This document shows, one piece after another, positions 1 through 64,000 of a stretch of 64,000 nt of DNA (position 1 is the stretch's first letter; the number at the start of each line of letters is the position of its first letter). The notes under the pieces are model-generated. The model had not been told where the DNA came from and made no database searches. It saw nothing but the letters and a program-made list of their open reading frames with translations. The position numbers were made by a program, and so were the translations under genes. Source of the DNA: Minisyncoccota bacterium (GTDB lineage Bacteria; Patescibacteriota; Minisyncoccia; Moranbacterales; UBA1568). The DNA lies in assembly GCA_051306005.1 (NCBI GenBank), contig JBPPMJ010000003.1, positions 97,764-161,763 of the forward strand. Direction: 5' to 3'.

Positions 1-719
1 TTGACGAAAGAAAACTCCTCACCAGCAGGAATAATGATGTTTTGAAACTGTTTGAGCGAGCGATTGATATTGTAGATGCGATTTTTCGGCGATCCTTTGA
101 AATTGGTACTGCCTTCGCCAATCAGTTCTTTAAGCCCAAGACGTTCTTTGTCGCTTGCTTTGAGTGTTGGTTGTACGATTTCCGTCGGTAGGGTAATCTG
201 AATATTATCTCTCAAAGGAGCATTTAATACGGAAAGAAGTATATCCAAACTCTCCAGTTCTTTTAATTTTCGCCCGATTTTTTCCGGTTCGGCAACGACA
301 ATAGTTCCTTGTGTCACCGTAAAGCGTACATCCATCGGGTCTTGATTGATTTTTTCGGATAATTTGCTGATGAAATGTTTGAGCGTGTCGACATCTAAGG
401 TACTTAAGTTTTTTGTTTGAATATGCTGACTAGTATCGCGCGATACGGCAATAGCACAAATGATATCTGTGTGGGTACAAAGCATTGGATCTACTAGTTC
501 CGTCAGTACAGCTCTATCATAGACTGGACGTGTTTCCAGGTGCATTAGTCCGATGACCTCTTGCGGATTGAGGGTTTCCCTGTAATCACCCGCTTGGAGT
601 GTGAGCGACCCTTGAGTCATTGCTTGTGTAGTTACAGGATAGCAAAAGAGGTATCCACAAAGAGAGAGTATGCAGAGGTACCGAATATAAGAAGAGCAAG
701 CCTTGAGAAGAAAAAACAT
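1..719 (-). CDS. VanW-family protein, partial: N-terminal part in window, C-terminus runs off the left edge
   Basis: Minus-strand ORF with ATG at 717-719 and no stop before position 1. Translation has an N-terminal hydrophobic segment and ends ...IIPAGEEFSFV, which resembles the VanW domain PGEEFSF motif. It is absent from the ORF track because it has no stop in the window. Confidence 0.45.
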   Translation of the reverse strand, partial: MFFLLKACSSYIRYLCILSLCGYLFCYPVTTQAMTQGSLTLQAGDYRETLNPQEVIGLMHLETRPVYDRAVLTELVDPMLCTHTDIICAIAVSRDTSQHIQTKNLSTLDVDTLKHFISKLSEKINQDPMDVRFTVTQGTIVVAEPEKIGRKLKELESLDILLSVLNAPLRDNIQITLPTEIVQPTLKASDKERLGLKELIGEGSTNFKGSPKNRIYNINRSLKQFQNIIIPAGEEFSFV

Positions 720-824
720 AGAATGGGTTAGAAAGATGAAACGCAAAAACTGGTTCCAAGGAGCGGAACCAGTTTCAAAATCCCGCATTACTAACAAGGA
801 GTGATGCTGAATGCCCCAGAAACA

Positions 825-1361
825 TCAGAAACCGCGTACCTGAATCTTTTTTGTTTTGGTTGTATCGGCTTTTGGTAAACGAACCGTAAGAATTCCGTTT
901 TTCAAGGACGCATCAGCTTTTTCTGGCATTACGTCGACTGGTAGAAGGACAGAACGTGAAAATGATCCCCAGTAACATTCTTGATAGTAATAATTGCCGT
1001 GTTCCACAACCTCTTCGTTTTTGCGCTCCCCTTTGATGGTAACCATATCGTTGTTGATGGAAACATCCAAATCTTCGGGCTTGACACCAGCAATCGTAGA
1101 TTTAATGACGATTTCATTTTCAGTTTGGTAGACATCGATAGTGAGTTGTCCTTCAGTACCATCACTTTCGTTGGAAGTATTGAAAGCGGAAGGGGTCCAA
1201 GTCTCTTCGCTCCGATTAGCAAAAGCACGCGATGTTTCATTCATAGGAATGTTTGTTTCTTGTTCTTCGTTATAGATAGGCACTGACTCTGGGTAGCTTT
1301 CGTGGTCGACGCTTTGAGCCCCCGTGAGGCGTTCAAAGAAAGAGCGTTTTTGTTTTGTCAT
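825..1361 (-). CDS. Hsp20/alpha-crystallin family small heat-shock protein
   Basis: Alpha-crystallin domain signature (...TIDVYQTENEIVIKSTIAGVKPEDLDVSINNDMVTIKGER...GSFSRSVLLPVDV...NGILTVRLPK). Start placed at the internal Met (MTKQKRSFFERL); the ORF track extends to 1391. Confidence 0.85.
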   Translation of the reverse strand: MTKQKRSFFERLTGAQSVDHESYPESVPIYNEEQETNIPMNETSRAFANRSEETWTPSAFNTSNESDGTEGQLTIDVYQTENEIVIKSTIAGVKPEDLDVSINNDMVTIKGERKNEEVVEHGNYYYQECYWGSFSRSVLLPVDVMPEKADASLKNGILTVRLPKADTTKTKKIQVRGF

Positions 1362-1459
1362 AATGTATGCATATATTAATGGTACTGCCACATTTCAATT
1401 TCAGTATAGACGGTTTTTGAAAATGACGCAAGATAGTGTACGGAAAATTTGTTTGATAT

Positions 1460-1939
1460 TTAGAAGGGCAGGAGGATGCTAAAGTTATAGACGGCATGCA
1501 TGGTAATGGCCAAAAACAGACCAAAGAAAGCAAGTAACGAATACCTGGCGTTCAGTCGCAATGTGACCAAAAGAGTATTACTCGTCAGAATATGTAATGC
1601 TGTTATGCTCAATAGACTTTGCCAGGGTACACTGTGTATTGTATTGAGCATGAGGAGTATTTCTAGACTCGCAAAACCAATACCGAAGCCAATACCAGCA
1701 GGGAAGGGATGTCTTAGGGTTGTTTTAGATAGATGAGAGCAGGAGCGAATATATTGCCTCAAGAAAATGAATTTAGAGAGTTCTTCTATCAATACCATAC
1801 TGAGCACTGGCAAGATGCCGGTGAAAGAAAGAGTGAATGTGGCCAATATATCGGATGAATCTTCTATAAGAAGAAGTTCCAAAACGAGCGCACCGCATGC
1901 CGAGAGGAGGCCAAAAACAAAGGCGAGCGGTACGAACAT
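1460..1939 (-). CDS. Polytopic membrane protein, possibly a PrsW/CPBP-like intramembrane protease
   Basis: Multiple TM helices. Motifs EELSKF (EExxK-like) and HAVYNF (HxxxN-like) resemble PrsW/CPBP glutamic-protease motifs. Weak assignment. Confidence 0.4.
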   Translation of the reverse strand: MFVPLAFVFGLLSACGALVLELLLIEDSSDILATFTLSFTGILPVLSMVLIEELSKFIFLRQYIRSCSHLSKTTLRHPFPAGIGFGIGFASLEILLMLNTIHSVPWQSLLSITALHILTSNTLLVTLRLNARYSLLAFFGLFLAITMHAVYNFSILLPF

Positions 1940-1953
1940 AGCAGGGGAAAAAA

Positions 1954-4557
1954 TTAGGATAAGAACGTGATGTGTTCTGTGAGGTCCGCAATACGTTGTT
2001 TGGTGTCATGATACTTTTGTCGTTCTTCGGCGACGACTTCTGGTTTTGCGCGATCACAGAAATGCGGATTGTTGAGTTTGGTTTCCAACTGAATCAGGTA
2101 GCGTTCTTTTTCTTGTTTTTCATGTTCAAATCGCAGACGTTCTTTGGTTTTGTCAATAATATCGGCGAGATGGAGAAATACCGGTATCGTGTTTGATCGG
2201 ATCAGAATGGAATTTTCTGGAATGCTATCACTTGTGTTGATGGTTTGAATTCGTGCCAGACGTTGAAAAATTATAGCATTGTCATAAATGAGGGATGTGT
2301 CAAGTTGTTTCAAGACACTGAGCGTCATATAGTGTACCGGATCTATATGATACAGGGCACGTGCGTTGCGGATTTTGACAATGAGATTTTTGACATGTTC
2401 AAAACGTTCTTCATCAGTGTTGTCAGTAGACAGGGAAGATGCGGACGGCCAGACGGCCATCATCAACAATCCGCTATCATTAAAGTGAAAAGTTTGGTGA
2501 ATGGCTTCGGTGACAAAAGGAATAAAGGGATGCCAAAGTCTCAAAATGGTATCCAGCACAAAACGTAGACAAGCGTCATTTTTCTCGACCTTGTGCACTT
2601 CGACATACCAGTCCGCAAAATCATTCCAGGTGAATTCTCGGAGTGTTTCGGCAGAGAGAGAAATTTGCCGGTTTTCAAGCAGACGCGTGACTTCTCGTAT
2701 CGTAGTGTCCAATCTGTGAAGTATCCAGCGGTCAGCATCTGTATTGGCGACGGATGATGGCGTAGGAAGCGTAGTGTCTGTTTGTGTACCAACGTATCGG
2801 CTGATATTCCAGAGTTTGTTGATAAAGTTGCGAAAAGATTCTATTTTATCATCAGAGAGATTAAAATCGAGACCGGGCGTGGTACCGAGAACGAGACTCA
2901 GACGTACGGCATCAGCACCGTATTGATCGATGGCACGCAATACATCGATGCCGTTGCCCTTGGATTTTGACATTTTTTTGCCATGTTTATCCCGTACTAG
3001 ACCACTGAAATAGAGTTCGCGAAAGGGGACTTGACCAGTGTTATACACACCAAACATGATCATACGTGTTGCCCAAAACAAGAGAAGATCACGACCCATC
3101 ACCATCATGTCTGTTGGATAAAAATTCTGACTTGCTGGTGTGTCCGGATATCCTAGTGTTGTATAGGGCCATTGACCTGATGAAAACCAGGTATCAAGCG
3201 TGTCTTCGTCCTGTGCCCATCCATCTCCAGCCGGTGCTTCCGTGCCACAATATACTTCTTCTGTGTTGGTATCCGTTGATTTTCGATACCAGACTGGTAT
3301 GCGGTGTCCCCACCAGAGTTGTCGTGAAATACACCAATCATGTAAATTTTCCAACCAATGTATCATTTGTTTACGCATGCTTTCAGGATGAAAGGCAAGC
3401 GTGTTCCCCTGAATAGCTTGGATAGATTTTTGTTTAAGGGAATACGAGGGTGCATCGACGTTAACGAACCATTGTTTGGAAATGAGTGGCTCAATAGACG
3501 TTTGACAACGTTCGCATGAAGCAAGGTTGATGAGGTGTGCTTCTTCTTTGATGAGAAAATCATTTTTGGTAAGAGCTTCCAAGACTTGCATACGCGCTTC
3601 ATTGATAGAGAGGCCATGAAAGACGCCACCCAGTTCGGTGATTCTAGCATCCGTACCAATTACCTGCAGTGTCTTGAGGTGGTGAGTCTGTCCAATTTCC
3701 CAATCCAGAGAATCATGTGCTGGCGTTATTTTGACCGCTCCAGTTCCAAAAGCGGGATCGATACGAGGATCAGCGATAATGGGAATCACGCGATTGACCA
3801 ATGGCAGTATCACTCTTTTGCCAATAAAGGCATGATAACGTTCATCATTCGGATGCACGGCAACGGCAGTGTCTCCGAGCAGTGTCTCCGGGCGTGTCGT
3901 GGCCACGGTCAAGACCTCGGTTGAATCTTGAAGGGGATAGCGAATAAAAAATAATTTCCCTTCAGTCTCTCGATGCACTACCTCAACGTCAGACAGGGCT
4001 GTGGCACAACGTGGACACCAATTGATGATCCGTTCTCCGTGATAGATCATACCAGCCTGATACATTTTGACGAATGTTTCTTGGACACGATGTGACACCG
4101 CGGGATCCAAAGTAAATGTTTCCCTGGACCAATCAGCGGAAAGTCCAATACGCTTTTCTTGTGAGCGCATATACTCTGCCCGATCAAGACAAAAATTATA
4201 CGTCGCTTGATAGAAGGCTTCTCGACCAAGATCGTGACGTGTGCGTCCTTGTTCCGCGTATAGTTTTTTTTCAAAAACAACCTGTGTTTGAATGCCGGCA
4301 TGGTCTTTGCCTGGCAGAAGAAGTGTTTTTTTACCACGCATCCGAGCGAAACGACCAAAGATATCCATCACGGTATATCCGCTGGCATGTCCGAGATGCA
4401 ATTCTCCATTGGCATTGGGTGGAGGTAAGATATTGGTATAATGTGTCTCGCCAGTGAGATTTTCTGGTCGAAAAAAACCACTCTCTTCCCATGTGGTGTA
4501 GAGTCGATTTTCCCAGTCTTTTGCAGTGTATGTTTTGGGGATGTGGTCTGTTTGCAT
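1954..4557 (-). CDS. valS: Valyl-tRNA synthetase
   Basis: Class I aaRS HIGH motif (PPPNANGELHLGHA), KMSKS motif (KMSKSKGN), CP1/editing region and a C-terminal coiled coil. Start chosen at MQTDHIPKTY; alternative starts at 4569 or 4593. Confidence 0.95.
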   Translation of the reverse strand: MQTDHIPKTYTAKDWENRLYTTWEESGFFRPENLTGETHYTNILPPPNANGELHLGHASGYTVMDIFGRFARMRGKKTLLLPGKDHAGIQTQVVFEKKLYAEQGRTRHDLGREAFYQATYNFCLDRAEYMRSQEKRIGLSADWSRETFTLDPAVSHRVQETFVKMYQAGMIYHGERIINWCPRCATALSDVEVVHRETEGKLFFIRYPLQDSTEVLTVATTRPETLLGDTAVAVHPNDERYHAFIGKRVILPLVNRVIPIIADPRIDPAFGTGAVKITPAHDSLDWEIGQTHHLKTLQVIGTDARITELGGVFHGLSINEARMQVLEALTKNDFLIKEEAHLINLASCERCQTSIEPLISKQWFVNVDAPSYSLKQKSIQAIQGNTLAFHPESMRKQMIHWLENLHDWCISRQLWWGHRIPVWYRKSTDTNTEEVYCGTEAPAGDGWAQDEDTLDTWFSSGQWPYTTLGYPDTPASQNFYPTDMMVMGRDLLLFWATRMIMFGVYNTGQVPFRELYFSGLVRDKHGKKMSKSKGNGIDVLRAIDQYGADAVRLSLVLGTTPGLDFNLSDDKIESFRNFINKLWNISRYVGTQTDTTLPTPSSVANTDADRWILHRLDTTIREVTRLLENRQISLSAETLREFTWNDFADWYVEVHKVEKNDACLRFVLDTILRLWHPFIPFVTEAIHQTFHFNDSGLLMMAVWPSASSLSTDNTDEERFEHVKNLIVKIRNARALYHIDPVHYMTLSVLKQLDTSLIYDNAIIFQRLARIQTINTSDSIPENSILIRSNTIPVFLHLADIIDKTKERLRFEHEKQEKERYLIQLETKLNNPHFCDRAKPEVVAEERQKYHDTKQRIADLTEHITFLS

Positions 4558-4640
4558 ATCGCCTAGCATAGCATTTCTCACTCTATGTTTCAAGTGATGT
4601 GATTCTCACGAACAAGCAAAAGAATAGGATTGTTGGCACA

Positions 4641-5765
4641 TTATTTTTGGACGATGTTTTGAAAGGGGAGGTTGGCATCAGGCTCCAACGTAATCTTATT
4701 TTGCAACAATGTTTGACGATCTTGAGGTGACATCTGTGCATAACGATAGGCTGCCGCCACCCCAATCATGACCGCGTTGTCGAGTGAATAGGTGAATTCG
4801 GGCGTGCGAAATACGGTGTCAGGGAAGTACTTATTGACCAAAGTACGTAACCGGTTACGTAATCGTTCATTGGCAGACACCCCACCGGCGATGACAAAGG
4901 TGCGTGGCGCATAGCATTCGAGCGCTTTTTTGGTTTTGGTAACCAAGACATCGACAACTGCTTCTTGAAAGGCATGACAGATAGAAGCAATGAATACTTC
5001 ATTGCGTAGTGTTTCTGGTGTTTCTTTTTTGAGTGCGTAGAGGACAGCGGTTTTGAGACCGGAAAAAGAGAAGTCCAGTGTATCCATCGTGAGCATCGGA
5101 CGGGGGAAACGCTTGGTCCACGCGATGATTGTGTCAGGTGTATGTTGCGCACGAAACATATCCGCACGCTTAGCAACTTGGGGACCGCCAGGATAGGGAA
5201 GGCCGAGCATTTTCGCAACTTTGTCAAAAGCTTCACCAGATGCGTCATCTTGAGTCACCCCGAGGATTTCGTATTGGAAATGATTACGCATCAAGACAAG
5301 CTCAGTGTGTCCACCAGAAACAATCAGAGCGATGAGGGGAAATAGTGGTTCTGACGAGGTGATGGGGGTTGTGTCTACTGATTTTTCGGGTGCGAGAAAA
5401 TTGGCATAGATATGTCCTTCCAAATGCTGGATACCAAGCAGGGGTTTTTGCCAAACGAGAGAAAGTGTTTTGCCGGCACTCACTCCGATGACGAGAGCGG
5501 GCATCAGCCCCGGCCCCTGTGTGACCGCAATCAAATCTATATCCTGGGGAGTCATTGAGCCTTGTACCAGCGTTTCCGCAATGACTGGCACAATATTGCG
5601 AATATGTTCACGTGAGGCGATGTCTGGTACGACACCGCCCCATTGAGCATGGAGGTCAGCTTGTGAAGATACCGTATTGACACGTGCGCGAGCCCGCGAG
5701 CCATCCCATTCTACGATGGCGACTGCTGTTTCGTCACAAGATGTCTCAATAGCAAGAATATTCAT
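4641..5765 (-). CDS. tsaD: tRNA N6-adenosine threonylcarbamoyltransferase TsaD (Kae1/Gcp family)
   Basis: N-terminus MNILAIETSCDETAVAIV, GGVSAN motif and overall ASKHA fold signatures typical of TsaD. Confidence 0.9.
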   Translation of the reverse strand: MNILAIETSCDETAVAIVEWDGSRARARVNTVSSQADLHAQWGGVVPDIASREHIRNIVPVIAETLVQGSMTPQDIDLIAVTQGPGLMPALVIGVSAGKTLSLVWQKPLLGIQHLEGHIYANFLAPEKSVDTTPITSSEPLFPLIALIVSGGHTELVLMRNHFQYEILGVTQDDASGEAFDKVAKMLGLPYPGGPQVAKRADMFRAQHTPDTIIAWTKRFPRPMLTMDTLDFSFSGLKTAVLYALKKETPETLRNEVFIASICHAFQEAVVDVLVTKTKKALECYAPRTFVIAGGVSANERLRNRLRTLVNKYFPDTVFRTPEFTYSLDNAVMIGVAAAYRYAQMSPQDRQTLLQNKITLEPDANLPFQNIVQK

Positions 5766-5856
5766 AGTATCTCTACTGTAGCGAGGAGCGATGAAAATGG
5801 CAAGGACAAAAAAGACTCCCCAGTGCGCGACGGAGAGTCTTTTTAATCTACTTTAG

Positions 5857-5928
5857 TAGCCCCAAGGGGAGTCGAACCCCTCTTTTCAGGATGAAAACCT
5901 GATGTCCTAACCGATAGACGATGGGGCC
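5857..5928 (-). tRNA. tRNA-Glu (anticodon TTC)
   Basis: Reverse complement GGCCCCATCGTCTATCGGTTAGGACATCAGGTTTTCATCCTGA...GGGGTTCGACTCCCCTTGGGGCTA folds as a cloverleaf. Anticodon loop TTTTCAT, T-loop TTCGACT. Confidence 0.8.
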
Positions 5929-6028
5929 AGAAATAACAAAACAAAAAGCAGTAACTAGCACTGCCTCTTTATCGTAGCATGATAGTGTATTTTTGCAAGC
6001 GCCTGCTTGTGACACTGAACAACGGTGT

Positions 6029-7306
6029 TTATTGCGCTTCTGGCGTCGATATTTCTGTCGGAGAAAGGGTATTGGTCTGACAGACTTTGGCATAATACCG
6101 CGCACTTTTCCGGATGGTGCGTTTTTGGGTGGAGTAGTTTACGTGAACGAGACCAAAACGTAACCAATACCCCTTATCCCATTCAAAATTATCCAACAGT
6201 GACCAATAGAAGTATCCGCGAACATCTACGCCATCGTTTATAGCTTGATGCACCGAGGCAAGGGCTTTTGGAATAAACAATTGCCTCAAGGTGTCATTGG
6301 CGTCTGCCAGACCATTTTCGGTAATATAGATCGGTTTGCGATATGTTTTGAGTTCGATTAATGCCTGATAAATGGAAGAAGGGCAATATTCCCAGCCAAA
6401 ATCTGTTTGTACAATATTGGGATTTTTATTGAAGCCATTATCGATGACATTGCGATTATAGTGATTGAGTCCGATGAAATCTTGGTGCCTGCGGATGCGT
6501 TTGAGAAAAAAATGATTCCACCCGTAATCAGCACCATATTTGAGGAGGCGGTTAAATAGAGTAGGACGCGCCACCACAAAGGAGATTTGATGTTTTGCTA
6601 TACCAACTTGGATATGCGGAGCATGTGCTTTGAGTATGCGATAGGCTTGCTTGTGTGCCTGAATGAGATGATGGAGAGCTCGCAGATATTGCCAGAAACT
6701 TTTTTCTTGTGGAGGCCAGACACCATTCCAATAAGCGTGGACGGATTGGACATCGGGTTCATTGAGTGTGATCCAAAAGCGCGTGTCTGTACCCAGGTGG
6801 TGTATGACTTGTGCCGTGTACCGTGTGAAGTATCGCGCAAAATCTTTGGAGGTGATGCCACCTTTCTTGGCGAGCCAGACGGGAAGTGTCCAGTGCCAAA
6901 GCGTTATAAACGGTTCAATGTTTTTGGCACGCAGTACGTGAATAACTTCTCGATAGTGTGCGAGGGCACGATAATCAAAGACACCCTCTTGCGGTTCTAT
7001 GCGAGACCATTCCAAGGAAAAACGATAGGCATTACAATGGAGTTGTTCCAATATATCAACATCTTCTTGGTAACGAGTGTATTGTTCGCAGGCTCGCCCA
7101 GAAAGATAATTGTGTGGATCACTCGCTTGATCACGGAATTTATTCCAATGAGAATTGTGCTGAAATTTGCCCAAGGATTCTTTGGCGAGACGTGATGCGT
7201 TTTGTTTTTCCCATTCAGACCAATCATTGTGATTGTTGCCTTCTACTTGGTGCGCCGAAGTAGCTGTTCCCCAAAGAAAACCCTCGGGAAATGTTTGTTG
7301 TGACAT
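6029..7306 (-). CDS. Beta-glucosidase, glycoside hydrolase family 1
   Basis: N-terminal FPEGFLWGTATSAHQVEGN and the catalytic nucleophile motif ITENG are GH1 hallmarks. Confidence 0.9.
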   Translation of the reverse strand: MSQQTFPEGFLWGTATSAHQVEGNNHNDWSEWEKQNASRLAKESLGKFQHNSHWNKFRDQASDPHNYLSGRACEQYTRYQEDVDILEQLHCNAYRFSLEWSRIEPQEGVFDYRALAHYREVIHVLRAKNIEPFITLWHWTLPVWLAKKGGITSKDFARYFTRYTAQVIHHLGTDTRFWITLNEPDVQSVHAYWNGVWPPQEKSFWQYLRALHHLIQAHKQAYRILKAHAPHIQVGIAKHQISFVVARPTLFNRLLKYGADYGWNHFFLKRIRRHQDFIGLNHYNRNVIDNGFNKNPNIVQTDFGWEYCPSSIYQALIELKTYRKPIYITENGLADANDTLRQLFIPKALASVHQAINDGVDVRGYFYWSLLDNFEWDKGYWLRFGLVHVNYSTQKRTIRKSARYYAKVCQTNTLSPTEISTPEAQ

Positions 7307-7430
7307 AGTGAGTAAAGATAGACTATCTCCGTAGGACCTCTTGTCAGCAGTATGTTTCTTTGATAGTATAGCATATTTCCATCCCTGGAAACGATGCCGT
7401 AAATCGCTAGCAGTGTTATACTGATATTAT

Positions 7431-9146
7431 ATGCCAAATATCTCGTCGCAATCTTTTTCGTTTCCCGATCCAAAAACCACTGATCCGGCTCAGCGTCGTG
7501 TACAGAGAGCCTTTGAGATGGTACCTGGTTTTTTGACATGGACGACGTTGATTAGTATGGTAGCTTTTTCTTTTTTTCTACCGATATGGGCAGCAATGAT
7601 GATTATTGTTTTTGATATTTATTGGATTCACAAAGCGCTCTATATTTCCTTTTTTTCCGTCATTGGACAACGCGCGGTGGTGGAGGGTAAGCGCATAAAC
7701 TGGTGGGAGCGTTGTCAAAACAGCATGCATCCGGAACATTATCGGAACATGTTGCAAGAACGCATCGTGACTATACAAGAGAGTATGCGAGAAATGCCTT
7801 GGTTCGCGTTTCGCCAGCGCCGTATTATGAAACAAGAAATAAGGCGTACGCGAACTATTGTACGAGAGACGGAGGCCTTGATACCTATCAAAGAGCAGAT
7901 AAAAGATTGGCGTGATATCGTGCACGTGGTCTTGTTGCCGACCGCGGGTGAACCAGCGGAAATCATTGAACCAGCGTTACGGTCTTTGGCTGAGAATAAC
8001 TTCCCCAAAGAGCAGATGATTATTTTGCTTGCTACCGAAGAACGTGAAGATCCTGCTACGCGTCTACCAAAAGTTAAATATTTGAAGGAAAAGTTTTCCG
8101 GTATTTTCCGTGATTTTATCGTAACGACGCATATCGTGGCGGATGGTGAAATGAAATGCAAAGCTTCCAATGCCGGCTTCGCTGCTCGTGAATTGATGAA
8201 GTATCTGGATGAACATTCCGTTGATTACACACGTGTCATATTTTCCAACTTTGACTGTGACAGTGTCGCTCATCCTGAATATTTTGCCGCTCTCACTTAT
8301 CAGTACATTATCGACCCCAAGCGTCTACAACGTGCGTATCAACCATTACCGATGTATCACAACAATTTGTGGGATACCAATGCCTTTGTGCGTCTTGTGG
8401 TAACCGGATCATCTTTTTGGCATCTTTATCAGAGTACGCGTCAGGAAATGGTAACTTTTTCTTCTCATTCTGAGCCGTTCGACACATTGGTTAAGGTCGG
8501 TTTTTGGCCAATCAATATGATTAGTGAAGATTCGATTATTTATTGGAAATGTCTTTCATATTTTCATGGGGACTACAAAGTCCAGCCGATTCATCTTCCT
8601 GTTTCATTGGATGCCGTGTTGGCGGAAACGTATTGGAAAACTTTGAAAAATCAGTATAAGCAAAAGCGACGTTGGGCTTATGGCATTGAAAATTTTCCTG
8701 TCACGATGCGCGCTATCCTGCCTGACAAATTGATTCGTCTGCGGGTCAAACTTCGCATTTCTTTTGAAATGTTGGAAGGACACTATTCATGGGCGACGAC
8801 ATCGTTCATCCTCACGTTTCTCGGTTGGTTGCCTCTTTTGTTGGGTGGTAGTGCGTTTCGTGAGAGTGTTTTGGCACACAACCTTCCTTTTGTAACAAGA
8901 ACATTGATGACGCTCGGTATGGCAGGGTTGTTCATCTCCATTCCGATGTCTATGTTGTCCCTGCCACCGCGTCCAAAACGATACGGTAAGTCACGATATT
9001 TTTGGATGCTGTTTCAATGGGTGCTGATTCCAATCGTCGGATTTATCTCAGCCTTTCCAGCGTTGGATTCTCAGACACGTTTGCTATTCGGGAAATATTT
9101 CGGGGAATTTTGGGTGACGGAAAAAATGCGAAAACAAGAGAAATAA
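7431..9146 (+). CDS. Family 2 glycosyltransferase, processive (cellulose-synthase-like), integral membrane
   Basis: DxD-like FDCDS motif and Q(R/Q)xRW motif (QKRRWAYG) with flanking TM helices. Transcribed divergently from the GH1 gene. Confidence 0.7.
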   Translation: MPNISSQSFSFPDPKTTDPAQRRVQRAFEMVPGFLTWTTLISMVAFSFFLPIWAAMMIIVFDIYWIHKALYISFFSVIGQRAVVEGKRINWWERCQNSMHPEHYRNMLQERIVTIQESMREMPWFAFRQRRIMKQEIRRTRTIVRETEALIPIKEQIKDWRDIVHVVLLPTAGEPAEIIEPALRSLAENNFPKEQMIILLATEEREDPATRLPKVKYLKEKFSGIFRDFIVTTHIVADGEMKCKASNAGFAARELMKYLDEHSVDYTRVIFSNFDCDSVAHPEYFAALTYQYIIDPKRLQRAYQPLPMYHNNLWDTNAFVRLVVTGSSFWHLYQSTRQEMVTFSSHSEPFDTLVKVGFWPINMISEDSIIYWKCLSYFHGDYKVQPIHLPVSLDAVLAETYWKTLKNQYKQKRRWAYGIENFPVTMRAILPDKLIRLRVKLRISFEMLEGHYSWATTSFILTFLGWLPLLLGGSAFRESVLAHNLPFVTRTLMTLGMAGLFISIPMSMLSLPPRPKRYGKSRYFWMLFQWVLIPIVGFISAFPALDSQTRLLFGKYFGEFWVTEKMRKQEK

Positions 9147-9225
9147 CTACGTGAAAACTTTGGGCAGAGTCATACGTATCACTGGGTGTGAGTATGCCTT
9201 ATTTTTTTCTGAGAGTGCTAATTCT

Positions 9226-9849
9226 ATGTATATTCTTTTTGCTATTCAAAACATACTCATTGGTATTTCACTCATACTTTTGACTGGGATTCCATTGGTG
9301 GCATATTTTTTTGGGATTGATTCGACAGTGAGAGGGTATTTGTTTACGCTTTCTTTTGCTTCAGTTTTTTTGGTGATGATTATTCGTCCATTCGCTGATA
9401 TTTTTATCACACAATTGTGGTTACGACGTTTGGTGATTTTGCGTAAGGGCTTCGGAATTTTGTCGGCGTCCATCATTACCGGTTTTATGATAACGTCTAT
9501 TATGTTGTCTCGTTTCACCTATTTGGCAGATATGATAACACCAGCATTTTATTCTTTGGATGGATATGTGTTATTCGCACACTTAGGAGATTTGACGGGA
9601 CTGATTTTGTTATTGACGTCCAACCGTCTATCACAGAAATTGTTGAAACGTAATTGGAAACGGGTACAGCGTCTCTCGTATGTCTATTTTTATGCTGGTG
9701 GCTTGTATGAAGTTTTTGCTCTCAATAGTCTGTTTGCTCTATATGCCGTGTTGTTTGTGACCAACGTGACTGCATTGGCTTGGGCTGTCAAAAAAATTCG
9801 CAAGGGTACAGTAGAAATGAATCGTGAGGGATCAATTCCTTCAAAATGA
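9226..9849 (+). CDS. Polytopic membrane protein; possibly a ferric-reductase-like/MsrQ-like TM domain
   Basis: About 6 TM helices. The LRRLVILRKGFGIL segment resembles the LRRxLG motif of ferric-reductase TM domains. Weak. The ORF track start 9151 is also possible. Confidence 0.35.
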   Translation: MYILFAIQNILIGISLILLTGIPLVAYFFGIDSTVRGYLFTLSFASVFLVMIIRPFADIFITQLWLRRLVILRKGFGILSASIITGFMITSIMLSRFTYLADMITPAFYSLDGYVLFAHLGDLTGLILLLTSNRLSQKLLKRNWKRVQRLSYVYFYAGGLYEVFALNSLFALYAVLFVTNVTALAWAVKKIRKGTVEMNREGSIPSK

Positions 9850-10079
9850 TTTTTTTTCGAACAGACTGAGAGATTTTCATAAAAGGCATTGATTTGAAAG
9901 TGAGGGGGTCTTGCGAAAGCATGGCACGTGCCTCATTATCAACATTTCAGTAATTCGTGCGTTGAAGTTCATGCACAAAGTTTTAATAGGCTCATCTCTG
10001 AACAATAGGATGATATTTAGTTGCTCATCTGTGCGGTTGTGTCGCGGACTGCTGATGAAACTGAAGTTAAAGAAACATG

Positions 10080-12167
10080 CTATTCAAAGTGAATGCGTTC
10101 CTCAAATTTTTTGAGAGCTTGTTTCAGCAGTGGATGTTTGGAGAGATCAGGATCCTCGGAGAGGATGAGTTTGGCTTCTTCTCTGGCGATCTGGATGAGC
10201 TTGATATTGGTCAGATTTTCCATGGTAATATCCGGTATACCAGATTGACGTGTACCAAAAAAGGCGCCTGGACCGCGCAAGGCCAAGTCAGCTTCGGCGA
10301 TTTCAAATCCGCTGTTTGTTTTAGCAAGGATACGCAAACGTTCACTAGGGGCCGTGAGTGACACACCGGGCAAGAGGAAACAATAAGACTGATGCTCTCC
10401 TCGTCCGATTCGTCCACGAAATTGGTGTAGTTGTGCCAGTCCAAAACGTTCCGCTTCTTCAATCAGCATACAACTGGCATTGGGAACATCTATACCAACC
10501 TCCACGACAGCCGTTGCGACTAGGATAGCATATTTTTTTTCCTTGAAATCACGCATCATGGCTTCTTTTTCAGATGACTTCATCTTGCCATGGAGTAGAC
10601 CGACAGACCATTGAGGAAATACTTCCTGAGCAAGTCGTTGGTGTTCTGCAATAGCCGATTTGACCTCCGTGAAGACGGATGATTCTTCAACGAGTGGCAA
10701 GATAACAAATACTTGGCGCCCTTTGGCAAGTTCGTTTCGGACAAAGGTGTACACTTTCTCTCTCGCCGTTTCATTGTTGGCAATTTTCGTGATAATTGGT
10801 TTGCGGTTTTTTGGGAGTTCATCGAGTATTGAAATATCTAGATTGCCGAAAAATGCGAGTGTTAAAGTGCGAGGAATAGGGGTGGCTGTCATGGTGAGAA
10901 AGTGTGGTACGGTGTGTATATCTCCATCTTGACTACGCAGAGTCGCCTCTTGAAGTTTGGCGCGTTGAGCAACACCGAAGCGATGTTGTTCATCCACTAC
11001 GATGAGTGCTAAGGCATCAAACATTACATCATTCTGAAGAAGCGCATGTGTGCCGACAATGATTCTTGGAATACCGGCTTGGATGGCTTTGATGAGTGTG
11101 GGACGTTTGACCGGTTTGCCGTCAAGTAGGTGATAGTTTCCGGTAAGCAGAGCGACTTGGTGACCAGTTTTGAACAAAAACATGGAAAGACTTTGAAAAT
11201 GTTGACGTGCCAAAATTTCCGTTGGTGCGAGAATGGCGATCTGATAGCCTTGTTCTGCCGTTGCCCATATTGCCAAAGTGGCAACGATAGTTTTACCGCT
11301 ACCGACATCACCATTCAAGAGACGATTCATGGGTTTGGAGAGGCTGAGATCATGCAAGATTTCCGTACTGGCCCTATGTTGCGCCTGTGTGAGTGCAAAA
11401 GGGAGAGAGGCGATGAAGTGTGCCAGCGCTTTTTGGTTTGTCATGATGCTGGGGCTGTGAGCTATTTCAAATTGTGCTTTAATCTGTAGTGCCTTGAGTT
11501 GTACGAGAAACATTTCGTCAAAAGCAAATCGTTTACGCGCTAGGAGTGCCGACGTCTCATCTTTTGGAAAATGAACCATAGTCAGGGCGCGTTTCAGTGA
11601 AGGGAGGTGAAGGCGTTGAGTTATTTCTGCTGGTAGCGGATCGGGAATATCTGTGATTTTTTGCAAGATAGTGGTCAGTTGCCAGCGGAAAAATTTGGAA
11701 GTCAATCCGGCAGTTTCTTGATAGAGGGGTACCAAACGCCCAGTATGTGTCGCTTGTTTGGAGGAATATTCAAAGGCAGGGTTGGACATTATGGGGCCAT
11801 TGGTATCACGCGTAATTTTACCGCTGACGCGAACAATAGATCCAACCTTGAGTGTTTGTGTTACAAAACGTTGATTGAACCAGATGAGACGGAGTGTTCC
11901 AGTTGCATCTTCAATGGTCGCCTCTGTGAGCAACATTTTTTTGTGCCATGTGCGTCCGGCATTGATTTTTGTGATAGTACCGAGGATGGTACAACGGTCA
12001 CCAAGCGCGAGAGTATTGATAGGATGAATAATGGCATAATCTTCATAGCGCGTCGGCAAATGCGCCAGCATATCGCGCACGCTAAAAATACCGAGGCGCT
12101 CTAACTTACTAAGCGTTGGTTTCTTGATGGTGGATACGGCTGAAAGGGGAGTGTCGTATGTCAACAT
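10080..12167 (-). CDS. recG: ATP-dependent DNA helicase RecG
   Basis: Wedge/OB N-terminal region, Walker A GDVGSGKT, DEQHRFG motif, helicase C-terminal motifs. Confidence 0.9.
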   Translation of the reverse strand: MLTYDTPLSAVSTIKKPTLSKLERLGIFSVRDMLAHLPTRYEDYAIIHPINTLALGDRCTILGTITKINAGRTWHKKMLLTEATIEDATGTLRLIWFNQRFVTQTLKVGSIVRVSGKITRDTNGPIMSNPAFEYSSKQATHTGRLVPLYQETAGLTSKFFRWQLTTILQKITDIPDPLPAEITQRLHLPSLKRALTMVHFPKDETSALLARKRFAFDEMFLVQLKALQIKAQFEIAHSPSIMTNQKALAHFIASLPFALTQAQHRASTEILHDLSLSKPMNRLLNGDVGSGKTIVATLAIWATAEQGYQIAILAPTEILARQHFQSLSMFLFKTGHQVALLTGNYHLLDGKPVKRPTLIKAIQAGIPRIIVGTHALLQNDVMFDALALIVVDEQHRFGVAQRAKLQEATLRSQDGDIHTVPHFLTMTATPIPRTLTLAFFGNLDISILDELPKNRKPIITKIANNETAREKVYTFVRNELAKGRQVFVILPLVEESSVFTEVKSAIAEHQRLAQEVFPQWSVGLLHGKMKSSEKEAMMRDFKEKKYAILVATAVVEVGIDVPNASCMLIEEAERFGLAQLHQFRGRIGRGEHQSYCFLLPGVSLTAPSERLRILAKTNSGFEIAEADLALRGPGAFFGTRQSGIPDITMENLTNIKLIQIAREEAKLILSEDPDLSKHPLLKQALKKFEERIHFE

Positions 12168-12211
12168 ATGTATTCAGTATATCACTTTCTTGTCATAAAA
12201 AAGTGATTCGA

Positions 12212-12245
12212 TAAAAAACTCCCCAAGTCATATGAACTGAGGGAG
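12212..12245 (-). terminator. Rho-independent terminator downstream of small paralog gene A
   Basis: Minus-strand hairpin CTCCCTCAGTTCATATGACTTGGGGAG followed by TTTTTT. Confidence 0.5.
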
Positions 12246-12293
12246 CGTTTTGAAGAGATGAGATACCGATGTTTTATATCATCTTTACATGTT

Positions 12294-12626
12294 TCATAGA
12301 GCATCTTGTCGGGAAAAATGGAGAACGCGACATCGTGGAAAAATAACGACATTGCTATTGATAATTGGACGACGAGGTTGTTGTAAGAGCTCTCTGATGA
12401 GCTTGAGATTGTAATCATGCAAGAAATACGCGGGATACCTCAAGTGTATTTTTACCTCTGTTTTGAGCCAATTTTCAATTGAAATGCACGAATGATCAGC
12501 AAAAAACATCCGCATGTAGGCTTTTTCTTCCGGTGTGAGGCTGGCAGAGAGAGTGAAAATAAAGCAAGTTTCTTGAACATTCCAATGAACAGCAGAAACT
12601 TTGTTTTGAAACCTGATGATATCCAT
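12294..12626 (-). CDS. Small hypothetical protein, paralog A of a tandem pair
   Basis: MDIIRFQNKVSAVHWNV...LTPEEKAYMRMFFADH... aligns with MNILTLQNKVQKIYWVY...LTEEEQTYLHTCADDN... of the neighbouring gene at roughly 30-35% identity by eye. Confidence 0.5.
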   Translation of the reverse strand: MDIIRFQNKVSAVHWNVQETCFIFTLSASLTPEEKAYMRMFFADHSCISIENWLKTEVKIHLRYPAYFLHDYNLKLIRELLQQPRRPIINSNVVIFPRCRVLHFSRQDAL

Positions 12627-12752
12627 TGTTTTCTCCTTGTGTATCACATGATACATTTTGTATGATACGATAACATTGACAAGGTGCCTATCATATTGTA
12701 AAAAAACTGATTTTTATTATACACCAATATTCTCAAAAAGTCAATATATTAT

Positions 12753-12787
12753 AAAAAAAACTCCCGAAGTCACGTTGGACCTGGGAG
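12753..12787 (-). terminator. Rho-independent terminator downstream of small paralog gene B
   Basis: Minus-strand hairpin CTCCCAGGTCCAACGTGACTTCGGGAG followed by TTTTTTTT. Same architecture as the terminator at 12212-12245. Confidence 0.5.
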
Positions 12788-12807
12788 TGGTAGAGTTTAT
12801 TATTCTT

Positions 12808-13140
12808 TTATTGGTATGTGTCTCGCTTTGGTGAGCGAGACTGTGAATGAGGACGTATTGATACAATGTTGCTGTCGCAAATGTCATACTCTCTCCCCAA
12901 TATTTTTTGAACAATCGCTTTTTGATAGCGTGGCAAATATGATGTCTGGCTGAGGAGATGGACACGCGCCTCTGTATTGTGCGCATAGTGTATGAAAATA
13001 TGCGGGTTGTCATCAGCACAAGTGTGCAGATACGTCTGTTCTTCCTCAGTCAAGTCCGCGGATAATTTTAGCGCCAAAAATGATCTTGGATAGACCCAGT
13101 AAATTTTCTGCACTTTGTTTTGCAATGTGAGAATGTTCAT
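12808..13140 (-). CDS. Small hypothetical protein, paralog B of a tandem pair
   Basis: See paralog A. The two genes are arranged head-to-tail on the minus strand, each with its own terminator. Confidence 0.5.
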   Translation of the reverse strand: MNILTLQNKVQKIYWVYPRSFLALKLSADLTEEEQTYLHTCADDNPHIFIHYAHNTEARVHLLSQTSYLPRYQKAIVQKILGREYDICDSNIVSIRPHSQSRSPKRDTYQ

Positions 13141-13332
13141 GGTCAGCTCCTTGTAATGAAGTGATTCTTACGATGTCAGACCAATAAAATGATTGTTAAG
13201 GTGTTCTTGATGCTAGTAGACTCCATAATGCAATAAAAGTCAAGGAATTGTTTGATTGACGTTTGGTGAGAAGTGTTTTTGATTGTATACTATGAAGAGT
13301 GAGTTTTTTTTGATTTGATAATTTTTCAGAAT

Positions 13333-14187
13333 ATGTCCGAATCACACTCTCCCGTTTGCTATTTCAATGGCACCTTTTTACCACTCAACCAGATACGATT
13401 GCACCCGTATGATCTGGGATTTTTGCGTGGTTATTCGGTGTTTGACGTGATGCCTGTTATTAATGGGAAACCATTTCTGTTTACGGAACATTGGCAACGT
13501 TTGGCACATTCGGCGGACATGTTGTCACTTGCGTTACCAGTCAATGCGACACAGTGCTTTGACATTATGAAAGACCTGATTCGACGGAATGCGGATTTAC
13601 CATGTCAGGCCATGACTTTACGTACAGTATTATCTGGTGGGATTGCAGAAGACGCTTATTCCGCTGTGGCCGGCGATGAAACATTTGTGATTTTGGTGGA
13701 AGCGTTGCATCCGTTGATGGACAACGTTTATACTACGGGTGTAAAATTGCGTCCATTGGAATATGCACGGCAATTTCCTTTGGCCAAGACTGTCAATCAT
13801 ATTGCCTCATTGCGTACTTTGCAAGAAACTCGAGCGATGGGGGCTTTGGAGACCGTTTACGTTCAAAATGGCCTGGTATTGGAAGCATCAACCAGTAACG
13901 TTGCTATCATACACGCAGGAAGCGTTATTGCGCCGAAAGAAGGAGTGTTGGGCGGTGTAACCCTTGGGAAAGTACTGGAACTTGCCAATGAAATGGACAT
14001 ACCGATAGAACGTCGCCCGATGACGTTAGCAGAGACGTTGTCAGCAGACGAAGTGTTTCTGACTGCCAGTAGTAAACGCGTGGTACCCGTCACCTCTATT
14101 GGTGATCATGTCATTGCCAATGGACTTCCCGGACCGATCACACAACGTCTCATGACCGCATTGAATACTTTTATACAACGCTATTGA
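13333..14187 (+). CDS. Class IV PLP-dependent aminotransferase (branched-chain amino acid or D-amino acid aminotransferase family)
   Basis: N-terminal ...YFNGTFLPLNQIRLHPYDLGFLRGYSVFDVMPV... and overall length and pattern match the IlvE/Dat/PabC fold-type IV. Start at MSESHSP; 13315 also possible. Confidence 0.8.
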   Translation: MSESHSPVCYFNGTFLPLNQIRLHPYDLGFLRGYSVFDVMPVINGKPFLFTEHWQRLAHSADMLSLALPVNATQCFDIMKDLIRRNADLPCQAMTLRTVLSGGIAEDAYSAVAGDETFVILVEALHPLMDNVYTTGVKLRPLEYARQFPLAKTVNHIASLRTLQETRAMGALETVYVQNGLVLEASTSNVAIIHAGSVIAPKEGVLGGVTLGKVLELANEMDIPIERRPMTLAETLSADEVFLTASSKRVVPVTSIGDHVIANGLPGPITQRLMTALNTFIQRY

Positions 14188-14539
14188 TGCGAAACATCAA
14201 GGGATATTATCTTGGAGCAACCAGAAGAACAAAAAGAACATTCTTCTCAATTTGTGAAACAATTTCCTCGAGAAAGCTTTTCAAGAGAACGTGATTCAGT
14301 GGCTACTGCAATTCGTAAAAGACGGCGTGAATGATGTATGGTGTGCCGAACAAGATTCGCGCAATGCATAAAAATAAGTTTGATTATAGCATGGCAAGCA
14401 GTAATGCACCTGCCGACTCTTCCACGGTACACCTTGTTTTTGAATATGTAATGGATAGTACGTACGGCTCTGAACGAAGAAACGAGATCTTTGCCGTTCA
14501 GTTCGTTGATGGTGTCTTTATTGTACCAAGTTAGAACCT

Positions 14540-14930
14540 ATTTCCAAAACAAATGATGTCGCGCACGCGGAGCGCATGGCGGCTCTGACCAAAATCGTAC
14601 GCTCGGAGAAAGTCCCACGCATTGGCGAGTACGCCAGCAACCCCGAAAGAAAAAACACTCCTTGCATTTCTGATTTGGCGGGGGTGAAATTTCTTTTGAA
14701 AAAGGAAAGGATGTTTTTCTTTCGGGGTTCTGCCTGTAAAGATATTCGGGCAGTGCGTGGGGCTTCAATGCGGACTCGGCAAAGCGAAACTATTTTTGCG
14801 GAAGGAAAAGGATTTTGCTTTGCCTCGGCTCTTTTTTGCGAGGATTTGGTATCCGCCGCGCAGGAGGGGTCTGGGGAGGAATGCGGGCGGGTTTCCTTTC
14901 AGTTTTTTTTAATGTTTTCTATGTGAAATA
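14540..14930. repeat. Mosaic intergenic repeat element, copy A (full-length, ~390 bp)
   Basis: Four modules. (1) 14565-14660 is shared with 48990-49200. (2) A long hairpin GCAACCCCGAAAGAAAAA...TTTTTCTTTCGGGGTTCTGC. (3) A core GGATTTTGCTTTGCCTCGGCTCTTTTTTGCGAGGATTTGGTATCCGCCGCGCAGGAGG... shared with 18040-18200 in reverse complement. (4) A tail TTTTTTAATGTTTTCTATGTGAAATAAAAA shared in reverse complement with 16716-16745. Confidence 0.6.
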
Positions 14931-14969
14931 AAAAAAGTCTCTCATGCATAACACATGAGAGACCATTGA

Positions 14970-15563
14970 TTACAACTTGATTTCGTTCGTCGTGACCACA
15001 GAACCAATCTTCGAGAAAAATCGAAGAGACTTTTCATGATCCTCGATTGTGGCCGCAGCACAAGCATCTGACACTACTGTGACTATAAAGTCACGGTCAT
15101 GGGCATCTCGAGCCGCCGCCTCAACTGCAAGATCGGTTGCGACTCCTGCAATGAAGACGTGGGATACGCCCATATTACGCAACATAGTTGCAAGAGGAGT
15201 ATCATAGAATGCACTTACCCGTGATTTCTGAATAGTTAAATCAGAATCAATGTAGTTGACTGAAGAGTGGAATTGAGTTGACCACTCACCAATCTTGAGG
15301 ATACCGAAATCTTTCGCTTTTCCAAAAACAGGCGATGATTTTGGTTGATTGGCGTATGAATGGTCGAATCCAAGTCGGACGAAAACAACTGGACATCCCT
15401 TTTCTCTAAAGATGCCAATCGCTTTGTTGAGGTGGTCAAAGGTAGCGGCTTTTTCAATGAATGCCACATATCCTTTCCCTGCGAGTTTTCCTTTTTGGTC
15501 AACGATTTCGTTGACGAAATCGATGACAAGAAGTGCGCTGTTCATGTTTTTTATCTCCTTCAT
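14970..15563 (-). CDS. Isochorismatase-family cysteine hydrolase (nicotinamidase/YcaC-like)
   Basis: ALLVIDFVNE..., the conserved Lys region, and VTVVSDACAA containing the catalytic Cys are typical of isochorismatase-like hydrolases. Confidence 0.8.
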   Translation of the reverse strand: MKEIKNMNSALLVIDFVNEIVDQKGKLAGKGYVAFIEKAATFDHLNKAIGIFREKGCPVVFVRLGFDHSYANQPKSSPVFGKAKDFGILKIGEWSTQFHSSVNYIDSDLTIQKSRVSAFYDTPLATMLRNMGVSHVFIAGVATDLAVEAAARDAHDRDFIVTVVSDACAAATIEDHEKSLRFFSKIGSVVTTNEIKL

Positions 15564-16531
15564 GGTTTGTTGTTGAGGCACGTAATCGGACGTGCCTGTA
15601 TGATGATTATATCACAACCAGACACAATAAGCTCTATGTCTTGCGGTGATCCGAAATGTTCCTCTATATCCATACCGAGACGAACTATTTTTTGAATTAG
15701 TTCGTTTGATGTAGCATAGCGAACCCTTTCATTCTGTTGTACTTCCACTTCCACTTTGTTTGTGCGAGTGAAATCCTCAAGTGGTACATACGAAATATGC
15801 CATTTTTTTGATCCAAGTTCTGAAGAAATGACCCTGCCTGATTTTCGATCACATAAGTACATGTCTCCTTGAACTTGTCCTGAGACAATGGCTTCGCATG
15901 CCCCATATGCAATTTCCATGCCAAGTATGACATCCGAGTTTTCAATGGGATCTCGGGTCATAACCACACCGCACGAATCTGCTCGACACATTTCTTGAAC
16001 GAGCACACTCATGCGACTTTGTAGATACGAGTGGTCATTCTTTACATCAAACTGCGCAAGACATCGCTCACTAAAGAGTGATGCAAAGCAATGAAGAATT
16101 GCTTCAGGAACCTTGTGATAAGGAACCATTAGAAACGATTCATATTGACCCGCAAGCGAAGCTTCTTTTGAATCTTCGATCAGCATTGTACCTTTTATGA
16201 CTGGGGCACCAGAAGAACGAATGGCGAAAAATTCTGCACTTGGAATATGTAAACCAAGAGCAGAAAAGATTTCATCTTCGTTTTCCAATGTTCGTCGAAC
16301 AATTTCCTCGCTCATACGTGAAGAAATTTCACTGTATGATTTTCCCTCTGAAAGGATTACGCCAAACAAAGGTAGCAATGACTCAATATGCTGTTTATAA
16401 ACAGCATATGTTATGCCAAAACCGCGAGGTGTACGGAGGTTAAGTTCTGCGAGACTCGCAAGACTTTTTACTTTGTTTCCGAGTTCGGGAGAACCTGTTG
16501 CAAGGTCTCCCATTGGGAATATGTGACTCAT
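15560..16531 (-). CDS. PEP/pyruvate-binding (ATP-grasp, PPDK_N-like) domain protein
   Basis: GNKVKSLASLAEL resembles the GGKxANLxEL motif of the N-terminal nucleotide-binding domain of PEP synthase, pyruvate phosphate dikinase and rifampin phosphotransferase. About 320 aa, the typical domain size. There is no downstream TIM-barrel domain. Confidence 0.6.
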   Translation of the reverse strand: MSHIFPMGDLATGSPELGNKVKSLASLAELNLRTPRGFGITYAVYKQHIESLLPLFGVILSEGKSYSEISSRMSEEIVRRTLENEDEIFSALGLHIPSAEFFAIRSSGAPVIKGTMLIEDSKEASLAGQYESFLMVPYHKVPEAILHCFASLFSERCLAQFDVKNDHSYLQSRMSVLVQEMCRADSCGVVMTRDPIENSDVILGMEIAYGACEAIVSGQVQGDMYLCDRKSGRVISSELGSKKWHISYVPLEDFTRTNKVEVEVQQNERVRYATSNELIQKIVRLGMDIEEHFGSPQDIELIVSGCDIIIIQARPITCLNNKP

Positions 16532-16707
16532 GATTGGTGTTCCTCCTTTTCTGTACCGTGCGGAATGATGCTGATTGACTTTGCCGATGTATCCACAACG
16601 AGAATATCGTCATCTTTCACTTCGAACATAATCCTTTCAACACCAACCATGCACGGTATATTGTTTTCACGTGAGAAAATGGCTGCATGTGAATAGTAAC
16701 CGCCCAA
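16528..16707 (-). CDS. PEP-utilising enzyme mobile (phospho-His) domain fragment, possibly a truncated gene
   Basis: Translation NLGGYYSHAAIFSRENNIPCMVGVERI... matches the GGxxSHAAIxAREfGIPcVVG signature around the catalytic His. No ATG; TTG is the only in-frame start candidate. Its stop TGA overlaps the ATG of the PPDK_N gene (ATGA). The upstream side abuts a repeat-element fragment. Confidence 0.4.
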   Translation of the reverse strand: MGGYYSHAAIFSRENNIPCMVGVERIMFEVKDDDILVVDTSAKSISIIPHGTEKEEHQS

Positions 16708-16711
16708 ATTC

Positions 16712-16765
16712 TTTTATTTTTATTTCACATAGAAAACATTAAAAAATTTGGCGGCTAGGCTTGAT
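16712..16765. repeat. Repeat-family fragment (tail module plus GGCGGCTAGGC module)
   Basis: TTTATTTCACATAGAAAACATTAAAAAA is the reverse complement of 14897-14927. TTTGGCGGCTAGGCT matches the reverse complement of 18049-18063. Confidence 0.55.
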
Positions 16766-16841
16766 TAAACCTTAAATTAATACTAGAGTGGTAATCAGTC
16801 GAAGATGTTCTTTGACAACCTAAAACAGCAAAGAGATAAAC

Positions 16842-17051
16842 ATGGCGGATCAAAACACAACTCAACACTCTCTCAAAAAAGACAAGTATGTGAGTACCCG
16901 CGGTGGTAATTCACATTTTCTTGATCTTTTTTGTAGCAAGTGCAACCAGCTTTTGCCCTCTACCAAAAAGACGGGCATGGCTGGTTGCTTCGGATGTACC
17001 TCGATCGAATCTTTGCGCCACAAGAGCTCGCGCTTTTGCAGTCAAAGGTAA
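16842..17051 (+). CDS. Small zinc-ribbon protein (two CxxC pairs, CSKC...CFGC)
   Basis: 69 aa ORF with ATG start and two CxxC motifs 14 residues apart. Confidence 0.35.
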   Translation: MADQNTTQHSLKKDKYVSTRGGNSHFLDLFCSKCNQLLPSTKKTGMAGCFGCTSIESLRHKSSRFCSQR

Positions 17052-17065
17052 GTAGTAAAGCCGAT

Positions 17066-17374
17066 ATGCCGAATCTCAAATGTCCGAAATGCGGCGCACT
17101 CATCGGCACACCGATGGTCTACGAAAAAGAGTCGTCTATGAAAAATGGTGTCAATTTCAGGACAAGTGTTTTTCAATTTCGTCCCTATCATGGCACCGAG
17201 CTGTACCACGATATGATCCTGAAAGGAAGGATTATTGATGAGGTTGTGTACAGCGAGAATTTGTCAACAAACATAGGGAGAAAGCAGTTTAACTTCACGA
17301 GTGGTAATTTCTCCGAAGTATCTGATGAGATTCTTCGTGGATTCATTACCAAAACTAATGGAATAAACCGATGA
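17066..17374 (+). CDS. Hypothetical protein with an N-terminal CxxC (KCPKCG)
   Basis: ORF in the other frame. The track calls a GTG start at 16940, overlapping the previous gene by ~110 nt. The first ATG gives a non-overlapping 102 aa protein. Confidence 0.35.
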   Translation: MPNLKCPKCGALIGTPMVYEKESSMKNGVNFRTSVFQFRPYHGTELYHDMILKGRIIDEVVYSENLSTNIGRKQFNFTSGNFSEVSDEILRGFITKTNGINR

Positions 17375-17904
17375 AAAACACAAATGTAATGTGGGGCGGT
17401 CTTTCTGCGAAAAAGGCAAATGATGCGGAGAATCTTGCACCTCTCCACATAGACACAAATACCGGTAAGTTGGTAGCAGAAATTGAGGCGCAGTGCCGCC
17501 ATATCAACTTTTACAAAACAAACCTTGTAAAGTTTCCGCCATTGGATTCCAAGGGGAAGTTGAGATATCCGACACTTAAAGAGTGCGCATTGTGTTATCC
17601 CGAGTTGCAGGTTGAGCTTCAGTTAGTTAATCCTCGTGTTGTCCTATTGCTTGGCAACAAAACGGCAACCTTCGTTTTCCACCAGCTTGGGTTTCAGATG
17701 CCAAAATTATCTTATACATACCAATCCTTTGAGTATGAAAAAAGGTGGTATGTGCCCATCCATCACCCGTCGTACATCATGGTGTACAAGCGAAAGGAGA
17801 AGGATCGATATATCAAGGCAGTGAAAACTGTTATTGAACAACTTGCGGAGTGCACGCCAAGAATTGGAGACGCTAGAATCTTCCAGACAGATCGGAATCT
17901 ATGA
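17371..17904 (+). CDS. Uracil-DNA glycosylase superfamily protein (family 4/5-like)
   Basis: UDG-fold pattern: ...ECALCYPEL..., VVLLLGNKTA (motif preceding the glycosylase core) and a C-terminal HPSYIMVYKRKEK (HPS motif). Confidence 0.55.
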   Translation: MKNTNVMWGGLSAKKANDAENLAPLHIDTNTGKLVAEIEAQCRHINFYKTNLVKFPPLDSKGKLRYPTLKECALCYPELQVELQLVNPRVVLLLGNKTATFVFHQLGFQMPKLSYTYQSFEYEKRWYVPIHHPSYIMVYKRKEKDRYIKAVKTVIEQLAECTPRIGDARIFQTDRNL

Positions 17905-18039
17905 TTTCGAGATTGTCTCGGAAGAAAATCAGGTGTCGAAAATCGCTCAGATGATCTACGCCAGTTATCTCCAACAGCTCTTTCCACAACAGCCATAACC
18001 TCGCAGCTTCATTTCAGAAATCTCTGAATGGACTGCGAG

Positions 18040-18200
18040 GTTTCTTTTTTATAGCCTAGCCGCCAAAAATCCGCCGCGCATTCCTCCCGTACCCTCCTGC
18101 GCGGCGGATACCAAATCCTCGCAAAAAAGAGCCGAGGCAAAGTAAATCCTTTTTCTCAAACCTGCTTCTTGGCGAAAAACAGGTGTGCGCAAGCGCGCCC
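18040..18200. repeat. Mosaic intergenic repeat element, copy B (core module, inverted relative to copy A)
   Basis: The reverse complement contains GGATTTACTTTGCCTCGGCTCTTTTTTGCGAGGATTTGGTATCCGCCGCGCAGGAGG..GGAGGAATGCGCGGCGG, nearly identical to 14800-14885. Confidence 0.6.
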
Positions 18201-18237
18201 CACTATTTGGCTTTGAAAAAGCCGTTGAGTTCGTTGA

Positions 18238-18312
18238 TGGTGCTCTCAGCAGGAATCGAACCTGCATTGCTTCCTTCGGAGGGAAATGTCCTATCCATTG
18301 AACGATGAGAGC
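18238..18312 (-). tRNA. tRNA-Arg (anticodon CCG), CCA encoded
   Basis: Reverse complement GCTCTCATCGTTCAATGGATAGGACATTTCCCTCCGAAGGAAGCAATGCAGGTTCGATTCCTGCTGAGAGCACCA. Anticodon loop CTCCGAA. Confidence 0.8.
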
Positions 18313-18419
18313 AAATATAAAAATATTGCCTTTGCCTGAGTATTGATTGGATATGTTGAACCTGAAAATAAACGTTGATTTGCCCGCAGTCAGAAAATCG
18401 ACCGTGAGTGAAAAAAAGA

Positions 18420-18495
18420 TGGTGTCCTCGGCAGGAATCGAACCTGCGACCTTCTGGACCGCAACCAGACGCTCTATCCACTGAGCTACGGGGAC
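18420..18495 (-). tRNA. tRNA-Arg (anticodon reads GCG in DNA; ACG is the usual bacterial isoacceptor), CCA encoded
   Basis: Reverse complement GTCCCCGTAGCTCAGTGGATAGAGCGTCTGGTTGCGGTCCAGAAGGTCGCAGGTTCGATTCCTGCCGAGGACACCA. Anticodon loop TTGCGGT. One acceptor-stem mismatch. Confidence 0.65.
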
Positions 18496-18512
18496 CTCTT
18501 GTTGAGCATTTT

Positions 18513-18982
18513 TTAAATATGCAGGATTTTTTCCAACGTGTCAACCAATCTGGGCTCGTGTTTTTCTTCTGGAATAAAATCGTCCAAGAGGTCTCGCAAG
18601 TGTTCAATATCTTCCGCAATGACGGGGATGTGTACATAAGGGACCAATCTGCCCTGTGTTTCTATACTGAGGATGTTTTCAAAAGGGGGGTCGCGATAAA
18701 TAAAAAATGAGGCAATATTTTCAAATGCGTAAAATTCATCGCCCGCGATAATACCTTTTTCGGTTACAAAAAATGTCAGAGTACGGTACTCGCGGAGCAT
18801 AGAAAGATAGCCAACGACACCAATCAAGATAAAGGTAATCGCCATTAGCAGACTATTTGTATAGAGCGCATAACCAATAATCATGATCAAAAGAATCGTG
18901 ACGATAGTGCGTGAACGTGGACCGAGGTAGAGAGGTTCGTGCTCCAAGGCTTGCCAGCGGAATCGGACTTCACCATATGGCA
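18513..18982 (-). CDS. Hypothetical membrane protein
   Basis: Start placed at MPYGEVRFRWQ. Two TM helices followed by a soluble domain. The ORF track extension to 19172 overlaps tRNA-Ser on the opposite strand and is unlikely to be real. Confidence 0.4.
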
Positions 18983-19174
18983 TTGAGGCACTCTGCGTAG
19001 AATGATTGGAAGAGTGAGTAGGCATAGAAACCAAACAAGAGTATACCGATACTATACCATACTCTATGTGAATAGTAGAGGTAACGAGAGTTGACGAGGG
19101 CTCTGATATTGTGGCACAGTACAGAGGATCAGGTTTGAGACAAATACTATGCTTCAAGAATGGCATGATCAACC

Positions 19175-19261
19175 GGAGGCGTGTGTGAGTGGTTGAAACA
19201 GACAGTCTTGAAAACTGTTATACCCGGAAGGGTATCGAAGGTTCGAATCCTTCCGCCTCCG
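19175..19261 (+). tRNA. tRNA-Ser (anticodon TGA), long variable arm
   Basis: GGAGGCGTGTGTGAGTGGTTGAAACAGACAGTCTTGAAAACTGTTATACCCGGAAGGGTATCGAAGGTTCGAATCCTTCCGCCTCCG. Anticodon loop CTTGAAA. An AT-rich putative island begins immediately 3' of it. Confidence 0.85.
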
Positions 19262-19362
19262 CAGCTAGCTTGAAGTATCGAGAGACCCGAGAACCCTCTG
19301 TTTAAGCCAAAGAATAAATGGCAAAAAATAGAGAGTACACGGGACTCGAACTCAAGCACAAT

Positions 19363-19387
19363 AAAACCGCCTTTTGGGCGGTTTTAT
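19363..19387. terminator. Bidirectional hairpin terminator
   Basis: AAAACCGCCTTTTGGGCGGTTTT: a GC stem flanked by A and T runs. Lies between tRNA-Ser (+) and the minus-strand gene ending at 19404. Confidence 0.5.
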
Positions 19388-19403
19388 TGTGTCTTTAAAT
19401 TTT

Positions 19404-20048
19404 CTATAGATCGCTTATTTTTTCTCCCATCGGAGTACTAAGCGTCCATTTCATTTGTTTGGAATCAAAGTCGAGCATCTTGTTTATGAGCCCGATCTCA
19501 TGAGATTTCCACTCCTCAGGATAAGGATATGCATACTTCCCTTCCTGAATAAGCTTGCGACAATATTCCATATTAAGACATTCGTCGATAGTTTTTACTT
19601 TACCATCAGTGTCTTTTACCTTTCCGTAATTTATATCCCAATCTTTGTATTGTTGGAATTTAGCATCATCATTAAAGATGTGATAATTCCCGTTAGGATC
19701 TTTTTTATGAATTTGTTTAGCGAGTTTGATAAGATCTTCTTGCGAAGTCTCTGCTGGTATCATGATGTTTTTCCATTCCTGACCAGACTTATCATAAGTC
19801 TCTAAGTTCTTATAAGCGATGACTGCTTCACTCTCCTGTGGCACAGGAACGCTTTGTTCTTGAGCAATCGGAGCTGGTTCTTTAGTGACATCATCTTTTT
19901 TCTTCTCATCGGAGCTTCCGCCCACAATAAGGATAAAAAAGAATATTATTAAGCCAATTGCCCATCGTTTTTTGATGCGCTTCTTATACCAAGCTTTCTT
20001 TTCTGGAAGTTTTTGAGCCTCTCCAGAGGGCTGAGAATTACTCTCCAT
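19404..20048 (-). CDS. Hypothetical membrane-anchored extracytoplasmic protein
   Basis: Start at MESNSQP. A basic stretch, then one TM helix (WAIGLIIFFFILIVGG), then a hydrophilic domain. No recognisable motifs. Confidence 0.4.
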   Translation of the reverse strand: MESNSQPSGEAQKLPEKKAWYKKRIKKRWAIGLIIFFFILIVGGSSDEKKKDDVTKEPAPIAQEQSVPVPQESEAVIAYKNLETYDKSGQEWKNIMIPAETSQEDLIKLAKQIHKKDPNGNYHIFNDDAKFQQYKDWDINYGKVKDTDGKVKTIDECLNMEYCRKLIQEGKYAYPYPEEWKSHEIGLINKMLDFDSKQMKWTLSTPMGEKISDL

Positions 20049-20291
20049 ATGTTTGACGTAGGATTTATTAACTAATTTTTTAAGGTACAAAAAAGGTCCC
20101 CCAACCAAAGCTATAACTCTTTCGAGCTACCCAATGTCCTTTCGGAACACTGACCTACGTCAATAAGTGCCGGTCGGGAGACCGTCTTTATGACGTAGGT
20201 GACTTTATTGCGCCATGCTCACATCGCTATGAGTTTAGGCTGGTTGTATCTGCATTATAGATTTTTAAAGGGCTTTTATCAACTGAATGCT

Positions 20292-21668
20292 TTATTTTAG
20301 GGTGGTTTCATACTCTTTTAGACTTAATGTTTTATTCTTTTTAATCACTAGGCGACTTTTTAGACTGCCTAGAAGTTCTCTCTTTTCAGCCATTTTTCCT
20401 TCTTTGAGAATGTATTTTGCATAGGCACGGATATCAAAAGGGGATTCCTCAGAAGTCTCTACTTTGCCGCTTAGCCGAAGCACTGATTTTTGAAAATGGT
20501 TATAGCGGTTAACCTCATCTTCAAATTGCCTTTTGAGACCAATTTCATTTATATCTATCTTATCGATCAGCTTTGTCATTTCCTCGATTAACAATTCTTC
20601 TCTCAGGTAGCCAAGTTTGCAACTATGATCTCGAGAGCGAGTACATCCGTAGTAAATATAAGTAGCGGTATTTCCATTCTTAAGTTTCTTGTACTTTTCA
20701 TCTGCGGTCACACCTGATCCGCAGAGACCACAAGTTATGAGCCGAGTGAAAGCAAACTCTTTTCCTTCTCTAATAATTCTTGCTCGTTTTAGTTGTTCTT
20801 GTACCAGATCAAAAAGTTCTTTAGAAATAAGGGGCTCATGTTTTCCTTGATACCAGTTACCGCTATTTCTAGGATATTCAAAGACTCCATAGTAAAAACT
20901 CGTTTGGAGTAAACGGTAGAGGTTACTTAGCGACATATGTTTATTACTCTTAGCTTTGAAGTTGAGATCAAACTTGAGCCAGTGGTATACTTTTCGTCCT
21001 GACCAATTTTCGTAAGCTACTTTTTCAAATATTTGTTTTACAATTGCAGATCGCATAGGGTCTATTTCTACGTGACTTTTACGGTCTGGCGTAATAGCGT
21101 TCAGATAACCAGTGGGAGCCATGGTTGGCCACAGTCCCATTTCACACCTCATTCGAAGTCCTCGTTTCACATTGATGCCTCGATTATCATTTTCTAGTTT
21201 TGCTTGCGATCCTAAGATCATCAGGAGGAATTTCTCGTTAGGGGAGTTGCTAAAGCTCTGGCCGTAGGTACGAATTTCATGCAGGAGCTGTTGATCCATG
21301 AGGTCTACTAGAGAACCTAAGTCACCAGCGTTTCTACTAAGTCTGTCTGGCGCCCATGTCAGAATAGCGTTGAAGCGACCTAAGCGAATATCATTTATAA
21401 GTTCGTTGTAAACTGGTCGTCCGCCTGAATTTTTAGCCGAGTGGCTTTCTCTCCGAATTTCTACAATCTCCAATCCATCCCTCTCGGCTATTTGAAGCAT
21501 CTCCTTAATCTGAGAGTCGATAGAAAGGACTTGCCGTTCCTCGGATTCCGTCGATTTTCGAGCGTAGAGGCAGTACTTCATCTGTAGGGGAGCTTCTATA
21601 TTCTTTGCCTCTGAAGCTGCCCGTAATTGCGTTATATGGTCGTTCATATCCCAATGAATGACAGACAT
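20292..21668 (-). CDS. Large serine recombinase (resolvase domain + recombinase domain + zinc ribbon)
   Basis: N-terminal resolvase catalytic region YARKSTESEERQVLSIDSQ (aligns with YxRVST...S-x2-Q; the catalytic Ser is in KST). A recombinase domain and a C-terminal Cys cluster (CGLCGS...C) follow. 458 aa. Confidence 0.85.
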   Translation of the reverse strand: MSVIHWDMNDHITQLRAASEAKNIEAPLQMKYCLYARKSTESEERQVLSIDSQIKEMLQIAERDGLEIVEIRRESHSAKNSGGRPVYNELINDIRLGRFNAILTWAPDRLSRNAGDLGSLVDLMDQQLLHEIRTYGQSFSNSPNEKFLLMILGSQAKLENDNRGINVKRGLRMRCEMGLWPTMAPTGYLNAITPDRKSHVEIDPMRSAIVKQIFEKVAYENWSGRKVYHWLKFDLNFKAKSNKHMSLSNLYRLLQTSFYYGVFEYPRNSGNWYQGKHEPLISKELFDLVQEQLKRARIIREGKEFAFTRLITCGLCGSGVTADEKYKKLKNGNTATYIYYGCTRSRDHSCKLGYLREELLIEEMTKLIDKIDINEIGLKRQFEDEVNRYNHFQKSVLRLSGKVETSEESPFDIRAYAKYILKEGKMAEKRELLGSLKSRLVIKKNKTLSLKEYETTLK

Positions 21669-21700
21669 CCCTAAACTAGTCTAGGCCCCTCCAAAAGCCC

Positions 21701-23158
21701 CTAAAATCCCTCTGGTTTCTCAGCAAAACCTCGGGAGCCTCTCTTATTGAGTTGTATGGCTTTCCCAGCCAATATGGAAAAAGCGTCTGCAAGATCATCG
21801 TGCTTTTCCTTTCCAAACCCCACGAGATTTTCTAGAAGATCCTCACAACCACTTTCTGGAAATTGAATTTTACCAGAAGTTACTAAATTACTTACAGACA
21901 TTAAACGGGCTCGTTTATCAGAAAATACTTGTACAGTTTCTGTACGATAGTAGTCTCTGTTTAATTGTTCCGCCGCAACACGTTGATAGCCAACGTCTTC
22001 AATGAGGATAATAACTTTTCCGTAGTGTTGAGTGGAATCGTGAAGCATTTTTATTGCAGAGAGTGTGTCTTCAAAATTTAATCTTTTCTCTATTGGATTC
22101 GGAAGTATGTATATTCTAAAGTCTTCTCCATACCCAGTAACTAATCCTACTACAAGAGCAGTAAAGTCAGCTGTTGATTTTTGGGAAATAGCTAAGTCAG
22201 TTCCAATGAGGACTCTTTTCCAGTGTTTGTCTGGTAGATTTTTATAATATTTAATTTGGTCATAGCTGAAGATTTGGTCGTCGTCAGGAATGATACGGAG
22301 GAGATATTCTCTTTGCCAAGCAATTTCGTTTCCAACTTTTTTTCTTTCTTTCTCAATCTCTGATTCATCGAGGTACTTCCCCTTCCAAAGAATCTCATCA
22401 TTTTCATTTAGTAGTGGATATTTCTTAAAAACTCCTTCACCAGATCCTTCTTCAATATCACTCTTTAAATGCATAAGGAGGGAATCTTCGTGAAGAAGAT
22501 TTCCGACTATCACCAGCTTGGTATTTTTATCACCAAGAGGAATAATTTCTCCTTTAAGCCAGTTGTATGTTTTTTGCCTCCCTTCTTTAGTTTTAGCTGA
22601 AGCCATATCTTCCACATCGTCACCGATAATCAGATCGGGACGGTGTTGTCCGTGACGCATCCCACGAATACTTTGTTCTGAAGAAGCAGCTGTAATACGG
22701 GCATTCATATTGGAAAAAACGAGTGAAGTTGATCCCCATTCGTCACTTTCTTCTTGAAATGGACCGAGGTCATTTTTAAGTAAGGTATTATTCTCGAGCT
22801 CTCTTTTTAAGTTAGTCATATGTTGCTTTGCCTGAGTTCTTGTTTGGCAAAGGATAACAACAAACTTCTTTTGCTGTTTACCAAGGATTGCCCAGATAGG
22901 ATAGGAAGTGGTAATGATAGTGGATTTACCAGATCCACGGAAAGCTACGATATAGAGGTTTTTGATAGTCTCGTCTTCCGTAAGGTTGAAAATTTCCCTT
23001 TGAAACTGAGCAGTTTCATACTTTACATAGTGAGCAAAGTAAAGGTGAAAAAACATAAAATGACTTTGCTGAGTAATAGCAATACGTACAGTTCTATCGG
23101 CAATCATTCTATCTATTACCTCATCAGGTATTTGTTTACTTATTTTTGACATCTCCAT
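21701..23158 (-). CDS. Phage terminase large subunit
   Basis: Walker A AFRGSGKST, ATPase coupling motifs, and a C-terminal RNase-H-like nuclease region (IGTDLAISQKSTADFTALVV...). Tightly followed (33 nt) by the recombinase gene. Confidence 0.75.
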   Translation of the reverse strand: MEMSKISKQIPDEVIDRMIADRTVRIAITQQSHFMFFHLYFAHYVKYETAQFQREIFNLTEDETIKNLYIVAFRGSGKSTIITTSYPIWAILGKQQKKFVVILCQTRTQAKQHMTNLKRELENNTLLKNDLGPFQEESDEWGSTSLVFSNMNARITAASSEQSIRGMRHGQHRPDLIIGDDVEDMASAKTKEGRQKTYNWLKGEIIPLGDKNTKLVIVGNLLHEDSLLMHLKSDIEEGSGEGVFKKYPLLNENDEILWKGKYLDESEIEKERKKVGNEIAWQREYLLRIIPDDDQIFSYDQIKYYKNLPDKHWKRVLIGTDLAISQKSTADFTALVVGLVTGYGEDFRIYILPNPIEKRLNFEDTLSAIKMLHDSTQHYGKVIILIEDVGYQRVAAEQLNRDYYRTETVQVFSDKRARLMSVSNLVTSGKIQFPESGCEDLLENLVGFGKEKHDDLADAFSILAGKAIQLNKRGSRGFAEKPEGF

Positions 23159-23534
23159 TATCGTTAATGGCCGCTAAACGTAAAGCTTCTCTCACCACTT
23201 CTTCTTGCTCGGGAGTGAGGTTTTCTTGTTTCTCTATTTTAGCTGTCACCTTTACTCGTTCCTTAAACTTCTCATGACGGTGATTGAGCCAGAATCTAAT
23301 AGCAGGAAAATTCTTTTCTCTGATGAGAGTGATAAGTTGGGATTCACCCATATCGTTAACCAGAGCCTCTCCTTCAGAGAGGGCTTCTTCAAGACTCTTC
23401 TTAAACTTCTTATCCTTATCTCGCCAGCGATATATGGTAGCTCGCGAAACACCTGATTTTTCACAAGCCACTTGGATAATGGGAACTCGTTTTAAGTTCT
23501 CAAGAAAGAGTTTTTTAGTGGCATGAGTTTTCAT
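23136..23534 (-). CDS. Terminase small subunit-like HTH DNA-binding protein
   Basis: N-terminal HTH (ACEKSGVSRATIYRWRDKD) and the position immediately upstream of, and overlapping, the terminase large subunit gene. Confidence 0.5.
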   Translation of the reverse strand: MKTHATKKLFLENLKRVPIIQVACEKSGVSRATIYRWRDKDKKFKKSLEEALSEGEALVNDMGESQLITLIREKNFPAIRFWLNHRHEKFKERVKVTAKIEKQENLTPEQEEVVREALRLAAINDNGDVKNK

Positions 23535-24304
23535 ATGCGTTTTGCTTTAATACCAAAAGTTTTCTCAAAACGATCAATGACAGTCTGGCAGTACTCGGGA
23601 TCAAGTTCTATGAGAACACATTTACGCTTAGTTTGTTCACAAGCCATCATAGTAGAACCTGAGCCACCAAAGCAGTCATAGACAACATCATCAATGGCAC
23701 TGCTATTTAGAATAAGTCTCCTTAGTAAACCAATTGGTTTTTGAGTAGGATGGAGAGCACTTTTGTTTGGCTTGGGGCAAAAAAGAATAGATTTATCTTT
23801 TCCCTTATGAAAGAGATGGGTTCCATACCAGCCAACGGCAATAAGCTCGTGCATCGGTAAGTAATCTTTCCGTCCGATGACAGGGTGATTTTTAATCCAG
23901 ATGACAAGTTGTGAAAATTTCAATCCCGCTTCTTTCATGCCATCCCGAAGAGCAAAGACCATAAGGTCAGAGTTAAAGATGTAGAAGGTATTCTTTTTGG
24001 AGAGGTAGGGCAGAAGGGGAGTGATCCAGTCTTTGGTAAATTTGGCATACTCAGACTCTGAAGTAATATCATCATTTAAGATATTCTTATTAACTTTCAC
24101 TTGGCTAAAGCCGACCTTACTTTCGGTGTAGAGTACGCCGTAAGGGACATCAGTTAATACGAGAGATACTCTTGTATCTTTGAGTGCCTTATATATCAAG
24201 TTTGTATCTCGAGCATCTCCACAAATAAGGATATGATCTCCAATCCGAAATTGATCACCGTACCTAATTAAGTTTTCTGGCTTTTTGGTTGGTAAGTTTT
24301 TCAT
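23531..24304 (-). CDS. DNA methyltransferase (N6-adenine/N4-cytosine, beta class)
   Basis: Motif IV variant TDVPYG precedes motif I CFGGSGST. This order is typical of beta-class amino-MTases. Confidence 0.75.
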   Translation of the reverse strand: MKNLPTKKPENLIRYGDQFRIGDHILICGDARDTNLIYKALKDTRVSLVLTDVPYGVLYTESKVGFSQVKVNKNILNDDITSESEYAKFTKDWITPLLPYLSKKNTFYIFNSDLMVFALRDGMKEAGLKFSQLVIWIKNHPVIGRKDYLPMHELIAVGWYGTHLFHKGKDKSILFCPKPNKSALHPTQKPIGLLRRLILNSSAIDDVVYDCFGGSGSTMMACEQTKRKCVLIELDPEYCQTVIDRFEKTFGIKAKRI

Positions 24305-25538
24305 AGCGGTTGATAATTAAATCACAAAATATAGGTTCTATTTCTACAAGGTAGACTTTGCGTTTAAGTTGCTCGCCAGCGATTAGGCTACTACCTGAAC
24401 CACCAAAGCCATCGAAGATAATGTCACCTGGCTTCGTACATCTGCGAATAGCTTTTTCATAGACGGTAGGTGGTTTCATAGTCGGGTGCTCGTATTCATT
24501 ACCCGCTAAACGTTTCACAAGCCAGATGTCTATAAGATCAAGAACATCATCAATAAGACGATTTCCCGTACTGACATCTTTATTCATAACTTCATTGAGA
24601 CTCTGTTCATTTTTAGAGAGATAAGGCTTACCTTTGATGCCGTAGACACAGGGTTCATAGCATTTACTAAACGCCACTCCCGGGGTAGGATTTTGACCAT
24701 TCTTAATCCATAAGCATACCCGTTTATTTTGAATACCAGATTCTCGATAGAGCTCTTGAAGAAGTCCAATGTAAACTTCGTCGCACCAGTAGAAAATATG
24801 GCAGGCATCATGAGAGATACTAAGAGCATTATCAAGGCTTTGCTTGAGAAACTTTTTGTACTCTGTATCAGTCTTTTGATCTTTGGTTTTACCACCGTAT
24901 GATTGTTTGCCGCCCACTCCCGAATCATATGAAAGCCCTATATTGTATATGGGATCAGAAAATATCATGTGAGCTTTTTCTTTTCCGAAGAGTTTTGATA
25001 TGACATCAGAATCTGTAGTATCTCCACAAATCAGTTTGTGTATACCAAGCTGATATATGTCACCAAGTTTTGTCTTCGGCTTTTTTATTTTTTCTAATTC
25101 TTTTTCAAGCCGAAAATCATCGTCCTCAGTTTCTAGGTATCCATCCCAGATTTGAGAAAGATCGTCTTCGTTGAATCCAATATCTAGAAGTAACCCGACA
25201 TCAAAAGATTTGAGTTTTTCAAAATCCCAATCTCCACCGACAGCATTGCTAGTGAGCATGTACTGTTCATACTCTTTTGAAGTGAGTTTGCGGTTAGGCA
25301 CTCGTACATCTATTTCTTCATCTCCTCGACCGAGAATTTGTAGTACCTTAATACGCTGATGACCAGCAATTATCTTACCATCTGTATCAATTGCGGGGAT
25401 CTCGACTAAATTGAACTTTTTGAGACTCTTCTTGAGGTCATTTACCTGCTTCTCGCTTATAGTGCGAGGATTCTTCTCGTAGGCGAGAAGGTTTTTTACG
25501 AAACGCTTTTCTGTCTGCCATACTAGTTTTTGAGACAT
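24264..25538 (-). CDS. ParB-like nuclease domain fused to DNA methyltransferase
   Basis: N-terminal ParB/Srx-like region (...IIAGHQRIKVLQ...), then MTase motif IV SDPIYN and motif I FDGFGGSGSS. ParB-MTase fusions are common phage orphan methylases. Confidence 0.75.
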   Translation of the reverse strand: MSQKLVWQTEKRFVKNLLAYEKNPRTISEKQVNDLKKSLKKFNLVEIPAIDTDGKIIAGHQRIKVLQILGRGDEEIDVRVPNRKLTSKEYEQYMLTSNAVGGDWDFEKLKSFDVGLLLDIGFNEDDLSQIWDGYLETEDDDFRLEKELEKIKKPKTKLGDIYQLGIHKLICGDTTDSDVISKLFGKEKAHMIFSDPIYNIGLSYDSGVGGKQSYGGKTKDQKTDTEYKKFLKQSLDNALSISHDACHIFYWCDEVYIGLLQELYRESGIQNKRVCLWIKNGQNPTPGVAFSKCYEPCVYGIKGKPYLSKNEQSLNEVMNKDVSTGNRLIDDVLDLIDIWLVKRLAGNEYEHPTMKPPTVYEKAIRRCTKPGDIIFDGFGGSGSSLIAGEQLKRKVYLVEIEPIFCDLIINRYEKLTNQKARKLN

Positions 25539-25626
25539 AATATTGTTTTTATTACTTATGCCTCAATTATGAAGTCAAAAAAATCGCCTTCATTTAGGCG
25601 ATTTGAATGCGTTTTATTAATACTAG

Positions 25627-26541
25627 CTATCTTTTCTTCACACGGTCCCGTATAGCTGAAAGTGATAAGTGTTCAAATTCGGGTCTATCTTTTATGTCTT
25701 TGAAGATTTTCATATCTAGCCTACCAAGCTTTTTGCTTTCATTATAAATTTTAAGTATTTTTTTAGTCTCATTAGCTTTTCTAGGGCTTTTTCTAACTCT
25801 CCCGACTGAATATGGATACTTCTTTTTGAAAATATTAAGAGGATCTTTTTCGATAAAATCAATCAATTCTTTTTTTGTAGTATCAATATCAAAGCTTATT
25901 GATTTTTTTGGTTTTTTACCGACAGGAACTCCATATTCATATTGGAAAGAGATTCCGGGATCTGCAGGAATAATTGTGTTAAAGAGTAAGAGTTCAACTA
26001 TGGCATCATAATATCTCCAAGGTAAATTCCATTTTTTCAATAGATAATGAGCCGCACCAAAAACGCTTTCGTTAACTATTTGTGAGGCGTACTTTAATTT
26101 AGCGGGAGTACTTTTTAGATTGGTGCCATCAGCCCAGCTAAAAAACCATCTTCTGTATTCAGGACTTATTGTCTGAGGAAAAATATTGGTATAGATCTTG
26201 TTTATCTCAGTTCTATTAGGAATCATGAAAGCACTATTTGTAGGACTTATTTTAAGAGCTGAACGAACTTCTTTTAGAAGTTTTTGATTATTAAATGAAT
26301 CGAGTAATTCAAGATGAATCATATCTTTATGCTCTCGATTAGCTTTTTTGTAAGAAGCAGTAGTATTGCGAATAACTATTGGAGGAATAAAAAACAGACG
26401 TCTCTCTAAATCTTTTAAATCATTCAGAGAGTAGTCTAACTTTAAGAAATGAGTCTCTTTTAGAGTCTTCCTTGAAATAGGAATGTATTGCTTCAATAGT
26501 GGAGATTTATTACATTCTCCAATAAATCTCTTGATATCCAT
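25627..26541 (-). CDS. Hypothetical protein (very AT-rich, Lys-rich)
   Basis: 304 aa ORF with no recognisable motif. Sits between the MTase/terminase operon and the Type III R-M operon. Confidence 0.4.
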   Translation of the reverse strand: MDIKRFIGECNKSPLLKQYIPISRKTLKETHFLKLDYSLNDLKDLERRLFFIPPIVIRNTTASYKKANREHKDMIHLELLDSFNNQKLLKEVRSALKISPTNSAFMIPNRTEINKIYTNIFPQTISPEYRRWFFSWADGTNLKSTPAKLKYASQIVNESVFGAAHYLLKKWNLPWRYYDAIVELLLFNTIIPADPGISFQYEYGVPVGKKPKKSISFDIDTTKKELIDFIEKDPLNIFKKKYPYSVGRVRKSPRKANETKKILKIYNESKKLGRLDMKIFKDIKDRPEFEHLSLSAIRDRVKKR

Positions 26542-26601
26542 AGAAAATCTTTACTTTACGGAAGTCTTACTTTGTTGTAAACTAATGGTAACTCAAATTT
26601 T

Positions 26602-26802
26602 ATGAAGAATCAACCAAAGAAAACTGAAGATTACCCAGATATTCTAACTCTTCAAGAAGCATGTGAGCTTCTAAACTGCCATCCAAATACTCTTCGTAAC
26701 TGGGATAACAAGGGTATTTTAAAGGCTATACGATTTGGGACAAGAAAAGACAGAAGGTATAAGAAAGAAGACGTTCTTAATGTTATCAATGAAAGTCATT
26801 AA
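26602..26802 (+). CDS. Excisionase/MerR-like HTH DNA-binding protein (putative R-M controller)
   Basis: 66 aa; LTLQEACELLNCHPNTLRNWDNKGIL is a classic MerR/excisionase-type HTH. Lies 3 nt upstream of mod. Confidence 0.6.
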   Translation: MKNQPKKTEDYPDILTLQEACELLNCHPNTLRNWDNKGILKAIRFGTRKDRRYKKEDVLNVINESH

Positions 26803-26805
26803 AGT

Positions 26806-28350
26806 ATGCCGACATTAAACTGGATTGGAAAAGAAGCGGTAGTAAATCATGATAAAGAGGTTCCTTTTAGACTGTTAAAAAAAGTGAAATCTGCTTCTGC
26901 GGGGAATAATTCTCAGAATCTTATTGTGCATGGAGACAATCTCGAAGCCCTAAAAGCACTTATGCCGTATTATGGTGGGAAAGTGAAGTGTGTCTATATT
27001 GATCCCCCGTATAATACTGGCAATGAAAGTTGGGTTTATAACGATAAAGTAAACTCACCTAAGATTAAAAAGTGGCTAGGAAAAGTAGTAGGAAAAGAGT
27101 TGGAGGATCTTTGTCGCCACGACAAGTGGCTTTGTATGATGTATCCAAGAATGAGTCTACTACGCGATCTGATGTCGGAAGATGGAGCTTTTTTTGTTTC
27201 TATTGACGATGATGAAGGGCAGTATTTGAAAGCAATGCTTGATGAAATATTTGGTAGAGAGAACTTTCTTACTACTATTATTTGGCATAAAAAACATACC
27301 TCGGCTAATGATGCGAGATTCTTCTCTGATAATCATGACTACATTCTTGTTTACACAAAAAATATTAATAAATTCAATATCAATTTATTACCTAGAGAAG
27401 CAATACATGATTCTCGTTATACTAATATAGATAATGATTCTCGCGGTCCTTGGGCTTCGGGTCCTTGTCATGTTAAAACTCCAAGTGCTAAAGACATTTA
27501 TGAGATAACTACACCAAGTGGTAGAAAAGTCTGGCCGCCTAAAAGTACTAGTTGGCGATTTTCTGAAAAGAAATTTGCTGAACTAGTGAAAGATAATCGT
27601 ATTTGGTTTGGTGAGAAGGGAGGTAACATTCCACGCTATAAAAGATTCTTAACAGATGTGCAGCAAGGCATTATTCCTAAGACAATGTGGCTAAGAGATG
27701 AAGTGGGAGATAATCAGGAAGCTAAATCAGAAGTAAAAGATTTAGTTCCGAATAGCCCATTTAATACTCCAAAGCCTACTCGTTTAATTAAGCGTATTTT
27801 ACAACTTTCGACCGATAAGGATTCTATTGTTTTTGATTCTTTCGCTGGCTCTGGGACTACTGGACAGGCAGTCCTGGATCTTAATAAAGAAGACGGAGGA
27901 AATAGAAAATTTGTCCTTGTTGAAATGGAAGATTCTGTAGCGAAAGATATTACAGCTGAAAGAATTAAACGAGCAATTAAAAAGTTCGATTATCAAGACG
28001 GATTTGAGTATTGTGAGTTAAGTGAACCTCTCTTTGATGAGAATGGGCAAATTGAAGAATCCTGTGATTTTAATCAATTTGCAACCTATCTTTATTTTAC
28101 CGAAACACAGACTAATATCGATAAAAATGAGATAAACGGAAATTTCATCGGAAAACACAATGAAAGAGAATATCACCTAATATACAAAGAGAAAGGGGAA
28201 AATGTATTGAGCAAACCCTTTCTAAAGAAACTGCCAAAGAATAATACAATTAAGGTTGTGTATGCAGATAGATGCACTTTAGATGAGGAAGTATTAGATA
28301 AATACAATATTATTTTTAAGCAGATCCCTTACGAAGTTAAAGTTTATTAA
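26806..28350 (+). CDS. mod: Type III restriction-modification methyltransferase (Mod), N6-adenine
   Basis: Motif IV DPPY (VYIDPPYNTGNE) near the N-terminus, motif I FDSFAGSGTTG near the C-terminus, and a central variable target-recognition region. Confidence 0.85.
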   Translation: MPTLNWIGKEAVVNHDKEVPFRLLKKVKSASAGNNSQNLIVHGDNLEALKALMPYYGGKVKCVYIDPPYNTGNESWVYNDKVNSPKIKKWLGKVVGKELEDLCRHDKWLCMMYPRMSLLRDLMSEDGAFFVSIDDDEGQYLKAMLDEIFGRENFLTTIIWHKKHTSANDARFFSDNHDYILVYTKNINKFNINLLPREAIHDSRYTNIDNDSRGPWASGPCHVKTPSAKDIYEITTPSGRKVWPPKSTSWRFSEKKFAELVKDNRIWFGEKGGNIPRYKRFLTDVQQGIIPKTMWLRDEVGDNQEAKSEVKDLVPNSPFNTPKPTRLIKRILQLSTDKDSIVFDSFAGSGTTGQAVLDLNKEDGGNRKFVLVEMEDSVAKDITAERIKRAIKKFDYQDGFEYCELSEPLFDENGQIEESCDFNQFATYLYFTETQTNIDKNEINGNFIGKHNEREYHLIYKEKGENVLSKPFLKKLPKNNTIKVVYADRCTLDEEVLDKYNIIFKQIPYEVKVY

Positions 28351-28354
28351 ATCT

Positions 28355-30628
28355 ATGGAACTTAAGAAATATCAGCAGTCAGCTCTAGATACTCTCAAAG
28401 AATACTTACAAGAGTATGAAAAAGTAGGTACCAAGTATGCTTTTATGGGTATTACGGGTCGTCCCTATATTGCTGATTTTTTCAGCGAGATTCCTTTTCT
28501 GTGTGTCAAAATTCCTACAGGAGGAGGAAAGACTCTCGTAGGATGTCACGCTGTCAGCGAAATAATGCGCTCTGTTCTTAAATATAAGATGGAACGAGGT
28601 GTCGTAATATGGTTCGTGCCCTCAGAAGCAATTAAGACCCAGACACTCAAAAAATTTAAAGATAGAAACGATTGGCACCGAAAAGTTTTGGATGAGGAAT
28701 TTGATAATAATATCAGGATCTTTTCTAACGAAGAGGCGCTACGTATTAGAAAAGAAGATGTAAAAGACAACCTGTGTATTATTATCTCTAGTCTTGAGGC
28801 GTTTCGAAAAGAGAAGAAGCTACAAAATAAATATAAAGTGTACCAGGAGAATGGTGCGCTTATAAGTCACTTTGAAAATCTTGAAGATCCTGATGGTCTT
28901 GAGAAAGACGAAGAGGGAACGATTATAAATTCCTTGGCTAATGTTGTTCGTATAAGTGAGCCGCTTATCGTTATCGATGAAGGACATAAGACCAAAACAG
29001 AACTCTCTATTAATTTTATTAAGGATCTTAATCCTAGTTTTATTATTGAATATACAGCGACTCCTCGAGACGGAAGCAATATTCTCGTAGATATCTCAGC
29101 TAGCGAACTTAAAGCTGAGGAAATGGTAAAAATTCCTATCGTTCTTGAGAGTTCATCGCAGTGGCAAAATTCTATTGCGAATGGTATTGATAAACGTAAT
29201 GAACTTGAGAAAGAAGGAAAGAAAAATAAAAGTGAATATATTCGCCCTATTGCTTTGATTCAAGCTCAGCCTAACAGTAAAACACAGGCTAATGTCACTG
29301 TTGAAGAAATTAAAGAATACTTACTTAGTTCAAAAATATCTGAAGACGAGATCGCTATCAAAACTTCTTTTAGGAATGATTTAGATGGGGTAGATCTCTT
29401 TAGTAAGAAATGTAAGATTCGTTACATTATTACTGTTAGTGCGTTGGCTGAAGGTTGGGATTGTTCTTTTGCCTATGTCCTTATTTCGGTTGCCAATGTT
29501 GGTGCAAAGATCGCTGTGGAGCAAATCATCGGACGTATTATTCGTATGCCCTATGCAAAGCGTAAGGTAAATGAAGCTTTGAATCGGTCATATATATTTG
29601 CTTCTGCAAAAAACTTTAACGAAGCGGCAACTAATATTATCTCCGGTCTTCAGAAAAACGGGTATAGCAAGCTGGATTTGATTGGTGCTTCTTCAGATGG
29701 AGAAACTGCTAAAGATCCGAAAGTAGTTAAACGTGTAGTAAATAAAGACTTTTTTGTTCCACTCGTGACTCTAGATAATGAAAAGATTACCTTCGAGGAA
29801 CTTATTGGAGAAGAATTCAAACTTGCTAAGCAGAACGCTGAGTTTGAATTCAAGACCCATTATGATAATGATGGGCGTGCACTTATTGATATCGAAGATG
29901 ATAATCAATGGCATAAAGGAAAACAGCAGGTATTGAATCTGATCTATAAAGATAAAAATCTTTCAAAAAATGAGCTAATCCAGTGGCTAGATAAGAGACT
30001 TCGCTTTACCATTTTAGGAAAACCAGACAAGGTGAAATTTATTGATAAAGCACTTGAACATCAATTAAAAACATCTTCTCTAGCCTCACTCTCAGTAAAT
30101 CGTTATATTCTGCTTAATAGATTGGGTGAAGTCATCCATAGTGTGCTTGAAGAATATGCTAAAAAGCAATTCGACCAATTAATGACAAAGAAGAAAATTT
30201 CGGTGAAGACTTTTGAAAGTTTTCCAGAGATCATTACTCTTAAGCAGGAAATTCCACAAGAATTCAATCGTAATTATTACGAGAAAATAGATAAGCTTAA
30301 TAAGGAAGAATTAAGCTTTGTAGAACGGCTTGACCCTGATACTTTACCGAATATTAAATTTTGGATACGTAGTCGAGAGAAGCAAGACCCATTCTTTATT
30401 CAAGGCTGGAGAAAGAACAAGTTTTATCCTGACTTTGTGGTGTTTACAAAAAAAGGAAATATTATTGCTCTTGAGTGGAAAGGGGAGGATAGAGTTAGTA
30501 ATGAGGATACAGCATACAAAGTCTCTATTGGTGATATGTGGTCCAAGCTTGGTAAAGGAAAACTTCATTTTTTCTTAGTTCACAATGGAAATGTTGAGGA
30601 GGTTTTGAATAGCCTTAAAGATTTATAG
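28355..30628 (+). CDS. res: Type III restriction enzyme (Res), SF2 helicase-nuclease
   Basis: Walker A KIPTGGGKT, DEGH box (VIDEGHK), helicase C-terminal motifs, and a C-terminal PD-(D/E)xK nuclease motif (YPDFVVF...IALEWKG). Confidence 0.85.
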   Translation: MELKKYQQSALDTLKEYLQEYEKVGTKYAFMGITGRPYIADFFSEIPFLCVKIPTGGGKTLVGCHAVSEIMRSVLKYKMERGVVIWFVPSEAIKTQTLKKFKDRNDWHRKVLDEEFDNNIRIFSNEEALRIRKEDVKDNLCIIISSLEAFRKEKKLQNKYKVYQENGALISHFENLEDPDGLEKDEEGTIINSLANVVRISEPLIVIDEGHKTKTELSINFIKDLNPSFIIEYTATPRDGSNILVDISASELKAEEMVKIPIVLESSSQWQNSIANGIDKRNELEKEGKKNKSEYIRPIALIQAQPNSKTQANVTVEEIKEYLLSSKISEDEIAIKTSFRNDLDGVDLFSKKCKIRYIITVSALAEGWDCSFAYVLISVANVGAKIAVEQIIGRIIRMPYAKRKVNEALNRSYIFASAKNFNEAATNIISGLQKNGYSKLDLIGASSDGETAKDPKVVKRVVNKDFFVPLVTLDNEKITFEELIGEEFKLAKQNAEFEFKTHYDNDGRALIDIEDDNQWHKGKQQVLNLIYKDKNLSKNELIQWLDKRLRFTILGKPDKVKFIDKALEHQLKTSSLASLSVNRYILLNRLGEVIHSVLEEYAKKQFDQLMTKKKISVKTFESFPEIITLKQEIPQEFNRNYYEKIDKLNKEELSFVERLDPDTLPNIKFWIRSREKQDPFFIQGWRKNKFYPDFVVFTKKGNIIALEWKGEDRVSNEDTAYKVSIGDMWSKLGKGKLHFFLVHNGNVEEVLNSLKDL

Positions 30629-30658
30629 CTGTTAATAATCTATCTAAGTATTTAAATA

Positions 30659-33118
30659 ATGAAAATTATAAGATCATTCTTATATTTTATACTTCCGCTT
30701 CTTGCAAAAGTTTACAAGAAGAAGAAATTTATATACGAAAGAGATAGAGAAGAAGGCAAGGTCGATAAGATTTTGCTTTTTCTTAACAAAATTTTTGGAT
30801 GGATCTATTTTAAATTCAAATGGTATTCAGAGGTTTTTCGATTCAAAAGATCTTCTGTCAGATCAAAAGTTAAAGAATATGGAGTTATTACAGAGATATT
30901 AGGAGCTTCAAAGGAACTTCTAATACTACTTATTTTAGGTTTTACTTTTTATTTGCTTGGAGATTGGTTTGTTAATTCAGTCTCAGCGTATCTCTCTAAT
31001 CTCAAGCTTCTTCAAGGAATTTCCTTAAAGATAGAGGCAGTGACTCTCCCCGAGACTGAGTTCATCCGGTTATTTTTAGAAATTTCAATTGGAGCTATTT
31101 CTGCAATTCTAGGAATAATTTTTGCGCTTTATGCAGTTGGCATTCAACTTAGTACTCAAAATTTTTCTTCTGAGGTATCTGAATATCTAAACTCAGAAGT
31201 TGCTACAAATGTTTATTTTAAACTACTAGTTTTCACTGATCTTTTGGCCATTTTTCTTTTATTGAGAAATGGCTTTTTCCCTTCATCTCAGATGATGTTT
31301 AGTTTTTTTGTGATATGCATTCTTGTTGGAGTTTGCGTATTGGGTATTGTTGTCTTCAAGCAACAATACCTTTTTATCCTTAAACCAAAATATCTTTTTG
31401 AGAGACTAAGTAAAGATATAAAAGATAGTATTATTGCTGCATCAGATTTAGGTTCATTCGAGCAAAAAAGTTGGAACATTATCCATCGTTTTCGTGACAG
31501 AACAAAAACAAGTTTAGAATTAATCGAAAGACTATTTGAGGACCTGATAGAGTCAAAGAAAACAAATGATTTAAAGTACGCACCTATTGTTTTGGGATAT
31601 GTTCTTTCTAGATACGTGGAGTCTAAGAGGTATATAAATAATGAGAAAGATTGGTGGTTTTATCACTCTCAGCAGCCAGCTAAATCTGAGGGGATGGCTG
31701 GATTTGCTCTAAAGAACAACTATGAAATTAGGGGAATGGGACCATTATTCGAAACAAGAACAAACTTTTCTTGGTTTGAGGATATGGTTTTCAGAATCTT
31801 AAAGAAGGTGCAGGAACATTCAAGTAAGGAGAATGATCTCTTAGGGTACGTCATTCAGGCTTATCAGAGAATACTGAGTAGAGAATTTTCTTATCCAGAA
31901 AGAAATAAGTTAAGAGGTGCGTATACTAACCAAGAATTTGTAGTTTATGAAAAGTTTTTCCCTAGTTTTCTTGAGCTAAGTAGTTCTTTAGAAGAAGAGG
32001 ATTTTATCGATTTTCTGAACGCATACTTTGCAATTGGACTGACTCTTATTGAGGGATCTAAGCATAAGAAGCTTAAGCGCGCGATTAGTTCATTTTATAA
32101 TAAGCTAGGAGGCAATAGAGAGCACTTTAAGGCAATTAATCTTCCCACCATTCAGTATGAAGAAATGCTCAATTATTGGGATATGATTGATCTTGAAAGA
32201 GAAACTGAGGGAAAAATTATAACCCCTCATGATTTCTTGGAAAAAGAAGTTATGTTATCAGTCAAGAACAAGGAAGAAAGAGTTTTTAAAAAGTATTTCA
32301 AAGAAATTCTTGAGCACCAGGACAAGTGGCTAAAAGAGCTAGTCGAAAAGAAAGATTATAGAAATTGTGCAGAACTTATAAAAATGCGTCTTATTTGGTT
32401 GGCACGGCTTTTTTATCTAAAGAAATCAGAAGTCACAGAGGAGTATGTGAGTCATATTAAGATACTTATTCTTTACGTAGGCTTAATTCCTAAAGATATT
32501 GTTGTTGAGTTGGATTTTCTAGAAAATTTAGAAAGACTGATTTTTCCCTGTATTTTGGAGAAAAGATTTAAGCTTCTATCGGAACTTTTGCCTCTACTCA
32601 TTATTATTCTTGCCACTCTCAATCAAGATGAAAAAGATACTGAAAAATTCATCCTCACAAATAGATTACTGGTTGTACTGGGAGGTTTCTTATATTTACA
32701 TTCTGAATTTGAAGAAGATAGAAAAGGTCTCATGATTTACTCCAAAATTTTAGAGGTAGCTTACAATCCAGACACTCTTGTTACATGGTTTGTTTCCATG
32801 AAAGACATAAAAGAAAAAGCAGGATTAGATATAACTATGAAGATTATTGAAAGAGAAACGTCTCGTTATCATCATTGGTACGGTAATATTCATCATCAAA
32901 TTTTTAACTTGCCAAAGAAATATGGAAATGTGCCACATTATTCTGGTCTACAAGAGATAGCAGATCATCCTAGTGAATTTATTTCTCAAATAAGTCACTA
33001 TCATGTAGATGCAGAAGATGAGAGTATCGAAAAATTTGTTGAATGGATGCAAAAAAGAAAAGCTGTTGAGAATTTAATTCTAACTTTAAGAAAAAGAAAG
33101 AATGAAAAGTCTAACTAA
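30659..33118 (+). CDS. Uncharacterised 819 aa protein: 4-5 N-terminal TM helices plus a large helical soluble domain
   Basis: Starts 31 nt after the res stop. Hydrophobic helices within residues ~80-240, then ~580 aa with no Walker, nuclease, HEPN or other motif I can recognise. Confidence 0.5.
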   Translation: MKIIRSFLYFILPLLAKVYKKKKFIYERDREEGKVDKILLFLNKIFGWIYFKFKWYSEVFRFKRSSVRSKVKEYGVITEILGASKELLILLILGFTFYLLGDWFVNSVSAYLSNLKLLQGISLKIEAVTLPETEFIRLFLEISIGAISAILGIIFALYAVGIQLSTQNFSSEVSEYLNSEVATNVYFKLLVFTDLLAIFLLLRNGFFPSSQMMFSFFVICILVGVCVLGIVVFKQQYLFILKPKYLFERLSKDIKDSIIAASDLGSFEQKSWNIIHRFRDRTKTSLELIERLFEDLIESKKTNDLKYAPIVLGYVLSRYVESKRYINNEKDWWFYHSQQPAKSEGMAGFALKNNYEIRGMGPLFETRTNFSWFEDMVFRILKKVQEHSSKENDLLGYVIQAYQRILSREFSYPERNKLRGAYTNQEFVVYEKFFPSFLELSSSLEEEDFIDFLNAYFAIGLTLIEGSKHKKLKRAISSFYNKLGGNREHFKAINLPTIQYEEMLNYWDMIDLERETEGKIITPHDFLEKEVMLSVKNKEERVFKKYFKEILEHQDKWLKELVEKKDYRNCAELIKMRLIWLARLFYLKKSEVTEEYVSHIKILILYVGLIPKDIVVELDFLENLERLIFPCILEKRFKLLSELLPLLIIILATLNQDEKDTEKFILTNRLLVVLGGFLYLHSEFEEDRKGLMIYSKILEVAYNPDTLVTWFVSMKDIKEKAGLDITMKIIERETSRYHHWYGNIHHQIFNLPKKYGNVPHYSGLQEIADHPSEFISQISHYHVDAEDESIEKFVEWMQKRKAVENLILTLRKRKNEKSN

Positions 33119-34193
33119 GTTTCAAAAAAGAAAGAGTCGTTCAATTGAAGATCCTTTTTTAAGTTACATAAAGGGATTTTCTGGATTGGATAATCTAGTG
33201 AGAGATATTACAGATCTGCATAAGGAAACATTCTATATTAGAAATTCTTTATTTCCTTTGCAGAGATCCTCTAGGAGTGTTGCATCTAATACGGAAGCAA
33301 CTTTCTATGTTGAGTGTGAGGATTCTGTAGTAAAAAATGATTTATCTAGCTACCTATTTGATAAGTACTCTAGGTATCGAGATAGTCTTTATGGAAATGG
33401 AGATGATCTGGGAAGTTTTTTTGGAACCTATGCTTCTGAGCTTATGATAAAAGGCATATTTTTTTCAGAAGTCGTATGGGATAGTATTGACATTGACGGA
33501 AGAACTTATATTTTACCAGTTGACTTTAGTTATATTCATCCCTCAACGATGGGATTCGTAAGAAAGAACAGTAAGATAGTCGGCTATAAGCAAGTTTATA
33601 GTATTATAACTAGCTTCTTAAGAAGAAAAGATTATTCATATAAAGATTTAATAAAGAATAGAAAAGTTACATTTTCCACAGATGAAATATTCTACGGCTG
33701 TTACCCGTTTTCTTTGCACTCTCCCACCAGGGAAAGTAAGAAACTTCTAAAGGCTGCTAACCGTTTTATGGAGTTCTCCCTAGATACTGCTACGGCAGGA
33801 GCCTACCCAGAGAACCATCAATTAAATATTGAAAGAGCTAAGTATAAATCAGTTAAATTGGAGAAGGTTAAGGCAACAGTAGCGAGAAGCAAAATAAGAA
33901 AAATATTTAACTATATACCTGAGGCAGGTGAGCTAAAGATTACAGAGTATTATGATATTTTTACTGTTATTAGATACAGAAAGTTTCTGAATAAGATGCG
34001 AGACTATATGATTAGTGAATTCAATAAACAAGTAATTAGTGAAATCTTAAGAAAGAATAATCTTTCAGTAAAGGCGACTCTAAAATACAAGGGTTTTCTT
34101 AATAATATTGAAATCAATAAAGCTTTCGATGCTTACAAGAACGGAAGTTTATCAAGCCAAGATCTTATAAAGGAAATAGTAGAGAAGCCTTAG
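33102..34193 (+). CDS. Uncharacterised 363 aa protein
   Basis: Overlaps the upstream gene by 17 nt (translational coupling). No recognisable motif. Confidence 0.45.
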   Translation: MKSLTKFQKRKSRSIEDPFLSYIKGFSGLDNLVRDITDLHKETFYIRNSLFPLQRSSRSVASNTEATFYVECEDSVVKNDLSSYLFDKYSRYRDSLYGNGDDLGSFFGTYASELMIKGIFFSEVVWDSIDIDGRTYILPVDFSYIHPSTMGFVRKNSKIVGYKQVYSIITSFLRRKDYSYKDLIKNRKVTFSTDEIFYGCYPFSLHSPTRESKKLLKAANRFMEFSLDTATAGAYPENHQLNIERAKYKSVKLEKVKATVARSKIRKIFNYIPEAGELKITEYYDIFTVIRYRKFLNKMRDYMISEFNKQVISEILRKNNLSVKATLKYKGFLNNIEINKAFDAYKNGSLSSQDLIKEIVEKP

Positions 34194-34198
34194 TTTCT

Positions 34199-35299
34199 AT
34201 GAACTTTCTAAAAGATAAATCCTATTACTCAGATCTCTATGACTCTTTTACTATAGAGGAATGTAAGCGTACAGAAAAAGGAATATCAGAAAAAGACCTT
34301 CCAAAATATAAAGGACATAAACTTACTACTGAGGAATGGGGTCGTTTAAGAATACCGTTTACGGAAGTGGGGTTGTATTTCCTTAAAGGAGAGCGTTATG
34401 CAAAGAAATTAGAAACCATTAGTAAGTGGCTAGAAGAAGATAGAAAAAAAGAAGAGAAATTTGATAATGCTAAAGAACCAAAAGGTATTCGTTGTCTTGG
34501 CTGTAGCTCTCTTCAGATGACCTGCATTTCTAAGGACTTCATGACTGATAAAGATAGTAACCAAGAAGAAGTCCTCTTTATGTTTGAGTGTGATGATTGT
34601 CACAAAAGGAGAGCTTTCTGGGAAAATGGAAAAGAATGGGAATATAGTCCGAAGTGTCCAAAATGCCAATCAAAGCTTGATAGAGAAACAACTCGTAATG
34701 GGGATTCTCTTGTTACCAAAGAAGTTTGTACGAATTGCGATTATAAAGATACAGATACTTTAGATCTTACTGTAAAAGAAGCAGTAGCGGAAAGGATTGA
34801 TCCAAACTTTGCTTCTGACCAGAGAAAGTATTGCCTTTCGGAGACAGAGGGAAATGAATATATCAGAGATAGGGATAGCATGAAGTACGTCTCAGACAAG
34901 CTCAAAGATAAAGAAGAAAATAAGGAGGTCTTTGAAGAGATAGAGAAAATAAAAAAGCTTACCATTATGGAGCTTCAAAACCTCCTCACTCCACTTATAG
35001 AAAAGGCAAACTACACTCAGTTTCTTTTTAAAAAACCTGTCATTGAAAAAGACGTTATTCTCTCCTTTAGCCTCCAAGATACCCAAACTGGCAGGACAAA
35101 TATGGAAGGTACCTCTGATCTCAAAAGACTCCTCAAAAAAGCCCTGGAGTCTACTAATTGGAGACTTATGAGTGAAGGCCTCACTTATCGCCTAGGATTC
35201 CTTCAGGGTCGCTTACGGGGCGTAGAAGGGGAGCAAGCTCTTCGTAAGTTAGCTGAAATGTCCTTAAAGAAAAAAGTTGCTTCAAAAATCTCTCATTAA
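34199..35299 (+). CDS. Uncharacterised 366 aa protein with multiple zinc ribbons plus a helical C-terminal domain
   Basis: Starts 5 nt after the previous stop. Four CxxC pairs (CLGC, CDDCH, CPKC, CTNC) in the N-terminal half. The C-terminal half is charged and helical. Confidence 0.45.
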   Translation: MNFLKDKSYYSDLYDSFTIEECKRTEKGISEKDLPKYKGHKLTTEEWGRLRIPFTEVGLYFLKGERYAKKLETISKWLEEDRKKEEKFDNAKEPKGIRCLGCSSLQMTCISKDFMTDKDSNQEEVLFMFECDDCHKRRAFWENGKEWEYSPKCPKCQSKLDRETTRNGDSLVTKEVCTNCDYKDTDTLDLTVKEAVAERIDPNFASDQRKYCLSETEGNEYIRDRDSMKYVSDKLKDKEENKEVFEEIEKIKKLTIMELQNLLTPLIEKANYTQFLFKKPVIEKDVILSFSLQDTQTGRTNMEGTSDLKRLLKKALESTNWRLMSEGLTYRLGFLQGRLRGVEGEQALRKLAEMSLKKKVASKISH

Positions 35300-35324
35300 G
35301 AATAAGTCGAATTAACAGAGGCTG

Positions 35325-36269
35325 TTATTTCGATCCCATGAGCTCAAGAAATTTCATAGGATCAATCGTGAGACCGTTTATACGAACGGAAAGATGGAGG
35401 TGGGGTCCGAGAGAGTATCCCGTATTTCCACTCAGAGCTATTAAGTCTCCTTTTTCTACACTCGTGCCTTTGGGTACTTTTGTTTCAGAAAGATGCATAT
35501 AGAAACTCATTAATCCTTTGCCATGATCAATAATTATGCTGTGTCCGTAATTCCTAAAAGTTCCCGCAAAAGCTACTGTACCAGAATTCATACTATAAAC
35601 AGGCGTTCCCTCAGATGCTCGAAAATCGGTACCTTGATGACTCAGACTTACAGAGCCTGTTTGTCTTTTGTAACCATAGACATCAGTAATAGTAGGGGTC
35701 CCATCAAGGGGCAGACGGAACTCTCCGCTCCAGAGCTTCGCTGGACCTGTGGTAGCAATCACAGAGTTAATAATGGCGGTGTCTTTGGCTAAACTATCTG
35801 TAAGAGTATGTTCTGCTTCAGGAGTGTTACCTCCAAGTTGTTCGGGAATATCAAAGTTTGATGTAGCAACGTCTCTTTGTCCCACGGTGATCTTCTCTTC
35901 GATTACCCGACCATCATTAAGGGTGAGCACCACCGGGTACACGCCAGGTTTTTTATGGAAATCAATACCAACGAGTCCTGCTAAGATTTCTTCATTAATA
36001 AATACCGGAATTGGCTCGCCATCAAAAGTAAGAGACTGGATGGCGGACAGAGAACCGAGTCCATTTATAGTAATTTTCACAGGCTCTCCTGGAATGACTT
36101 CCGTAGGGGCGATAGAAAGCGAGACTGGCGCTACTGGTACAGTGTCGACTTCTTCTTTCTGAGTAGTAGGCACCTTATTTTCTACCTCTGGCTGTTTTTT
36201 GAACTGTGGTACAAAAAAGTATGTAGCCAGTAAGAAAAGCGGAATGATGAGCCAGAGGAGTTTTTTCAT
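35325..36269 (-). CDS. M23 family metallopeptidase (LytM-like)
   Basis: M23 signatures HQGTDF...GHSIIIDHG...GNTGYSLGPHLHLSV, after an N-terminal signal/TM segment MKKLLWLIIPLFLL. Start placed at that Met. Confidence 0.8.
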   Translation of the reverse strand: MKKLLWLIIPLFLLATYFFVPQFKKQPEVENKVPTTQKEEVDTVPVAPVSLSIAPTEVIPGEPVKITINGLGSLSAIQSLTFDGEPIPVFINEEILAGLVGIDFHKKPGVYPVVLTLNDGRVIEEKITVGQRDVATSNFDIPEQLGGNTPEAEHTLTDSLAKDTAIINSVIATTGPAKLWSGEFRLPLDGTPTITDVYGYKRQTGSVSLSHQGTDFRASEGTPVYSMNSGTVAFAGTFRNYGHSIIIDHGKGLMSFYMHLSETKVPKGTSVEKGDLIALSGNTGYSLGPHLHLSVRINGLTIDPMKFLELMGSK

Positions 36270-36319
36270 AGAAAGAAAAGCAATGTATCTAATTTCTTTA
36301 TGGCTAGTATAACATGCTT

Positions 36320-36348
36320 TTGACAATACCCTAAGGGGGGTATATAAT
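36320..36348 (+). promoter_or_regulatory. Sigma70-type promoter with an embedded CsoR operator
   Basis: TTGACA-17 nt-TATAAT. The 17 nt spacer ATACCCTAAGGGGGGTA(T) is a GC palindrome closely resembling the Bacillus subtilis CsoR operator ATACCCTACGGGGGTAT. It lies 25 nt upstream of the csoR ATG. Confidence 0.6.
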
Positions 36349-36372
36349 AAAAGTACTTTATACAAACAATCT

Positions 36373-36636
36373 ATGAATACACAGAAGCAAAAACTCATTA
36401 GACGACTCAAGATTATCGAGGGCCAAGTGAGGGGTCTCCAAGAAATGATCAACAAAGATGCCTATTGCATAGATATCATTACTCAAACCTCAGCAGTCAA
36501 GCAGGCACTGACAGCCGTAGAAGATCAGCTCATGGAAGTTCATCTCACCACCTGTGTCACACGACAAATGAAATCAGGACAGGAAAAAAAGGCTCAGGAG
36601 GAAATTATGAAGGTGTATAAACTCAAACGTAAATAA
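36373..36636 (+). CDS. csoR: CsoR/RcnR-family metal-sensing transcriptional repressor
   Basis: 87 aa, LIRRLKIIEGQVRGLQEMI...CIDIITQTSAVKQAL...H; the DUF156 helical bundle pattern with Cys/His metal ligands. Confidence 0.8.
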   Translation: MNTQKQKLIRRLKIIEGQVRGLQEMINKDAYCIDIITQTSAVKQALTAVEDQLMEVHLTTCVTRQMKSGQEKKAQEEIMKVYKLKRK

Positions 36637-36654
36637 ATTTTTTAATATAATGTT

Positions 36655-37113
36655 ATGGAAAACCAGAAAATAATGTACGGTGTTGGCGGTTTGGTACTTG
36701 GAGGAATTCTTATGTTCTTGTTTGTAGGGAATGGGGTAGGAAAAGAAAGCTCTATGGATAGAGGGATGATGGAGAAGAAAACCGAAACAGCTATGGTTAA
36801 GGAAGATGTTGTTACTCATGATGGTATGTCTATGGAAGCTATGAATGACGCATTAAAGAATAAGACGGGTGATGAATTTGATAAAGCCTTCATTGAACTC
36901 ATGACCGAACATCACCAAGGGGCTATTGATATGGCTAACCTGATTGATACCCGTGCTAAGCACCAAGAAATAAAGACTCTCGGGCAAGGAATTATTGCTG
37001 CTCAGACAAAAGAAATAAAAGAAATGGCAGATTGGGCTAAGGCTTGGGGATACACGAATGATGACGCCATGATGATGAAAGATGACACTATGGGTCAGGG
37101 CATGATGCATTAA
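36655..37113 (+). CDS. DUF305 family protein (copper-resistance associated)
   Basis: TM anchor then [20 protein letters not shown]...[13 protein letters not shown], typical of the DUF305 four-helix-bundle family. Confidence 0.7.
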
Positions 37114-37121
37114 GAGTTAGT

Positions 37122-39425
37122 ATGCACCACACTGAAACGTATAAAATAAAAGGTATGCACTGCGCTTCATGCGCAGGCATTATCGAGAGAACCTTTAAGA
37201 AAGTGGAAGGAGTGGAATCTGTTCAGGCTAATTACGGTATGGAAAATGTGAAAGTTTCCTTTGATAAGGAAAAGACAAATCCAGAGCAACTCTCAAAAAA
37301 ACTTGAGCCACTCGGTTACACTCTCATTGTGCCAATTATAAAAAGCGCAGAAGAGATGGGGATGTCCTCTGATGAACACGCTGCTCATTTAGGCCTCAAC
37401 CAATCGAAGAAAGAAAAGCTGGCTGAAATTAAGGATATGCGGAATAAAGTCTATTCCGTACTCCCTTTAGCTGCTTTCAGTGTTTTTGTGATGGGTTGGG
37501 ATATTTTTGCTCAGTTTGGCTGGGTAAAACTTATGCCAGAAGTCTGGTATGAATTTTTTCATCATCTTCTTCCCATCTTTGCAACCTATACTTTTATAGT
37601 GGTAGGGAAGCCCTACCTTTTAGGTATCTATCGATTTTTTCGCTATGGGAAAGCCAATATGGATACTCTCATTGGTATCGGTACAGCCACCGCTTTTCTC
37701 TATAGTTTCATCGTGACTGCTTTTGAAGAGTCACTGGCACCATATATAGATATCACTCATAGTTACTACGATGTGACCATTGTAGTCATCGCCTTTATTG
37801 CTTTTGGGAAATACCTAGAAGCTCAGGCAAAGTTAAAAACAGGCGATGCTATCGAAAAACTATTGGGATTGCAAGCAAAGACTGCTTTGATAATGCGAGA
37901 AGGTAAAGAAGTAGAGATTCCTTTGAGTGAAGTCAAAGTAGGAGACCTCATTATCGTAAAGCCAGCAGGAAAAATACCTGTAGATGGGGTAGTCACTGAA
38001 GGAACTTCTTTCGTGGATGAGTCTATGATTACGGGCGAACCTATTCCGAATGAAAAGAAGAGCGGAGATTCAGTAGTAGGAGGGACTTTAAATACCACGG
38101 GTTCTTTTGTATTTAAAGCTACAAAAGTAGGGAGTGAAACTCTGCTATCGCATATTGTAAAAATGGTGGGAGAAGCACAGGGGAGCAAAGCACCTATTCA
38201 GGGACTGGCTGATAAGATATCGAGTGTTTTTGTGCCAGTAGTTTTGGTAATTGCTGTTGTAACACTTGGAGTATGGCTCATCGTTGGTACTCAATACTTA
38301 GGATTTTCTCAGGCGCTTTCTTTTGGATTAGTTTCTTTTGTAGGAATTTTGGTTATCGCATGTCCTTGTGCACTGGGGCTAGCTACTCCAACGGCTATTA
38401 TTGTTGGAGTAGGTAAGGGTGCTAAGGAGGGGATTCTGGTTAAAGACGCTGAGACGCTAGAAAAACTTGGGAAAGTGAACGTACTCGTCTTTGATAAGAC
38501 AGGGACCATCACTAAGGGAAAACCTGAAGTGGTTTCGGTTGTGCCCTTTGAAGGAAAAAATGAAGAGGAAATCCTTACCTTATTAGCCACACTCGAAAAA
38601 AAATCTGAACACCCAATTGCTCATGCAGTGGTTACTTTGGCCGAAGAGAAAAAAATATCTCTCTTAAAAATGGAAGGTTTTGAGGCTATCCAAGGAAAAG
38701 GTCTTAAGGGAGAGATTGAGGGAGTAGTCTATTATGCTGGTAATCTCGCCTTACTCAAGGATTTACATATTTCTTTCGACCAGTCTCGTTTGGAAAAAGA
38801 AGCCAAAGAAGGCAAAACACCGATCATTCTCGCTACTAAAGAAAAAGTACTCGGTATAGTGATGGTTGCTGATGCCATCAAAGAGGGAGCCAAAGAAGCG
38901 ATGGAAAAGCTCAAAAAGATGGGCATACAGACCATCATGCTTTCTGGAGATAATCAGCACACGGCCGAGTATATTGCCAAGCTAGTAGGGATTGATGAAG
39001 TCATGGCAGAAGTCTTACCTGATCAAAAAATGATAAAGATACAAGAACTACAAAAAGAAGGAAAGATGGTCGCTATGGTGGGAGACGGCGTCAATGATGC
39101 ACCAGCCCTTGCTCAAGCCAATGTGGGCATTGCTATGGCTACTGGGACAGATGTGGCGATTGAATCAGCTGGTATCACCCTTCTTCATGGGGACATTACT
39201 AAAGTTGTGAAAGCCATCAGACTTTCTCATATGACCATGGTTGGTATCAAGCAGAATCTTTTTTGGGCTTTTGTTTATAATCTAGTGGGTATCCCACTCG
39301 CAGCAGGCCTTTTCTACCCGCTCTTTGGCTGGCTCTTGAGCCCGGTCTTTGCGGGTCTTGCCATGGCTTTTTCAAGCGTGTCTGTAGTAGGAAACTCTCT
39401 TCGGCTTAAAGTGAAAAAATTATAA
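37122..39425 (+). CDS. copA: Copper-translocating P1B-1-type ATPase
   Basis: N-terminal [17 protein letters not shown] motif, [13 protein letters not shown], and Cu-type TM motifs YN...MAFSSVSVV. Confidence 0.9.
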
Positions 39426-39427
39426 GT

Positions 39428-40435
39428 ATGCAAAAAATTATTCTCCATGTCAGTGGCACTCATTGTAGTTCCTGTAAGATTCTAATTGAAGATATTTTGA
39501 ATGAACAGGAGGGGATAGAAAATACGCAGGTTGATTTGAAAAAAGAAACAGTTTCTTTTGAGATAAATCTTGCCGAGGACATTAATCAGTTGGCAGACAG
39601 ACTGAGTGAAAAAACAAAGCATAACGGGCACACTTTTTCTGTAGAGAAAAAAGAAGGGATTACCAAAGATGCTGGAGTTATTTGGCAAGCCTTACCCATT
39701 GGATTAGCCTTTCTCGCACTTTTCTTTATTCTACAAAAATCAGGTCTTCTCAATATTGGACTAGGCGGGAAAGTAACTTTACTCACGAGTTTTGCTATTG
39801 GTCTCATAGCTTCGGTTTCTACTTGTCTGGCTGTAGTAGGGGGATTAGTACTTTCACTTTCAGCTCAGCTGGCTGAAGATGATAAAAAGAACAAAAAGGT
39901 CTTTGTACTTTTCCATGCTTCACGAGTGATTTCATTTGCTCTCCTTGGTGGAGTGTTAGGAATGATTGGGAGTGCTATTGGAATCAGTTTTACTTTCGGA
40001 GCTATTCTGGGAATTCTTGCCTCTGTCGTGATGATAGGATTGGGACTTAGTTTAGTAGGAGTATTTGAAAAAAGTAATTTCACCTTACCAGCAGGTATTT
40101 TCAAAGTCTTCAGAAAAGTAGAGCATGGAGTATGGGCGCCAATCTTGGTTGGACTTGGAACCTTTTTCCTTCCTTGTGGCTTTACGCAGTCCATGCAGAT
40201 CCAAGCCTTAGCTTCGGAGTCATTCTTTGGTGGAGCAAGTATCATGTTGTTTTTTGCTTTAGGGACACTCCCGATGCTTGCGTTTCTTTCCTTTACCTCA
40301 GTTTCTTTTGCCAACTCTAAGTATGCCCCGCTCTTCTTTCGATCAGCGGGTATTGTGGTCATTGGACTGGGAGTCTTTGCTCTTCTGGCAGGACTGGCAG
40401 GGTTAGGAATTATTCAACCACTATTTAACGTATAA
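39428..40435 (+). CDS. HMA-domain fused to a polytopic membrane protein (DsbD/CcdA-like or TauE-like permease)
   Basis: N-terminal HMA (GTHCSSCKILIE) then ~6-8 TM helices with Gly-rich segments and Cys residues. Exact family unclear. Confidence 0.45.
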   Translation: MQKIILHVSGTHCSSCKILIEDILNEQEGIENTQVDLKKETVSFEINLAEDINQLADRLSEKTKHNGHTFSVEKKEGITKDAGVIWQALPIGLAFLALFFILQKSGLLNIGLGGKVTLLTSFAIGLIASVSTCLAVVGGLVLSLSAQLAEDDKKNKKVFVLFHASRVISFALLGGVLGMIGSAIGISFTFGAILGILASVVMIGLGLSLVGVFEKSNFTLPAGIFKVFRKVEHGVWAPILVGLGTFFLPCGFTQSMQIQALASESFFGGASIMLFFALGTLPMLAFLSFTSVSFANSKYAPLFFRSAGIVVIGLGVFALLAGLAGLGIIQPLFNV

Positions 40436-40439
40436 ACAT

Positions 40440-40865
40440 ATGCAGAAAAACAAAGTCATCTCTATTGTTGGGAGTATCATCATTATTGGAGCAGCAAGCT
40501 ATGCTCTTATGGCAGATAAGACACCGTCGCAAGAGAGTTCTCAGAATGTTCAAATCAGTAGTTCTCAAAAGGATGTAAACAACGTGATAGTAAAAGACGG
40601 AGTGCAGTATGTGACTGTTCTGGCAAAGGGCGGTTATTCTCCAAAACTAACTACTATAAAAGCAGACATGCCAACGAAGCTTGTTATTAAAACAGAAGAT
40701 ACCTATGACTGTTCTTCATCTCTTGTCATTCGCTCACTGTCATTTCAGAAAGTTTTGAAAGCAACTGGCGAAGAAACTATTGATGTAGGAAAACTGGCAA
40801 CTGGTGAGAAACTTCAAGGAGTCTGCGGTATGGGGATGTATAATTTTCAAGTGGTTGCAAGCTAA
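40440..40865 (+). CDS. Secreted/membrane-anchored hypothetical protein, possibly metal-binding
   Basis: Signal anchor. C-terminal Cys/Met-rich segment (CSSS...CGMGMYNF). Location in the copper cluster. Confidence 0.35.
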   Translation: MQKNKVISIVGSIIIIGAASYALMADKTPSQESSQNVQISSSQKDVNNVIVKDGVQYVTVLAKGGYSPKLTTIKADMPTKLVIKTEDTYDCSSSLVIRSLSFQKVLKATGEETIDVGKLATGEKLQGVCGMGMYNFQVVAS

Positions 40866-40882
40866 GATTATCTAGAGAATAT

Positions 40883-41422
40883 ATGAAGTACATCCTCTCT
40901 CTTTCATTTGTCATCATTTTTCTCGGAGCCTCTGTACTTACAGGGTATCTTTTGTGGCAGAATTATAAGGCTTCTCCTGAGCCAGTAGTGGTACAGGAAG
41001 CAGTTAAGGAGCCTCCTCAAGAAATGGCTCAAGAAGAAGAAAAACCAGAGGTTGTTCAAGATATATCCTCCGAGAAGAAAGTGCCCGAAAAGCAGTCTTC
41101 AGGAATGGAGAGTTTTCCAGCGCCGAGTACCGAAGTTAAAAATGGTCGTACAGAACGAACTATTCATATGGGAGTACGCCAGTGGGTTTGGGAGCCAAAT
41201 GTCATTCGAGCTAAACAAGGAGAGCTGGTGAGGCTTATTATTCATAATGCCGATGTAAATCATCCTCTTTATATACCAGAGCTAGGCATAGAAGCAGAAG
41301 TACCTCCAGAGGGGGCAGTAGTTGAGTTTGAAGCTAAGAAGAAGGGAAGTTTTTTCTTTCTATGTGGAACCTACTGTGGAGAAGGACATGCTGAAATGCA
41401 GGGCACACTCATCATTGATTAG
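40883..41422 (+). CDS. Cupredoxin-fold protein with a CuA-type binuclear copper motif
   Basis: C-terminal FFLCGTYCGEGHAEMQG matches Cx3CGxGHxxM, the cytochrome oxidase subunit II / N2O reductase CuA ligand pattern. N-terminal TM anchor. Confidence 0.6.
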   Translation: MKYILSLSFVIIFLGASVLTGYLLWQNYKASPEPVVVQEAVKEPPQEMAQEEEKPEVVQDISSEKKVPEKQSSGMESFPAPSTEVKNGRTERTIHMGVRQWVWEPNVIRAKQGELVRLIIHNADVNHPLYIPELGIEAEVPPEGAVVEFEAKKKGSFFFLCGTYCGEGHAEMQGTLIID

Positions 41423-41472
41423 GAGTAATCAATGGAAGAAAGGACTTTAAAGCTTTATGGTATTATAAAGAC

Positions 41473-41889
41473 ATGAAATTGTGGAGCAAAAGAAACGCTA
41501 TTTTACTCGTAGCCACCCTTATTCTTTTTTCGGGATTTGGTATTTTTTCTCATACATCAACACCTAACGACTCAGAGTGCCTTTTTGCTGTTGCTGAATC
41601 CACCAATTGTAATACAGGCGAAAGTCAGCCACTGCATATCATAAAGCACTGTCTTAATTTTTTTGTTGGTGTGATGCAGACAAGCGAGGGGTTAGAGAAA
41701 TCTCTTCTGGTCTTTGTAGTATTGGCATATATATTTTTTAAGCCAGGAACACTGAAAGATCTATACTCTCCTGTAATGATGCGCATGAAGCACTATGCTT
41801 CTCAGCAAATAATTTTAGAACATCATCTTGTTAATAATCTTCGAAATCTTTCTTCTTGGTTAGCCTTTGCCTATAGCTACTCTCGTTAG
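41473..41889 (+). CDS. Hypothetical membrane protein
   Basis: ORF with an N-terminal TM helix; no recognisable motif. Confidence 0.3.
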   Translation: MKLWSKRNAILLVATLILFSGFGIFSHTSTPNDSECLFAVAESTNCNTGESQPLHIIKHCLNFFVGVMQTSEGLEKSLLVFVVLAYIFFKPGTLKDLYSPVMMRMKHYASQQIILEHHLVNNLRNLSSWLAFAYSYSR

Positions 41890-41979
41890 GAACCACTAGG
41901 ATGTTGTTTTGATAAACAATGTCATTTTATCGTGGAGCGTATATAAAACGGAGGGGTAAGTAGCTATGAGAAAAAGTAT

Positions 41980-42525
41980 ATGATGGTTTTTAGAGTGCTA
42001 GAGAGGGTCTTTCGAAAATGGGAATACATCGCAATAGCCACTGCTGTAAGTAGTGTAGCTTTTGCATTGGTGACATGGCTTCCTAATTTGAGATTGGTTC
42101 TCGAAAGCCTCTTCTCTGAAGGAACAATTGCAGAAAGGACGAAATTACCGATTATTTTTCTGGGTTCTATTGTGACCAATTTCACTCTTTTCTCAGCCAT
42201 CTATACGCTGTGCATCATAGTACTGCTTGGCATTAGCATTAGCCTTATGATCTTTTCATTTCGTCAGAGAGTTCCACAGTCAAAATCAAGTGGTGTTACC
42301 ACAAGTTTCTTTGGAACACTGAGTGGACTATTTGGTATCGGCTGCGCTGCTTGTGGTTCAGTAATCTTGACGCCACTTCTAGCAGCCTTAGGGGGAACGG
42401 CTTTTCTTGCCTTTCTTCCTCTAGAAGGTAGCGAGTTCGGAATAATAGGAGTAGCGCTTCTCTTGATCTCAATTTACGTAACGGCCAAAGAGATTGATCA
42501 GCCAGCTCCCTGCAAGATTGGGTAA
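41980..42525 (+). CDS. Hypothetical polytopic membrane protein (Cys pair GIGCAACGS)
   Basis: About 4 TM helices; no recognisable family. Confidence 0.35.
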   Translation: MMVFRVLERVFRKWEYIAIATAVSSVAFALVTWLPNLRLVLESLFSEGTIAERTKLPIIFLGSIVTNFTLFSAIYTLCIIVLLGISISLMIFSFRQRVPQSKSSGVTTSFFGTLSGLFGIGCAACGSVILTPLLAALGGTAFLAFLPLEGSEFGIIGVALLLISIYVTAKEIDQPAPCKIG

Positions 42526-42553
42526 AAAGTTTTATTCATTAACTGTTATACGT

Positions 42554-43324
42554 ATGGAAGAATTAGAAAAAACGAAGAAAGAAATGTACGATGAAGAGAA
42601 AAAAATGAAAGAAAAAGAAAACACACAGGAGGTAGGTAAGAAGCCATGGTATGGATCTAAGATATTTATAGGTGTTCTGTTTGTGGCGGGAATCTTTGCT
42701 GCATGGCAAATTCTTAGTTCTAAAGAAACAGAAGCACCTAAGAAGCCCTCTGGAGAGAAGGCTGTAGTGGCTCCAAACCCAATCCTAGCTGTTCAAGAGA
42801 ATGACTGGGTACGTGGTGACAAGGAGGCTCCAGTGACCATTGTTGAGTACCTGGATTTTGAATGTGAAGCTTGCGGAGCCTACTATCCAATAATAAAACA
42901 ATTGGAAAAAGAGTTTGAAGGTAAGCTTAAGGTAGTAACCCGATACTTCCCACTTCCAGGGCATAAGAACAGCATGGAGGCGGCACTAGCGGTAGAAGCT
43001 GCTGGGAGACAGGGGAAATTTTTCGAAATGCATGATCTCCTGTTTGAATCCCAGAAAGAATGGTCAGAAAAGCCACTCTCCAACCCTGATCTCTTTCTTC
43101 CGTATGCAGAGAAGCTTGGTCTTGATATGAACAAATTTAATCAGGATCGAAAAGAAGCTGCTGTTATAGCGAGAGTTGATAAGAATAAGAAGGAAGCAGA
43201 TCAACTGAAGCTGAACGGTACACCATCATTCTTCCTAAATGGTAGAGCTATTAAGAGTCCAAACACATTGGAAGATTTTCAATCTCTCATTCAGAAAGAA
43301 ATTGATGCGCTGCCTGTTAAGTAA
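42554..43324 (+). CDS. DsbA-like thioredoxin-fold thiol:disulfide oxidoreductase
   Basis: TM anchor then VTIVEYLDFECEACGAYYP (CxxC active site in the DsbA context). Start at MEELEK; the track start 42494 overlaps the previous gene. Confidence 0.75.
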   Translation: MEELEKTKKEMYDEEKKMKEKENTQEVGKKPWYGSKIFIGVLFVAGIFAAWQILSSKETEAPKKPSGEKAVVAPNPILAVQENDWVRGDKEAPVTIVEYLDFECEACGAYYPIIKQLEKEFEGKLKVVTRYFPLPGHKNSMEAALAVEAAGRQGKFFEMHDLLFESQKEWSEKPLSNPDLFLPYAEKLGLDMNKFNQDRKEAAVIARVDKNKKEADQLKLNGTPSFFLNGRAIKSPNTLEDFQSLIQKEIDALPVK

Positions 43325-43330
43325 AATAGT

Positions 43331-43924
43331 ATGACTCTTGAACTCTATTCCACACTTCTCACACTTGGTTCCATAGGAATATTCATTATTCTTTTAGGAG
43401 TTGGTATTGGCTATATTTTTTCTGTGAAAATTCGTCAGTGTATGCAGAGGATATCGTACGAGCAATATCTCATAGCCCTGGCTACTATTTCGATTGTCTC
43501 CATAGCGGGCTCCCTCATTTATCAGCTTGTATATATGACTCCTGTTTGTGAGCTTTGTTGGTGGCAGCGGATATTCTTGTACCCCGTGAGCGTGATAGCA
43601 ATAGTGGCCTTATGGTTTCGGACTCGTGAGAGTCACATCACTATTGCGATTCTCTCCGCTTTTGGATTATGGTATGCAAGTTATCACTACTATTTTCATT
43701 TTCAAGGCTACGTACTTGGAAATAAGCTCAGTATTCCATGTTCATACGGTGGACTGATGCCAGCTTGTACAAATTCACCAGTTTTAGTTTTTGGGTTCGC
43801 TACCATTCCTTTCATGGGTATCATGATATTTGGAAGTATGATTATACTTGCTGCTCTCGCTCATACGAAACTCGAAACGAGTTTGTGGGAAAAATTAATG
43901 AAAACTTTTAAATCTAATAGTTAA
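43331..43924 (+). CDS. Disulfide bond formation protein B (DsbB/BdbC family)
   Basis: Four TM helices with CELCWWQR and a second Cys pair (C..C), typical of BdbC/DsbB. Confidence 0.75.
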   Translation: MTLELYSTLLTLGSIGIFIILLGVGIGYIFSVKIRQCMQRISYEQYLIALATISIVSIAGSLIYQLVYMTPVCELCWWQRIFLYPVSVIAIVALWFRTRESHITIAILSAFGLWYASYHYYFHFQGYVLGNKLSIPCSYGGLMPACTNSPVLVFGFATIPFMGIMIFGSMIILAALAHTKLETSLWEKLMKTFKSNS

Positions 43925-43928
43925 AAAT

Positions 43929-44621
43929 ATGGAAAATAAGACAACTACAGTGGAAACGAAAACAGATGAAGTTGAGACAACTGAAAAAATAGATGCGCAG
44001 GGAAAGAAGTATAAGAAAGAAGAAATAGTGCGACAGGCAAGAACGCTGCTTGCCAGCAAGAAGACCCTAGCATTGCTCATTATTCTTTTTTTGGCAGGAA
44101 CAATTTTCTACTTTAAGAATTATTTTGTAGTTGCGATGGTGGATGGAGAGCCTATTAGTCGTTTGAGTGTCATTGAACGACTGGAAAAGAGGAGTGGAAA
44201 AACTGTGCTTGATTCTATCATTACAGAAAAACTCATAGACAATGAGACAAAGCGGCAAGGAATTTCTGTCAGTGAAGACGACATAGACGCTGAAATCAAG
44301 ACTATTGAAGCGAGCGTCACAGCTCAAGGTGCTACCTTAGAAGATGCTCTAGATCAGCAGGGTATGACGATGGAAGACTTTAGAAAAAGCATTACGCTTC
44401 AAAAAAAGCTAGAGAAACTCCTTGGTGACAAAATTAAAGTGAGTGACGAAGAGATTACCAAATCATTAGGTGACCAAGCAGGAATACCAGCAGGTAAGGA
44501 GGAGGAGATTCGTCAGCAGGTTACTCAACAGTTAGAGAGTGAAAAGCTTAATCAAGAAGCAGGAAAGTATATAGAAGAACTTAGAACGAACGCTAAGATC
44601 CAGCTTTTTATGAACTACTAA
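43929..44621 (+). CDS. SurA N-terminal domain-like chaperone (membrane anchored)
   Basis: TM anchor then VAMVDGEPISRLSVIERLEKRSGKTVLDSIITEKLI..., the SurA_N-like pattern. Paralog of the gene at 60310-61074. Confidence 0.5.
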   Translation: MENKTTTVETKTDEVETTEKIDAQGKKYKKEEIVRQARTLLASKKTLALLIILFLAGTIFYFKNYFVVAMVDGEPISRLSVIERLEKRSGKTVLDSIITEKLIDNETKRQGISVSEDDIDAEIKTIEASVTAQGATLEDALDQQGMTMEDFRKSITLQKKLEKLLGDKIKVSDEEITKSLGDQAGIPAGKEEEIRQQVTQQLESEKLNQEAGKYIEELRTNAKIQLFMNY

Positions 44622-44642
44622 AAATAAATAATTAAAAATGTT

Positions 44643-45398
44643 ATGAGTATAATGCAAAAAAATCCATTTAGTCCCAACGCCATCATTATTTCAATCGCTA
44701 TTTTAGTGGGAGCGTTGTTTGTTTCCAGTGCGATTGTAGGGAGGGGAACTGTAGTTAACAGCGGAGATAGTAAGCTGGGAGCAGTGAAAGAAAATACTGT
44801 TCCTCCTACTGCACCGACTCCTCAAGAAGGGAAGGTTTCTATTGCTAACGACCCAGTACTAGGAAAGAAAGATGCACCTGTTACTATTGTGGAGTTTTCT
44901 GATTTTGAATGCCCATTCTGCAAGCGGGCATTTACAGAAGTATTACCACAATTGAAGAAAGAGTATATAGAGACAGGCAAAGTGAAACTTGTATATAAAG
45001 ATTTCCCACTTGATTTTCATGCAAACGCTCAAAAAGAAGCAGAAGCAGCTCAATGCGCCTTTGATCAGGGAGGAGATGCTATTTATTACCAGTATCACGA
45101 TAGTATCTTCACGCAGACTAAAGGGAATGGTACAGGGTTAGAATTAACTGAATTACCACTCATAGCTCAGAAGCTCGGACTGGATCAGGCTAAATTTCAG
45201 AAATGTCTTGATTCTGGCAAGAATGAGCAAGAAGTCAAAGATGATATGGCCGAAGGAGAAAAGGTTGGTGTTTCAGGGACTCCTTCATGGGTTATTGGAA
45301 AGTCTAATGGCGATAGTATTGAAGGTAAGTTGATTGTTGGGGCTCAGCCTTATGCCGCTCTGAAAGCAGTGATCGATAGTGCTCTGGAAGAGAAATAA
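44643..45398 (+). CDS. DsbA-like thioredoxin-fold oxidoreductase
   Basis: VTIVEFSDFECPFCKRAF with a CPFC active site. Signal anchor. Confidence 0.8.
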   Translation: MSIMQKNPFSPNAIIISIAILVGALFVSSAIVGRGTVVNSGDSKLGAVKENTVPPTAPTPQEGKVSIANDPVLGKKDAPVTIVEFSDFECPFCKRAFTEVLPQLKKEYIETGKVKLVYKDFPLDFHANAQKEAEAAQCAFDQGGDAIYYQYHDSIFTQTKGNGTGLELTELPLIAQKLGLDQAKFQKCLDSGKNEQEVKDDMAEGEKVGVSGTPSWVIGKSNGDSIEGKLIVGAQPYAALKAVIDSALEEK

Positions 45399-45423
45399 GA
45401 AAAGAAAGATTAAAAACATATAT

Positions 45424-47361
45424 ATGTCACAGGCCTGTTGCTCAACTGAAGAAAAAAAAGAAGGGACTCCCTCTCTTGAAAAGAAGGGATTATTTGAGTT
45501 GAAAAAAGTTCTGACTATTCTTTCTGGTTTGAGTACAGGTCTGGCATTTGTCTTAAGTTTTCTTTCTACCCCAGATTTACTGATCACTTTGCTCTATGTA
45601 TTTAGTATCTTGGCGGGAGGTATCTATGTCGTTAAGGGAGCACTCCGAGGTTTGATGAAGCAGCGGTTTCTTAATATAGACTTTCTCGTGGTCATCGCAT
45701 CCCTAGGGGCAATCTATATCAATCAACTGCCAGAAGCAGCCGCTGTCATCTTCTTTTTCTCCCTTTCTGAGGCGTTAGAGGAATTTGGCATAGCGAGGTC
45801 TCGTAAGGCTCTGCAAGCCCTTCTTCATTCTGCGCCTAAAACGACTACTCTTCTTGATGGCAGAGTGGTAGCGGTTACGGAAGTGTCTGTAGGGAATAAG
45901 ATCGCCGTCAGACCAGGAGAGCTCATTGCTCTTGATGGCAGGGTGACCAAGGGTAATTCTGCAGTGAATGAGGCGACTATCACGGGTGAACCTTTACCCA
46001 GAAATAAACAAGTTGGTGATGGAGTTTTTGCAGGGACACTCAATGAAAATGGTTACTTAGAAATTGAAGTAACCAAAGAGAGTAAAGATTCTACTTTTTC
46101 AAAGATTGTGCATTTAGTGGAACAGGCTCAGAAAGCAAAAGCTCCAAGTCAGGAATTCATCGATCGTTTTGCGAAGTTCTATACGCCGACAGTCGTTATA
46201 GTTGCTCTTTTAATAGCTATCTTCCCTCCTCTTTTATTGGGCGAATCATTTCTCATTTGGTTTACCAGAGCATTGGTATTACTAGTCATTGCTTGTCCTT
46301 GTGCCTTAGTTATTTCTACGCCCGTGGCGATTACTTCTGCCATTGGAGGCGCTTCTCGAAGGGGAGTCCTCATTAAAGGAGGTAAATACCTGGAGGAAAT
46401 GAAGAAAGTGAAAGTCATTGCCTTTGATAAAACGGGTACTCTCACTATGGGAGAGCCTTATATCTCTGATGTCATTCCCTTTAATGGATTTACTGAAAAA
46501 GAAATTATTGAGGATGCTGCTGGGATAGAGCAATTTTCTTCGCACCCTCTTTCAAAAAGCATTCTGGAATATGCGAAAGAAAAGGGAATACTTTCTCATT
46601 CAATGACGAATTATGAGAATGTCGCAGGCAAAGGAGGGAAAGCTGTATGCACGATTTGTAGCAATCAACAGCATTGCGTGGGGAATCTTAAGCTCATGGA
46701 TACTCATGGGGTTTCTACGCAAGAAATTACCGCACAAACAGAAAAATTAGAGAGAGAAGGAAAAACTATTGTACTCGTAAGTGTAAGCAACAGATTAATG
46801 GGAGTGATAGCTATATCTGACAAGGTAAGAGAGGAGTCTAAAGAAACCATTTTGAGGTTAAGTAATTTAGGAGTGAAATCTGTCATGCTGACAGGTGATA
46901 ATCAACACACTGCTTCTTATGTAGCTAAAGATCTCGGCATTACAGAAGCTTACGGTTCGCTTCTCCCAGAAGACAAAGTAGCAAAAATAGAAACTCTAAA
47001 AAAAGAGTATACCTCCGTAGCTATGATTGGCGATGGAGTAAATGATGCACCCTCGCTTGCATTGGCAAATGTTGGTATAGCGATGGCTTCCAAGGGATCA
47101 GATGTGGCAATTGAGACGGCTGACATTGCTCTTATGAACGAAAACTTGCTGAATGTCGCTGACATAGTAAGTTTGAGCAAAAGAACGGTGCGAACAATTA
47201 AACAGAATATAACGGGGGCAATCTTAGCCAAGGTAATTTTCATGGTTTTAGCGGTATTTGGGATTTCAAACCTCAGTATAGCTATTGCGGCTGATACGGG
47301 CATGGCTCTTTTAGTGATCTTGAATAGTTTAAGACTTTTTCGGTTTCAGAATTATGTATAA
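45424..47361 (+). CDS. Heavy-metal P1B-2-type ATPase (Zn2+/Cd2+/Pb2+-type), no classical HMA domain
   Basis: CPC in TM6, [16 protein letters not shown] conserved Lys in TM7 (AKVIF) and DTG in TM8 give the Zn/Cd-type signature. The N-terminus has a CC pair (MSQACCSTEE). Start at that Met. Confidence 0.85.
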   Translation: MSQACCSTEEKKEGTPSLEKKGLFELKKVLTILSGLSTGLAFVLSFLSTPDLLITLLYVFSILAGGIYVVKGALRGLMKQRFLNIDFLVVIASLGAIYINQLPEAAAVIFFFSLSEALEEFGIARSRKALQALLHSAPKTTTLLDGRVVAVTEVSVGNKIAVRPGELIALDGRVTKGNSAVNEATITGEPLPRNKQVGDGVFAGTLNENGYLEIEVTKESKDSTFSKIVHLVEQAQKAKAPSQEFIDRFAKFYTPTVVIVALLIAIFPPLLLGESFLIWFTRALVLLVIACPCALVISTPVAITSAIGGASRRGVLIKGGKYLEEMKKVKVIAFDKTGTLTMGEPYISDVIPFNGFTEKEIIEDAAGIEQFSSHPLSKSILEYAKEKGILSHSMTNYENVAGKGGKAVCTICSNQQHCVGNLKLMDTHGVSTQEITAQTEKLEREGKTIVLVSVSNRLMGVIAISDKVREESKETILRLSNLGVKSVMLTGDNQHTASYVAKDLGITEAYGSLLPEDKVAKIETLKKEYTSVAMIGDGVNDAPSLALANVGIAMASKGSDVAIETADIALMNENLLNVADIVSLSKRTVRTIKQNITGAILAKVIFMVLAVFGISNLSIAIAADTGMALLVILNSLRLFRFQNYV

Positions 47362-47556
47362 AAATGATACAGACAAAATGAAGAGAGAAGATGATCTGGG
47401 AAGCCAGGATCAGGCAGAATATTCAGAGTTTCTGAGAGAGTGGAAGTATTCAGCTATCTGCATTGCGATTGGATTAGTAGTAATTATTGTGATTGGACTA
47501 CTCTTTCACGGAAGTTAGTAGCAGTTGAGCCACTATGTAAGTTAAAAAAAGTGAAC

Positions 47557-48798
47557 ATGAAAAACAAAAAAATTCAAAAACCGATCTCTTTTAAACCGCT
47601 ATACCTGGGCATAGCTATCATGCTTTCGGCATCAAGTTTTGTATATGCAGAAAGCATAACAAACCTTAGTGCTAAAAATGAGGAAAAAGAGCTGGAAAAA
47701 ATTAATAAACAAATTGACGCATATCAAAAAATCCTGGAGTTAAAAGAAAAACAAGGAGACAATTTGGAAGGTCAAATTACCGGATTGCAGGCACAAACTG
47801 AATCATTGAGTTCGCAGATTAATCTGAACCAGGAGGAGCTTAATAGTTTGACTCAGGATATTGATCAATTACAATCTCGAATAAATGAAAAAAGCGTCCT
47901 CATAAACCAGCAGAAAAAAATCTTGTCTGAATTGCTCCGTACATATTATCAGGACTTTTCTCATAGTATTACTCCTGCCCTTTTAACTCAGGAAGAGACT
48001 ATTAACTACTTAAATAATGCGAATTGGAATACAGATGTTAGTCAAAAGGTCAGTGAGCTTCTAGATTCTGTTCAGGGTTTGCGTGATAGCTTAGCTTCAG
48101 AGCAGAAGACTTTGGACGAAAAGAAGCAATCAGTGGATGATTTGCAGGAACAACTCAATGCAAGGAATGAATACTTGCAATCGTCTCAAGCAAGTAAGGA
48201 GCGTTTGCTTGGTCAAGTGAGTGCTGAGCAGGAAAAATACGAAGATCAAATTGATGATCTTGAAAAACAAAAAGAAGACTTGGAGCAAGAAATTTCAGAT
48301 ATTGAATCTGGGAAGATTAACCAGCTTGTTGGTTTGCCAAAAGGGAATGGGCAGTTATCATACCCGTTAAAAGATTTTCGCCTTACTCAAGGCTATGGAA
48401 AGACGGGATTTTCAGGAAACTATACATCTGGGATGCATAATGGCTTCGACTTAGCAGCTCCAAAAGGTACTACTGTTATGGCTGCTGCTGATGGAAAAGT
48501 AGTCGGAACTGGTGATTTGGGTGCTTTTGCTTATGGCAAATGGGTAACCATCAATCATGACAATGGATTAGTTACCCTGTATGCTCATATGTCTAAAATT
48601 AGTGTCAGTCCTGGAAAGACGGTAAAGAAAGGAGACAAGATAGGCGAGGTGGGGAGTACGGGATTTTCAACAGGTAGTCATGTACATTTCACCGTCTATG
48701 CATCCAAATCGTATGAAATCGTAAACTTTACCTCCGCAAAGGGAAAGAAGGGTCCAGTAGGAGCAAGCGTGAACCCTGGAAAATTCTTAAAGAAATAA
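47557..48798 (+). CDS. M23 family peptidase with an N-terminal coiled coil (EnvC-like)
   Basis: Signal peptide, ~250 aa coiled coil, C-terminal M23 motifs (HNGFDLAA...GSTGFSTGSHVHFTV). Confidence 0.8.
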   Translation: MKNKKIQKPISFKPLYLGIAIMLSASSFVYAESITNLSAKNEEKELEKINKQIDAYQKILELKEKQGDNLEGQITGLQAQTESLSSQINLNQEELNSLTQDIDQLQSRINEKSVLINQQKKILSELLRTYYQDFSHSITPALLTQEETINYLNNANWNTDVSQKVSELLDSVQGLRDSLASEQKTLDEKKQSVDDLQEQLNARNEYLQSSQASKERLLGQVSAEQEKYEDQIDDLEKQKEDLEQEISDIESGKINQLVGLPKGNGQLSYPLKDFRLTQGYGKTGFSGNYTSGMHNGFDLAAPKGTTVMAAADGKVVGTGDLGAFAYGKWVTINHDNGLVTLYAHMSKISVSPGKTVKKGDKIGEVGSTGFSTGSHVHFTVYASKSYEIVNFTSAKGKKGPVGASVNPGKFLKK

Positions 48799-48959
48799 AA
48801 TTAGGTATTACTAAACTACTGGTCTAGAAAAGAGACATGACTGTGTCTTATAAGACATACCCTGTATCGCGTCTCATTTGTCTCAAAAGCCTGACCCGAG
48901 AACCCTAATTTACTATACTGCCAGTACCTCTAAGAAACCCCTCAACAGCCCCATACTTA

Positions 48960-49260
48960 CAAGGTCTAGACCCGACTAGCCCGCCAAATCGTACTTTCAA
49001 TTTCGCTGAATGTAAAACTTGGAGATGTTTTTTTGACGAAGTTTGAATGCATTTCGGACAAAATCCGCAGGATTTTGACGACTAATCGCACGTGCGGAGC
49101 GCGTGGTGGCTCGAAACTGCCTCGTACGCTCGTATCGTCCCGCCACTGCCTCGCAGAGCCTCGGCAACCCCGAAAGAAAGACACCCTTTCCACTTTCAAG
49201 AAAAATTTCACCCCCGTCAATTTTCATTTTTTACGAAATCGGAATATTGTGCCTCTGTGT
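48960..49260. repeat. Mosaic intergenic repeat element, copy C (module 1)
   Basis: CGCACGTGCGGAGCGCGTGGTGGCTC...TCGTACGCTCG...GCAACCCCGAAAGAAAG... parallels 14565-14660. GAAAAATTTCACCCCCG is the inverted form of GGCGGGGGTGAAATTTC in copy A. Confidence 0.5.
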
Positions 49261-49386
49261 ACAATATTTGTAGAGGGTATTTTTCTCTTGACAGAATATG
49301 AGAAACATGGTATTTCTTGCATTACATTGAGAGACTTCTCTCGATGAGAAAAAGAATAACGTGTAGTTCTTTGACAGGAGATAAAG

Positions 49387-50010
49387 ATGATGTCTGCGAT
49401 GATGAGAAATCTGTTTTTTGATCCTGATGATCGGGATGCAATCATGCGCGAACGATGTGTACAAGATGAATATTCGCAACAGGTGGTGCAGTATTACGCG
49501 GTTCTTAAACGACGTCTTTGGGGTCGAATGACAGCCGAATACTTTCTCTTGTATACGCGTCGTTTCACCACACTGTGCCAAAGCGTGTATGGTGATATGG
49601 GTATGACACTGCGTGCCTATCGGACAGATACCATGGAGACTGTGGTACTAGGAGCGACACCTTGGCAAGTATCATGGGTGGATTATGACGTGAGCCAACT
49701 GGATGAACCAACGTTTCAGGAGATATTTGAACAATCATCGTCTGTGGCACTGACTATCAAGCCCGTGCAGACGGAATTGTCGCATTGTGCTACTGTCACG
49801 TGGATGCGCTCTTATCCTACCGAGCTTCGTTTTCGTGCTCAAGGAGGAGAGGTCTATGATGATCGTGGAAAATTTGTGCGTCAGGGGCTGTTAACATCAC
49901 TTCTTTTCGCCCATATGTTTTGCGACTCATGGTTCGAGAAGTCGTATCCTTCTACGCTTTTTCTCACTGTTTATTATCCAGGCACTTATCCATTATTCAA
50001 GAAAAAATAA
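49387..50010 (+). CDS. Hypothetical protein
   Basis: 207 aa ORF in a visibly GC-richer patch. No recognisable motif. Confidence 0.4.
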   Translation: MMSAMMRNLFFDPDDRDAIMRERCVQDEYSQQVVQYYAVLKRRLWGRMTAEYFLLYTRRFTTLCQSVYGDMGMTLRAYRTDTMETVVLGATPWQVSWVDYDVSQLDEPTFQEIFEQSSSVALTIKPVQTELSHCATVTWMRSYPTELRFRAQGGEVYDDRGKFVRQGLLTSLLFAHMFCDSWFEKSYPSTLFLTVYYPGTYPLFKKK

Positions 50011-50235
50011 AACCAATCAGGCGTACGATATTTCGTGAACACAACGAAGTCCGTACGCCTTTTTTCTCGCTTGTATTTAAGGGGGGTTGGATACTCGATT
50101 CAAATATTAGTGAATTTGATGTATTGAGTGTTTTTTAGTGTATAATAAAGAAGTAGAAGTATCTTAAAAATTTCCCCCTTTATTTTTTCGTGAGAAGAAT
50201 GAATATGTAAATGGACACTGTGTGGGAGATGTATA

Positions 50236-50793
50236 ATGAATGCCATGGTACGACATGAGAGAGTTGGTTTTTCAGAATCATGTTTTATCAATCATCACGG
50301 ACACTTGGTGTTTTCGTTGCGCGGTCTTGACTTCACTGGTGAAGAAGAGATACTGTACCTGGAAGGTCAGAGGTTTCGTGTCAGTGAGCAGGCCAAACAA
50401 ATGTTTCGGAGCAAAAATTTTGATGGTTATGATCAGCATCATCGCCTTATCCACGATCGGGAATATCAGGTTGTCTTGGTACCCAACAAAGAAGTTCGTC
50501 AGCGTACGAGAGTTTCTCTGTGTGCATACGCGGAAACATTGGGATATAAACAGATAACGCGTGCTGGTATACATCCACGGATACGAGAAGCCTTATCCGA
50601 TGAACAATTGACGGTGATGGATTTTTGGTATATTGCGGTTTTCCACCAACCTATTCGTATTGAAAATAACCGGCCGTATATTTTCGGATCTGGTCGTCAT
50701 GGTGGTGGTCAGCGCATGGGTGCTGGTTGGGATTTTCCAAACGCAGCATGGAGTGTTGGTGGGGCCTGCGCATTTTATTTGAAACAAGAATAG
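50236..50793 (+). CDS. Hypothetical protein
   Basis: 185 aa ORF, GC-richer than its surroundings, Gly-rich C-terminus. No recognisable motif. Confidence 0.4.
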   Translation: MNAMVRHERVGFSESCFINHHGHLVFSLRGLDFTGEEEILYLEGQRFRVSEQAKQMFRSKNFDGYDQHHRLIHDREYQVVLVPNKEVRQRTRVSLCAYAETLGYKQITRAGIHPRIREALSDEQLTVMDFWYIAVFHQPIRIENNRPYIFGSGRHGGGQRMGAGWDFPNAAWSVGGACAFYLKQE

Positions 50794-50819
50794 GGGTATT
50801 GTATTGATTCAAAAATACT

Positions 50820-50855
50820 ATCCGCATTGGTCAATGATCGTGCGGATTTTTTTAT
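50820..50855 (+). terminator. Rho-independent terminator
   Basis: ATCCGCATTGGTCAATGATCGTGCGGAT hairpin followed by TTTTTTT. Confidence 0.55.
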
Positions 50856-50916
50856 TGCTACATAAAAGGATGTGGTGTCGCAATGATCAGTATCATGATT
50901 TGTATTTTCAATGATT

Positions 50917-51795
50917 TCAAGCGTGCCAAACATAGGGTAAGGCGTATTGATTGATGATCGTCTTGCCCGTATCGGTGATAAAAATGGCAGGAATACGATA
51001 GGTATCTGCGAAAGCGCCCCCTGCCTCTGTGCCGGAAATAAAAATGGTTTTTGCGAGAATGTCTGCAGAAATGGTACTTGGCGCAATGACAGTGACAGTC
51101 AAGATATCGGATTGCGCACTGGTACCAGTGCGTGGATCAATAATATGATGCTTGGTAGTACCATTTTTTTGCCAATAACGCCTATTTTTTCCCGAGGTGG
51201 CAACAGCCATATCGCGGAGCATAAGCAAGAGGGTATTTTTGTTTGACGAAAGAGGATTTTCCAAATTAATAGCCCAGTAAGGATAGTTTTCTTTTTGATT
51301 GCTTCCAGCGACATAGATATCACCTCCGGCATCAATCAAGAAATTGTCAAAATGTGATGCGAGTAACAGGGCGATATGATCGACGATATAGCCTTTGCCG
51401 ATACCTCCGATATCAATATGTAAATCACGCGGTTTGATGGCCTCGTGGGTCAGGGGATTGAGTTTGAGGTCGGTAAATTGGACCGGTGTTGCTGTCGATG
51501 TCATCAATGGTGACCCATGGTACCCAGCCTCCTCCAAATGGTCTAAAATACTTGGATCAAAAATACCGCCCGTTTGTTGAAAGTAGAATTGCGCGCATTG
51601 CAGAATACGAAGAAATTCAGTAGAGAGGGAAAAGCGCGTACTCTGATTGAATACCCAGAGATCATTATGACTTTTAAAACGGCTGTATTTTTTTTCGAAC
51701 ATTCGTATTTCCTGAAAAACAGTGTTGAGTACCTGATGAGCCTCTACTTTTTGTGATTCCATGAAAATAATCTCACATAAAATATCTGTGTTCAT
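50917..51795 (-). CDS. apbE: FAD:protein FMN transferase (ApbE family)
   Basis: DIGGIGKGYIVD, AVATSG and THHIIDPRTG are ApbE hallmarks. Start placed at MNTDIL; the track extends to 51942. Confidence 0.8.
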   Translation of the reverse strand: MNTDILCEIIFMESQKVEAHQVLNTVFQEIRMFEKKYSRFKSHNDLWVFNQSTRFSLSTEFLRILQCAQFYFQQTGGIFDPSILDHLEEAGYHGSPLMTSTATPVQFTDLKLNPLTHEAIKPRDLHIDIGGIGKGYIVDHIALLLASHFDNFLIDAGGDIYVAGSNQKENYPYWAINLENPLSSNKNTLLLMLRDMAVATSGKNRRYWQKNGTTKHHIIDPRTGTSAQSDILTVTVIAPSTISADILAKTIFISGTEAGGAFADTYRIPAIFITDTGKTIINQYALPYVWHA

Positions 51796-51832
51796 TATTT
51801 CTCGCCGAACGATTTTACGGATATGTTGCCAG

Positions 51833-52303
51833 TTATTCCGCATAAGCATTGCTATCGGGGTCAGTATGAGCCTGAAGCATCGTCCAGACGAAATCATTGT
51901 TACCCGGATAGAGATCGATGACATTGGGTACGCCATCGGCATCCGTATCGGTAAAATATTCTGATTGGGGAATCAATGGATCGGGATCAATGGCGTTGAC
52001 AAGTGTATCACCATCGGTATCCCATCGGTAATCTTCTGGTGTCACGGTTACTGTTTCTTGTACGGGACGATATTCGATGACTTCTTGGATGACAAGAGTC
52101 GTCCGTGATTTCTTTTGGACAGCTGTTGTACGATCTTCCTCATCCTCCTCTTCCTCTTCTTCATCATTTTGCGCGAAGACGCTGGTAGCTGGTCCCCAGA
52201 ATATGGAGGGCCCCATGGATAACGCTGTTATAAAAAAAATCACACATATGATGGTATTGAAAAACGTTCTATCAATGAAAAGGGAAGTTTTTTTGTTACC
52301 CAT
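51833..52303 (-). CDS. Secreted acidic protein with thrombospondin-type-3-like calcium-binding repeats
   Basis: Signal anchor and a poly-Glu run (EEEEEEDEED). Two DxDxDGxxDxxD-like motifs (DTDGDTLVNAIDPDP; DTDADGVPNVIDLYPGNND). Confidence 0.45.
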   Translation of the reverse strand: MGNKKTSLFIDRTFFNTIICVIFFITALSMGPSIFWGPATSVFAQNDEEEEEEDEEDRTTAVQKKSRTTLVIQEVIEYRPVQETVTVTPEDYRWDTDGDTLVNAIDPDPLIPQSEYFTDTDADGVPNVIDLYPGNNDFVWTMLQAHTDPDSNAYAE

Positions 52304-52311
52304 AGATATAA

Positions 52312-52713
52312 TTAGGAACTCTTGGTTGTCGAAGATGACTTTGGCTTGGATTTGATGGTTGGTGCAACAGGCTGTTCAACGATTTTTTGTGTTACAATTG
52401 GCTTCATGACTGTTCGTGTCGTTGTCGTCTGGTTGTCCTTGATAAGCTCTGGCTGATTTTTAAGTAACTGTTCATATTGTGTGCGAGATTCTGACATGAC
52501 TTGCTCCATACTTTTTTTCTGATTTTCTACAACCGTCAAGTATTCATAGCGAGCTCTTTCCGCTTCTACTTGTGCCAGCTCGATGTCTTGGCGTTCGCTT
52601 TTTGCTTTGGTTATTTGCCGTGCGTGCTCGATAAAGAGTACCGCAAATGTAGGACTGACAAAAGCGATGACGATAATCAAGAAAGGAAAAATTTTCGTTT
52701 TAAGTGTATGCAT
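52312..52713 (-). CDS. Membrane-anchored coiled-coil protein
   Basis: N-terminal TM helix, a coiled-coil region, and a Ser/Thr/Lys-rich C-terminus. Confidence 0.4.
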   Translation of the reverse strand: MHTLKTKIFPFLIIVIAFVSPTFAVLFIEHARQITKAKSERQDIELAQVEAERARYEYLTVVENQKKSMEQVMSESRTQYEQLLKNQPELIKDNQTTTTRTVMKPIVTQKIVEQPVAPTIKSKPKSSSTTKSS

Positions 52714-53071
52714 ATAATAATATAAAGTATAATATATTCATCTCTTCTGTACAATGAATGAAAAAGACAAAAGTTTTCAGATAGCATGAAGAGCGGGTAA
52801 AATACACCTAATGTATATGGTGAGAAATTTTTTAGAAAATGAGATATCACCCAGGAGACCTCGCATGGGTATTGTTAGCCGACGCGATTATTCTGGGTGT
52901 TTTTCTTTATGATGAGTATCGTTTTAGTGCTTTTCATTGAGCAATCAGTTGCCGATAATGTAATGAAGAAATGGTTGTTGCTGGATATTCCTCAGAAAGC
53001 AGAAGTGTAATATAATCAAGACATCTTTGAAAAGAAAAAAAATAGTAACTTGATTAAGAAACAATAAACAT

Positions 53072-53542
53072 ATGGGACTGAAATTAAAACAAAAGGCGCC
53101 GGCGCTTATCTTATCAGATCAAAATGGTACACAACACACATTAAAGCAATATCTTGGTAAATGGGTTGTGTTGTATTTCTATCCCAAGGATGATACGCCA
53201 GGATGCACTGCGGAAGCCTGCAGTTTTCGTGATGGTTATGCTATGCTCAAACGGGCTTCTATCGTGGTATTGGGAGTATCAGCGGATTCGGTGAAGAAAC
53301 ACAGGAAATTCGCTGAGAAATATTCCCTTCCGTTTTCTTTATTATCCGATGAAGAAAAAATAACCGTGGAACGCTATGGTGTCTGGGTGCCGAAGAAATT
53401 TATGGGACGAGACTATATGGGGATTGCCCGGACCACATTTTTGATTGATCCAGCCGGAAAAATTGCCAAGATATATGAAAACGTCAAGCCAAATGACCAT
53501 GCGATAGAGATATTGGAAGACATGAAAACGCTGATGGTATAG
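53072..53542 (+). CDS. bcp: Peroxiredoxin Bcp (PrxQ)
   Basis: The VVLYFYPKDDTPGCTAEACSF active site is characteristic of Bcp-type 1-Cys/atypical 2-Cys peroxiredoxins. Confidence 0.85.
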   Translation: MGLKLKQKAPALILSDQNGTQHTLKQYLGKWVVLYFYPKDDTPGCTAEACSFRDGYAMLKRASIVVLGVSADSVKKHRKFAEKYSLPFSLLSDEEKITVERYGVWVPKKFMGRDYMGIARTTFLIDPAGKIAKIYENVKPNDHAIEILEDMKTLMV

Positions 53543-53628
53543 TCAAATGCCGACCATGAAGATCGTTTGTTGTTTTTTATGAGACAAAAAGAGTATAATG
53601 AAAGTGTTATAATTCATCAAGAGACTTT

Positions 53629-54366
53629 ATGTTATTGCAAGAAAAAGTGGCTGTCGTAACGGGTGCACGTCATGGTATTGGCAAAGGCATCGCATTGGCA
53701 TTAGCGCAAGAAGGTTGCCATATAGTGGTGGCAGATATTGATACCGCAGGTGCGATGGCAACGGCACATGAAGTGGAAAGTATTGGTGTCAAAGCTTTGG
53801 GCATTGGATGTGATGTGTCCTCTCAGTCAGCCGTTGCTTCTTTGTTCACACGAGCGATGGAGACATTTGGACACGTTGACATCGTCGTCAATAACGCTGG
53901 TGTTTATCCATCTGTTTCTTTTGCAGATATGCAAGAAAACGATTGGGACAAAGTAATCGACATCAATCTTAAGAGTGTATTTTTGTGTTCCAAGGAAGCG
54001 ATCAAAGTTTTGCCAGAGAATGGCAGGATTATTAGTATTTCTTCTATTGCATCATTAGTTGGCTTTGATGGGCTGGCACATTACTGTGCTTCCAAAAGCG
54101 GGATTAACGGTTTGACACGCGCATTGGCTTTGGAGTTGGCATCGCGCCATATCACTGTCAATGCAGTGGCGCCCGGAATGATTGAGACTCCCGGCACGCA
54201 GGAGATGAATGATGCGGTATTAGCGCAAATGTTGACAGCTATTCCGCTTGGAAGGATGGGTCAATCAGATGATATTGCGGATGCCGTCGTGTTTTTGGCC
54301 TCAGAGAAAGCTCGTTATATCACTGGACAGGTTCTGGTCGTTGATGGTGGATGGATTTTGCGTTGA
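53629..54366 (+). CDS. SDR-family oxidoreductase (FabG-like 3-oxoacyl-ACP reductase)
   Basis: TGARHGIGKGIA Rossmann motif, NNAG, the catalytic YCASK triad, and a PG motif. Confidence 0.85.
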   Translation: MLLQEKVAVVTGARHGIGKGIALALAQEGCHIVVADIDTAGAMATAHEVESIGVKALGIGCDVSSQSAVASLFTRAMETFGHVDIVVNNAGVYPSVSFADMQENDWDKVIDINLKSVFLCSKEAIKVLPENGRIISISSIASLVGFDGLAHYCASKSGINGLTRALALELASRHITVNAVAPGMIETPGTQEMNDAVLAQMLTAIPLGRMGQSDDIADAVVFLASEKARYITGQVLVVDGGWILR

Positions 54367-54584
54367 AAGTTTTCGGTTTGAAAAACTTTTCTTAACAGAA
54401 AAAGAGAAGATAATATTTTCACGGGGGGTAGCGAAATAGTGTGCGTTCAGGGAATCTAACTCATGCAGTTAACATCAATGATTTTTTTAGGAATTTTTTC
54501 TCGCAGATAGGTTACCTCGGTATACGTATCCGCCATCGGTATCGCAGTGAGAGCAACGCGGTCGAAAAGTAAACAAGGAATATT

Positions 54585-55253
54585 ATGATAACAGAGAAAG
54601 ATTTTCAATATTGGTTCAAGCCGAAACAATTTTGGAAGTGGTTTGCTTGTTATTACCCTGTTTCGCGCCGGGGATGGGGAGTGACGCTAGCACTTGTGGG
54701 TACCGGCGGATTACTCTTCGTGTGGATTGACCTACATACCAGTTCTTTGCTAAACACATTCATTAATTTTTTGCCTTGGGGCATTGTGTTGTTGGTAATT
54801 TTTGATGTTTTGTGTCTGCGGAAAGGAGAGTATCCGAATTGGTGGCGTCCACGCAGAAATCTCTATCGTCGTTTGCGCACACAGATACTGATGGCACACA
54901 AACTGCTTGATCCTTGGTCCATGCCACACTTCTTGTTTGGCATGGTCATGGCACTTTTTGCTATCGTCTTTTCCCTGTCACCCTTGTTTATATTTACGGT
55001 CATGCTTTCCCTTGCGATTTTTTGGGAATTTTTTGAATTGAGTGTGCGCTTGCCTGAGGCACCAGGAAATGGTCTCGTTGATATCGCGTTATCATTAATT
55101 GCTTTTGGTATCACAATTGCTCTTGTTGACCGTTCTGATCCGAACCCTCAACATCACGTGGCACTCTTTGTCGTGGCATTGTTGGTATATTTGACGGTTA
55201 ATTTTTTTGCATGGCGCGCACGTTTTGAGCAAGATGAAGATTTTCAGGGATAA
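54585..55253 (+). CDS. Hypothetical polytopic membrane protein
   Basis: About 5 TM helices; no recognisable motif. Confidence 0.4.
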   Translation: MITEKDFQYWFKPKQFWKWFACYYPVSRRGWGVTLALVGTGGLLFVWIDLHTSSLLNTFINFLPWGIVLLVIFDVLCLRKGEYPNWWRPRRNLYRRLRTQILMAHKLLDPWSMPHFLFGMVMALFAIVFSLSPLFIFTVMLSLAIFWEFFELSVRLPEAPGNGLVDIALSLIAFGITIALVDRSDPNPQHHVALFVVALLVYLTVNFFAWRARFEQDEDFQG

Positions 55254-56874
55254 ACAGACGGTATTTATGACTCAAAATGAAGCGTTGGCAATTTTGAAAA
55301 CAGGTGTAAGTGTTTTTTTAACCGGAGAACCAGGATCGGGTAAATCACATACTGTACGTCAGTATGTGCAGTATCTGCATGAACGAAGTATTGATGTCGC
55401 TATTACCGCATCGACCGGTATCGCTGCTACGCATATCGGTGGGATGACCATCCATGCGTGGAGTGGCATTGGTATCAAAAACGCACTCACCAAAAGTGAT
55501 GTACAGCGTATCAAGGAGTTACCGTATTATGCCAAACGTATCCGGAAAGCCAATGTTCTTATCATAGATGAGATTTCTATGTTGGATGGTAGAATATTGG
55601 CATTGGTAAATCGGGTGTGTCAAGAGGTGCGTGAATCTATGGAGCCTTTTGGTGGCCTACAAGTCGTGTTCGTGGGAGATTTTTTTCAATTGCCTCCGAT
55701 TGCGCGACACGCAAAAAAAAATGAAGATGATTTGTGGTCACAAATATCCGAAGAAGAAAATCATCTGGAATTCGCATTTCAATCAGAGGCGTGGTTGGCA
55801 TTGAATCCTACAATTTGTTATCTTACAGAACAGCACCGGCAAGATGACGCCGTTTTTCTTGAAGTATTGACAGCCATTCGCACCAATAGAATTACAGATG
55901 ACCATGAGAGACATATTGTTGCACGCGTGCACGAGGAACAGGATATCGTTTTGAAAAATACACCGAAACTTTTTTCACACAATATCGATGTAGATCGAGT
56001 CAATGAAATGGCGTTGGAAAAATTACCTTCCAAAGCATGCGCATTTGCTATGGCACTTCGCGGTCCCAAAGCGATGACTGATGCGCTAAAAAAAGGCTGT
56101 CTCTCACCAGAATTATTGAAACTCAAGGAAGGAGCGACAATTATGTTTACGAAAAATAACCCACAGGGAAAATTTTTTAATGGGACTATTGGTAGGGTAG
56201 TTGCTTTTGATCAAGAGTCACATTTTCCTATTATTGAAACACGAAGTGGCGTGCGGATAACCGTGGAGCCGACAGATTGGAGCATGGAAGAAGGGGGTCA
56301 GGTGCGAGCACGGATCACACAATTACCACTTCGTCTTGCGTGGGCGATGACTATCCACAAAAGCCAAGGAATGAGTTTGGACACGGCAGTTATGGATTTG
56401 CGGCAAGTCTTTGAATTTGGTCAAGGCTATGTAGCGCTTTCACGCGTACGACGTTTTTCTGGACTTTTTCTTCTCGGATACAACCAACAATCACTGCGTG
56501 TGCATCCAATCATATTAGCCGAAGATATTTTTTTCCGCACACAATCAGACAAAGAAAGCATGCTATTAGAAGAGATGGGAGATCGAGAGCTTGCGCAACG
56601 GCAGGTAGATTTTATACAACGTTCTGGTGGCAAGGTAGTCAAACAAAAGAAACATGAAAAAATCAATAGTGATGATCATACTATTTCTCCACTACAAAAG
56701 ATCCGTGCAAAACATCCCAATGCCTATCGCCCATGGAATATCATGGAAGATAAACGTCTGCAGAATCTTTTTGAGGAACACTTGGCATTGACGGATATTG
56801 CGCTGACACTTGGTCGTCAGCCAGGATCCATCCAGGCACGCCTTATCAAACTCGGTTTGATTGAGAAAGAATAA
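55234..56874 (+). CDS. ATP-dependent DNA helicase, Pif1/RecD family, with a C-terminal HTH region
   Basis: Walker A TGEPGSGKSH, Walker B IIDEISM, SF1B helicase motifs (VFVGDFFQLPP, ...HKSQGMS...). Confidence 0.75.
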   Translation: MKIFRDKQTVFMTQNEALAILKTGVSVFLTGEPGSGKSHTVRQYVQYLHERSIDVAITASTGIAATHIGGMTIHAWSGIGIKNALTKSDVQRIKELPYYAKRIRKANVLIIDEISMLDGRILALVNRVCQEVRESMEPFGGLQVVFVGDFFQLPPIARHAKKNEDDLWSQISEEENHLEFAFQSEAWLALNPTICYLTEQHRQDDAVFLEVLTAIRTNRITDDHERHIVARVHEEQDIVLKNTPKLFSHNIDVDRVNEMALEKLPSKACAFAMALRGPKAMTDALKKGCLSPELLKLKEGATIMFTKNNPQGKFFNGTIGRVVAFDQESHFPIIETRSGVRITVEPTDWSMEEGGQVRARITQLPLRLAWAMTIHKSQGMSLDTAVMDLRQVFEFGQGYVALSRVRRFSGLFLLGYNQQSLRVHPIILAEDIFFRTQSDKESMLLEEMGDRELAQRQVDFIQRSGGKVVKQKKHEKINSDDHTISPLQKIRAKHPNAYRPWNIMEDKRLQNLFEEHLALTDIALTLGRQPGSIQARLIKLGLIEKE

Positions 56875-57281
56875 AACAAGTTATTTTTTCTATGAACACC
56901 TTAGCGGAATATGAGTAGAGCATTGGTGTATTATGTACCTTTGAAACAAACAAAAGCCCTCAATGCGGGAGAGCGGCTGAATCCCTTGAAAAAAAGTAAC
57001 GGAAAAAATATATTTTTTCCCTGACAATCCAGGTGGGTTTCAATTTTGCGCATCTCCGTTCTGAAGGCTTTCATTTCGAGTATAGCATAATATGTGTATG
57101 AAGAAAACGAGTACGGTGAGCCCTATGATGTGATGCTCATTTTTATGTTTCAGAATGAAGGGAAATTTTCACTTCATTCTCTTACCGTGATATTGACGGT
57201 TATAGTAATTCTTGATACAATCACGACACGTTGTTTTTTGCATTCAGCCTTGTTTATGCGGGTATATAACAGGGTAAAAAT

Positions 57282-57357
57282 GGGCCCTTAGCTTAGTTGG
57301 TAGAGCGCCGCATTTGCAATGCGGAGGTCGTCGGTTCGAATCCGACAGGGTCCACAC
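57282..57357 (+). tRNA. tRNA-Ala (anticodon TGC)
   Basis: GGGCCCTTAGCTTAGTTGGTAGAGCGCCGCATTTGCAATGCGG...GGTTCGAATCCGACAGGGTCCA. Anticodon loop TTTGCAA. The 3' end / CCA position is slightly ambiguous. Confidence 0.75.
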
Positions 57358-57437
57358 CAGCCAATATTGAGTTTTTTGGATGTGCATGGTATCGTAGAAA
57401 ATGGTTGTTTTTCAGTTTACAACCATGAGTATATTGT

Positions 57438-57511
57438 GGGCGATTAGCTCAGTTGGTTAGAGCGCGACACTGATAATGTCGAGGTCTCAAGTTCGAATCT
57501 TGAATCGCCCA
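57438..57511 (+). tRNA. tRNA-Ile (anticodon GAT)
   Basis: GGGCGATTAGCTCAGTTGGTTAGAGCGCGACACTGATAATGTCG...TTCGAATCTTGAATCGCCCA. Anticodon loop CTGATAA. Confidence 0.8.
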
Positions 57512-57542
57512 CCGAAATGCGGTATGATAGAAGAAAGTATGA

Positions 57543-57616
57543 AGCGGGGTAGAGCAGTCTGGCAGCTCGTCTGGCTCATAACCAGAAGGTCGGTGGTTCG
57601 AATCCACCCCCCGCAA
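57543..57616 (+). tRNA. tRNA-Met (anticodon CAT), initiator-like
   Basis: AGCGGGGTAGAGCAGTCTGGCAGCTCGTCTGGCTCATAACCAGAAGGTCGGTGGTTCGAATCCACCCCCCGCAA. 1:72 A-A mismatch. Closely resembles E. coli tRNA-fMet except the anticodon stem has 2 rather than 3 G-C pairs. Confidence 0.7.
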
Positions 57617-57705
57617 CAAACGGAATATGAGTGAGGTATAGTTGTGGAGAATCAATAAACTGTTTTGTCCGGGTGCCTGTGCGCTTTTTTGTTTTGACAA
57701 TGTAT

Positions 57706-57782
57706 GCCAGGGTAGCTCAGTTGGTTAGAGCACGGGACTCATAAGCCCGGGGTCGTGAGTTCGAATCTCACCCCTGGTACCA
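57706..57782 (+). tRNA. tRNA with CAT anticodon (elongator Met or lysidine-modified Ile2), CCA encoded
   Basis: GCCAGGGTAGCTCAGTTGGTTAGAGCACGGGACTCATAAGCCCGGGGTCGTGAGTTCGAATCTCACCCCTGGTACCA. Anticodon loop CTCATAA. Confidence 0.7.
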
Positions 57783-57819
57783 AGACTGAATAATAAGATA
57801 GAAAATGAAGTGACATTAC

Positions 57820-57896
57820 GGGGGCGTAGCTCAGCTGGTTAGAGCGACTGCCTGTCACGCAGTAGGTCGCCGGTTCGAGTCCGGTCGCTCCCGCCA
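57820..57896 (+). tRNA. tRNA-Asp (anticodon GTC), CCA encoded
   Basis: GGGGGCGTAGCTCAGCTGGTTAGAGCGACTGCCTGTCACGCAGTAGGTCGCCGGTTCGAGTCCGGTCGCTCCCGCCA. Confidence 0.8.
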
Positions 57897-57992
57897 ATTT
57901 TTTTGATCACTTGCTCTGTTGGTTTGATGTGGCGTGTCATAGGGTTTTTCTTTTGGTTATGAGGCACTTTTTAAAGCATATAGCACACTCTT

Positions 57993-58922
57993 ATGGCAGA
58001 GGCTTTGGTCATCAAAAATGTTGGTAAAACCTATGCCACAGGCGTCCATGCATTGCAAGACGTGAGTCTTACTGTACAGGCAGGGGATTTTTTTGCACTT
58101 CTTGGACCAAATGGAGCAGGGAAAAGTACGCTCATCAATATCGTGTGTGGATTGGTTAATAAGTCAAATGGGACAGTTCATATTGAGGGATTGTCTCTTG
58201 ATGATGATGCGCAAAAAGCCAAAATGCATGTCGGCGTTGTCCCACAAGAATTTAATTTTAGTATTTTTGACACGGTTATTGACATCATTGTTAATCAGGC
58301 TGGTTATTATGGTATCAGTCGGCATCATGCGCTTCCAAAGGCTGAAGCATTGTTGAAAAAGCTTAGTTTGTATGACAAGCGTCATGCTCAGGCTATTACT
58401 CTTTCTGGTGGCATGAAAAGGCGTCTGATGATTGCTCGTGCATTGGTTCATGAACCGACACTACTCATTCTTGATGAGCCGACTGCTGGGGTAGATATTG
58501 AGATTCGTCGTGAAATGTGGAAATTTTTGCGTGCTCTTAATAAATCGGGCACAACGATTATCCTAACCACGCATTATTTGGAAGAAGCTGAACAGTTGTG
58601 TAATCGTGTTGCTATTATGAATGCGGGTTACTTGGTGACGACAGGGTTTGTGCAAGAATTGTTGGGTACTATGGCGATGACGACTTTGGTATTTGACCTT
58701 GAAACACCGCTACCTGAAGCGACAGAAAAACTACTCGAAGATTTTGGAGTGCGCAAAGTGAATCAAGAAACTATCGAAATGACAGTTCATAAAGGGGAGT
58801 CCTTGACTGAAGCAATCATAGCTTTGAGTCGTCTTGATGTCCGTGTCCGAAGTGTGCGTAATAAGACCAATCGTCTGGAAGAATTCTTTCTTCAACAAAT
58901 TAATGATCGACATAACATATGA
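57993..58922 (+). CDS. ABC transporter ATP-binding protein
   Basis: Walker A GPNGAGKST, ABC signature LSGGMKRRL, Walker B LLILDEPT. Confidence 0.9.
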   Translation: MAEALVIKNVGKTYATGVHALQDVSLTVQAGDFFALLGPNGAGKSTLINIVCGLVNKSNGTVHIEGLSLDDDAQKAKMHVGVVPQEFNFSIFDTVIDIIVNQAGYYGISRHHALPKAEALLKKLSLYDKRHAQAITLSGGMKRRLMIARALVHEPTLLILDEPTAGVDIEIRREMWKFLRALNKSGTTIILTTHYLEEAEQLCNRVAIMNAGYLVTTGFVQELLGTMAMTTLVFDLETPLPEATEKLLEDFGVRKVNQETIEMTVHKGESLTEAIIALSRLDVRVRSVRNKTNRLEEFFLQQINDRHNI

Positions 58923-59692
58923 ATTGGCAACAAATGAGAGCCGCCTATATGACTATCGTGCGAAAAGAGTTTTTTCGGTTGTTTCGCGTGTGGGTGCAAA
59001 CACTTTTACCGCCAGTTATCACTACTTCTCTCTATTTTCTCGTATTTGGTAAATTTATCGGGGCTCAAGTCGCGCCCATTCATGGAGTTGATTACATGAC
59101 GTTTATTGTTCCGGGTATCATTATGATGGCGGTGATTACTCAGTCTTTCATGCATTCTGCATTTGGTTATTATTCTGCTAAGTTTCAGAAGTATCTGGAG
59201 GAGATTTTGGTATCGCCGACTCCATATTGGGTTATGATTCTCGGGTATGTGACCGGAGGTGTTTTGCGCGGATTGGTCACTGGCGCCCTATTGCTTGGTG
59301 TCGCATTCTTTTTTACACCGTTGCATATTGTGAGTCCGCTTCATTTGATTTTGTTTGCCTTGTTATCCGCGATCACTTTTTCACTTGCTGGACTCATCAA
59401 TGCGGTTTTTGCCAAAGATTTTGATAGTATTTCTATTTTTCCAACGTTCGTTTTGACTCCACTGACGTATCTTGCGGGCACTTTTTATTCATTATCTATG
59501 TTGCCGAAAATCTGGAGCGATATATCACGCTGGAATCCGCTTTTGTATATGGTTAATGGATTTCGCTTCGGCTTAATTGGTGTGACGGACGTGAGTCTCT
59601 GGAGCGCATACGTTATTCTGAGTCTTTTTATCGTTGGATTGACAGTGTTGTTGTGGTACTTGTTTGCCAGTGGACGAGGTGTGCGGATGTAA
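58919..59692 (+). CDS. ABC-2 family transporter permease
   Basis: Six TM helices. Overlaps the ATPase gene by 4 nt (ATGA). Typical ABC-2 exporter partner. Confidence 0.75.
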   Translation: MNWQQMRAAYMTIVRKEFFRLFRVWVQTLLPPVITTSLYFLVFGKFIGAQVAPIHGVDYMTFIVPGIIMMAVITQSFMHSAFGYYSAKFQKYLEEILVSPTPYWVMILGYVTGGVLRGLVTGALLLGVAFFFTPLHIVSPLHLILFALLSAITFSLAGLINAVFAKDFDSISIFPTFVLTPLTYLAGTFYSLSMLPKIWSDISRWNPLLYMVNGFRFGLIGVTDVSLWSAYVILSLFIVGLTVLLWYLFASGRGVRM

Positions 59693-59878
59693 AATTATTT
59701 GAAAGAGTATTATATCAACCATTTTTTTGCTTGCCATTTAATCGATTCAGTGCTATAATAGAAAAGCAGTAAGTTTTTCTCCCTGAAGTATATTCAGACA
59801 CAAAACTTGGGTTGCCAATCCAGTTTCTTCGGTCAAATAGAATCAGTCGGTGAAGGTCGTCTTACGCAGTAATTTCAA

Positions 59879-60208
59879 GTGAAATTTGATATGGCAACCA
59901 AACTTTATGTTGGAGGTGTTTCCTACGGTTCTACCGAGGATAGTTTGCGCGATGCATTCGCTCAGGCAGGTAGTGTTGTTTCCACCAAAATCATCATGGA
60001 CAAAATGACGGGTCGTTCACGTGGTTTTGCGTTTGTCGAGATGGGTTCGGATGACGAAGCTCAAAAGGCTATTACCCTTTGGAATGGTAAAGAACTTGAT
60101 GGGCGTACGTTGACGGTAAACGAAGCTCGTCCGATGGAAGAGCGTGCTCCTCGCAGTGGGGGTGGCCGTGATTTTAACGGTGGTCACCAAAACGAAAGCC
60201 GTTGGTAA
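59879..60208 (+). CDS. RRM-domain glycine-rich RNA-binding protein
   Basis: RNP-2 KLYVGGVSY and RNP-1 RGFAFVEM motifs, with a Gly/Arg-rich C-terminus. Confidence 0.85.
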   Translation: MKFDMATKLYVGGVSYGSTEDSLRDAFAQAGSVVSTKIIMDKMTGRSRGFAFVEMGSDDEAQKAITLWNGKELDGRTLTVNEARPMEERAPRSGGGRDFNGGHQNESRW

Positions 60209-60254
60209 CACTCGAAGATCATTCATCAGTAATGTGATGAATGATGATGAGACA

Positions 60255-60290
60255 AAAAAAAGAATTCCGATTATCGGAATTCTTTTTTGA
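60255..60290. terminator. Bidirectional rho-independent terminator
   Basis: AAAAAAAGAATTCCGATTATCGGAATTCTTTTTT: a perfect hairpin flanked by an A run and a T run, between convergent genes. Confidence 0.55.
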
Positions 60291-60309
60291 TTTTTCTGTG
60301 TCTGATGAT

Positions 60310-61074
60310 TTACGGTTGGACTGGGGCACTCTCTGTTTCATTCTGCATAGAAACTGGAGGCATGGTATCAGAGTTTCCGTACTCAACATAATAACGAATA
60401 TCGGCATTTTGTTTTTGATGAGCCAACCACTTATCCGCTTCAGTATTGAATTTTTGGCGTTTCAATTGTTCCCGCATTTGATTTCTCATTTCTTCAGTAT
60501 CCGAGTCAGCAGGAATTAAACCGCTGTTTTTGGCGAGATATTGATCTAGCTCCTCATCGCTTACATTTACTGCATCGCCAAGGATTTTTTCGAGTTTTTT
60601 CTGTAGAAACATTTGTTCTTCCAGTTGTTCTTGAGTGATGCCTTGTTGTGCCAGCGCCATTTCCAGAGTAGCACCTTGACTCGAAATTTCAGTTTCCAGT
60701 TTCTTGATTTCTGTGTCTACGTCTGTTTGACTGACAACGATCCCTTGTTTGAGTGTAGCAGTATTAATCAGTTTTTTGGTAATCAGGATGTCTAGCGCTT
60801 GTGATCCAGAGGTTTTTTCCAATTCTCGAATGACACTGAGACGGCTGATAGGAGAACCATCAATACTCACGGCGACAAAGAGACCCCGATACCAGAAGAT
60901 GAGCGCGAGGACTGCCAAAACGATAACACCTATGAATATTTTTTTCTGGTGTTTCTTACAATAAATACCGCATTTTTTGGGACAATATTTTTTGGAGATC
61001 ATCTGAAATGTTCTTTTTGGTGTTTCTGACTTTGTTGTTGTTTCAGACGTATCCTGTGGGTTCATTTTTTCCAT
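60310..61074 (-). CDS. SurA N-terminal domain-like chaperone, paralog of 43929-44621
   Basis: ...VAVSIDGSPISRLSVIRELEKTSGSQALDILITKKLI... parallels VAMVDGEPISRLSVIERLEKRSGKTVLDSIITEKLI. The N-terminal Cys cluster (CPKKCGIYC) and TM anchor are unique to this copy. Confidence 0.5.
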   Translation of the reverse strand: MEKMNPQDTSETTTKSETPKRTFQMISKKYCPKKCGIYCKKHQKKIFIGVIVLAVLALIFWYRGLFVAVSIDGSPISRLSVIRELEKTSGSQALDILITKKLINTATLKQGIVVSQTDVDTEIKKLETEISSQGATLEMALAQQGITQEQLEEQMFLQKKLEKILGDAVNVSDEELDQYLAKNSGLIPADSDTEEMRNQMREQLKRQKFNTEADKWLAHQKQNADIRYYVEYGNSDTMPPVSMQNETESAPVQP

Positions 61075-61092
61075 AAAAATGTTGATTAATAG

Positions 61093-61512
61093 ATGATATT
61101 TTTTGACCTGTATTGTTGTGGCGAACTCTACATTAGTCTAGAACTTGTAACTACCGAGTATTATAATGCTTTTTCGAGGTTATGTCTAGAATGGGAGTTT
61201 GAGGAGATTGGGTTACCATTTTTGGCGAATACAACTTTTGGGCGAAAGAGCAATAATCGGTTCGAACTTGCCATTGCCTTTCTAAAAGAAGCCGACCAAT
61301 CCGAAAAATACGCTCAACAAGAAAATCCCGAAAGGATTCGGGATTTTCTCAAAAAGATTGGTTCGAACTTCCGCATTGCCGGCCGCACTTTGTTTTTGGA
61401 TTTCAAAAATGCCTTCAAAATTGCGAAAAAACACCATGCCGAGGTGCTTTGCGCCGAGGCTGTTTCTTACGATTTCACAAAAAGTGAAAATTGGCGGGCG
61501 TCATCGGTCTAG
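61093..61512 (+). CDS. Hypothetical protein (contains an internal DNA direct repeat)
   Basis: 139 aa ORF. Contains a 20 nt direct repeat GGTTCGAACTT..ATTGCC at ~61253 and ~61361, and a perfect palindrome GAAAATCCCGAAAGGATTCGGGATTTTC. Coding status uncertain. Confidence 0.3.
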   Translation: MIFFDLYCCGELYISLELVTTEYYNAFSRLCLEWEFEEIGLPFLANTTFGRKSNNRFELAIAFLKEADQSEKYAQQENPERIRDFLKKIGSNFRIAGRTLFLDFKNAFKIAKKHHAEVLCAEAVSYDFTKSENWRASSV

Positions 61513-61697
61513 AACTTTGAGAAATCAAGCCGTTGAGGGATTTCTTAGGGGTCTTGGCCGACGAGCGGATTGAGGAGGTCGGGTCGCGATTTGAGGGGTA
61601 AAACGAGACAAATGAGACAACAGGACAGATTCTGTCTCATTCTACTATTTGAGACAGCGACGTGTCACATGAAATACTAGTACCCTACAATGACTCA

Positions 61698-63254
61698 TCA
61701 CTGCCAAGGAGGCACTCCTTTTATCTGCGATTCGTTCAATTTCCAGAGCCCATTTTCACGGACAAGCCGCCATTGCCCAGTAAATTCCTTCGTTATTAAA
61801 GTATACAGTTCATCACCGAAATCAGTGACGACAAAGGAGGCAGAAACTACGTTTGAATCAGCGGTGACTTCTACTTTTCTCAAAGTAATGAAGTAGGTTT
61901 GTTCAAATCCCATCTTCCAATTCTCAAAGGGAATTTTCTCCTTGCGTCCTACAGAATAGTACTCATATGCATCCTCCAGGAGACCCACCCCCAGCGTATC
62001 ATAATACTTGGCCACTACTTCAGCCTGGTCACTGGGATAATTATTTTCAGTTTCCTCATTTGAGGCCAGTTTTCTTTGTTCAAGCATCTCCGCAATACGT
62101 GTTTCGATTTGCTCAGCTCGTATTGCAAATCCCATATTCTCCGCATTTCGCATGGACAAGGTGTTAATACCCACAACATTCCCACATGAATCCAGTAGTG
62201 GCCCTCCTGAATTCCCCGGATTGAGAGCGGCATCAATCTGAAAATATTGATTATTGTTGTAGGCGTCTATTGTGAGCGCAGAAATAATACCCTTGGTTAT
62301 AGAAACCATTATTCCATCACCAGGAAACCCCATGGCATATACTTCGTCCAGTCGGCCTATCGGAGCCTTTCTCCAGTTAAGCGGGATCGACTGTAAACCA
62401 TTTGCCTCCAGAAGAGCCAGGTCTCGGACAGTATCCGTTGCGATCACATTGGCATCCGCTGTTACACCGTATCTATCTTTGACTTTCAAATCTTTATTAA
62501 AACTCACGACATGATTATTTGTCAGAAAAAGATTAGGGGCGATCATAAACCCGCTCCCACTATTTTCACTGCCTTCTACAAAAACAACGCCTTCAATTGA
62601 CTTGATGACACTCTCATTAGAGCAAAAAAATACTGATTCAATTTTTACCTGATGATAGAGAAACACTACAATTGCCACCAAAAGAATGACAGAAACGACG
62701 GAAACCTTTTGAAAATCAAGTCGCTGATCTTTCTTGCGAAATAGCTTTGTTATGTATCCAAAAAGAGTACCGATAGAAGAACCAATGTTTCCACTCTCAT
62801 TGCCTAAAAAATCTTTCCCTGTAAACTCTATATAGAAAAACTTGGTCGCTACCGAAAGTACCCATCCGCTGGCAATCATCATGAGGCCTTGCATGACAAG
62901 ACTGAAACTGCTTTCTGCTCCATAAAACCACAAGGAAAAAAGGAGGCCAGTGGCAGAATAATATACCCAATTATAATAAAAATCAGTCAATATTTTTTCT
63001 TTTTTAACCCAACGGATGATCAAATGGGATACAAAGACAGTAGGAATGGTTGGAATCAGAAAGAGAAAACACCAATCCCATGGATCCTCTATTATTTCGT
63101 CACCAGACAATTTAACCGAGGCGCATAGCAGGACAAGAATAAAAATCCAAAAATAGAAGATATAGCGAAGAGCTTTTAAGTCTTCTTTGTTTTGTTTCTT
63201 AAATTCTTCTGAGTGTATATCCTCAATCCCAGATTCTTCAAGTTCTTTATTCAT
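61698..63254 (-). CDS. HtrA/DegP-like trypsin-fold serine protease with an N-terminal polytopic membrane domain
   Basis: About 200 aa with 5-6 TM helices. Then an S1C protease core (His...Asp...GNSGGPLLDSCGNVVGINT with the catalytic Ser). A C-terminal ~120 aa domain that does not look like a PDZ. Confidence 0.7.
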   Translation of the reverse strand: MNKELEESGIEDIHSEEFKKQNKEDLKALRYIFYFWIFILVLLCASVKLSGDEIIEDPWDWCFLFLIPTIPTVFVSHLIIRWVKKEKILTDFYYNWVYYSATGLLFSLWFYGAESSFSLVMQGLMMIASGWVLSVATKFFYIEFTGKDFLGNESGNIGSSIGTLFGYITKLFRKKDQRLDFQKVSVVSVILLVAIVVFLYHQVKIESVFFCSNESVIKSIEGVVFVEGSENSGSGFMIAPNLFLTNNHVVSFNKDLKVKDRYGVTADANVIATDTVRDLALLEANGLQSIPLNWRKAPIGRLDEVYAMGFPGDGIMVSITKGIISALTIDAYNNNQYFQIDAALNPGNSGGPLLDSCGNVVGINTLSMRNAENMGFAIRAEQIETRIAEMLEQRKLASNEETENNYPSDQAEVVAKYYDTLGVGLLEDAYEYYSVGRKEKIPFENWKMGFEQTYFITLRKVEVTADSNVVSASFVVTDFGDELYTLITKEFTGQWRLVRENGLWKLNESQIKGVPPWQ

Positions 63255-63396
63255 ATCGTCATTTTCTCATTAGAAAAAAATACTAGAATAGTAGCCGATA
63301 AAGATAACTAGCAAGATAATCCCTAATCAAATCGCTAATTTTTTCTTAAGATGATCCATCGCTCAAAAAGTTTTTCTACTTGTAATTCCATTATCA

Positions 63397-63729
63397 TCAT
63401 TGTGATGATAAAAAATAGAAGTAAAGGGTTAGTACCTTCATGTTATCTTCATTTTTCGATACAGCTGCAACATTTTTTGCAAACCTCAAAAATATGGAGT
63501 TAGCATCCTCTTGCGGAGGCGAACCTTCTGTGAGATAAACCTGGAAAGAACTATATTCCGCCTGTCTTTCATTGAACCGGTCTTCGATAAGAGACTTGAT
63601 TTCATTCTCCTGAAAACCAATTTCACCTATAAGATGTGCTGTATCATTTATGGTTGATTTAAATATTCGATCCATGAATTTAGGTCTTTCCTCATGAACA
63701 AGACACTGCAAAGCATTACGGTCAACCAT
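63397..63729 (-). CDS. Hypothetical protein
   Basis: 110 aa ORF. Its ATG overlaps the stop region of the upstream partial ORF. Confidence 0.3.
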   Translation of the reverse strand: MVDRNALQCLVHEERPKFMDRIFKSTINDTAHLIGEIGFQENEIKSLIEDRFNERQAEYSSFQVYLTEGSPPQEDANSIFLRFAKNVAAVSKNEDNMKVLTLYFYFLSSQ

Positions 63730-64000
63730 TGATCGATGAATCGTATACTTTGTCTTTACCCTCCAGAAGTGATGTCGCTACCCCTCCCGCCAGGAGGTTA
63801 ATATATTTCGGAAGCATTAATAACACATGCTCTGCGTCTGTAGCATCTGCCCAAATAATTAGCTTTTCGTCAATACCAACACCTCCAGACGAAGCTGAAA
63901 CATGATGGGGTATAGGATCCTCTGCTGGAACATCTACTGGTTCAGCAGGATCGTCACCCCACTCCTTCTTAGTTTCCAGACCGAACAAATTTTCGAAAAA
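63722..64000 (-). CDS. Hypothetical protein, partial (N-terminus beyond the window end)
   Basis: Open frame runs to the window edge. Acidic, Pro-rich N-terminal region. Confidence 0.3.
   Translation of the reverse strand, partial: FFENLFGLETKKEWGDDPAEPVDVPAEDPIPHHVSASSGGVGIDEKLIIWADATDAEHVLLMLPKYINLLAGGVATSLLEGKDKVYDSSING

Follow-up and report, generated by a model that had tools for sequence, protein, structure and literature searches.

The window, a stretch of 64,000 nucleotides of Moranbacterium DNA, harbors a minus-strand operon at positions 20292–25538. It comprises, in transcriptional order, genes for a ParB-methyltransferase fusion protein, a second DNA methyltransferase (MTase), the small (TerS) and large (TerL) terminase subunits and a large serine recombinase. 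The ORF listing shows each of the five genes to be intact. The tight coupling described in the initial annotation was reproduced, with overlaps of 41, 4 and 23 nt, whereas the gap between the TerL and recombinase genes measures 32 nt instead of the 33 nt given previously. Scanning the operon for internal terminators yielded none. The operon and its surroundings comprise the following features:

19175–19262, plus strand: tRNA-Ser(UGA), found by ARAGORN and Rfam
19284–19297: candidate att core, copy 1, GACCCGAGAACCCT, part of a 14-nt exact repeat, 22 nt 3' of the tRNA-Ser gene
19404–20045, minus strand: membrane-anchored protein of 213 aa, variable gene downstream of the LOOT RNA; no Pfam, PHROG or PADLOC match
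20081–20241, minus strand: LOOT RNA (Rfam RF03000) with a 3' extension ending in a U-run; Rfam and covariance model
20254–20282, minus strand: predicted sigma-70-type promoter of the LOOT RNA, TTGATA-17-TATAAT, 11 of 12 positions
20292–21668, minus strand: large serine recombinase (integrase), 458 aa; PF00239, PF07508, PF13408; phrog_95 integrase, 6e-59
21701–23158, minus strand: TerL, 485 aa; phrog_38, 1e-78; Terminase_6C
23136–23534, minus strand: TerS-like helix-turn-helix (HTH) protein, 132 aa; phrog_4044, 4e-12, and five other TerS PHROGs
23531–24304, minus strand: orphan N6/N4 DNA methyltransferase, 257 aa; PF01555, 1e-29; phrog_498, 5e-63
24264–25538, minus strand: fusion of a ParB-N domain and a DNA methyltransferase, 424 aa; phrog_498, 6e-84; PF01555, 3e-24
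25581–25604, minus strand: terminator-like hairpin separating orf304 from the five-gene operon, just upstream of the latter
25627–26541, minus strand: orf304 (cluster c65), variable first gene of the rightward unit; no profile matches
26602–26802, plus strand: HTH_17/MerR-type DNA-binding protein, 66 aa; PF12728, 2.7e-11
26806–30628, plus strand: type III restriction-modification (RM) cargo, Mod of 514 aa and Res of 757 aa; PADLOC MTase_III, 1e-194, and REase_III, 7e-87
30659–35299, plus strand: three cargo genes encoding 819, 363 and 366 aa; no Pfam, PHROG or PADLOC family
35325–48798: M23 peptidase and copper/heavy-metal and thiol-redox cluster; Pfam
48893–48906: candidate att core, copy 2, exact 14-nt repeat of 19284–19297

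Products of the operon and probable extent of the island

Within the ParB-MTase, residues 8–149 match the ParB-like phrog_620 (3e-23). The second, orphan MTase is an optional part of the core operon, being carried by approximately one third of the family members as deduced from gene maps. TerS features an N-terminal HTH and also matches the Sf6_terminase and HTH profiles. For TerL, the ATPase domain was recognized by GpA_ATPase and Terminase_6N matches and contains the Walker A motif GSGKST (residues 75–80) and the Walker B motif DLIIGDDVED (residues 175–184), both unchanged across 21 aligned sequences. Its nuclease domain matches Terminase_6C (2e-6), and D321, E387, D455 and D458 are invariant in the same alignment. 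Moreover, the RNase H-like nuclease was modelled with pLDDT values above 90 and matches the terminase nucleases of G20c, HCMV and HSV, while the top 24 matches of TerL in a Foldseek search of the PDB are all viral large terminases. Judged by motifs and predicted fold, TerL appears to be catalytically intact. Profile, motif and fold evidence thus spoke against the possibility, raised in the initial annotation, that the gene encodes a different P-loop ATPase or nuclease.

The recombinase possesses a catalytic domain (PF00239, 8e-20, residues 34–178) with the YARKS catalytic motif, followed C-terminally by PF07508 (2e-13) and PF13408 (Zn_ribbon_recom, 2e-7). SPbeta YokA, aligned over residues 35–391, and the TP901-1 integrase were found among its PDB matches.

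The island resides at the 3' side of the tRNA-Ser gene in its Moranbacterium host. Since the 3' end of tRNA-Ser(UGA) faces the island, this gene serves the island subfamily as its chromosomal anchor or target. The order recombinase, LOOT RNA, variable gene and tRNA-Ser is common to the relatives L003, L004, L007, L009, L011 and L072, and homology between L009 and L011 extends 27 nt into tRNA-Ser genes with different anticodons. Copy 1 of the candidate att repeat (BLAST E-value of the 14-nt repeat, 0.023) overlaps a palindromic motif, GAGACCYYGGGTCTC, kept 20–35 nt 3' of tRNA-Ser in six relatives. Copy 2 lies in the intergenic gap after the last gene of the metal cluster and is the probable far end of the island, which probably spans 19.29–48.9 kb, i.e., 29.6 kb. 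One relative was found to have 2.1 kb in place of 38.7 kb of the window; a search for an empty insertion site recovered none.

Between recombinase and tRNA-Ser, the LOOT RNA at 20114–20241 scored 49.8 bits with the Rfam model (gathering score, 46.4; model positions 1–121) and 77.5 bits with a purpose-built covariance model, R1; its fold z-score is -3.2. Its predicted promoter is the best promoter match within 19–27 kb, and relatives have retained this sequence upstream of LOOT. Two elements are not covered by the Rfam model: the 3' extension, and a repeat located at the ribosome-binding region downstream. In relatives, the place of the 213-aa gene is occupied by genes for various surface or secreted proteins, among them DUF4352, SNase and bPH proteins. 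The orphan LOOT RNA belongs to these islands, adjoining the recombinase gene and lying upstream of the variable surface/secreted protein gene. The motif was described previously (Rfam RF03000; Weinberg et al. 2017), and our literature search found no publication giving it a genetic context or function.

On the other side of the core, the HTH_17 gene is divergent from the five-gene operon and heads the cargo operon. It occupies the place of a LexA/S24-like repressor elsewhere and of an HTH_17 gene in L002; a divergent LexA/S24-like repressor was found in 36 of 72 loci, the other half, including the window, being without it. Its gene position suggests that the divergent regulator may act as master repressor of the island operon. 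At the position of orf304, other loci encode unrelated proteins of 120–300 aa (clusters c7, c10, c15, c22 and c49), and orf304 itself might encode an activator or else a recombination directionality factor.

The type III RM cargo shows a G+C content of 0.33–0.36, compared with approximately 0.42 for the host. Homologues of the 366-aa protein (c12), together with proteins of approximately 800 aa at the matching position, recur beside other islands. The metal/redox cluster encodes DUF305, two P-type ATPases, a DsbD-HMA protein, cupredoxins and DsbA-like proteins. Its genes are also present inside the att-bounded islands L047 and L032 and beside at least ten other islands, and one relative is devoid of the whole 35325–48798 region, which probably represents island cargo including the M23 gene. 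Across the family, the cargo flanking the core on either side is swappable and includes CBASS, Thoeris-like TIR and caspase-like systems, RM types I and III and copper resistance.

Recurrence of the operon and related phages

When the five-gene arrangement was sought in related genomes, the same layout was found to recur in 94 loci from Patescibacteria MAGs. Recurring in so many independent loci, the arrangement is far from a chance event. Relatives of TerL number more than 3,600 at 90% clustering, or 444 clusters at 50% identity (E ≤ 1e-30), and are encoded by at least 269 species-representative genomes, nearly all labelled Patescibacteria. An MTase gene precedes terL in 80 of 82 loci. As called by a crude ORF picker, a same-strand serine recombinase gene lies downstream of terL in 46 of 62 loci, directly adjoining it in 31 of 82, while none was seen within 8 kb downstream in 16 of the 62 loci having that sequence. 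The five genes represent a conserved 'mobility and packaging' operon of an integrative island family specific to Patescibacteria (CPR).

Genes for TerL, TerS, MTase, recombinase and repressor showed dN/dS values of 0.007–0.13, and the core genes are thus under strong purifying selection. Cores from different species share 86–94% nucleotide identity, with unalignable flanks. One MAG contains two copies that differ in their repressors and in their defence cassettes (L053/L054), and two modules are located on one 39-kb contig (L094/L095). Furthermore, between L001 and L005 the MTase and recombinase genes differ by dN values of 0.007 and 0.009, respectively, and terL by 0.345; in these otherwise near-identical islands, the terminase was swapped. 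Four complete islands of 13.6–18.3 kb are bounded by 17–24 bp repeats of a tRNA 3' end and encode no structural proteins. Neither an excised circle nor a particle-associated copy turned up: all 23 full-length contigs checked lack a terminal overlap. Scanning of the core and recurrent genes revealed no replication module, neither primase nor Rep nor helicase; several small core proteins are unannotated.

The initial annotation had also noted the lack of recognisable structural genes near the operon, which was borne out by profile searches for portal, capsid and protease remnants. Capsid, portal, tail or other structural genes were found in none of the ORFs within 19.4–57 kb (Pfam, PHROGs and PADLOC), nor within ±10 kb of the core in the 94 related loci, and portal or head genes adjoin terL neither in the window nor in those loci. 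The sole phage-like match within 19.4–57 kb originates from the generic M23 peptidase domain of the gene at 35325–36455, which matches endolysin and tape-measure PHROGs through this domain alone. Since ORFs pack the region with gaps of less than 300 nt, there is no room for pseudogene remnants.

The TerL of the window is 40–42% identical over its full length (1e-110) to those of three phage contigs of 35–41 kb (L116, L111 and L185). On these contigs, terL is followed by genes for a portal-MuF protein, a protease or scaffold, an HK97-type capsid protein and tail proteins. Furthermore, the N-terminal 225 aa of the window's ParB-MTase are 51% identical to an L185 protein encoded just upstream of TerS/TerL. 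No similarity was found between the island TerS and the protein upstream of TerL in related phages, as would be expected if TerS redirects packaging specificity. The nearest phage TerL proteins are 40–46% identical, and portals appear only in these phage relatives. The portal family linked to related TerL proteins comprises 180 proteins, encoded on phage-sized contigs and not on host contigs.

Proposed lifestyle of the islands and alternative explanations

Based on genome interpretation, we consider the odds to lie slightly in favour of these islands being undescribed, capsid-less, terminase-complete elements resembling phage satellites. Conservation, functionality, mobility, a phage-type switch, the phage link and satellite-typical cargo argue for this reading. 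Since a complete packaging enzyme is encoded in the absence of capsid genes, the islands probably spread by hijacking the heads of helper phages, carrying defence and metal-resistance genes along with them. Of the origins considered in the initial annotation, a satellite or an undescribed recombinase-terminase element was thus supported, at the level of anatomy and comparative genomics. To the picture given there, the analysis added the Patescibacteria host, the tRNA-Ser target, LOOT next to the recombinase, the divergent regulator with its defence cargo and a likely extent of 29.6 kb that takes in the copper-resistance cluster.

In the resting state, the repressor, an SOS-cleavable LexA/S24-type protein in half of the family and the small HTH_17 protein in the window, would silence the core operon, while the cargo operon headed by the repressor gene would be expressed. 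DNA damage or infection by a helper phage would switch on the core operon. The serine recombinase would then excise the island, probably together with a directionality factor, e.g., the product of the variable first gene, and the MTases would methylate the island DNA, enabling it to survive restriction in the next cell. TerS is expected to recognize an island-specific pac site, and TerL may dock on the helper portal so that procapsids made by the helper are filled with island DNA. After injection into a new cell, the recombinase would integrate the island at a tRNA gene. Such an island would bring its own complete terminase and steal only capsids and tails.

Several results weaken the satellite-like reading. 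A helper phage has been identified for no host, and the island TerL, distant as it is from the nearest phage homologues, can only be presumed to fit a helper portal. The window's island, possibly 29.6 kb long, is almost as large as a complete phage genome, so that any small-capsid logic loses force. The missing replication module and excised circle, the half of the family lacking a LexA-like repressor, the loci in which no recombinase was seen and the reliance on a crude ORF picker for gene calls in the loci likewise count against it.

Alternatively, the islands could be ordinary integrative defence islands acting as packaging-interference or defence devices, in which TerS and TerL, instead of serving island transfer, sabotage an infecting phage by portal occupation or concatemer cutting and the MTases protect self DNA. 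Defence systems crowd the core from both sides, a switch of SOS or phage type appears to control the operon, neither replication module nor circular form was found, and terminase-targeting prophage systems and motor-manipulating satellites are described in the literature. However, intact TerS and TerL co-transcribed with an integrase and anti-restriction-type MTases represent a toolkit for DNA export and not just for blocking, an island-specific TerS implies recognition of a specific DNA site, and near-identical cores in different species need a transfer route. Blocking and transfer could, moreover, coexist, as in PICIs. Defence as the sole function is considered unlikely.

Packaging in situ, in the manner of lateral transduction or gene transfer agents (GTA), is judged to be quite unlikely. 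According to this explanation, the terminase starts from the integrated island and mobilises adjacent cargo and host DNA without excision, the capsids coming either from a resident prophage or from structural genes located in another part of the genome. The cargo hot spots directly downstream of TerL and the recombinase, along the packaging direction, the lack of detected replication genes and the frequent breaking of contigs at islands would fit. On the other hand, tRNA-repeat boundaries, the integrase and transfer of discrete cores across species point to a defined, excising unit. The absence of structural genes around the related loci and in the window, together with the small portal family confined to phage-sized contigs, also argues against it.

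Repurposing of TerL and TerS for a task unrelated to capsids, e.g., to process island DNA or resolve it while the island is excised, replicated or taken up, appears very unlikely. It would account for the missing portal partner in cis and for a CPR terminase clade whose size greatly exceeds that of the sampled phage relatives, whereas TerL has kept its ATPase motor motifs as well as its nuclease site, which, along with full-length similarity to phage TerL, fits unchanged packaging; we know of no precedent for such repurposing. A degraded prophage, in which the five genes remained after deletion of structural and lysis modules, had also been proposed and was rejected as hardly credible: the ParB-MTase/TerL module is indeed homologous to the late-operon start of real phages and the cut falls exactly after TerL, but the genes are intact and under strong selection (dN/dS of about 0.01–0.13), pseudogenes and structural remnants are absent, the identical truncated, portal-less layout is conserved across the 94 loci with TerL relatives in at least 269 species, cores moved recently between species, and complete att-bounded members are free of structural genes.

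The satellite-like reading can be extended further. The islands may be the first phage satellites of CPR/Patescibacteria and form a new 'terminase-complete, capsid-less' class, equipped with a serine integrase, a ParB-MTase and its own TerS and TerL, that parasitises the procapsids of an L185-like siphophage lineage, acts as the main shuttle of defence and metal-resistance genes and uses LOOT as riboregulator of a variable surface or exclusion protein. This extended proposal is tentative, with somewhat less than an even chance of being correct. If true, the islands would be the main carrier of defence and metal-resistance genes among the tiny CPR genomes.

Comparison with known satellites, islands and phages

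PICIs, e.g., SaPIs, resemble the islands in being integrative elements of approximately 10–18 kb that have the integrase gene at one end, use a divergent repressor/operon switch, redirect packaging through a TerS of their own and often bring defence cargo, while lacking capsid, tail and lysis genes. Correspondingly, an integrase with att-bounded units of 13.6–18.3 kb, a divergent regulator and packaging-redirection genes without structural genes were found in the family. In contrast, PICIs encode a tyrosine integrase and a primase/Rep replication module, whereas the islands feature a large serine recombinase, ParB-MTase core genes and a Patescibacteria host, and no replication module was found in them. 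To our knowledge, all classical satellites have such a module. Classical PICIs use the phage TerL and the islands carry their own; PICIs are helper-induced, whereas the islands are known here from their genes. The PICI comparison drawn in the initial annotation therefore holds for the logic of the element and fails for membership, in view of the serine recombinase, the replication module not found and the presence of TerL plus TerS.

Among described satellites, only cf-PICIs possess TerS together with TerL, and their TerL clades, like that of the islands, are old and well separated from phage homologues. The gene set of cf-PICIs extends to capsid, protease, portal, head connectors and HNH, so that only tails have to be stolen, whereas the islands have none of these genes and would need to steal complete procapsids plus tails.

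Islands with serine recombinases that target tRNA or tmRNA genes are also known, such as the ssrA islands of Dehalococcoides. These share with the present family a serine recombinase at the end, insertion at the 3' end of a small-RNA gene and swappable adaptive cargo; we know of no terminase or phage-type switch in them. The temperate siphophage lineage of the metagenomic contigs L185, L116 and L111 shares with the islands a homologous ParB-domain protein followed by TerL in the same order. In these phages, portal, capsid and tail genes come after TerL, a place taken in the islands by cargo and the serine recombinase.

Core operon and gene content of the window

A minus-strand operon of five genes, namely a ParB-methyltransferase fusion, a second methyltransferase (MTase), TerS, TerL and a large serine recombinase, had been reported in the initial annotation, and this observation was confirmed by ORF calling as well as Pfam and PHROG profiles. 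The tight coupling of the genes was reproduced regarding the overlaps of 41, 4 and 23 nt; the gap between terL and the recombinase gene, previously given as 33 nt, was found to be 32 nt. A terminator scan revealed no terminators between the core genes.

Located features of the core operon and the adjacent cargo in the window
20292–21668, minus strand: large serine recombinase (Resolvase, Recombinase and Zn-ribbon domains; phrog_95, 6e-59)
21701–23158, minus strand: large terminase TerL (phrog_38, 1e-78; Terminase_6C)
23136–23534, minus strand: TerS-like HTH protein (phrog_4044, 4e-12)
23531–24304, minus strand: second MTase, N6/N4 type (Pfam and PHROGs)
24264–25538, minus strand: ParB-N/DNA-methyltransferase fusion (phrog_498, 6e-84; ParB-like phrog_620, 3e-23, residues 8–149)
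25581–25604: terminator-like hairpin ahead of the first core gene
30659–35299, plus strand: three cargo proteins of 819, 363 and 366 aa (low G+C, downstream of a type III restriction-modification system)
36655–48798: copper/heavy-metal and thiol-redox cluster (DUF305, two P-type ATPases, DsbD-HMA, cupredoxins, DsbA-like proteins)

The possibility that the terL gene encodes another P-loop ATPase or nuclease was ruled out by motifs, profile matches and fold. In an alignment of 21 relatives, the Walker A (GSGKST) and Walker B (DLIIGDDVED) motifs and the acidic nuclease residues D321, E387, D455 and D458 were invariant, and PDB matches of the TerL profile were terminases only. Moreover, when the TerL AlphaFold model (mean pLDDT 68; nuclease domain >90) was compared with the PDB by Foldseek, the 24 top-ranking structures were all viral large terminases (PhiV-1, D6E, HK97, G20c, HCMV, HSV). 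The recombinase contains the catalytic motif YARKS and is alignable to the SPbeta and TP901-1 integrases.

Every ORF located between 19.4 and 57 kb was screened for structural genes. Neither capsid, portal and tail genes nor degraded remnants of structural genes were detected by the profile scan in this region, as originally claimed for the surroundings of the operon, and ORF packing is too dense for pseudogenes to go unnoticed. Phage matches of an M23 peptidase arose through the generic M23 domain only. The region also encodes a 213-aa membrane protein, the unannotated 304-aa orf304, ApbE, AhpC, an SDR protein and a PIF1 helicase. Divergently from orf304 and the operon, a 66-aa HTH_17/MerR protein is encoded by the first gene of an operon comprising a type III restriction-modification (RM) system (PADLOC 1e-194 and 7e-87) and cargo genes. 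The 819-, 363- and 366-aa cargo proteins had no match in PHROG, Pfam or PADLOC and may represent an undescribed defence system. Homologues of the 366-aa protein (cluster c12) and similarly placed proteins of approximately 800 aa recur beside other islands. Likewise, clusters homologous to the metal/redox genes of the window reside inside or beside many islands of the family, and metal resistance therefore looks like regular cargo.

Distribution, conservation and mobility of the island family

Among the candidates scored, more than 3,600 TerL relatives were found; clustering at 50% identity (E<=1e-30) resulted in 444 TerL clusters, and with a single genome scanned for each species a TerL relative was identified in 269 genomes. 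Island carriers include the closed genomes OY970175.1 and OY970181.1. The best 120 relatives listed showed 56–82% identity, and the few source names among them referred mostly to Moranbacteria, Parcubacteria and Zambryskibacteria MAGs. Several TerL representatives (P0121–P0126 and others) are approximately 700 aa long with an N- or C-terminal extension of 220–290 aa and could be fusions or mis-called genes.

To describe the gene layout, ORFs were called and clustered in 104 loci. The five-gene arrangement, which had been proposed as a search target in related genomes, recurs as the layout of a family, and comparison of these loci establishes its anatomy and conservation at the sequence level. 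The usual order begins with defence cargo on the opposite strand and a DUF2188 protein, followed by a divergent LexA_DNA_bind/Peptidase_S24 repressor of approximately 215 aa. Then a variable gene of 120–300 aa, the ParB-MTase, an optional MTase, TerS and TerL follow, and the order ends with zero to five cargo genes, the serine recombinase and further cargo. An MTase upstream of TerL was present in 80 of 82 loci and the LexA-like repressor in 36 of 72; in the window, the 66-aa HTH_17/MerR gene takes its place, an arrangement shared by the related locus L002. The recombinase directly follows TerL in 31/82 loci and is encoded on the same strand anywhere downstream in 46/62. No portal or capsid genes were found in the gene-mapped island loci, and neither cluster c8 nor the variable first genes (c7, c10, c15, c22, c49, orf304) had matches in PHROG, Pfam or PADLOC. 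Recurrent cargo comprises defence functions (CBASS with SMODS and Cap15, ThsB-type TIR, a caspase-like protein, type I and III RM, AbiEii) as well as DUF2726 proteins, P-type ATPases and thioredoxins. In five loci (L029, L040, L094, L095, L030), a second, larger serine recombinase (537–596 aa) was observed at the end opposite the 440-aa one, upstream of the core; it could be a second integrase, an invertase or part of an adjacent island. The locus belongs to a family of integrative islands in Patescibacteria that carry a terminase; this family is large and apparently undescribed.

Purifying selection acts on the genes for the repressor, the MTase, both terminase subunits and the recombinase, with dN/dS values of 0.007–0.13 in 15 pairs. 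Furthermore, cores of approximately 6 kb share 86–94% nucleotide identity across different species-representative genomes with unalignable flanks, demonstrating interspecies transfer at the level of sequence comparison. Two islands (L053, L054) with different repressors and defence cassettes were assigned to one MAG (CAZIZK01), for which mis-binning is possible, and two modules (L094, L095) share one 39-kb IMG/VR contig. Within these pairs, packaging cores are near-identical, LexA-like repressors differ (dN ~0.7) and the cassettes are caspase/TIR-like versus CBASS. Such pairing is as expected of hetero-immune elements. Between loci L001 and L005, dN amounts to 0.345 for TerL and 0.098 for TerS, compared with 0.007 for the MTase and 0.009 for the recombinase, and the loci are 93–99.7% identical elsewhere; the terminase module has been exchanged between them, which is phage-like mosaicism.

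Four islands are tRNA-bounded units flanked by direct repeats of 17–24 bp that correspond to the 3' end of a tRNA gene. These islands carry metal-resistance cargo and lack structural genes.

Islands bounded by tRNA 3'-end repeats
L047: 17.2 kb, tRNA-Gln
L032: 18.3 kb, tRNA-Trp
L069: 13.6 kb, tRNA-Ser
L079: 16.6 kb, tRNA-Ser

The end of L053/L054 homology, approximately 45 nt before the recombinase stop codon, had been considered as an island end. Since att-bounded islands hold cargo beyond the recombinase, this position was reinterpreted as the boundary of a cargo hot-spot. Circular forms were not present among 23 contigs checked end to end.

Concerning the window itself, RecG relatives of 65–73% identity place the host in the Moranbacteria. 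In its subfamily, the recombinase is followed by a LOOT RNA (Rfam RF03000), a small membrane-protein gene and tRNA-Ser, and homology between the related loci L009 and L011 extends 27 nt into tRNA-Ser genes of different anticodons. No displaced 3' fragment of tRNA-Ser was found in the window as a far attachment (att) site, and repeats over 18–38 kb were at chance level only. An exact 14-nt repeat, GACCCGAGAACCCT, occurs at 19284–19297 and 48893–48906 (BLAST E 0.023). The first copy coincides with a palindromic motif conserved 20–35 nt 3' of tRNA-Ser in six relatives, and the second lies in the gap beyond the last gene of the copper cluster. This repeat just 3' of the tRNA is the only att candidate in the window, and based on the positions of its two copies an island of 29.6 kb (19.29 to 48.9 kb) is proposed. 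The predicted attB reads ...GTATCGAGA-GACCCGAGAACCCT-AATTTACTAT... and the predicted attP ...CAAAAGCCT-GACCCGAGAACCCT-CTGTTTAAGCC...; exact matches to the empty or occupied attB junction were not found in JGI metagenomes. In the related locus L184, tRNA-Ser is located 2.1 kb from homologues of window genes 57993–61074, compared with 38.7 kb in the window, and this shorter interval independently supports the proposed extent. The aligned regions downstream of tRNA-Ser in L183 and L184 show a protein-level divergence of 72% and are too diverged to inform. The block at 18238–19262 (two tRNA-Arg genes, a 219-aa membrane protein gene and tRNA-Ser) recurs in relatives from the Moranbacteria, but L183 has it in the opposite orientation with respect to recG, and the region downstream of tRNA-Ser varies among relatives.

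LOOT RNA beside the recombinase

The orphan motif LOOT was detected at 20114–20241 (49.8 bits versus a gathering score of 46.4). It lies 50 nt past the stop codon of the recombinase gene and has its own strong promoter in front, the best of the region. A covariance model built from 28 copies yielded 47 matches in 44 island loci and no match in the phage loci searched. LOOT always adjoins the recombinase gene, either 40–90 nt after its stop codon or approximately 160 nt divergent from its start, and usually lies 20–60 nt upstream of a variable membrane- or secreted-protein gene (DUF4352, SNase, bPH). LOOT is a component of these islands.

LOOT-associated features of the window
20081–20282, minus strand: LOOT with promoter (also in 44 related loci, e.g., L053:12428–12574, L042:13943–14088)
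20046–20062 versus 20192–20212, minus strand: hairpin-arm repeat (also in L055, L086, L040, L002, L075 and others)
~20085–20105 and 20168–20185, minus strand: apical-hairpin/3'-tail pairing (alignment A2)

For 25 of 44 copies, a repeat of the variable hairpin's 5' arm (minimum 12 nt, no more than one mismatch) stands directly before the ATG of the downstream gene, compared with 0/44 for the control sequence upstream of each LOOT, and this repeat co-varies between islands. The ribosome-binding region could consequently be masked by the 3' hairpin arm; in the minimum-energy fold, the repeat copy at that region is unpaired. Moreover, the apical hairpin is complementary, with covariation, to the 3' tail preceding the U-run outside the Rfam model (mean run 11.4 nt versus 6.5 in shuffles) and may fold with it into a pseudoknot or into an alternative helix resembling a terminator. 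These features suggest that LOOT acts as a cis-acting riboregulator.

Phage relatives, possible function and relation to known satellites

In plain BLAST searches, TerL identity to GenBank phages reached at most approximately 28%, to Mu-like phages, and informative phage relatives surfaced only by a profile-guided IMG/VR scan. The portal-less layout was kept by matches of at least 42% identity in the first IMG/VR scan and, in the second, where TerL was at least 49% identical to an island TerL. In three phage contigs (L116, L111, L115), TerL is 42% identical to that of the window over its full length (1e-110) and is followed by a portal with MuF (phrog_2662, 1e-123), a protease and a major head protein (phrog_10, 1e-59). 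The portal family of the phage relatives is small and comprises 180 proteins on contigs of 35–41 kb. On the 35-kb phage contig L185, a ParB-domain protein (51% identical to residues 1–225 of the ParB-MTase, 2e-67) precedes a 186-aa protein, TerL (40% identity, 9e-119), portal, scaffold, an HK97-type capsid protein and tail genes. Homology of both ParB and TerL thus relates the island module to the start of the late operon of a real phage and establishes its phage ancestry. Between the island TerS and the small protein encoded ahead of TerL in the phages, there is no relationship. As judged from these alignments, the island module corresponds to the start of a late operon cut exactly after TerL and provided with its own DNA-recognition subunit.

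The family is most likely helper-dependent and of the phage-satellite kind. The earlier alternatives of a satellite or an undescribed recombinase-terminase element are both supported by anatomy and comparative genomics, with helper dependence being the most likely reading. In such a life cycle, SOS or a helper phage would derepress the operon, the serine recombinase would excise the island and its DNA would be methylated. TerS would then choose the island pac site, TerL would fill helper procapsids and, on reaching a new cell, the island would integrate at a tRNA gene. Counting against this mechanism are the lack of a known helper, of circles and of a replication module, which was not detected in the islands, as well as the distant phage TerL and the large size of the window island. 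Packaging interference as a means of defence, considered beside the recurrent defence cargo, is an unlikely alternative to helper-dependent transfer. In-situ or lateral packaging into capsids encoded elsewhere is considered improbable. Beside the invariant ATPase and nuclease residues, a non-packaging role for TerL appears very doubtful. A degraded prophage, also among the initial options, was rejected as scarcely credible in a region free of structural remnants.

Patescibacteria account for a large share of bacterial diversity, possess genomes of approximately 1 Mb and few of their mobile elements are known; gene exchange among them is an open question. One family in hundreds of species, equipped with its own packaging motor and a cargo of copper-resistance and defence genes (CBASS, Thoeris-like, RM), would be a major channel through which genes move and immunity turns over in this phylum. 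Moreover, the islands are a source of many large serine integrases that are compact and target tRNA genes, and the orphan LOOT RNA gains a testable genetic context. In the literature searched, neither this island nor a CPR satellite was described, and a 2025 preprint referred to the existence of CPR-virus satellites as unknown.

Classical PICIs combine their own or a phage TerS with the phage TerL, and cf-PICIs encode TerL plus capsid, protease, portal and connectors. In contrast to PICIs, the islands described here carry both TerS and TerL together with a serine integrase and have no detectable replication module; unlike cf-PICIs, they possess TerS and TerL without any head gene. Due to the missing head genes, the serine integrase and the undetected replication module, membership of either family fails, and of the comparison initially suggested the shared logic holds. 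The island family would accordingly bridge PICIs (TerS only) and cf-PICIs (terminase plus capsid).

Follow-up and report, generated by a model that had tools for sequence, protein, structure and literature searches.

Kiwa (KwaA/KwaB) and Zorya are membrane-anchored anti-phage complexes. A large share of bacterial diversity belongs to the CPR/Patescibacteria, in most of which, to our knowledge, CRISPR is lacking and very few defences have been characterized. Defence hotspots are reportedly carried by P2-like phages and P4-like satellites, an observation ascribed to Rousset et al. in 2022. Two Patescibacteria-restricted defence genes, Dallas (ddgA) and ldgA, have been described; Dallas is abortive-infection-like, and phage T4 escapes it through a mutation in TerL, on the side that faces the portal (PMC12366544). 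The locus described here, from a Minisyncoccota bacterium (assembly GCA_051306005.1, contig JBPPMJ010000003.1), is best explained as two things: a CPR integrative element, and a gene pair, g1-g2, that is cargo in a slot of this element and a candidate for an association with defence. We give this reading a probability of roughly 0.5.

The window, i.e. the whole stretch of 64,000 nucleotides that was analysed, contains three adjoining genes, g1, g2 and g3, downstream of a Type III restriction-modification (R-M) system (Table 1). An ORF check bore out the sizes and common strand given for them in the original prediction, as well as the 17 nt shared by g1 and g2 and the 5 nt between g2 and g3; the spacing from the res stop to the g1 start is 30 nt rather than 31. 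The AT-rich setting noted there is also evident, with a GC content of 0.32–0.35 over 26–35 kb compared with ~0.42 in the flanks and a jump at ~35.3 kb. The same holds for the 4–5 membrane segments of g1 (hydrophobic stretches within aa 75–232, followed by an all-helical domain) and for the four CxxC pairs of g3, at C99, C131, C153 and C177, all of which are conserved across the g3 family. Conserved homologues exist for each of the three ORFs, which are therefore real genes and not chance ORFs. In keeping with their description as uncharacterized, none of the three has a family above threshold in Pfam, PADLOC, NCBIfam or PHROGs, and none matches any R-M model. The PADLOC-DB v2 HMMs (including Kiwa, Zorya and the PDC candidates) gave no match at E<=0.1, a PDB sequence search with the three family profiles gave none, and tblastn found no relatives in 50,697 GenBank phage genomes. 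Likewise, g2 and a distant g1 relative had no tblastn match among plasmids. A promoter/terminator scan returned site counts inside the shuffle range, with no terminator-like site at the res-g1, g1-g2 or g2-g3 junctions. The terminator scan also placed two hairpins in the interior of g1, where they are probably due to chance.

Table 1. Genes of the integrative element and its cargo, in window coordinates.
Feature	Coordinates	Strand	Role and matches
Large serine recombinase	20292..21668	-	Left end of element; phrog_95 integrase 6e-59
TerL	21701-23158	-	phrog_38 1e-78; block conserved in g3 loci
TerS	23136-23534	-	phrog_4044 4e-12; block conserved in g3 loci
DNA methyltransferase	23531-24304	-	Backbone; phrog_498/phrog_620 and NCBIfam MTase matches to the MTase pair
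ParB-N-fused DNA methyltransferase	24264-25538	-	Backbone; phrog_498/phrog_620 and NCBIfam MTase matches to the MTase pair
304-aa protein between ParB-MTase and HTH	25627..26541	-	No family matches; sole homologue found in L036
HTH_17 (excisionase/MerR-like) gene	26602..26802	+	Left-hand backbone of cargo slot; Pfam HTH_17 2.7e-11
Type III R-M mod	26806..28350	+	Cargo; PADLOC MTase_III 1.2e-194; Pfam N6_N4_Mtase; DPPY, FAGSG
Type III R-M res	28355..30628	+	Cargo; PADLOC REase_III 7.5e-87; Pfam ResIII; Walker A GGGKT, DEGH, PD-ExK
g1, membrane protein, 819 aa	30659..33118	+	First gene of conserved pair
g2, predicted portal-fold protein, 363 aa	33102..34193	+	Obligate partner of g1
g3, double zinc-ribbon protein, 366 aa	34199..35299	+	Right-hand backbone/anchor of cargo slot

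The carrier is a compact CPR integrative element occupying ~20.3–35.3 kb of the window. A minus-strand block consisting of the serine recombinase, TerL, TerS and two methyltransferases (MTases) diverges from a plus-strand operon that runs from the HTH_17 gene to g3, and the slot between HTH and g3 holds, in the window copy, the Type III R-M system followed by g1-g2. The R-M system (26806-30628) is complete, with all of the mod and res motifs present. Serine recombinase homologues of 60–79% identity adjoin TerL in many g3 loci, and, of the 80 g3 loci, 37 have the ParB-MTase on the upstream side; the gap between ParB-MTase and g3 ranges from 181 bp to 8.7 kb. No structural genes were detected beside the serine recombinase, TerS and TerL. 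A full prophage was considered and rejected, as only tRNAs and host genes lie to the left of the recombinase and capsid, portal and tail genes are missing there. Nothing was found in the literature on this CPR element.

The HTH...g3 slot is a defence-gene hotspot with swappable cargo. HTH homologues (66–78% identity) are found upstream of unrelated cargo in eight other g3 loci, in which the distance from HTH to g3 ranges from 0.6 to 9.5 kb. The slot is filled elsewhere by Shedu (L006), HamB (Hachiman), Type IIG R-M, KAP NTPases, a Hhe/Mokosh-like helicase, a RelA-SpoT protein, CBASS cyclases or Type II MTases, or by nothing at all. PADLOC models match six of the nine largest cargo proteins, and 214 PADLOC families were matched among 67 further cargo proteins; several large cargo proteins match nothing known and are consequently candidates for further new systems. 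Cargo swapping is seen in a close relative (L127), which occupies the same chromosomal site and retains g3 and the host flank at 82–99.9% nucleotide identity. The genes upstream of g3 in this relative are wholly different, and the homology breakpoint falls at the g3 start (14 nt into g3).

The g3 gene belongs to the element backbone, where it forms the right border of the slot, and lies outside the g1-g2 module. Its family comprises 281+ homologues, with 229 relatives in GTDB genomes, and is about ten times more widespread than g1-g2; no relatives were found in Pfam, PHROG or PDB. Of the 22 non-redundant g1-g2 loci with enough sequence, at least 18 lack g3 downstream of the pair, and g1-g2 is present in the fetched sequence around g3 in just 2 of 80 reference g3 loci. 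Counted by locus, g1 and g2 occur without g3 in 28 cases, all three genes in 4, and g3 alone in 83. A spacing of 3–5 nt separates g2 from g3 in the window, L001, L082 and L108/109, whose lineages share 26–63% identity; Shedu, KAP, HamB and other cargo precede g3 at an equally tight distance, and in some loci g3 follows no cargo. Where g1 is at least 90% identical, g3 comes next in L082, and L114 and L126 have a recombinase in this position. Close spacing within an operon can be deceptive: the last of the three seemingly coupled genes is the anchor of a hotspot backbone. We also considered g3 as a host gene serving as an integration target and rejected this, as g3 is multi-copy in some MAGs, its right-hand neighbours differ between genomes, and in L024 and L028 it is placed between TerL and the recombinase.

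The genes g1 and g2 form an obligate pair that is translationally coupled and autonomous as a module. Each of the 37 loci examined, which represent 23 non-redundant lineages, has g2 adjoining g1 on its downstream side, and in nearly all of them the two genes overlap (-4 to -17 nt). Pairwise identities of g1 and g2 are correlated (r=0.974). Across 23 lineages at 25–95% identity, neither ORF is broken or shortened, the overlap is retained and many residues are invariant. An overlapping DUF2254 gene lies just upstream even of the very distant g2 relative in L128. The pair is distributed over CPR phyla and one Planctomycete. Most of its lineages have no terminase within 10 kb; TerL and TerS occur within this distance in the window element, L094, L114 and L126, the last of which is rated viral in IMG/VR.

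The N-terminus of g1 (aa ~75–240) is a DUF2254-like domain of 4–5 transmembrane (TM) segments. Residues 120–266, comprising the TM core, align with positions 40–168 of the DUF2254 profile (PF10011), for which the window protein scores 19.8 bits, below the cut-off of 28.8; a precomputed PF10011 match exists on nearly all g1 homologues and on the partner of the distant g2 relative L128. The C-terminal part is a ~570-aa cytoplasmic alpha-solenoid without an enzymatic fold, which would serve as a protein-binding platform. Fold searches with g1 returned generic helical repeats only, and consequently no enzymatic or effector assignment is possible. No function is given for DUF2254 in the literature, in which nothing links this domain to defence.

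The monomer structure predicted for g2 adopts a tailed-phage portal fold, with wing, stem helices, clip and crown. Model confidence is moderate (pLDDT 62) and falls below 50 in the stem/clip region (211–284). The Pfam, PHROG and NCBIfam portal profiles (e.g. PF04860) are unmatched by the window protein, and sub-threshold Phage_portal matches occur in just 2 of 71 g2 family members (best E 0.0065). A PDB sequence search with the g2 family gave no match, and hhalign of the family against HK97 gp3 gave a non-significant probability of 4%. The likeness is one of predicted fold, and homology to portals at the sequence level is not established. The close g2 family was not found in IMG/VR, and no capsid, protease or tail genes are present in any annotated g1-g2 neighbourhood. 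With no virion genes in these neighbourhoods and no relatives in the phage genomes searched, g1-g2 is probably not a virion module. No portal-like defence proteins were found in the literature.

In 8 of the 23 lineages, an R-M gene lies directly upstream of g1 on the same strand, and g1 begins 0–30 nt after this gene or overlaps it (res and g1 overlap by 4 nt in L101 and L102). Type III genes occupy this position in the window, L097 and L101/L102, and Type I genes in L002 and L105; the upstream gene is Dam in L103, IIG-like in L121 and GmrSD/EcoRI-MTase in L005. Together, the R-M partners of g1-g2 comprise Types I, II, IIG, III and IV. The pair also occurs without an adjoining R-M gene (L119, L120, L094 and L114), and in the first of these loci its neighbours are TIR-TPR and toxin-antitoxin genes. 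This genomic context favours defence. It is possible that the association with R-M may instead reflect co-hitchhiking on mobile DNA.

Because g1-g2 recurs as a unit, is linked to R-M and defence genes, and occupies a slot that elsewhere holds known defence systems, the pair is still best read as a novel module that serves in defence or is associated with R-M, as the original prediction had proposed for all three genes. The proposal does not extend to the trio: g3 is usually absent from g1-g2 loci, the pair is rarely found at g3 loci, and cargo is exchanged ahead of g3 in L127. Similarly, the view that the three genes are extra cargo and not R-M fragments is upheld for g1-g2, a recurring R-M/defence-linked unit; g3 is element backbone. 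Of the upstream HTH-mod-res unit, mod and res are indeed complete, whereas the HTH gene is mobile-element backbone that also precedes unrelated cargo. The portal fold had not been anticipated; resemblance to a phage structural protein such as a portal had been named as evidence against defence, and the g2 model shows just such a resemblance.

We consider the chances of an anti-phage function for g1-g2 to be about even. If the pair has this function, g2 could assemble into a ring resembling a portal, which g1 would anchor at the inner membrane and which would act as a mimic of, or bait for, the phage packaging/assembly machinery, either the terminase-DNA complex or the capsid/scaffold. The ring could sequester the phage machinery, or its engagement could make g1 disturb the membrane, much as in abortive infection; in either case g1-g2 would act late, as a second line behind R-M. 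This portal-mimic mechanism is doubtful, with the odds well against it. The predicted clip, corresponding to the terminase-binding part of real portals, looks very short or minimal, which weakens the terminase-decoy version of the model. A fuller proposal can be offered tentatively, though we lean against it: g1-g2 may represent a new anti-phage class, in which a membrane-tethered, domesticated portal-fold ring acts as a mimic that traps or senses packaging/assembly machinery or incoming DNA, and which has been recruited repeatedly behind every R-M type and which is carried in a hotspot of an undescribed family of terminase-bearing, capsid-less integrative elements common among CPR bacteria.

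The predicted portal fold of g2 could also be taken at face value, with g2 as a working portal, g1 as a membrane or assembly factor, and the pair serving the element's own packaging or transfer, e.g. as a satellite that uses its own portal and TerS/TerL to hijack helper capsid proteins. A precedent for a membrane partner exists in T4, whose portal assembles at the membrane via gp40, and the four loci with nearby TerL and TerS, including the one rated viral, are consistent with such a role. However, the occurrence of g1-g2 at only 2 of 80 g3 loci indicates that the element does not need the pair, and most g1-g2 lineages lack a terminase within 10 kb and are found inside R-M operons or toxin/TIR islands. 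Moreover, annotated neighbourhoods contain no capsid genes, sequenced phages contain no relatives, and TerL in the window is ~8 kb away on the opposite strand, leaving a packaging role unlikely. Portal rings encircle DNA, and a portal-like DNA-binding ring could make g1-g2 a physical accessory of R-M that stations restriction enzymes, or captures DNA, at the membrane entry site. The genes that abut or overlap g1 in 8 of 23 lineages, including L101 and L102, would fit this arrangement. The R-M partners of g1-g2, however, fall into five types that differ in mechanism, a variety with which a specific contact between proteins is unlikely, and many g1-g2 loci have no adjoining R-M gene; we regard an accessory role as improbable.

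A single three-component defence system made up of g1, g2 and g3, in which a membrane protein would be the effector and a zinc-ribbon protein the sensor, is very improbable. The placement of g3 3–5 nt behind g2 in four diverged lineages could hint at a functional link, but the distance to g3 is equally short for other types of cargo, and L082 compared with L114/L126 provides the same g1-g2 with and without g3. The absence of g3 from 18 of the 22 g1-g2 loci with room for it, its roughly tenfold wider spread and the exchange of cargo ahead of a conserved g3 in L127 argue in the same direction. The predicted portal fold and the location in mobile DNA might suggest that g1-g2 is a decaying prophage remnant without current function. 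We give this almost no credence, given intact ORFs in 23 lineages at 25–95% identity, tight co-divergence, many invariant residues and a distribution spanning CPR phyla and a Planctomycete.

If the preferred reading of g1-g2 as a defence module, together with the portal-mimic mechanism, were true, an exapted portal fold combined with a membrane scaffold would constitute a new principle of immunity, in which a phage structural protein is turned against phages, and the pair would be a new example of virus-to-host domestication. The slot flanked by HTH and g3 provides a handle for finding defence in CPR genomes.

The portals to which g2 is likened are the small portals of tailed phages and gene transfer agents, of the HK97, Mu, RcGTA and P23-45 type. 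In contrast to these, g2 has no significant profile match, its family is absent from sequenced phages, and it has no adjoining capsid, protease or adaptor genes and no same-strand TerL; it invariably comes coupled to a membrane protein, and the clip of g2 seems minimal. The TM core of g1 aligns with the DUF2254 (PF10011) profile, and homologues of g1 score above threshold, but g1 is twice the usual length and its ~570-aa alpha-solenoid replaces the usual C-terminal domain. Among mobile elements, the window element, with its serine recombinase, TerS and TerL and no structural genes detected, may be a phage satellite (PICI/cf-PICI-like). As in the P2/P4 hotspots, conserved flanks (here HTH and g3) bracket swapped defence cargo, even in close relatives. 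The flanking genes are unrelated to those of P2/P4, however, and the carrier is a capsid-less CPR element that encodes a serine recombinase, TerL/TerS of its own and a ParB-MTase. Kiwa and Zorya, like g1-g2, have a polytopic membrane protein translationally coupled to a soluble partner that possibly engages phage DNA or machinery; they likewise reside in defence islands and lack an evident enzymatic effector. They differ in that g1-g2 has no PADLOC match and in that the partner of g1 has a predicted portal fold instead of being DUF4868 or MotB-like. Dallas and ldgA resemble g1-g2, by description only, in being CPR-restricted and without a recognizable fold, whereas Dallas is reported to consist of essentially one gene (PMC12366544). 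A portal mimic would be expected to act on the very side of TerL in which the T4 mutation escaping Dallas lies.

In this Minisyncoccota (CPR) MAG, all three ORFs downstream of the intact Type III R-M system, g1 (819 aa), g2 (363 aa) and g3 (366 aa), are present at the sizes originally described; g1 is separated from the res stop by 30 nt and overlaps g2 by 17 nt, and g3 follows after a gap of 5 nt. They lie in an AT-rich segment, GC being 0.32–0.35 across ~26–35 kb versus ~0.42 outside, with a step up at ~35.3 kb. The R-M system matches PADLOC MTase_III (1e-194) and REase_III (7e-87), and its DPPY, FAGSG, GGGKT, DEGH and PD…ExK motifs are all found. The predicted N-terminal TM helices of g1 correspond to 4–5 hydrophobic segments within aa 75–232, and the four CxxC pairs noted in g3 are kept throughout its family. 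In profile searches of Pfam, PADLOC, NCBIfam and PHROGs, none of the three products reached the threshold of any model; the sole matches were DUF2254 to g1, sub-threshold, and zinc-ribbon noise to g3. All three are real genes, because conserved homologues exist for each. Two terminator-like hairpins with T-tails within the TM-domain coding region of g1 are probably due to chance, the regional total not exceeding shuffled expectation.

Coordinates of features in the window and in homologous loci (L handles)
Feature	Coordinates	Strand	Remark
tRNA-Arg(CCG), tRNA-Arg(GCG), tRNA-Ser(UGA) cluster	window 18238–19262		just outside the recombinase (left) end of the element
234-aa ORF	window 19404–20108		between tRNA cluster and recombinase
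Integrative element	window 20292–35299		
Large serine recombinase	window 20292–21668	−	left of cassette
304-aa ORF	window 25627–26541	−	AT-rich; between ParB-MTase and HTH genes
g1	window 30659–33118	+	819 aa
Two hairpins	window 31246–31371	+	within g1
g2	window 33102–34193	+	363 aa
g3	window 34199–35299	+	366 aa
M23 peptidase, mechanical ORF	window 35325–36455		
Slot of close relative	L127:2738–9989		
g1-g2 island	L120:10001–16084		
1220-aa cargo protein	L026:5692–9354		directly 5′ of g3; no Pfam or PADLOC match
998-aa cargo protein	L013:5933–8929		directly 5′ of g3; no Pfam or PADLOC match
801-aa cargo protein	L037:7559–9964		directly 5′ of g3; no Pfam or PADLOC match

The original prediction joined the three genes in one undescribed defence or R-M-accessory system. 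We compared 80 g3 loci from reference genomes (of 229 relatives), 28 metagenomic g1 loci and individually looked-up contigs, testing every ORF by BLAST and against family HMMs. On this comparison g1-g2, rather than the trio, is the unit to consider. By word-indexed search the families differ greatly in size (g1, 37 clusters; g2, 11; g3, >281). Among lineages clustered at 90% g1 identity, g3 follows g2 in only four (the window, L001, L082 and L108/109) and is missing from 18 with room for it, and g1 occurs in only 2 of the 80 g3 loci. Even among g1 proteins sharing ≥90% identity, what follows differs: g3 in L082, a recombinase gene in L114 and L126. The 5-nt g2-g3 spacing is no evidence of partnership, since other cargo genes abut g3 equally tightly. 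A three-gene system is therefore very improbable.

In contrast, g2 lies directly 3′ of g1 in all loci where the sequence permits, with a 4–17 nt overlap in nearly all (37 loci, 23 lineages), and the pairwise identities of the two proteins are tightly correlated (r = 0.974, 190 pairs). An overlapping DUF2254-type gene lies 5′ even of P0252, a g2 relative at a very large distance (profile E 1e-7). The two genes, which encode a membrane α-solenoid and a portal-fold protein, are obligate partners that diverge together and are translationally coupled; that they are a decaying remnant is highly improbable.

The g3 and HTH genes belong to the backbone of a widespread, apparently undescribed CPR integrative element. 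Left of the cassette is a minus-strand block of five genes, encoding the serine recombinase, TerL, TerS, a DNA MTase and a ParB-MTase, beyond which only tRNAs and host genes follow. At least 37–45 of the 80 g3 loci have a matching block, oriented opposite to g3 and 181 bp to 8.7 kb 5′ of it. In eight such loci a homologue (66–78% identity) of the window's 66-aa HTH_17 gene is the first plus-strand gene, 0.6–9.5 kb from g3 and ahead of unrelated cargo, so the HTH gene is not part of the R-M unit as first assigned. Because block, gap and HTH gene recur around varied cargo, the backbone can be described as a recombinase-TerL-TerS-MTases arm diverging from an HTH…g3 arm, in which HTH and g3 enclose a cargo slot. 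The element is compact, and capsid, portal and tail genes were found neither beyond the block nor in the other copies of the element (L006, L009, L011–L090 and L122–L127); it may act as a satellite-like vehicle for defence islands. Gene order differs among copies, g3 lying between TerL and recombinase in L024 and L028. The tRNA cluster is a possible integration landmark. Serine recombinases leave cores of only about 2 bp. The 304-aa ORF matches no family, has a homologue in L036 only, and may be variable cargo or a regulator.

The g3 family, with its 229 relatives among GTDB species representatives, is multi-copy in some MAGs and widely conserved across CPR phyla (about 50% identity). Its members share two Cys4 zinc ribbons and a TNWRLMS…GRLRG motif in the C-terminal part, and searches of Pfam, PHROGs, the PDB and sequenced phage genomes yielded no relatives. 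g3 always closes the cargo operon; roles in excision, replication or regulation can be guessed at.

As a cargo site, the HTH…g3 slot is a hotspot for defence: other copies hold mostly known defence genes there, including Shedu (L006/L011), Hachiman HamB, a Type IIG R-M, two KAP/QatA-like NTPases, a Hhe/Mokosh-like helicase-nuclease, a RelA-SpoT protein, CBASS cyclases, Type II MTases and PDC candidates. The large cargo proteins of L026, L013 and L037 may represent further novel defence genes. The clearest single result is L127, a close relative at the same chromosomal site, whose g3 retains 88% nt identity and whose host flank, M23-DUF305-P-type-ATPase, retains 82–99.9%; homology begins 14 nt inside g3 and everything 5′ of that point differs. 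Its slot, possibly a further uncharacterised defence system, encodes a 967-aa protein without Pfam match, a 1072-aa AAA_11/AAA_12 helicase with PLD, and a SLFN/AlbA_2 protein. In the window, the M23 ORF begins at a far-upstream TTG; judging from the 313-aa L127 counterpart, translation probably starts at the MKKLLWL… methionine near 36270. A host copper-handling cluster (DUF305, HMA P-type ATPase, cupredoxins) follows.

The g1-g2 pair is mobile cargo that travels with R-M and defence genes, and occupies the hotspot in four lineages. In 8 of the 23 lineages an R-M gene overlaps g1 or lies 0–30 nt 5′ of it, and five types are represented: Type III (the window, L097, L101/L102), Type I (L002, L105), a Dam-like gene (L103), SNF2-PLD with an Eco57I-like MTase (L121), and GmrSD with EcoRI-MTase and AbiEii (L005). 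Type III is the most recurrent single partner, across divergent res lineages; the res of L097, L101 and L102 are ~24% identical to that of the window, yet g1-g2 is again directly 3′, and in L101 and L102 res and g1 overlap by 4 nt. That the pair is a physical accessory of R-M, working on DNA at the membrane, is improbable. The pair adjoins a TIR-TPR protein and toxin-antitoxin genes in one genome of the Planctomycete Scalindua. In L120, it is flanked on one side by housekeeping genes (GroES/EL, LemA, M48 peptidase) and on the other by a convergent serine recombinase; a 367-aa protein and an Imm_superinfect/SHOCT gene follow. This apparently minimal island may be its smallest mobile context. 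A novel defence or R-M-linked module thus remains the most likely reading of g1-g2, through this linkage and its place as hotspot cargo, but is not supported for the trio including g3. We infer that g1-g2 is an anti-phage module (probability about 0.5).

A portal match had been expected to speak against defence. A portal fold is indeed predicted for g2 from a moderate-confidence model, but the context is unlike that of a morphogenesis gene. At sequence level no significant match to portals was obtained: g2 has no Pfam or PHROG match, its broader family gives sub-threshold Phage_portal matches in only 2 of 71 members, PDB sequence searches found nothing, and hhalign against HK97 gp3 gives a probability of 4%. 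A genuine portal, packaging or transferring the element, is unlikely, since no Pfam- or PHROG-annotated g1-g2 neighbourhood contains capsid, protease, adaptor or tail genes, terminase is missing within 10 kb in most lineages, and 78 of the 80 g3 loci lack g1-g2 in the fetched sequence. Searches of 50,697 phage genomes and of plasmids revealed no relatives, and the close g2 family was not found in IMG/VR. The mechanism we prefer, at low probability, is that g2 would be a portal mimic held at the membrane by g1, baiting or sequestering the phage terminase-DNA complex or capsid-assembly proteins; engagement could be linked to membrane perturbation by g1, and such a module would suit a late-acting layer behind R-M. 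Against this mimicry, the modelled clip region of g2 is apparently minimal.

Searches of the literature and of PADLOC matched no described system to the g1-g2 architecture. Precedents for Patescibacteria-restricted defence are ddgA (Dallas) and ldgA, both functionally validated and without recognisable fold (PMC12366544). Dallas acts against T4 in an abortive-infection-like manner, and its escape mutation falls on the portal-facing side of T4 TerL (PMC12366544). Dallas is a suggestive, tentative lead for g1-g2.
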